DNA of 21,900 nucleotides from Nannocystales bacterium. Its GTDB lineage: Bacteria > Myxococcota_A > Polyangia > Nannocystales > Nannocystaceae. Position 1 is the first letter of the stretch. Each line of letters starts with the position of its first letter. Positions 1 to 21,900 of this stretch are shown here, one piece after another. Where the stretch lies: positions 1-21,900 of the forward strand of contig JBOEGF010000074.1 in NCBI GenBank assembly GCA_050633305.1, in the 5' to 3' direction. The notes under the pieces are model-generated. The model was not told the origin of the DNA. It saw only the letters and a list, made by a program, of their open reading frames with translations, and made no database searches. Both the position numbers and the translations under genes were made by a program.

Positions 1-129
1 GCTGACCGACTGAATCCGCAATAATTATCGGAACTCGATTTCGGACCCCGGTGGTGCGGGTCGATCTGGTGCTCCGACGGGTCAGCCTGGGCGAGCGCGG
101 CGCCTCAGACCTCGTGGTACAGGCCGACC

Positions 130-387
130 ATGCTCACTCTCACCCGCAAAGTCGGACAGCGGACCTTCATCGGGGCCATCGAGGTCGAGGTCGTCGACGT
201 GGGAAGGGATGAAGTCGTGCTTCGGCTGTCCGGGATCGAGGACGAGTCGGCAGTCAAGCTTGCCGACGCGTCAGACGAGGAGCCCTCCCCTCGCCCGCGA
301 CCAGCAGCTCGTCGACGGGTGATGCAGTCGTCCCGACAGAGCGAGCCGGTCATCATCGAGAAGCGGCGAACCCGACGAGGCTCGTAG
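130..387 (+). CDS. csrA: CsrA/RsmA-like (carbon storage regulator fold) protein, divergent, with basic C-terminal tail
   Basis: N-terminus MLTLTRKVGQRTFIGAIEVEVVDVGRDEVVL follows the CsrA pattern ([32 protein letters not shown]). The second half lacks the GxxAP...RxE motif. Confidence 0.65.
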   Translation: MLTLTRKVGQRTFIGAIEVEVVDVGRDEVVLRLSGIEDESAVKLADASDEEPSPRPRPAARRRVMQSSRQSEPVIIEKRRTRRGS

Positions 388-414
388 CGCCACCGGATCG
401 GCCCTGAGCACTGG

Positions 415-432
415 CTGTGAAAAACGGGGGTC
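415..432 (+). repeat. Copy of CTGTGAAAA motif (candidate serine recombinase site)
   Basis: CTGTGAAAAACGGGGGTC recurs as CTGTGAAAATGGGGGTC at 3574-3590. GCTGTGAAAAA (414-424) recurs inverted at 3668-3678. Confidence 0.5.
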
Positions 433-586
433 CCAGTGCCGCGTGAGAACGACACCGCAGCATGGCCCCCGAGGCCATTCAGCTTCGCGGGCGCCCGCCG
501 GGAGGACCCGTCGATCCACAGCCGCGTTGTCGCGGCTTCTCCCCGCCACGTCGTCGCAGCTCGCGCTGGCCGAACATCACCCCCCC

Positions 587-1486
587 TCATATACAGACCC
601 CGACGTCTTCGAATCCAGGGGGTGCGCCACCTTCATACCACGGGGAGCAAACCGTACCTCCTAGGCACCCCGGGCCACTGAGATCACAAAGCGGACTGCA
701 AGCCCCTTCGTTGCACACGAGGCCAGGGTCGCAGGTGTTGGGTGCGGAGCAGGAGGCTCCCGCTATCCCCAAGCCGCCGGATCCATCGCTCAGACAGACG
801 AACACATCGCCGACTGCGTAGCAACCTTCGCTCGCGCCGCAACTTTGCAACAACGGGTCGCAGGCGGGCACGCACAGATTGAGAACACCGCCGTTTAAGA
901 TCCCGCAGCTCGTGCTGGGATCGTCGCACACAGGGGCTGCTGGGCTCCCTGAACACATCGTGAAACAAGTGCCCTCGTTGGTGCCCGGATCGACGTCCCA
1001 GCACATCGCATTCGCCGCGCAGGTGTCGAGCCCGGACACCCCCCCGGTCCCCTCCACGCTGCACGTCTCCCCGACGTCATCCGGATTGGGATCCACGGGA
1101 AAGCAGCCCACCGCGTTCCAGCTCGTGCCTCCGTCGTCCGCCCACGGATTGCATTTCGTACCCGCGGGGCAGTCTTGCAAATACGGGTCGCAGTCAGTCA
1201 CCCCCGCTGTCGTCGAGGGGTCGTCGCCGCTGGAGTCCGACCCCGGCTGCGGTGTGGTTGACGTGGTGTCGCCCGAAGTCGTCGCGGTTTGAGACGCTTC
1301 CCCCTTGGATGCGCTGCTCGTCGAGGTCGAGCCGCTCGTCGAGGTTGAGCTGCGGGAGGTGTTTGCATCCGTCCCTGTCGTGGTCGATCCCTCAACGTCG
1401 ATCGCGGGTGGATCCGAGGGATTGAAGCAGCCAGTCATCGCACCAATCGAGAACAGAATAATCGGCAGTTGGACCGAAGCGTGCAT
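587..1486 (-). CDS. Cys-rich lipoprotein with Ser/Thr linker (myxobacterial type)
   Basis: Signal peptide with lipobox MTG-C, then a Ser/Thr-rich linker, then repeated Cys modules (CDPYLQDCPAGTKC, CDPLLQSCGASEGC, CDLSGPGCLGGTVC). Start placed at ATG 1486 because a TATACT -10 box lies 8 nt upstream. Confidence 0.8.
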   Translation of the reverse strand: MHASVQLPIILFSIGAMTGCFNPSDPPAIDVEGSTTTGTDANTSRSSTSTSGSTSTSSASKGEASQTATTSGDTTSTTPQPGSDSSGDDPSTTAGVTDCDPYLQDCPAGTKCNPWADDGGTSWNAVGCFPVDPNPDDVGETCSVEGTGGVSGLDTCAANAMCWDVDPGTNEGTCFTMCSGSPAAPVCDDPSTSCGILNGGVLNLCVPACDPLLQSCGASEGCYAVGDVFVCLSDGSGGLGIAGASCSAPNTCDPGLVCNEGACSPLCDLSGPGCLGGTVCSPWYEGGAPPGFEDVGVCI

Positions 1487-1494
1487 CGTCGCGG

Positions 1495-1500
1495 AGTATA
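1495..1500 (-). promoter_or_regulatory. Putative -10 box (TATACT) of the lipoprotein gene
   Basis: AGTATA on + reads TATACT on -, 8 nt before the ATG at 1486. Confidence 0.45.
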
Positions 1501-1745
1501 GTCGACCCTCGATCATCAGAGGCAGACTCGCCCCAGGCGCAAGCTCTGCCCCTACTTCGAACCGAGAGCCGAAGCGGGGCTCAGAGCATCCGGCCGGTCG
1601 GTATCCGCCGTCGCTTAGGGTGTCGGGGCATGGTGAACATCGGAGGATGGGCGCCTCGCCCCCTCCCCCTCATCGACGAACCGCGATTACACACCGGCGC
1701 GGAGAAATAGCACGCGATTACCAAAGGGCCCCGGCGCGTAGGTTG

Positions 1746-2351
1746 TCAGACGGCCGAGAGATAGCGGAAGACGGTCCGAACGCTGACCCCCATGGCGTTG
1801 GCGATTTCCTCAGCGGCTAACCCCCTCTCTCTGAGTTCCTGTGCCCTAGCTGGCGCCGCCTTCGTGGTTCCCTTCTTTCGCCCACGGTAGGCTCCGCGCT
1901 TCTTCGCGACGCGGATTCCGGCAGCCTGCCGCTCGCGCCGATACTCGAGTTCGATCTCTGCAACGCCAAAGAGAACGCTCGCCACCATGCGACCAACCGC
2001 TCCGCGGAGGTCGATGAGCTGAGTGACCGACACGACCCGAACGCCGCGTTCACACCAATCCGCAAGGACGCCGATCCCGTCGAGCTGCCGCCGGGAGATT
2101 CGATCGAGTTTCCAGACGACGACGGTTTTGATCGCCCCGCCGAAGACCTCTGCCTGAAGACGGCTGAACTCGGGGCGGTCTAGCGACTTGCCGGTTTCCT
2201 TGTCCTCGAACCACTCGACGGCCGCCGCCTTGATGTCGTTGCCGCGGAGCCATCGGCGAATCTCCGCGCGCTGGCTGTCGTTCTTCTGCCCAGCCGACGA
2301 AACCCGGCAGTAGCAGGCGATGGTCTTCTTGCGGGCCTTGGCTCGTGCCAT
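1746..2351 (-). CDS. Serine recombinase, resolvase/invertase family with C-terminal HTH
   Basis: Catalytic motif YCRVSS, VWKLDRISR, ERQAAGI..AKKRG.YRGRK and HTH EEIANAMGVSVRTVFRYL. About 200 aa; start probably ATG 2351. Confidence 0.95.
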   Translation of the reverse strand: MARAKARKKTIACYCRVSSAGQKNDSQRAEIRRWLRGNDIKAAAVEWFEDKETGKSLDRPEFSRLQAEVFGGAIKTVVVWKLDRISRRQLDGIGVLADWCERGVRVVSVTQLIDLRGAVGRMVASVLFGVAEIELEYRRERQAAGIRVAKKRGAYRGRKKGTTKAAPARAQELRERGLAAEEIANAMGVSVRTVFRYLSAV

Positions 2352-2361
2352 GCGCCAGATA

Positions 2362-2390
2362 GAGTAAACGCTTTTCGGCACGTTTCACTC
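2362..2390. promoter_or_regulatory. Imperfect inverted repeat just upstream of the resolvase (candidate res subsite/operator)
   Basis: GAGTAAACG-cttttcggca-CGTTTCACTC. The half-site GTGAAACG resembles the motifs at 415, 3574 and 3655-3677. Confidence 0.5.
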
Positions 2391-2530
2391 GGGCCACCAC
2401 CACCCCGTCAGCCTTCGAATTCGACGCTCGACCAGAAGCCACCCTATTTGGCACGAGCAAGGGGCCTCGGAGCGTGGCTGCTTCGGCGTCGGGCGACCTC
2501 GCCCGCTCCGGTGCTACGCTCCGCCCGTCC

Positions 2531-3556
2531 GTGGCCAAGACGACCAAGACGCCTCATGACGCGATCTTCAAGAGCGTCTTCCAAGAGCCCGAGCACGCCG
2601 CCGCCGAGCTGCGGCACATTCTTCCCGGCGAACTAGTCTCCGCGATCCGCTGGTCGTCCCTGAAGCTTGAGCCCGGCAGCTTCGTCGACCCCAAGCTCGC
2701 CGACAAGCACAGCGACCTCCTCTTCTCCGCCGCTGCCGAGGCGTCGGGTGAGCGCGTGCTCGTCTACTTGCTGTTCGAGCACCAGTCGACCAACGATCCG
2801 AGGATGGCGCTTCGGCTCCTCGAGTACATGGTCAGCATTTGGACTCGACACACGAAGTCGCACCCAACTGAGCCTCTCCCCCTCATCATCCCGGCTCTGC
2901 TCGCCCAGGTTCCTGGTGGGTGGTCAGCCCCGACCCGGTTCTCGGAGCTGTTCGCGGCCGGGGCCCGCGACCTCGGGCAAGCCGTCCTCCCCGACTTCGC
3001 CTTCGCCGTCGATGACCTCCACCTCGCCACCGACGACGACCTCCGCCAGCGCGCCCTCCCCGACCAGGCCACGGTCACGCTGTGGCTCATGCGCGATGTT
3101 CGGGACCGCGCCACGCTCTTCGCACACCTCGCAGGCTGGGCCGACGTCCTCGAACGCGTTGCCCGCAGCCCCGGCGGAGACGACGTTCTCGCCCTTCTCC
3201 TGCGCTACATCGCCGTTGCTTCTGGCGACCTGCAGCTCTCCGAGTTTCGTGACATCCTTAAAGGACGAGCCCCCGCCGTCGAGACCATCGCCATGACCAT
3301 CGCCGAACTACTCGAAGCCAAAGTCCTCGCCCAAGGGGAAGCCAAGGGCCGAGCAGAAGGTCGTGCAGAGGGCCGAGCAGAAGGTCGCGCAGAGGGCCGA
3401 GCAAGCTCCATCCTCATGATCTTGGCCGCTCGTGAGCTTCACGTGACCGACGCCGTGCGTCGCCGTATCGTGGACTGCACCAGCGTCGAGGCTCTCGATC
3501 ACTGGCTCATCCGCGCGGCCACGGCGGCTTCGGCCGACGACATCTTCGAGGGCTAG
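2531..3556 (+). CDS. rpn: Rpn family recombination-promoting nuclease / YhgA-like PD-(D/E)XK protein
   Basis: PHDAIFKSVF, SFVDPKL..HSDLLFS, YLLFEHQS..D..MALRLLEYM, MTIAE.L and a GRAE repeat tail. Start likely GTG 2531, behind an extended -10 TGCTACGCT (2512-2520); the ORF track starts it at 2474. Confidence 0.93.
   Translation: MAKTTKTPHDAIFKSVFQEPEHAAAELRHILPGELVSAIRWSSLKLEPGSFVDPKLADKHSDLLFSAAAEASGERVLVYLLFEHQSTNDPRMALRLLEYMVSIWTRHTKSHPTEPLPLIIPALLAQVPGGWSAPTRFSELFAAGARDLGQAVLPDFAFAVDDLHLATDDDLRQRALPDQATVTLWLMRDVRDRATLFAHLAGWADVLERVARSPGGDDVLALLLRYIAVASGDLQLSEFRDILKGRAPAVETIAMTIAELLEAKVLAQGEAKGRAEGRAEGRAEGRAEGRASSILMILAARELHVTDAVRRRIVDCTSVEALDHWLIRAATAASADDIFEG
3335..3403 (+). repeat. 12-nt coding tandem repeat (GEAK-GRAE x4-GRA) in the Rpn C-terminus
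   Basis: GGCCGAGCAGAA and GGTCG(T/C)GCAGAG units alternate, giving a 24-nt higher-order repeat. Such repeats are typical of Rpn tails. Confidence 0.9.
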
Positions 3557-3573
3557 CAGAGCCTCCCGTCCCC

Positions 3574-3677
3574 CTGTGAAAATGGGGGTCGTTTTCCTAA
3601 ACGCAGGCTACCGGCGGGCCCCTACGGGCTCTCCGCGGCCCCGCCATCGGCGTGTGTAAAACGGTCCTTTTTCACAG
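3574..3677. promoter_or_regulatory. Pair of dyad sites, candidate res subsites for the serine resolvase
   Basis: CTGTGAAAATGGGGGTCGTTTTC (3574-3596) and TGTAAAACGGTCCTTTTTCACAG (3655-3677). Each is partly palindromic and they are inverted relative to each other. Confidence 0.5.
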
Positions 3678-3733
3678 CGCAGATCAGAAGCGCTTGCCCC
3701 CCTCAATCGCTCTTCTTGTCGATACGGTCAAAG

Positions 3734-4426
3734 CTAGTCGCCGGGCTTCATCATTCCGTGGCGCTGTTCGATTACGCAGATATCCTGGAACAACATCTGC
3801 GCCTCAAGGCAGATGTCGGCATACACGGTGTCCAGCTCTTCGAGATGCTCCGAGTCCCGGATCCACGCCTCTTCGGCGAACAGCTCTTCCAGCTTGGCTT
3901 GCATCACGCCAAGTTCAAGCGTCACCGGTTTCTTGCGCTCGCCGTAGCGGAAGTAGGTTGCTTTGTTCTGTTCGACTTCCGACAGTTGCTCGCCGATCTC
4001 TGTCAGCTTGACGAGCAGTTTACGCGGCTCATGGTCGATCGTGCCCAACGCCGCTCGAAGCTCGTCCACCAGGACGTCGAAGCGGTGAATGAATTTCGGC
4101 TCCTCGAGCGCCGGTGGCTTTGCCGTGCTCGGGTCTCGCCTCAGCTGCTGCAACCAGGCTCGGTCCCGTTTGATTTCGTACGCCGACGCAATGAACTCCT
4201 TCACCGCGAGTTCGAACGCGTGCCGCTGCAGATAGGCGATGGGCGCCGCGATCACGTCGAGCCTGCCCGTCGCGGCGCTTGCGATGAGACGGCGCGATCC
4301 GAGGAGGTAGGAGTACGAGACCCTTAGCTCGTCGAATTTCCATCCGAATTGGGTCGTTGTTTCTCCGGCGCGCGTCTCGCCCCAAAAAAGAATTCCGGCG
4401 TAGAACTCGGGCTCCTTCGGATTCAT
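3734..4426 (-). CDS. Hypothetical protein, HEPN-like helical fold
   Basis: D.IAAPIAYLQRHAFELAVK, H.FDVL and a late FRY motif match the pattern P..(F/Y)L.RH..EL..K...H.L..L...FRY seen in HEPN-like proteins. Confidence 0.6.
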   Translation of the reverse strand: MNPKEPEFYAGILFWGETRAGETTTQFGWKFDELRVSYSYLLGSRRLIASAATGRLDVIAAPIAYLQRHAFELAVKEFIASAYEIKRDRAWLQQLRRDPSTAKPPALEEPKFIHRFDVLVDELRAALGTIDHEPRKLLVKLTEIGEQLSEVEQNKATYFRYGERKKPVTLELGVMQAKLEELFAEEAWIRDSEHLEELDTVYADICLEAQMLFQDICVIEQRHGMMKPGD

Positions 4427-4629
4427 CGCTGCAAGTCTGCGAGCTCCGCGACGTGTTGCCTAGCAGCACGAGCACCTGCGCAGCGGCTAACAACCATCCC
4501 GCGTCGACACTCGACACAGGCCAACTCGTCCCTCCCATTCGCCCTCGCCTCCCCAAGCCCAGACCGCCGTAAGGATTCGGCCGGCTCGCCGGTCGCAGCG
4601 ACGACCGCGAACGCCTCGGCTTCGATCAC
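4423..4629 (-). CDS. Possible small hypothetical protein
   Basis: 68 aa with a CxxC motif. Its stop overlaps the next ATG (ATGA). No family recognised. Confidence 0.25.
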   Translation of the reverse strand: MIEAEAFAVVAATGEPAESLRRSGLGEARANGRDELACVECRRGMVVSRCAGARAARQHVAELADLQR

Positions 4630-4656
4630 GCTTTAACGGGGAAACGTGACTGAACC

Positions 4657-4938
4657 TCAGGGCCGTCTGATTCTAAAGTTCGCGCCGCTCCATTCAACCA
4701 TCCAACCCGCTTCTCGAGCCTCCTGCTCGACGGCACGGAGAACGTTCTCTGAGACATGCACCCAACCCCGCCGGACGCTCCCTGGTGTCCTGGTGTCCTG
4801 GAGACGCTCAACCCCGACGTTGGTGTCTATCAAGTATTCGTCTGCACCCGTATCGAAGTGCGCTTCGATGGCCTCAACGATCGAGACTCGGAGCTTCTTC
4901 TCCTCGGGTGGAATCTCGATGGCCGAAGGAGGACGCAC
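4657..4938 (-). CDS. Small hypothetical protein
   Basis: 93 aa with protein-like composition. GTG start overlaps the upstream TAG and follows a GGAGGGAGG Shine-Dalgarno-like sequence. Confidence 0.6.
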   Translation of the reverse strand: MRPPSAIEIPPEEKKLRVSIVEAIEAHFDTGADEYLIDTNVGVERLQDTRTPGSVRRGWVHVSENVLRAVEQEAREAGWMVEWSGANFRIRRP

Positions 4939-5129
4939 TACACCTCCCTCCTGGTCATCGACTCCGTCTCAACGTACTTCTGGAGAGCCTCCTTGAACGC
5001 CTTTCTCGACTCGGTGGCCAGCATGCTGTGCTCGGCCGTGTGTGTTTTCTGAATCGAGGTCGCCACCACCGTGGCCACGTTGGAGATGTAGGCAGCCAGT
5101 TTTTTATCGACCTCATCAATGGTGCTCAT
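4938..5129 (-). CDS. Small helical hypothetical protein
   Basis: 63 aa with an amphipathic helical pattern, coupled to the downstream ORF. Confidence 0.55.
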   Translation of the reverse strand: MSTIDEVDKKLAAYISNVATVVATSIQKTHTAEHSMLATESRKAFKEALQKYVETESMTRREV

Positions 5130-5271
5130 GGTCGATGGATCACACCACGCGCCAGCGATTCCCTACGCACCGATTCGAGAAACACTGTTACTCCCCTCGC
5201 TGGAGCTTCCCGGAGGCAACGACGGTCAGCCCAGGGCAAGCGACGCCGTAGAATACCAAGCCCAGATCCCA

Positions 5272-6174
5272 ATGTTCTACGAACCCCTCCGTACGCAGGC
5301 CCACTTCGAGAGCCGCATCAAGCTGAGCGATAACGGCGCGACCGGCACGCCAGAGAGCATCCACCTCGACTTCAAGCACACGATAAAGATGGGGGAGCAG
5401 TCGGAGCAGCGGGAACTCGCACGGGACGTCGCCCAGTTCGCCAACACCGACGGCGGCAGCCTCATCATCGGTGTCGACAGCCCGAAGGACCCAGCAACCG
5501 GCCTCGACACGGCCAAGGCTCTCGTCCCCCTCCCGGACGAGGGGAAGCTAGTAGATTGGCTCAACAGGGCGCTGAGCAACTACCTCTACCCAGCCACTCA
5601 CCGCCCACGCCCGCTCTTCTTCAGCCCCTGGGGCAAGAGCAAGGTGGCCGTGTTGAACGTGGAGCCCTCCGATGTGCTCCTTGCCGTTTTCCGGCAATCC
5701 GAACCACGTTCAGGGATCGAGTACGTCTACCGAACGGACCAAGGCAAGGAGTGGTTCACCCCCGAGGAAGCTGCAATGCGACTGTCAGATGCAAGGACGA
5801 GAGCAACCAGGATCAAGATGGAGCGCATCCTCCACGCACGCGCAGCGAACGAGGCAGCAAGAAAGAACCGTGTCGCCCTCGTCCACCCGATCGCTTCTTG
5901 CACGCTTGACGCGAACAACCGCGCAGAACTTCGGCCACAGCCAGGCTTCTGGGCGAGCATTCCAGAGCTGCACGAAGATGAGTTCATGCTCATCATCTTC
6001 GACGGCGCAGGGAATTGCGGACTGCCCCCCATCTACGTGCCCTACCACTACGTCGAGCACGCGTGGAAGCAGTGCGACGGCATGCTCGCCCTTGAGCTGA
6101 AGTTTCAGATCGCGATGGCGCCATCGCGGGACGGATGGAAGCTGTACCCCCCCGAGCGCGGACCGTCTCGTTGA
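5272..6174 (+). CDS. Schlafen/AlbA_2-domain protein with unrecognised C-terminal domain
   Basis: ESIHLDFK...ELARDVAQFANTDGGSLIIGVD is the AlbA_2/Schlafen signature, followed by a YVYRTDQG strand. Start placed at ATG 5272 (TAGAAT -10 at 5249-5254); the ORF track starts it at 5119. Confidence 0.88.
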   Translation: MFYEPLRTQAHFESRIKLSDNGATGTPESIHLDFKHTIKMGEQSEQRELARDVAQFANTDGGSLIIGVDSPKDPATGLDTAKALVPLPDEGKLVDWLNRALSNYLYPATHRPRPLFFSPWGKSKVAVLNVEPSDVLLAVFRQSEPRSGIEYVYRTDQGKEWFTPEEAAMRLSDARTRATRIKMERILHARAANEAARKNRVALVHPIASCTLDANNRAELRPQPGFWASIPELHEDEFMLIIFDGAGNCGLPPIYVPYHYVEHAWKQCDGMLALELKFQIAMAPSRDGWKLYPPERGPSR

Positions 6175-6218
6175 GGCAAGCGCGTACCAACCTTCTCAGC
6201 ACCCAGATCGCCCTCGAC

Positions 6219-6250
6219 TCGGTCACGCTTCCCCCCAAAAGCGTGACCGA
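6219..6250. terminator. Perfect 12-bp hairpin between convergent genes (terminator or protein-binding dyad)
   Basis: TCGGTCACGCTT-ccccccaa-AAGCGTGACCGA. There is no clear U-tract. Confidence 0.45.
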
Positions 6251-6451
6251 ACACGCCCCTGATCTCGACCGCTACGACGAGGTGCTGGAGTCCGCCAGCC
6301 CACCGCTACCCCGCTACCGCTCCCCGGTCCGGGCAACGCTGCGTTGTTCCGGTTCCACGCTTTTGGTCGGAGCGAGGTGCATGGGAGGCTTGAACGTGGC
6401 ATCCGGGCCGCTGGCTCGCTGCTGCGGGAGACCTCCGGTCCGGGATCTAGA

Positions 6452-6982
6452 CTAGCTCCACTTCCGCAAGAACGTGTTCCACAGACGAACAGTGCCTGGC
6501 TCGTTCAGCGTAGAGATCGAACCCGACCACAGTTTGAGCAAGTACTCGCTTGGGTCCGTGCTGAGCACGGAGAGAAACGCTCCCTTTGGGAAGAGATCCT
6601 CCGCGCGAGCTCTCTTCAGAGCAAGCACAAGACCGTCGAAGCAGCTATCGACATGCTGGAGGAACTCCTCGTCGCCCGTATCTTCATCAGGAAACCGAGC
6701 GTAGAGGTTCTCAAGAGCGCCTCGCATATTGGCGTTCGCTTCCGTGAACGGCTCCATCTCTTCATCGCATGGCCAGTCGACCGGCGTGAACAGAAGATCG
6801 GGGTCTGCACTGCCCTGTATCTGGTCGACCGTAACCATCATGCAATAGAGAGTCCCCAGTTCATCGTCGGTGCACAGGGCAACCCCGGCAATGTCACTTC
6901 CCACGTTTCTCTGAAGAAAGACGTCGCGCGCTCGCACCAGCCCGTCGAACACGAGTTCATCGAAACGTGCCCGTTCGGTCAT
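6452..6982 (-). CDS. DUF4303-like protein, putative cognate immunity protein
   Basis: ALCTDD...L, F.P.DW, LVLALKRARAE.LF and D........I..LN match the DUF4303 pattern. Acidic protein whose ATG overlaps the toxin TGA (ATGA at 6979-6982). Confidence 0.75.
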   Translation of the reverse strand: MTERARFDELVFDGLVRARDVFLQRNVGSDIAGVALCTDDELGTLYCMMVTVDQIQGSADPDLLFTPVDWPCDEEMEPFTEANANMRGALENLYARFPDEDTGDEEFLQHVDSCFDGLVLALKRARAEDLFPKGAFLSVLSTDPSEYLLKLWSGSISTLNEPGTVRLWNTFLRKWS

Positions 6983-8103
6983 CTTCGCGCCGCCTCGCTC
7001 AAGAACGTCCGAAGCAAAGAACCGAAGTCTTCGGGTGTCCCTCCAGCTTCATCCAGGAAGCGCAAACGCTGAAGGATCTCTTCCATGGCAGCGGTAGTGT
7101 GCCCCTTGTTGGGCGCCCAGCCAAGGTTTGCCAGGCCCCAGATGGGGTCGACGCCAGCGCGGCGGCGAACGATATCCTGTGCGTCTGCCACGACCTCAGC
7201 TTGGCGGCCAGGCATCCCCTTCTTGTACACGCCATGGTGAGCGTGCGGACGATACATTCCTCGGGGAGCCGTAGTTCCCGTCAGGCGCCTCAAGTAGCGC
7301 CCCCACTTGAACGAATCCGACGGAAGAGGTCGCCAGGGCCCGTGAAAGTCACCATGACGTGCAGGTGGGAGAGCTTTGTAGGACGGCCCAGGTCCGAGCG
7401 GGATAGCTCCGTTGACCCGCTTCACCGAACTGCTTGGCACTCGCGTCAGCGCCCGGACAGACTCCGGCGACAGGCTCTGCGACGGCGTCCACGCTCTCGG
7501 TCTCGGCGCAGGTAGCTCCGCCGCCATCGCCCCCACGCTCCGAAACGACCCGCTCCTCGACCGCGCCCGTCCGGCAACGATCGCCTCCGAAAGCGCAGCA
7601 GACTCGCCGCGGGCGATCGAGGCAACTGTCGACCAGCCAAACTCTCCAGCCGCGACAGCTGCACGAACCTCCATGGCCGCAGCGGCGCCGCCGTAGACCA
7701 TCCCCGCAATCTCGGCCCCCGAAGAAACAACCTCCCCAGCCGCAGCGACGCCTCGCTCCAAGTTCCCCGTCTCAACGGCCTGAGCGAGGTGCTGCACCCC
7801 TGTGTCGAACCGTTGTGGTGCCGAGAGGCCGGAGCCCAACAGGTGCGATGAAGCGACAGCGCACCCCTGACTGAGAAGCAACGGAGCCGTCGCACCGCGG
7901 ACATAGAGCTCCGCCGCATCGCCCGCAGTGTCACCGGCAAGCCTCGAAACTGCGGCGTTTGCTCCCGACGCAGCCGCCTCCCGCCCCGATGAGATCGCGT
8001 CCCCAGCGGCACCGTATCCAGCACGCAGGGATTCGCCGGCGCTCGCGAGCCCTTCGATAGCGCTCGTTTCCACATCGGCAAACCAATCGCCAATGCCCTG
8101 CGT
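6979..8103 (-). other. Predicted released C-terminal effector (374 aa): Ala/Gly-rich helical region plus AHH-type HNH/EndoVII nuclease
   Basis: Follows the Rhs cleavage motif PVGHVDRTG (Gly codon 8104-8106). AHH at 7234-7242, followed by GVDP...NL...PN.GH. Confidence 0.7.
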
Positions 8104-11100
8104 GCCAGTTCGATCAACGTGGCCAACGGGATCGCAACGACAGTAGCCATAGCGGTTCAGCCCGTCTCCGAGCCCGATTGGGTCCGCGCTGCACCACCTT
8201 CCCAACCAGCTCGCGAAGTACCGCCACCCGTGCTGTGCGAGCCCCGTCTCCTCGTCCCGCTCCATCCCCGTGAACCGGTACCGGTTCACATCCACATCAA
8301 CGTCACTGCGGACAGCCCGATACGCCGTCGTCCCGTACGGGTGGTATTCCTCGTACGACACCACACCGCCGTCCGCGTCGACCTCGAGACTCGTGCTGCC
8401 AAGGTGGTTTCCCAGCGCGTAGCGGTACAGCGGTTTCGGCTTCGATACCGCCTTCCGATCTCTGCGGAGCTTCGTGTCAAGCGTTAGCCCACCGGGCGCA
8501 TGCTCGGTGAACGTTGCCTCGTCGACCTTCTCTTCATCAAGCGGGTCGCTCCCGACGAACTTCCGGAACTCCTCGACCCCGCCGACGTAGACCCGCTCCT
8601 CGGTGCGGCCTCCTTTGACGGTCCACTTCCGAACGCGAGCGCCATCGACGTACTGGAAGAACACCTCCGTCGTCCCGCGACGCACCCGGCGGAGCTGGTC
8701 GAACTCGTCCCACTCCATCTCGTCGAGGTGGGGCATCTGCATCCGTCCGAACTCGTCGTGCGGGTACAGCTCGGGTGTAGGCGTCTTCCCGACCGCACTG
8801 GCTCGCAGCCGATTGCCGTGCTCGCTGTACTGATTTCGTCGCGTCCAGGCCCCGGCGCTGTGCCGCACCGCGAGCTGATGACGCAGCTCCAGCAGGTTCC
8901 CGTGAACATCGTAGCGGTACCGCTGCGTGTAGTTGCGAACCGCCGTGACGTCGTTTGGCGCCGCCACCCGCTGCAGCGCGGTATCGGTCGGCCCTCGCCC
9001 CGGACCGCCGCCTGGCAGCTGGCCATGGTGCTCGCGTCCACTCGCCTCGACCAGGCGATAGAGCGTGTCGTAGCGGTAGCGCGTAACCGGCTCGACACTC
9101 TCGCCACCGGTCGTCACCGTCTTGTGCGCGCCGTCGCGGATCCGGACGATGTTCCCGGCAGCGTCATAGACGTATGACAGCGCCTGCAGCGTCTTGCTGC
9201 CGGCCTTCGACGTCATCGACGCGAGCCGCTGCGTTTTCGGGTCGTAGGCGTAGGCCGTGCGCGCCTTGCCGCGCTTCACCGCCGTCGCTCGACCGAAGAT
9301 GTCATAGCCCTCGACCTCGTGAATGACCTCCGCGCCTCCTCCCTCCGCGTCGATGCGCGAGACCTGCTTGGGCAGCCCCTCCTCTGTGTACTCGTGCACA
9401 TGCCGAGCCCCGTGCGGGTTCTGCGACTGCACGAGCCGGCCCTGCGCGTCGTACTGGGCACTCGACTCGAAGCCACGCTGCGTCTCCAGCAGGTCGGCCG
9501 CCGCCGCATCGAGTTCGGCCACCGACGTGCACCCCACCAACACCGTCCAGTCGGGCCGCTTCGTCGGGTCGGCAGGGAGGACCCTCAGTGTCCGCTCGAC
9601 CCCGCCTTGGTGGTCGTACTCGAGCAGCGACTGCAGACCGCCGCCATCATAGACCCGCAGCAGCCGGCCCTTGTGATACGTCGAGGCGTTCACGGCCTCG
9701 CCGGGGTCGACCTCGGGCGCCTCGTCGACCCACACCCGATGCTTCACCACCGCCGAGCTGCCGTCGGCATCGGCAACGACGAAGTCGCTCACCGGGCGCC
9801 GCAGAGCGTCGTAGCTCGAGAACATCCCATGCCCTGAGCCGACCGGTCCACGCCGGGCATAGAGCACCGACCCATCGACGTTTGGAACGCTCGCCGAAAC
9901 ACCGCCGTCAACACTGCGCGCTTGCAGCTGCAGGCCGCCCAGGCCGAAACGCCGCTTCTCAGCAACCCGGCCGTCGGCGTCGATGGTCTCAACCGCATTC
10001 CCGGCCGCGTCGAAGTGCGTCCGCGTGACCACCATCCGGTGCTGCGTCTCGTCGCGCAGTTCGGCGAAGACCGCGTGCGTCCGGCCGAGAGCATCGAACC
10101 GGACGTGGCTCCCCGTCCCCGCGTGCAGCTCCAGGTCGGCCTTCTCGCGGTCGTCGAGTTCGCCCTCGAACCCCTCCTCGCCGGCGGTGTCGTTGCGATC
10201 GAAGACGACCTGCCCCCAGGCGTCAAACTCGGTTCGCTCAACGGTTCCGTCCCGGTACTCCACCCGGACCGGGCGCCCCAAGTCATCGTAGTGAACCTTC
10301 TTGACCGGGTCTCCGCTGACCACCGCGTAGCTGGGCCCGCCCTCGCTGGGGTCGAAGCTCGAAACAGCCTTGCCCTTGTTGTTGACCGCCTGGTGCCCGC
10401 CCGTGCGGAACCGGGCCCCCTCGATCTTCGTGCGGGTCTGCAACGCCGCCCCCGACCCGCTGTAGTAGGTGATGCTCGTGTGTTCGTGCGCGCTCGCCTT
10501 CGGCTCGGGCAGGCGCTTGTGCTTGCGGAGCTTGAAGTGCTCGTGGCGGGTGTGGACCGTCACCGAGACCGGCTGGGCATCGAGGTCGTACTCGATGCGG
10601 GTCGCGGGGTCGTCTTCAGTGGTCCCCTCCCCGTCCACGCCAAAGCTCCATGTTTTCGTGACACGCCCCAGAGCATCGAAGCGCACGTTCGATTCCACGC
10701 CGTTCGCCCCCACGACCCGCTTGGCACCAAGCGTCCGCAGGTCGAACTCCGAGCGCACCGTATTGCCGAGCGCGTCGCTGGCCTCGACAGCGAAATAGGC
10801 GTCCTCGTCATAAGTCACGGTCGACGCGTTGCCGAACGCATCGAGAGCGCGCTCCAAGAGGAAGAACTTCGACGGATCGTGCTCGGCCGTCCCCGAGGGC
10901 GCCCAGAGCAGGCCCGCATCCTTGACGTAGGGCGAAGCATCCAACCGCTCTTTCGCGAGACCGTCTCCGCCAAAGACCGAACCCCATTGCGCATCGCTGA
11001 GAACCGCGCTGTGACTGGAGTGAGCAATTCCCGTCCGGCCGATGCCCGAGGGGGCCCCCGAAGCCTTGCCACCGAACGGCCCCGCGACGTCGTCGTCGAA

Positions 11101-14100
11101 GAAGTACGTCCGGTCGTGACTGAGAAGCTCGCCACCACCCATCCCGCGCAGCGCCCCCATCGAGAACGGGGCCGCGGAGTCACCGGACTGTCCCGTGACC
11201 GCGAAGCTGCGCGTCTCGGCGACCGCCCCGACGCGATAGTGGTCGGGCTTGTCCTCGTCGAAAACGGTCACGACCTCGCTCCGCACAACCTCCGTCCGCA
11301 GCTGCGGGTCGTCGGAGGGAGCGTCCGAGGTGGTCAGGTCCGGGTCCGGCGGCGCCTCCGGGCCGGCGTCGGGTTTCGAGATACCCGAAGGGTCGTCGAT
11401 CTCCCCACTGTGCACGTCGACCCGCACGGTCCGGGTCATCCCCTTCGACCACGCGTCGTAGACCCCATCGCCTTTGCCCAGCAAAGGCCCCGGCGGGGCA
11501 GGCTCAGCTTCGGTGTCGAACAGAAACAGCTCGACCCGGCGGTTGGCGGGCTCGGCCGTGTCGTCGGGCGTCGGCACGGCGAGAAAGCTCTCCCCGGCGC
11601 CCACCGTTTTCACGGACACGCCCGCGGGCAGCGATGCCCCCGCATGTTGAAAGTAGGCCTCGACAAGGGAGGCCCGCTGCTCCGTAAGCCCCGAGGCCCC
11701 CTGCCCCGCTGCGAAGGCCTCGAAGTCCGCATGCCCCAGCGCGGTGGCCATGTGGCCATCCTCAACCTCGCCCCAAACCCCGATGCCGCTGCCCTCGTAC
11801 TGCGACAGCCACACCGCGACATCACCACGCAAGAGCGCCCCGACCGTCTCCGCGCGGGCGACCGAGAGCGCCGCATTGTCGTCCAGCTGCCCTTCGGTGT
11901 CGGTGTGTCCGACCACCACCACCTCGGCGCCGGACCGCTTCTGATGCAGCGCCTGCGCCGACCTCAGCCCCGGCAGCGCCGCGGGCAAGACGAAGCTCTT
12001 GGCCTCCTCGAACATCACGCCGACCAGCTCGACCCGCACCCCGGTGTCTTCCTCCGGGTCATCAGGCCCGATGGGCTCGACGGGATTCAGCGGCAGCGAA
12101 GGCTCAGCCGCCGCCTTGCGCCGCGGGTAGGCCACCTCGATGGTTTTCAGAGGCACCCCGAACTTGTCCACTTCGAGCACCGCGCTGTGGCTCACCCGGG
12201 GGTCTGGCGTCTCCTGGCGCTCATAGCTGTACGACAGCGACTGCTCGGCCACCGTCAACAAGCAGCGGTGGTCATCTCCGCCACCCACGCTCTTCACATC
12301 GTAGCCGTGGACGGAAATCGCCAAAGGCCGGTCCGCCACGTCCTGGGCCGCCGCCTTTGCCTCGTCGTCCGCTCCCGCGTCGAGGCCCGGCCGTATCTCC
12401 GCGTACGACTCGCTGCGCAGCAGCATCCCCTTGAGCGCTCGGGCGACCTCGGGATCCCCCGCGCCGGGCTCGGGGAGCGAGACCACGCTGGGGTCGTAGT
12501 CCTGGTTGTACTCGGTGGCGTAGAGCTCGGACAGCGTGCCAGCACCCGGCGGCACGATCCCCGTGTGGAACCACGAGCGGGTGAACGTCCGGGGGATGGC
12601 GTCCTCGAGGGCGTAGGACTGCCGAACGGACGTCTTCTTACCGCTGCGCTTCTCCGCCTTCGCGGCCAACAGCGCCAGGTCCTGCGCATCGCCCTGCTCG
12701 ATGAAGCCAAAGCCCCGGAACTCCCGCTCCCGCGGGTCCCAGAACCCGTGGCGGTAGACATACGACGACGAGAAGTAGAGCTCGGCCGCGTGGTCGTACG
12801 ACTCGAGTTCGGTCACGACGGGCACACACAGCGGAAGCCGCCCGATCGGTGAGGCCTCTTCGGGCGAGGGAAGCAGCGCCGTGCTCGAGCGGTAGGTGAA
12901 GAACGTCTGCAAGCCGATGTTGTTCTCATCGACCGCCAGCAGCATCTGCCGCACCTCTCCCTGCTCGCCGGGGAAGAAATCGATGCTGGTGACAACGGCG
13001 TTCGCTTCCTTCTTGGCGAAGACGAACGACCCCGTCCCCCGCCCCTCGATCCGGCACAGCGACGAGAGTCCGAGTTCCTCGAAAGCTGGAATCGGCAGCG
13101 GCGGCTGAGCAACGAACCCGTTGCCGCTCTCGCCGAGCCAGAGCGTTGCCTCGCCATCCCCCACGACGAGGATGTCGACACCACCGGTGCCTTGCACGTC
13201 GAAGGCCCGGATCCTTCGGGGGTCGATCGCCGGCCCCGCCAAGCCGTCTCGCGTCGGCAGAGACGTATCCGGAACCGGCAGCGGAAGCGGGTCGCCGAAC
13301 TTGCCGTGCCCCAGCCCTGACCACAACGTCGCGTTGCCTTGCTGCAGGTGCACCAAGTCCGGCAAGCCATCCCCGGAGACGTCGACCAGCATCACGCAAG
13401 CGTCGGGGTCAGCGAGCGCATCTTCGGCCTCCGGAGGCATGTCCGGCGTTTCCACGGGCTCCCAACCACGCTCGAGGCCCTCGAAGCGCCAAAGCTCGGG
13501 CTTCGCTCCCTGCTCGGCCACCACCAGCGCATCCGTCCGTCCGTCGCCGTCGAGGTCGCCCCACAATACCCGGGGGAACCCAGTCTCCTCGTCAAGGTCC
13601 GCCTCAGGCGGCACCGACGGAACGATGACGCCAACCGCCCAACCATCGTCGTCCGGGTTGCGCTCCCAGACCTGCCCCGAGCCGCCCGGCCCGAGTTCGA
13701 CCAACGCTGGGCGACCGTCGAGGTCGAGGTCGAAGAACCGCTGGCGGTGCGCCTCGTGACCTCCCGAGGCGGACGCTCCAAACGCGAGAGACTCCGGTGG
13801 AGCGTTCGTCTGCGCATCAACCCGGCGGTGAAAGGAAAACGCACCAAGGTGCCGCACCAACAGGCCCGCAACCGCCCGGCCATCGAGGTCGATGAACTCG
13901 GCATCGGTCAGCTTCTTCGAGAGGTCGAGCCCTTCGAACGCGGGCAACACCCGGACCTGCGGAGCGATGGCCTGCTCGGTGTAGACGAACGTCCGCGGCG
14001 GCGCGGCCAGCTCGCTGCCGCCCTCACCGATGCCAATGTGTTTGACCTCGGTCAACCGCGAAGCGACCTCGTCCAGGTCGTAGGAAAGCTCGACGCGCGA

Positions 14101-15168
14101 GACCAATAGGGTTTCCCCGCCCAAGCGATGCAGCACCCGAACGCCCCGGCACAGCCTCCGCGTCCGGACCTCAAAGCCTGCCCGGCCCGACGAGAACGGG
14201 TCAGGACGCGCGAACCACGCCCCGGGGTCTTCCTGCGCGAGGTCTGCCGAGCCCGGCTGGGCTTCCCAGTCCAGAAGCACCTCGAACAGGAAGTCCTCCG
14301 GCGCCCCCTCGACCAGAGCTTGCATCCCCGCCTCCGAGGCCACGGGGAACGCCTCCTGCGGCGGTTTCCGGTTCGCGTACAGGACTCGTACCAGCACGCT
14401 CTGGCATCCCGGCGCCCGGCCGCCCTCGACTTCGGTGTCGGTGGCGTACTGATAGACCACCGTGTTGCCCAGCGGGTCGATCTGAGCTGAGAGGTTCCAG
14501 CGGAACACTCGGGTCTCGTCGTCGGGGTCGGCCACGCGTGAAGCTGCGTCGAACCCGAAGACCGAAACCACGTTGTTTCCGCTCGTGACGCGCCAGTGCG
14601 AGACGCCCCCCTTCTCCCACCGCTCGATACGAGCAAAGCCCCCCTCGAGCCGTGGCTGATACCGGGTGACAGCGTAGCCGCCCTGCCCTTCTCCGGCCCC
14701 GATCTTCACCAGCTCAGCGGCGTCCGAGAAGATGAAGACGTCCGACTCGGCAGCATCGTCGTACGTCGGCACCCCTCGGGCGCTCTGCCCCAAGTGGGGA
14801 CGCGTCGTGGCCCGCTGGAAGTACGGCACACTCAGCGCCCAACCAAGGCCAAACGGCCCGTTCTCCCCATTGCTGTCGTACCCGAGCCCCAACCCAGGTG
14901 TCAGCGTGCGACCCGGCGGCAGCGGGAACGCAATGCTTCCCGTTGCCGAGCCCATCACCGCGTTGACCGAGAACTTCTCCCCGAGCTTGGGGAGCCCGAC
15001 CCCGCCCTCGGACCCCGCTGCCTCCGGCGTCATTGCCTGTGGGTCCTCGTCGCCCTCGACGTGGATCACCAGCTCATGGTGCTTGCCCGGCTCGGCCGTC
15101 ACCGGCGACGTCTCCCCAGTGGGCAGCAGCCGCACGTTGTGGGTCACATCAGGGCGTGAATCAGCCAT
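6979..15168 (-). CDS. SpvB/TcB-TcC (Rhs/YD) fusion toxin, 2729 aa, with inserted OmpA-like domain and C-terminal AHH-like nuclease
   Basis: SpvB N-terminus (GEKFSVN...G..GPFGLGWALSVP; RPDPFSSGRAGFEVRTRRLC), FG-GAP repeats (DLDGDGRTD, DVSGDGLPDL), TcdB-mid REFRGFG, YD repeats, and Rhs core (GSTSLEVDADGGVVSYEEYHPYG, RYRFTGMERDEETGL, DPIG...PVGHVDRTG). The tail carries PHAHH...NLGWAPNKGH. Extended -10 TGGTAGCCT at 15181-15189 on - supports the start. Confidence 0.93.
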   Translation of the reverse strand: MADSRPDVTHNVRLLPTGETSPVTAEPGKHHELVIHVEGDEDPQAMTPEAAGSEGGVGLPKLGEKFSVNAVMGSATGSIAFPLPPGRTLTPGLGLGYDSNGENGPFGLGWALSVPYFQRATTRPHLGQSARGVPTYDDAAESDVFIFSDAAELVKIGAGEGQGGYAVTRYQPRLEGGFARIERWEKGGVSHWRVTSGNNVVSVFGFDAASRVADPDDETRVFRWNLSAQIDPLGNTVVYQYATDTEVEGGRAPGCQSVLVRVLYANRKPPQEAFPVASEAGMQALVEGAPEDFLFEVLLDWEAQPGSADLAQEDPGAWFARPDPFSSGRAGFEVRTRRLCRGVRVLHRLGGETLLVSRVELSYDLDEVASRLTEVKHIGIGEGGSELAAPPRTFVYTEQAIAPQVRVLPAFEGLDLSKKLTDAEFIDLDGRAVAGLLVRHLGAFSFHRRVDAQTNAPPESLAFGASASGGHEAHRQRFFDLDLDGRPALVELGPGGSGQVWERNPDDDGWAVGVIVPSVPPEADLDEETGFPRVLWGDLDGDGRTDALVVAEQGAKPELWRFEGLERGWEPVETPDMPPEAEDALADPDACVMLVDVSGDGLPDLVHLQQGNATLWSGLGHGKFGDPLPLPVPDTSLPTRDGLAGPAIDPRRIRAFDVQGTGGVDILVVGDGEATLWLGESGNGFVAQPPLPIPAFEELGLSSLCRIEGRGTGSFVFAKKEANAVVTSIDFFPGEQGEVRQMLLAVDENNIGLQTFFTYRSSTALLPSPEEASPIGRLPLCVPVVTELESYDHAAELYFSSSYVYRHGFWDPREREFRGFGFIEQGDAQDLALLAAKAEKRSGKKTSVRQSYALEDAIPRTFTRSWFHTGIVPPGAGTLSELYATEYNQDYDPSVVSLPEPGAGDPEVARALKGMLLRSESYAEIRPGLDAGADDEAKAAAQDVADRPLAISVHGYDVKSVGGGDDHRCLLTVAEQSLSYSYERQETPDPRVSHSAVLEVDKFGVPLKTIEVAYPRRKAAAEPSLPLNPVEPIGPDDPEEDTGVRVELVGVMFEEAKSFVLPAALPGLRSAQALHQKRSGAEVVVVGHTDTEGQLDDNAALSVARAETVGALLRGDVAVWLSQYEGSGIGVWGEVEDGHMATALGHADFEAFAAGQGASGLTEQRASLVEAYFQHAGASLPAGVSVKTVGAGESFLAVPTPDDTAEPANRRVELFLFDTEAEPAPPGPLLGKGDGVYDAWSKGMTRTVRVDVHSGEIDDPSGISKPDAGPEAPPDPDLTTSDAPSDDPQLRTEVVRSEVVTVFDEDKPDHYRVGAVAETRSFAVTGQSGDSAAPFSMGALRGMGGGELLSHDRTYFFDDDVAGPFGGKASGAPSGIGRTGIAHSSHSAVLSDAQWGSVFGGDGLAKERLDASPYVKDAGLLWAPSGTAEHDPSKFFLLERALDAFGNASTVTYDEDAYFAVEASDALGNTVRSEFDLRTLGAKRVVGANGVESNVRFDALGRVTKTWSFGVDGEGTTEDDPATRIEYDLDAQPVSVTVHTRHEHFKLRKHKRLPEPKASAHEHTSITYYSGSGAALQTRTKIEGARFRTGGHQAVNNKGKAVSSFDPSEGGPSYAVVSGDPVKKVHYDDLGRPVRVEYRDGTVERTEFDAWGQVVFDRNDTAGEEGFEGELDDREKADLELHAGTGSHVRFDALGRTHAVFAELRDETQHRMVVTRTHFDAAGNAVETIDADGRVAEKRRFGLGGLQLQARSVDGGVSASVPNVDGSVLYARRGPVGSGHGMFSSYDALRRPVSDFVVADADGSSAVVKHRVWVDEAPEVDPGEAVNASTYHKGRLLRVYDGGGLQSLLEYDHQGGVERTLRVLPADPTKRPDWTVLVGCTSVAELDAAAADLLETQRGFESSAQYDAQGRLVQSQNPHGARHVHEYTEEGLPKQVSRIDAEGGGAEVIHEVEGYDIFGRATAVKRGKARTAYAYDPKTQRLASMTSKAGSKTLQALSYVYDAAGNIVRIRDGAHKTVTTGGESVEPVTRYRYDTLYRLVEASGREHHGQLPGGGPGRGPTDTALQRVAAPNDVTAVRNYTQRYRYDVHGNLLELRHQLAVRHSAGAWTRRNQYSEHGNRLRASAVGKTPTPELYPHDEFGRMQMPHLDEMEWDEFDQLRRVRRGTTEVFFQYVDGARVRKWTVKGGRTEERVYVGGVEEFRKFVGSDPLDEEKVDEATFTEHAPGGLTLDTKLRRDRKAVSKPKPLYRYALGNHLGSTSLEVDADGGVVSYEEYHPYGTTAYRAVRSDVDVDVNRYRFTGMERDEETGLAQHGWRYFASWLGRWCSADPIGLGDGLNRYGYCRCDPVGHVDRTGTQGIGDWFADVETSAIEGLASAGESLRAGYGAAGDAISSGREAAASGANAAVSRLAGDTAGDAAELYVRGATAPLLLSQGCAVASSHLLGSGLSAPQRFDTGVQHLAQAVETGNLERGVAAAGEVVSSGAEIAGMVYGGAAAAMEVRAAVAAGEFGWSTVASIARGESAALSEAIVAGRARSRSGSFRSVGAMAAELPAPRPRAWTPSQSLSPESVRALTRVPSSSVKRVNGAIPLGPGPSYKALPPARHGDFHGPWRPLPSDSFKWGRYLRRLTGTTAPRGMYRPHAHHGVYKKGMPGRQAEVVADAQDIVRRRAGVDPIWGLANLGWAPNKGHTTAAMEEILQRLRFLDEAGGTPEDFGSLLRTFLSEAARR
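11515..12045 (-). other. OmpA/MotB-like peptidoglycan-binding domain embedded in the toxin
   Basis: VMFEEAKSFVLP...VVVGHTDTEGQLDDNAALSVARA...GAGE...ANRRVELF gives the full OmpA_C signature, flanked by Pro/Asp-rich linkers. Confidence 0.88.
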
Positions 15169-15299
15169 CGGGGCGCTCGCAGGCTACCACCGACGTCACC
15201 GGCCCCCGAAGCGAGTTCAACGAGAAGGGACAGGCCCCTGCCCTTCTCGTCAGACGCGATTGCCTCCGCCCTGATTCCTGCCCGACACTCGTGCTCCGC

Positions 15300-16400
15300 G
15301 TGGCGCTCAAACCGATCAAGCTCCGCCTCGACGGCGAGGACGTCCACCTCGTCCCGGCGCGAGACGTGGACCGTTGGGGAGGCTATATGAACGGCCGCCA
15401 CGGCGCCTGGGAACTGACAACCGCGGAGAACATAGGCGACATCCGCCAAGCCCTCATGTGCCCACCGTCCCAGGACACCGAAGGTGTCTACACCGAGCTG
15501 CGCAAGCAACTCGAGGATGGTTCGGCGCTGTTCTTTGAGCTCCCGCCCAAGTCGGTCCCGTTCGACAGTCCGCCAGAGGTCGACATCCGCGACCTCATCC
15601 CCGACGGCCGCGACGACCGAGACAGCAAGAACCCCGACGCCCACGGAAGCCTGCACTGGCTAGAGGTCGTCTGTGTATCCGCCAAGGGAGAGTCGTTCGC
15701 GGGAGCGAAAGCACGAGTGCGACTCCCCGACGGCCGCACTGAGCACGTGACGCTCAGCGGGACTTCGTCCGTCCGCTTCGACGACCTCACAGAAGGTGGC
15801 ACGGCCCTCTTCGAGCTTTCCGGAGACGCTGTTGCTCGGGGCTCGCTCCGGAATCCGGAGGGTACTCGATACGACCTCGGCGCCTCGATCGGCCTGTCAA
15901 CGCGACGCCAGCATGTCCTGGTCGTCCATCCAAACCCCCGCGCGTTCGTTTCCGTCGAACTCTTCGTCGAAGACGAACCGGTGAGCGCAGGGAACTACAC
16001 GCTGACAACCAAGCTCGGAGACCAAGGTGGCCCCCTCGACGGCAAAGAGGCCCGCGCCGACGGCTTTGCGCTCCCCTCTTCGGCGACCTACAGCTTCGAA
16101 CAGGTGACCCTCCCGCCGAGGCCGGCGAAAGAGGATGTTCCGGGCAAGCCCGACGCCCCTATAAACCCCGACGACTCGGGATCCGTTGGCCACGACCCGA
16201 TCACCCACGAGCCCAAGCACCCCCCCGTTCCAGAGGACGCTGTCCGGGTCACGCTGCGCCTTGAGGACGGCTCCTCGCTTCCCGGAAGCATCCAGCTCTC
16301 CCACGCCAAGACAGACGAAGCTGAGGGCGAAGAGGCGGAGTTCACCGGGATCCATTCAACCGGGACCCTGCGCGCTCGATCGCTCCGGATTCCCGACTAG
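15300..16400 (+). CDS. Hypothetical multidomain beta-rich protein with transthyretin/carboxypeptidase-regulatory-like module
   Basis: HWLEVVCVSAKGESFAGAKARVRLPDGRTEHVTLSGTSSVRFDDL resembles the WIEIEL.D..G.P......V.LPDG....G.L module. Start likely GTG 15300 or 15291, since the ORF-track start at 15033 overlaps the toxin. TTGCCT-N18-GACACT lies upstream. Confidence 0.75.
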   Translation: MALKPIKLRLDGEDVHLVPARDVDRWGGYMNGRHGAWELTTAENIGDIRQALMCPPSQDTEGVYTELRKQLEDGSALFFELPPKSVPFDSPPEVDIRDLIPDGRDDRDSKNPDAHGSLHWLEVVCVSAKGESFAGAKARVRLPDGRTEHVTLSGTSSVRFDDLTEGGTALFELSGDAVARGSLRNPEGTRYDLGASIGLSTRRQHVLVVHPNPRAFVSVELFVEDEPVSAGNYTLTTKLGDQGGPLDGKEARADGFALPSSATYSFEQVTLPPRPAKEDVPGKPDAPINPDDSGSVGHDPITHEPKHPPVPEDAVRVTLRLEDGSSLPGSIQLSHAKTDEAEGEEAEFTGIHSTGTLRARSLRIPD

Positions 16401-16514
16401 CGAACCCCGGGGAGCGGCCCGAGGGCAGTGCGCAGCATCAAGGACACGGACCAGAGAACCCGCCGCGCACAGATCTGCACCGTCTTCTCAGGCGATGCCC
16501 TCCTCCTCTGGAGT

Positions 16515-16805
16515 TCACGGTCTGGGACCGTACTCCTCAAGAATCTCACGCATTCGCAGCATCGCCGCCTCAAGAGCCGCCCGCGGAATCGGACGAATCG
16601 ACAGAGCAGCAAGCAAGGCTTCGAGCGCATCGTCGAGCACACACGACCAGCCATCAACCCCCGGGCCTGCAAAGGCCTCGGCAAGGCCTCGTACTTCTCG
16701 CCACTGCGCGTCGAACTCCTCGGCAAGTCTCGACGCAACGTCCCAATCTTGACGCTCCACAGCATGCTCGAGATCGGACCACTCCCCTATCGATTCTTCC
16801 AGCAC
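16515..16805 (-). CDS. Small helical hypothetical protein
   Basis: 96 aa, acidic, amphipathic helices. GGGGGAG precedes the GTG start. Confidence 0.45.
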   Translation of the reverse strand: MLEESIGEWSDLEHAVERQDWDVASRLAEEFDAQWREVRGLAEAFAGPGVDGWSCVLDDALEALLAALSIRPIPRAALEAAMLRMREILEEYGPRP

Positions 16806-16989
16806 GACCCGGTCTCCCCCTGCCGTGCCCCAGCAAGACCCGCTGAATCGTCCACCGCTTCACGCTGACGTCTCGCGAACAGTTTGAAACGGCGGCCTTC
16901 GAGAGGAGGGCAACTCATGACTCACATGTCGACCGTCGGGCCACTCCGTTGCAGAGTTTTTTTTTCCCGATTTCAGGTCGCCCCGCCTG

Positions 16990-17445
16990 CGTGCGTTCGC
17001 CTCCGTCGATCTGTTCGTCGAGAACGAACCGGTCACGTCCGGGAACTACACACTGACGACCAAACTGGGGAACCATCCCGACGCGCTCGACGCTCGACGG
17101 AAGCCAAGCCCACGCCGAAAGCTTCGTGCTTCCGTTCCCTGCGACGAATCTCTTTGAGCAAGTGACTCTGCCGCCGAGGCGCACGCACAAGACAAGCCCA
17201 ACGCTCCTCCTGCAACCCGACAGCCCCGAGCCGTTAACGGCGATCCGGCGATCCGATCACGCTCAAGTCCAAGCCCGACCCCGTCTCAGCCGATGCGGTC
17301 CGGGTCACGTTACGCCTGGAGGACGGGCCATCTGTCCCCTACAGCATCCAATTACCCCACGCAGGGCGGAGGACGAAGCCAAGGGCGAAGAGGCCGGGTC
17401 CGTTCAACAGGGACCCTGCGTGCCCGCTCCACATGCCCGGATCTC
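16990..17445 (+). pseudogene. Frameshifted paralogous copy of the 3' part (about 15939-16395) of the upstream hypothetical gene
   Basis: RAFASVDLFVENEPVTSGNYTLTTKLG vs RAFVSVELFVEDEPVSAGNYTLTTKLG; FEQVTLPPR identical; DAVRVTLRLEDG identical; STGTLRARS shared. The matches are spread over different frames and there is no start. Confidence 0.9.
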
Positions 17446-17490
17446 TCTGATACGGAACGCCCCCGGTCTATCTCATACCTGATGGCCACT

Positions 17491-18978
17491 TTAGAGACTG
17501 ATACGAGCGAGCCAAGCCGGGCCCTGGAGGATCACCTCGTTGCCGACTAGAACCGCATCCGCGTCCGAGAGCCCGTAGATATAGGCGCCCTCTGCACTCG
17601 CGTCGCAACCGTAGACCAACACCCCCGCGCCGGGATCCGGCGAAGCCTCCCAGACCACGTCGAGCATTTCGTCGATGTGAGCGACCCACGCGACCGTGCC
17701 TTGCTCCTCGACCCATTCGTAGCCACAGAGCACCGCGCCGCCCGCTGGTGTCTCGACAACAGCCGCAATCCGTCCGTCGGCTCCTCCGGTTTCAGGAACA
17801 AAGTGCCGCTCGACCTCGACCTCGCCGTCCGGCCCGAGTACCGCGATCCGGAACCCGTCTTCGCCATCCCGCACGGTCGCAGCCAAGAAGCGACCTGAAG
17901 CCTCGGCCTCCTCGAAGCCAAGCCCCGGAGCCACCTCCCACGCGGGCTCACCGTCGGTGGTGAGCTGTGCGAGGCAGGTAGATGGCTCACTGCAGTCCGG
18001 CCGCCCCGACAACGAGACAAGTGCCCCGCTGGGGTGTCCGCCAACGGCGGTCACAGGAGCAGCGAAATCGTGGCGAGAGCTTAGTTCACTCCCGGCGGAT
18101 GAGAAAGCCGCCACCGTTGTCGGGTTCGTGGTCGCCCAAATACGGTCTGTCGTGTGGAGGAACGGCGCGTCAGAGCCTGTGGCAGCAGCACCAAGGACCC
18201 AATCCTCGGTCGGGGACCCATCATCGACGCTGAACGTCGCAGCCCTCCACAGCGGGCCGTTATCGTATCCGACCACCAGCGCATCAGGAAGAGCGTGGGG
18301 TCCGTCAACGAGAGGGAACTCGGTCTGAACGCTCCAGGCCAAGGCCATCTCCTCGGTGACGACGTAGATCTCCCCAACAAGGTCTTCCCCGGGACCCGCA
18401 GCGAAGACGCGGCCGTCACGGACAGTGACGCCGCCCGCTCGAGTCGCACCAGCGGGTACGCTGGCGCGAAAAATGTTCTCCAGCAATGCCGTGATGTCGC
18501 CGCCACCGATGTTGACCGCAACAGTCAGATCATCCTCGGCCTCGTCCTCGCCAGCCACTGCCACTGCAGAGAGCTTCCGGTCACCGTTGTGCTGACTCGC
18601 GAACGGTAGCGCCACCTCGAACGGTGGCTCGCTGAGTTCCGCGATCAAGTCGGGCCCCTCGTAGAACGCGACCCGGTCCGCTCCCTCGGCATCAACCGAA
18701 AGCACCATGGTCTCGTGTTCAAGGACCGTGGCCGGCTCCGCGAATCCATCCAGGGTGAGCGTGATCTCCAACGCCCCGGGCTCGCCCGTGACTGCGGTCG
18801 TCTCCTCGACTCCAGTCGAGGACGCACCGCTACTGTCGGCTGTCTCACCGTCTGTGGCGGGACCCCCCGAGCCCGACGAGGAGCTCGACGATTCCATGTC
18901 CATCGAGTCTTCGCTCGACGGCACGCTTGGAGCGAAGCAGGCACAGAGCATCAACGGAGCGACCCAGAAGCGACGCAT
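17491..18978 (-). CDS. Lipoprotein with Ser/Thr linker, bacterial Ig-like domain and probable beta-propeller
   Basis: MRRFWVAPLMLCA-C lipobox; Ig-like RVAFYEG..LI.E...PPFE...NG.RKLSAVA; repeated G...W strands (DGEPAWEV, LDVVWE). Start ATG 18978; the track starts it at 19014. Confidence 0.8.
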   Translation of the reverse strand: MRRFWVAPLMLCACFAPSVPSSEDSMDMESSSSSSGSGGPATDGETADSSGASSTGVEETTAVTGEPGALEITLTLDGFAEPATVLEHETMVLSVDAEGADRVAFYEGPDLIAELSEPPFEVALPFASQHNGDRKLSAVAVAGEDEAEDDLTVAVNIGGGDITALLENIFRASVPAGATRAGGVTVRDGRVFAAGPGEDLVGEIYVVTEEMALAWSVQTEFPLVDGPHALPDALVVGYDNGPLWRAATFSVDDGSPTEDWVLGAAATGSDAPFLHTTDRIWATTNPTTVAAFSSAGSELSSRHDFAAPVTAVGGHPSGALVSLSGRPDCSEPSTCLAQLTTDGEPAWEVAPGLGFEEAEASGRFLAATVRDGEDGFRIAVLGPDGEVEVERHFVPETGGADGRIAAVVETPAGGAVLCGYEWVEEQGTVAWVAHIDEMLDVVWEASPDPGAGVLVYGCDASAEGAYIYGLSDADAVLVGNEVILQGPAWLARISL

Positions 18979-19153
18979 AGCGGCGACGCTCCCACGACCC
19001 CAGCTGAACCGCAAGCACCCGAGCCATCAGGAGACAGCACGCGACGGTACCGGCTAGGTCCAACGGCCGGCCATGTGACGAAGCCATCAACCGGCCACCA
19101 GCCCCTCTTGCTCGCGGTCGGGTAATTCGGATCAACGGGGGCCTCATAAGGGC

Positions 19154-19232
19154 TTCCTGACGCGGCACGCCAAGACCGACGTCCTCCTCCTCGACGACTG
19201 GGGGGGGCTCGCCGAGGTCGGCGCCAGCGAGC
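19154..19232 (+). mobile_element. istB: Remnant of IS21-family IstB ATPase (Walker B region)
   Basis: Translates as FLTRHAKTDVLLLDDWGGLAEVGASE, matching the IstB pattern L.RLAK.DLLILDDWGL. No start or flanking ORF. Confidence 0.65.
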
Positions 19233-19273
19233 TAGGCTATCGACGGCCGCGACGAACTTCGGGACATGCCCGG

Positions 19274-19900
19274 CTACGGAGTAGACCGCGGAGACAGCCT
19301 TGAGCCAGTCTTCGCTGTCCCATGAATCGCCGTTTTTGTCGTTCTGTCGGGGCGAATCTCACCGAACGCCGCCAGCATGCCCGAGAGGTCGAGAGCGAAG
19401 CTGATGGTGGACATCGCCGCCGTCAGCCCTTGAGTGGATGCCGTGATCTTCGTCTGGAGCTTGTTCGCCGTCTCGGTGATCTGCTTCTTGGCTTCGCGCT
19501 TGAGCGCGTCTTCAAACGCCATCTTCTTGCCGGAGTTTTCCCCGGAGGCCTGCGCCAGGTTTTCGGCGAGCCAGCTCTTTTCCCGCCACGCCAAACCCGA
19601 TCCTGATCAAACATCCCCGCCGACGCCGTCCCCTCGGAAGGGGTGGAGGCCGCAACCGCTATGAGTGCGTAGTTCGAGAGCGTTCCGACGATCGAGGCCG
19701 GGCTGCCCACCCACTTCACCATCTGTGCTCGGCCGTTCTTGTACGCGTCGGTGCGAGGCGCCATGGTCGCAAGCGCAGGGAAGCTCGCCTTCTTGTCGAG
19801 CTTCTTCAAGGTGGCGATGTCGAAGCTGTTCGCGGCTTCGGCCAGCGTCTTCTTCACGCCATCGAGGCCACCGACGTCGATCGGGTCGCGGACGAATTCT
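19274..19900 (-). pseudogene. Frameshifted fragment of an unknown helical Lys/Ala-rich protein
   Basis: Protein-like, GC3-rich frame EFVRDPIDVGGLDGVKKTLAEAANSF...AGMF continues after a shift near 19600 into WREKSWLAENL...ITETANKLQTKITASTQGLTAAMSTISFALDL. Confidence 0.55.
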
Positions 19901-19934
19901 GACCGCGATTTCCACGCTGCGCCGCCGCGGGAGC

Positions 19935-20309
19935 TCAGGCTTGGCGAGCCTCAAGCCATGCCTTGAGTGCCCGCTCAAGAACATAGGACGCCGTTCGCTC
20001 CTCCGTCTCAAGGTACGCTTCGAAGCGTTTCCCAAGTTCGAAGGACACAAAGCCTGTCACACGGCGAACGACGCGACCACTCGATTGCAAGCGATGACTT
20101 CGGGGAAGCTTCCCGAGCTGAGGCTCCTCTGCACTCGGTCTAGGCGCGACCTGAAACGGCTTGGACCTGGCTCGCGTCGGTTTTGCCGGCGCTGCCACTG
20201 CGGGTGCCGGTGTCGCTTCTGGTGAGGCCTCTGCCGGGTCGTTGAGAAACGCTTCCTGCTCAGGAGTCAGGCTGAGGGAAGGTTTCTTCTTCGCTGAACT
20301 ACGCGACAT
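19935..20309 (-). CDS. Ribbon-helix-helix (ParG/CopG-like) partner of ParA
   Basis: Disordered Pro/Ala-rich N-terminus, then RRVTGFVSFELGKRFEAYLETEERTASYVLERALKAWL (strand-helix-helix). Overlaps the parA end and has a GGAGG Shine-Dalgarno. Confidence 0.75.
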   Translation of the reverse strand: MSRSSAKKKPSLSLTPEQEAFLNDPAEASPEATPAPAVAAPAKPTRARSKPFQVAPRPSAEEPQLGKLPRSHRLQSSGRVVRRVTGFVSFELGKRFEAYLETEERTASYVLERALKAWLEARQA

Positions 20310-20985
20310 TGCTCGCCTCCATTTTCAGACCGCTCACGAGTTCGGTGACCAAGGCCTCGATCTCAAGCGCCGCCTTGCCGGTAGCGTTGTAGTCGTGAAG
20401 CCCCTCTCCCATCGAAAGTGCGGCAGGGAAGTCAACACGGTCATGGATAACCTGCGAAAGAGGCTCCACCCCGGCCAACTCAAGTTGCTCCACGACCTCG
20501 CGTGCAAACTTCCGACGAGCGTCAGCTCGGTTAACGATCGTTGCGACAAAAAGCTCCGGCCGGATGCCGGATGCACGCCGTAGAGTTCGAAGCGTGTCCG
20601 CATTGCCCCACAGATCAGCGGGACTGGGCTGAACGGGAACGAGCACAGCATCCACGAGCATCGCCAAGGTCTTGACGAGACTCGTTGTGTGGCCTTCGAC
20701 GCTGAGCCCTCCGACCTCTCGCCCAGGACAATCGAAAACGACGACGTCGTATCCTGAGAGACTCGAGAGGACCTCTGTGATTTGCTCGGGGTGAACGCCG
20801 AGCACAGAGGGACAGGGATGGCCGTTGGAGCGGGCGGCCTTTTCGAAGTCCCTCGCCGTTCCTTGCGGGTCGAGATCCAAGAGCACGACTCGGTGCCCAC
20901 GCCGGCTGAACTCGCATGCCGTGAAGACGGAGAGCGAGGATTTCCCGCTTCCGCCCTTCTGGCCGCAGAACGCAATTCGTCGCAT
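20299..20985 (-). CDS. parA: ParA family partition ATPase (short, type Ib/ParF-like)
   Basis: Deviant Walker A QKGGSGKSS, LLDLDPQG, YDVVVFDCPG, VLVPVQPSPADLW and IVNR. Start ATG 20985 gives 228 aa with no N-terminal HTH. Confidence 0.95.
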   Translation of the reverse strand: MRRIAFCGQKGGSGKSSLSVFTACEFSRRGHRVVLLDLDPQGTARDFEKAARSNGHPCPSVLGVHPEQITEVLSSLSGYDVVVFDCPGREVGGLSVEGHTTSLVKTLAMLVDAVLVPVQPSPADLWGNADTLRTLRRASGIRPELFVATIVNRADARRKFAREVVEQLELAGVEPLSQVIHDRVDFPAALSMGEGLHDYNATGKAALEIEALVTELVSGLKMEASNVA

Positions 20986-21003
20986 GCAATGGGTTCTAGG
21001 CGG

Positions 21004-21120
21004 ACTTGGTCGAGGCACAAAAAAACCGGAGGATTTCGAGGAAGAGACGCTCTTCCGCTTCCTACTGTACGGCTGCCCATGTGTGCTTGAGTTAACTTGG
21101 GTCGACCGAGGTCGACCTGG
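21004..21120. repeat. Degenerate repeats upstream of parA (candidate centromere/operator)
   Basis: Tandem 10-mers GTGTGCTTGA GTTAACTTGG GTCGACCGAG GTCGACCTGG (21081-21120), plus ACTTGGTCGA at 21004-21013. Confidence 0.4.
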
Positions 21121-21283
21121 CATCGAGCGGCTTCGTTCAGCTACTCTGGTTTCGCCTGATCTCAAAAGCGGAAGTCTTGGTTGGTCCAACTGCATGAGCC
21201 GCTAAGGCCTCGGAGGTAAAACGGGCGGAACTCGACTCAATCCCGAGTAAATCAACCCGAGGCTTGGGAAGAGCCGGTGAGCC

Positions 21284-21900
21284 TCATTGGCTCTTCCCAA
21301 GGATGGCGGCATGTGCTTGAGCAATGCGTTGCTGAAAGAGAGCCGCGTCGATGTCGTCGGGAACCCTTGCGCCACGGGCCTTCCGGCGCCGCCAAACGTC
21401 GAGCTTGGCAGGATCGAGTCTTGCACCGCCGTCTAAAGCCCGCGCTCGGTCGCGAAGGAAATCTGCAGATAGGGCAGGGGAGTCACTGCCGCTTGTTTTT
21501 GGGAGCAGAGGCGAAGCCGAAGCTAGGGTTTCGTCGCGTTGCGAGACCTTCGAGCTGGGGGGAGAAGGGGGTCTCCCCCTTCGGACCCTTAGTCCCCCTT
21601 CCCCCGAAGGGGGGGGGACGGGGTTGTCGGCATTTTGTGCCGGGCAGTTTAACCTCGCCTTTTCGGGAGGGCTTTCAGGCACAGCCGGCCTCTGGGGACG
21701 ACGGGTCTTCTGGGGCTGCGTCCGGGCTCCCTTGTCCTCACCACGGCTGCGGTCTACTGCTCGCTCCCCGAGGTCCCGCCGGGCGTACCGGGCTGACTGG
21801 CGGCCCTGTGCCGCTCGCCGCCTCGCCCCGCTCCGGGTGTATCCCGCGCGTCGGGGAATGCGGTACCCGCGCTCAGCGCGGCGCATGCACGTCAGCGGCA
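21284..21900 (-). CDS. Partial hypothetical protein, possibly the C-terminal part of a wHTH replication initiator
   Basis: Frame is open to the window edge. MRRAERGYRIPRRAGY weakly resembles a wHTH recognition helix and wing, followed by a long low-complexity basic tail. Lies directly upstream of parA on the same strand. Confidence 0.35.
   Translation of the reverse strand, partial: PLTCMRRAERGYRIPRRAGYTRSGARRRAAQGRQSARYARRDLGERAVDRSRGEDKGARTQPQKTRRPQRPAVPESPPEKARLNCPAQNADNPVPPPSGEGGLRVRRGRPPSPPSSKVSQRDETLASASPLLPKTSGSDSPALSADFLRDRARALDGGARLDPAKLDVWRRRKARGARVPDDIDAALFQQRIAQAHAAILGKSQ

What the first reader, a model, noticed from the sequence alone, without database searches (positions are those of the whole stretch)
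11310..12115. About 270-aa OmpA-like insertion looped out of the TcB shell
Seen: between TcB-type sequence (AYPRRK) and its continuation (PQLRTEVVRSE) sits an OmpA_C domain with intact GHTD..G....N..LS..RA and NRRVE motifs. It is bracketed by Pro/Asp-rich linkers (PSLPLNPVEPIGPDDPEED; PDAGPEAPPDPDLTTSDAPSDDP). The OmpA domain is itself split by about 65 residues (DVAVWLSQY...RASLVEAYFQ). Inference: this inner segment may be a reduced PG_binding_1-like insert, and the whole is a surface-loop graft that gives the cage a cell-wall-binding arm.
Basis: partly seen in the sequence, partly recalled or inferred. Interest (0 to 1): 0.8.

Follow-up and report, generated by a model that had tools for sequence, protein, structure and literature searches.

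The report
Toxin cocoon with grafted wall-binding domain
A family of myxobacterial toxin capsules related to insect-killing Tc toxins carries an OmpA-type domain spliced into a short turn of the capsule wall and has no Tc injector gene beside it, so the capsule likely attaches to bacterial cell walls and is likely delivered to rival bacteria by another route.

Summary
Real, and not an assembly error. The 2729-aa gene (window 15168-6979, minus) is a fused SpvB-TcB-Rhs toxin followed by a DUF4303 gene. About 270 residues (11305-12117) replace a turn of 6-12 residues and hold an OmpA domain with both wall-binding positions, under purifying selection. The same graft at the same site occurs in 15 genes of 13 genomes of one myxobacterial family; independent contigs span both junctions. 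The split OmpA with a half PG_binding_1 inside is an older, widespread module (626 clusters), and the inner part is eroding here. Standalone modules occur fused to PAAR or VgrG. Best model: an outside wall-binding arm on a TcA-independent antibacterial cocoon, probably type VI cargo. Outside position rests on size arithmetic; no fold, binding or export test could be run. Not found in ten literature searches.

The parts
6979..15168 (-). Whole gene: fused SpvB-TcB-Rhs (B+C) polymorphic toxin, 2729 aa, no signal peptide
   Evidence: N-terminal hydrophobicity 0.16
11305..12117 (-). The graft, residues 1018-1288, 27.8 kDa, replacing a 6-12 residue turn after YPRR (TcdB2 loop about 956-977)
11824..12036 (-). 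OmpA-C N-half with Asp1090 (GHTD) and Arg1105, 15 apart
   Evidence: Pfam PF00691 39 bits; invariant in 8 fused rows
11635..11823 (-). Inner segment: family-specific W/WG/E element plus an eroded C-terminal half of PG_binding_1
   Evidence: 9-nt in-frame loss in run X3 at 11723-11733
11404..11634 (-). OmpA-C C-half (GxGE, NRRVE) and the module's conserved tail
12037..12117 (-). N-side Pro/acidic linker
11305..11403 (-). C-side Pro/Asp linker, least conserved part (31% within clade)
15055..15150 (-). N-terminal leader of about 30 aa, resembling the leader that starts standalone split-OmpA proteins; absent from insert-free TcB
   Evidence: weak to moderate scores
14125..14961 (-). SpvB domain
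   Evidence: PF03534 197 bits
12955..13968 (-). FG-GAP beta-propeller (the TcA-docking part in Tc toxins), most remodelled shared region
8104..8346 (-). Rhs core with the autoprotease motif; predicted cleavage after residue 2355
   Evidence: TIGR03696 81.6 bits; motif as described in PMC8765631
6982..8103 (-). Cargo, 374 aa, 38.6 kDa, ending in an AHH-like (HNH-type) tip by motif only
   Evidence: no Pfam or PDB hit
6452..6982 (-). DUF4303 gene, predicted cognate immunity protein
   Evidence: same tip followed by DUF4303 in G364
15291..16400 (+). UP gene: helical N-domain plus carboxypeptidase-regulatory/transthyretin-like sandwiches; fused to the toxin in homolog P0012
16981..17429 (+). Degenerate partial duplicate of the UP gene's 3' part

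Best explanation
This is a fused Tc B/C-type toxin cocoon whose shell carries a grafted OmpA module that likely hangs outside on flexible linkers and likely binds peptidoglycan, in a lineage that has no TcA partner gene and likely kills bacteria, probably as cargo of a type VI spike reached through the neighbouring UP protein. Steps: (1) shown: one old graft, fixed site, conserved; (2) shown: no TcA on the contigs, swapped tips with matching immunity genes; (3) inferred, about 0.85: arm outside; (4) inferred, about 0.65: binds DAP-type peptidoglycan and holds the cocoon at the target wall next to the inner membrane, replacing TcA's docking role; (5) inferred, about 0.45: export on a VgrG/PAAR spike through leader and UP. 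How the cargo crosses the membrane without TcA is not explained.
For: Single origin: tree of the TcB N-part alone splits 13 insert rows from 16 insert-free rows, SH-aLRT 100, branch 0.88 (quick tree). Range: 15 copies in 13 of 400 genomes, all in family f1, plus metagenome loci L088-L091. Selection: dN/dS of the OmpA halves 0.10, 0.15, 0.17 against three homologs, like the shell; OmpA N-half is the joint best-conserved region (55%). Asp and Arg invariant in 8 fused rows, motif in 144 of 150 representatives; same 15-residue spacing as Asp271/Arg286 that bind diaminopimelate in A. baumannii OmpA (PMC5974059 passage). Outside: cargo 324-399 aa in 12 clade members against 219-379 aa in 10 complete insert-free ones, shell span minus insert about 1960-1984 (4 proteins) against 1962-2039 in 7 of 10 insert-free ones; natural cargos stay under about 35-40 kDa (PMC6868009, PMC7861908 passages), so 38.6 plus 27.8 kDa should not fit. 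No TcA: among strong SpvB hits in 60 genomes, 18 of 27 insert-free genes have TcA within about 2.5 kb (20 on the same contig) against 0 of 10 insert genes (one fragment of unknown state left out); 0 of all 15 copies; no TcA match at all in 5 of 13 genomes. Propeller identity between clades 28% against 41% (SpvB) and 36% (mid). Tips: AHH-like with DUF4303 here and in G364; WHH-like with SMI1/KNR4 in L088, which is 91% identical up to the core; also MPTase5, Ntox43, DUF7587, TNT, papain-like. Spike link: module fused to PAAR (P0105) and VgrG (P0113), 2 of 40 scanned; in L177 a VgrG C-part with DUF2345-like and sandwich extension is directly followed by a leader-module gene, the layout by which EAEC VgrG carries Tle1 (PMC10433429 passage); UP fused in P0012 and adjacent in 6 of 19 insert loci by HMM, 0 of 19 insert-free loci; TssC in 13 of 13 genomes.
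Against: No model, binding, expression or killing data. TssC is common in the family anyway (26 of 35) and kin are not independent. Standalone modules occur in G011 and G039, where neither TssC nor VgrG passed the cut-off (89-90% complete). No VgrG or PAAR gene lies in any of the 19 insert loci, and only 4 of about 45 standalone loci have one, 3 of them near-identical. UP was not found by HMM beside 13 of 19 insert loci (5 of them have under 1.2 kb upstream; 2 have a UP-like gene by eye). Leader homology is weak: HHalign 17% profile to profile, 3 of 15 above all 600 shuffles. Tc cocoons have four turns against three in known T6SS Rhs effectors (PMC8765631 passage), so the load is larger than any described. 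8 of 13 genomes do hold a TcA elsewhere. The PG_binding_1 half is decaying in this copy. Two close copies (G002, G014) are frameshifted in their assemblies.
Confidence: 0.45

Rival explanations
1. Outside wall-binding arm and no TcA, but release is by cell lysis or vesicles rather than a spike; the cocoon then sticks to exposed peptidoglycan of prey or siblings.
For: No signal peptide; standalone modules in genomes without detectable T6SS; no spike gene beside any of 19 insert loci; the window contig looks like a plasmid-type element, as for bacteriocins; a phage lysis cassette is linked to Tc toxin action in Yersinia (PMC9718411, title and abstract start only).
Against: No holin or endolysin gene recognised in the window; PAAR and VgrG fusions of the same module.
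Confidence: 0.25
2. The module is a trafficking or docking domain that binds a protein (secretion machine, UP or a receptor); the OmpA motifs are kept for fold or an internal ligand, not for the wall of a target.
For: It heads many unrelated cargos (PLD, Het-C, PAD, subtilase) like a trafficking domain; family-specific invariant W, WG, E residues outside the OmpA motifs; best PDB matches include T6SS-associated OmpA proteins; the PG_binding_1 half can be lost.
Against: Asp and Arg at the ligand positions in 144 of 150 representatives; many relatives add further PG_binding_1 copies.
Confidence: 0.17
3. The cocoon still docks on a TcA encoded elsewhere, and the arm is only an extra tether.
For: Propeller retained and conserved within the clade (49%); 8 of 13 genomes hold TcA.
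Against: 5 of 13 genomes show no TcA match, among them G015 (95% complete, 10 contigs) with two copies; in G000 the three TcA genes are matched by three insert-free TcB genes; propeller is the most changed shared part.
Confidence: 0.1
4. Assembly chimera or a neutral, non-functional insertion.
For: Metagenome-type assembly; two relatives are frameshifted.
Against: Independent contigs span both junctions; 15 copies at 36-83% scaffold identity share the site; dN/dS 0.10-0.17.
Confidence: 0.02

Closest known systems
Tc toxin B/C cocoon (TcdB2-TccC3, TcdB1, YenB-YenC2)
   Same: SpvB, propeller, TcdB mid domains, Rhs core, cargo of 30-40 kDa; PDB hits E 1e-93 to 1e-79 on both sides of the graft.
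   Different: Fused B+C, 270-residue domain where TcdB2 has a loop of about 22 residues, no TcA, immunity gene downstream, leader at the N-terminus.
TcdB/TcaC-type polymorphic toxins (Zhang et al. 2012, PMC3482391) and the TcA-paired SpvB-Rhs genes of myxobacteria
   Same: SpvB plus propeller plus RHS with variable tips.
   Different: That paper's passages define the class with a signal peptide and report OmpA only at the extreme C-terminus of PVC toxins; here OmpA is internal and there is no signal peptide. 0 of 120 near insert-free homologs hold the module.
T6SS Rhs effectors (RhsA, Tse5, Tse15, RhsP) and VgrG-TTR cargo loading (EAEC Tle1)
   Same: Cocoon, autocleaved tip, immunity gene, orphan tip cassettes (G015), sandwich-domain partner.
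   Different: No PAAR, TMD or Eag; a four-turn Tc-type shell with propeller; spike link is only by fusions in other proteins.
OmpA-C peptidoglycan-binding domains (A. baumannii OmpA, Pal, PA0833, TagL)
   Same: GHTD, LSxxRA, GxGE, NRRVE motifs; ligand Asp and Arg.
   Different: Split by a 63-residue segment, made in the cytoplasm without signal peptide or membrane anchor, and carried on a toxin.

Membership tests
OmpA-C domain (PF00691) | Profile match above cut-off | tested here: met
   39 bits against 27.2
OmpA-C domain (PF00691) | Ligand Asp and Arg, 15 residues apart | tested here: met
   Asp1090, Arg1105; equivalence to Asp271/Arg286 by motif and spacing, the 3TD3 alignment itself was not printed
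OmpA-C domain (PF00691) | Binds peptidoglycan | not testable with these tools
   needs a binding assay
PG_binding_1 (PF01471), inner segment of this copy | Profile match | tested here: not met
   no hit at E up to 1; sub-threshold C-half hits in 5 of 15 fused copies; over cut-off in standalone relatives
Tc (ABC) toxin system | TcB domains and Rhs core with autoprotease motif | tested here: met
Tc (ABC) toxin system | Cognate TcA gene in the locus | tested here: not met
   0 of 15 copies have TcA on the contig; several contigs are short
Tc (ABC) toxin system | Propeller docks on a TcA pentamer | not testable with these tools
   folding tools unavailable; propeller remodelled
Polymorphic toxin-immunity system | Conserved carrier with swapped tips | tested here: met
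   at least seven tip types
Polymorphic toxin-immunity system | Cognate immunity gene travels with the tip | tested here: met
   DUF4303 with the same tip in G364, SMI1/KNR4 with another tip in L088; protection untested
T6SS effector | PAAR, VgrG or known adaptor in the gene or locus | tested here: not met
   none in 19 insert loci
T6SS effector | T6SS in the genome and spike-linked parts | tested here: inconclusive
   TssC 13 of 13 but background 26 of 35; PAAR and VgrG fusions of the module; module also in genomes without T6SS
AHH nuclease (tip) | Profile match or full motif | tested here: inconclusive
   AHH, later Asn and His invariant in 8 rows; no Pfam hit; label from motif in PMC3482391 table and recall

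The most novel reading that the evidence does not exclude
Leader, UP sandwich protein and split OmpA form an undescribed loading-and-anchoring kit used by hundreds of myxobacterial and other effectors, and one lineage used it to re-route an entire Tc cocoon from the TcA injector to the type VI spike, turning a eukaryote-type toxin chassis into a wall-anchored antibacterial weapon. The kit was taken in two pieces, leader to the N-terminus and OmpA to a shell turn, which may re-join in the folded protein.
Probability: 0.3. Interest if true: 0.85.

Novelty: new variant of a known kind. Interest (0 to 1): 0.66.

Why it matters
What TcB/TcC genes do without TcA, and whether Tc-type cocoons act on bacteria, is open; this clade gives a direct test case with a named targeting domain, two residues to knock out and a cognate immunity gene. 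It shows a folded domain carried within a Tc-type shell sequence. It also points to a large uncharacterised module (626 clusters at E below 1e-30) that heads varied enzymes and may mark a class of secreted effectors in predatory myxobacteria.

Tried and rejected
No RNA holder listed for the stretch: no statement on expression. Tip searched against Pfam, NCBIfam and PDB without a hit. The N-half alone found no PDB chain at E 1e-4; profiles did. UP has no Pfam or NCBIfam family (one sub-threshold MalQ_N hit) and only unnamed Atlas clusters; UP against P0105 scored only 1.9%. eCIS as route: tube gene in 2 of 5 genomes, not in G000, rejected as the general route. Strict T6SS dependence of the module rejected (G011, G039). 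The first UP profile included two of the genes tested, so it was rebuilt without them: G014's gene held (E 8e-6), those of G015a and G002 did not. The careful tree did not finish; the quick tree is cited, without frameshifted or partial rows and without an outgroup. A planned tally of PAAR/VgrG fusions in all 150 representatives was lost with the script machine, so the count is 2 of the 40 scanned. Earlier findings: none returned. Literature: ten searches found no description of an OmpA domain inside TcB or of this module; passages only were read in PMC7861908 (0 uses of OmpA), PMC3482391 (first 300,000 characters held), PMC6868009, PMC11435725, PMC12419801 (not relevant), PMC5974059, PMC10433429, PMC8765631; no supplements were opened, and the domain tables of PMC7861908 and PMC3482391 could hold such proteins. 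Subscription papers (the Tc structures) were not searchable.

Full report
What is there. The finding lies in one 2729-aa frame on the minus strand (15168-6979). Pfam gives SpvB (70-348), FG-GAP repeats, TcdB midN and midC, OmpA and RHS repeats; NCBIfam places the Rhs core at 2275-2355. It is a fused B+C Tc-type cocoon with a 374-aa cargo and a DUF4303 gene overlapping its stop. The window is the whole contig C74 of an 11-Mb, 66% GC genome. Named near relatives of its insert-free paralog are Nannocystaceae and Polyangiaceae proteins, so the host is inferred to be a myxobacterium of that kind.

The graft. Insert-free paralogs run YPRR, 6-7 residues, Gln, next strand; among 120 insert-free homologs none has the module and 91 of 95 measurable turns have 6-12 residues. 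Here 271 residues (nt 12117-11305) stand in that place, which is the TcdB2 loop near 956-977. The core matches solved OmpA-C domains in two pieces and keeps Asp1090 and Arg1105, spaced like the diaminopimelate-binding pair of A. baumannii OmpA (PMC5974059 passage). It is not a chimera: contigs of runs X1 and X3 span both junctions at about 95% identity, pieces of X5 and X6 bridge them, and three database proteins at 69-75% identity have it.

A clade, not an accident. A profile search of 400 genomes of the class found the module in 44, and the TcB-fused form in 13, all in the host's family (15 copies; only five candidates per genome were scored). Six of the best 150 representatives have TcB flanks. 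A quick tree of the TcB N-part, without the insert, separates 13 insert rows from 16 insert-free rows with full SH-aLRT support: one old event. dN/dS in the OmpA halves is 0.10-0.17, like the shell.

The inner segment. The split OmpA is an older module: 626 clusters at E below 1e-30. In standalone members the inner part passes the PG_binding_1 cut-off (4 of 5); in fused members only the C-terminal half of that model is seen, below cut-off, in 5 of 15, and not in the window copy. The motif is eroded here, deleted in P0004 and losing three codons in run X3. The first 35 residues of the segment, with invariant W, WG and E, are family-specific.

Inside or outside. No fold could be run. Size argues for outside: the shell span without the insert is unchanged (about 1960-1984 in 4 proteins against 1962-2039 in 7 of 10 insert-free ones; the other 3 are longer), cargos are full-size (324-399 aa in 12 members), and natural cargos stay under 35-40 kDa (passages of PMC6868009 and PMC7861908). 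Cargo plus insert would be 66 kDa. The long Pro/acidic linkers fit a tethered domain. This is inference.

No TcA. In 60 genomes, 18 of 27 insert-free SpvB genes with strong scores have a TcA binding domain within about 2.5 kb and 20 on the same contig; 0 of 10 insert genes do (my comparison of the two lists, one fragment of unknown state left out). With five more genomes it is 0 of 15, and G006, G015, G027, G141 and G364 show no TcA match at all (82-95% complete). Several contigs are short, but 14 insert loci have 3 kb or more upstream and none holds TcA. The propeller, which docks on TcA in Tc toxins (PMC11435725 and PMC8765631 passages), is the most changed shared region between clades (28% against 36-41%) yet conserved within the clade (49%).

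Antibacterial signature. Tips are swapped at the core: L088 is 91% identical up to it and then carries a WHH-like tip with an SMI1/KNR4 gene; G364, about 40% identical, carries the window's tip with a DUF4303 gene (34% identical to the window's). Others have MPTase5, Ntox43, DUF7587, TNT or papain-like tips. The window's tip is AHH-like by motif only.

Two more parts of the donor. Standalone module proteins mostly lack a hydrophobic N-terminus (8 of 142 have one) and 49 begin with a leader of about 30 residues. All 15 insert-clade N-termini score above all 16 insert-free ones with that leader profile, though only 3 exceed all 600 shuffles and the profile-profile score is weak; two standalone proteins picked by eye match at their N-terminus (51% and 7%). 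The divergent gene UP (15291-16400) is fused to the toxin in P0012, and a profile built only from standalone module proteins finds it at E 2e-28. UP lies beside 6 of 19 insert loci by profile and 0 of 19 insert-free loci. So leader, UP and module belong together, and the toxin took up the set.

Route. Among 40 of the 150 representatives scanned, the module precedes PLD, Het-C, PAD and subtilase domains and is fused once to PAAR and once to VgrG; in P0105 the order is PAAR, sandwich, leader-like stretch, module. In L177 a VgrG C-part with a sandwich extension is directly followed by a leader-module gene, recalling VgrG-TTR loading of Tle1 (PMC10433429 passage). All 13 genomes have TssC, but so do 26 of 35 family members; G011 and G039 have modules and no detectable T6SS; no spike gene lies beside any insert locus; and a four-turn cocoon is larger than known T6SS Rhs cargo. 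Type VI export is therefore my preferred but uncertain route (about 0.45), lysis or vesicle release the main rival.

Mechanism proposed. The cocoon is made in the cytoplasm with immunity, cleaves its cargo, is exported (likely on a spike through leader and UP), and its outside OmpA arm likely holds it on the target's peptidoglycan near the inner membrane, standing in for TcA's docking. How the cargo then crosses the membrane is unexplained; the remodelled propeller or the Gly/Ala-rich front of the cargo are candidates.

Novelty. Ten searches of the held library found no report of an OmpA domain within TcB or of this module; Zhang et al. 2012 report OmpA in toxins only at the C-terminus. Only passages were read, no supplements, and subscription papers are not held. 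Every part is of a known kind; the arrangement and the loss of TcA appear undescribed. Verdict: new variant of a known kind, interest 0.66.

Noticed in passing
window 130-387, 1746-2381, 2474-3556, 19935-21195, 21284-21900: The window is a whole 21.9-kb contig with a CsrA-like gene, resolvase, Rpn transposase, ParA with a small partner and a shared end region; G006:C1 (57.9 kb, twice the coverage, 141-bp terminal overlap that is also shared with another contig) carries the same toxin, UP, ParA and CsrA-like gene. Likely a plasmid-type element, rare in myxobacteria (recalled).
   Followed up: partly
G000 contigs C60, C46, C48, C65: Small contigs with ParA or shared ends carry near-identical cassettes of two kinases, a sigma-54 activator, VgrG and two downstream genes; C60 shares 568 bp with the window's end.
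   Followed up: no
G000 C8:15765, C65:592, C65:23741, C40:84220, C20:123553: Further OmpA-like proteins without signal peptide that start with the same leader; 6 of the top 14 leader-profile hits among 9071 predicted proteins are OmpA-profile hits (27 in all).
   Followed up: partly
G000 C5:434953-440103, C2:299185-302180, C20:121331-128849: Short UP-like genes beside a LysM-like/PG-binding gene and large unknown genes; the C5 set looks like adaptor, effector and immunity by eye.
   Followed up: no
L081 (G035:C112) 4176-11826: An insert-free SpvB-TcB gene without TcA lies 2 kb downstream of a VgrG gene: a second possible Tc-cocoon/T6SS link.
   Followed up: no
L047 3245-5982, L048 778-4802: Both G015 copies are followed by orphan Rhs tip cassettes and small immunity-like genes, one barstar-like.
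   Followed up: partly
L086 (G006:C1) 800-11500: Run of small genes with single membrane anchors and large unknown proteins on the plasmid-like contig; unexplained.
   Followed up: no
L051 6125-8349: Four to five tandem pairs of small near-identical lipoprotein-like genes upstream of a UP-module fusion.
   Followed up: no
window 587-1516, 3734-4426, 5119-6174, 17491-19014: Cys-rich myxobacterial lipoprotein, an unknown gene, a Schlafen/AlbA_2 protein and a secreted repeat lipoprotein flank the cassette.
   Followed up: no
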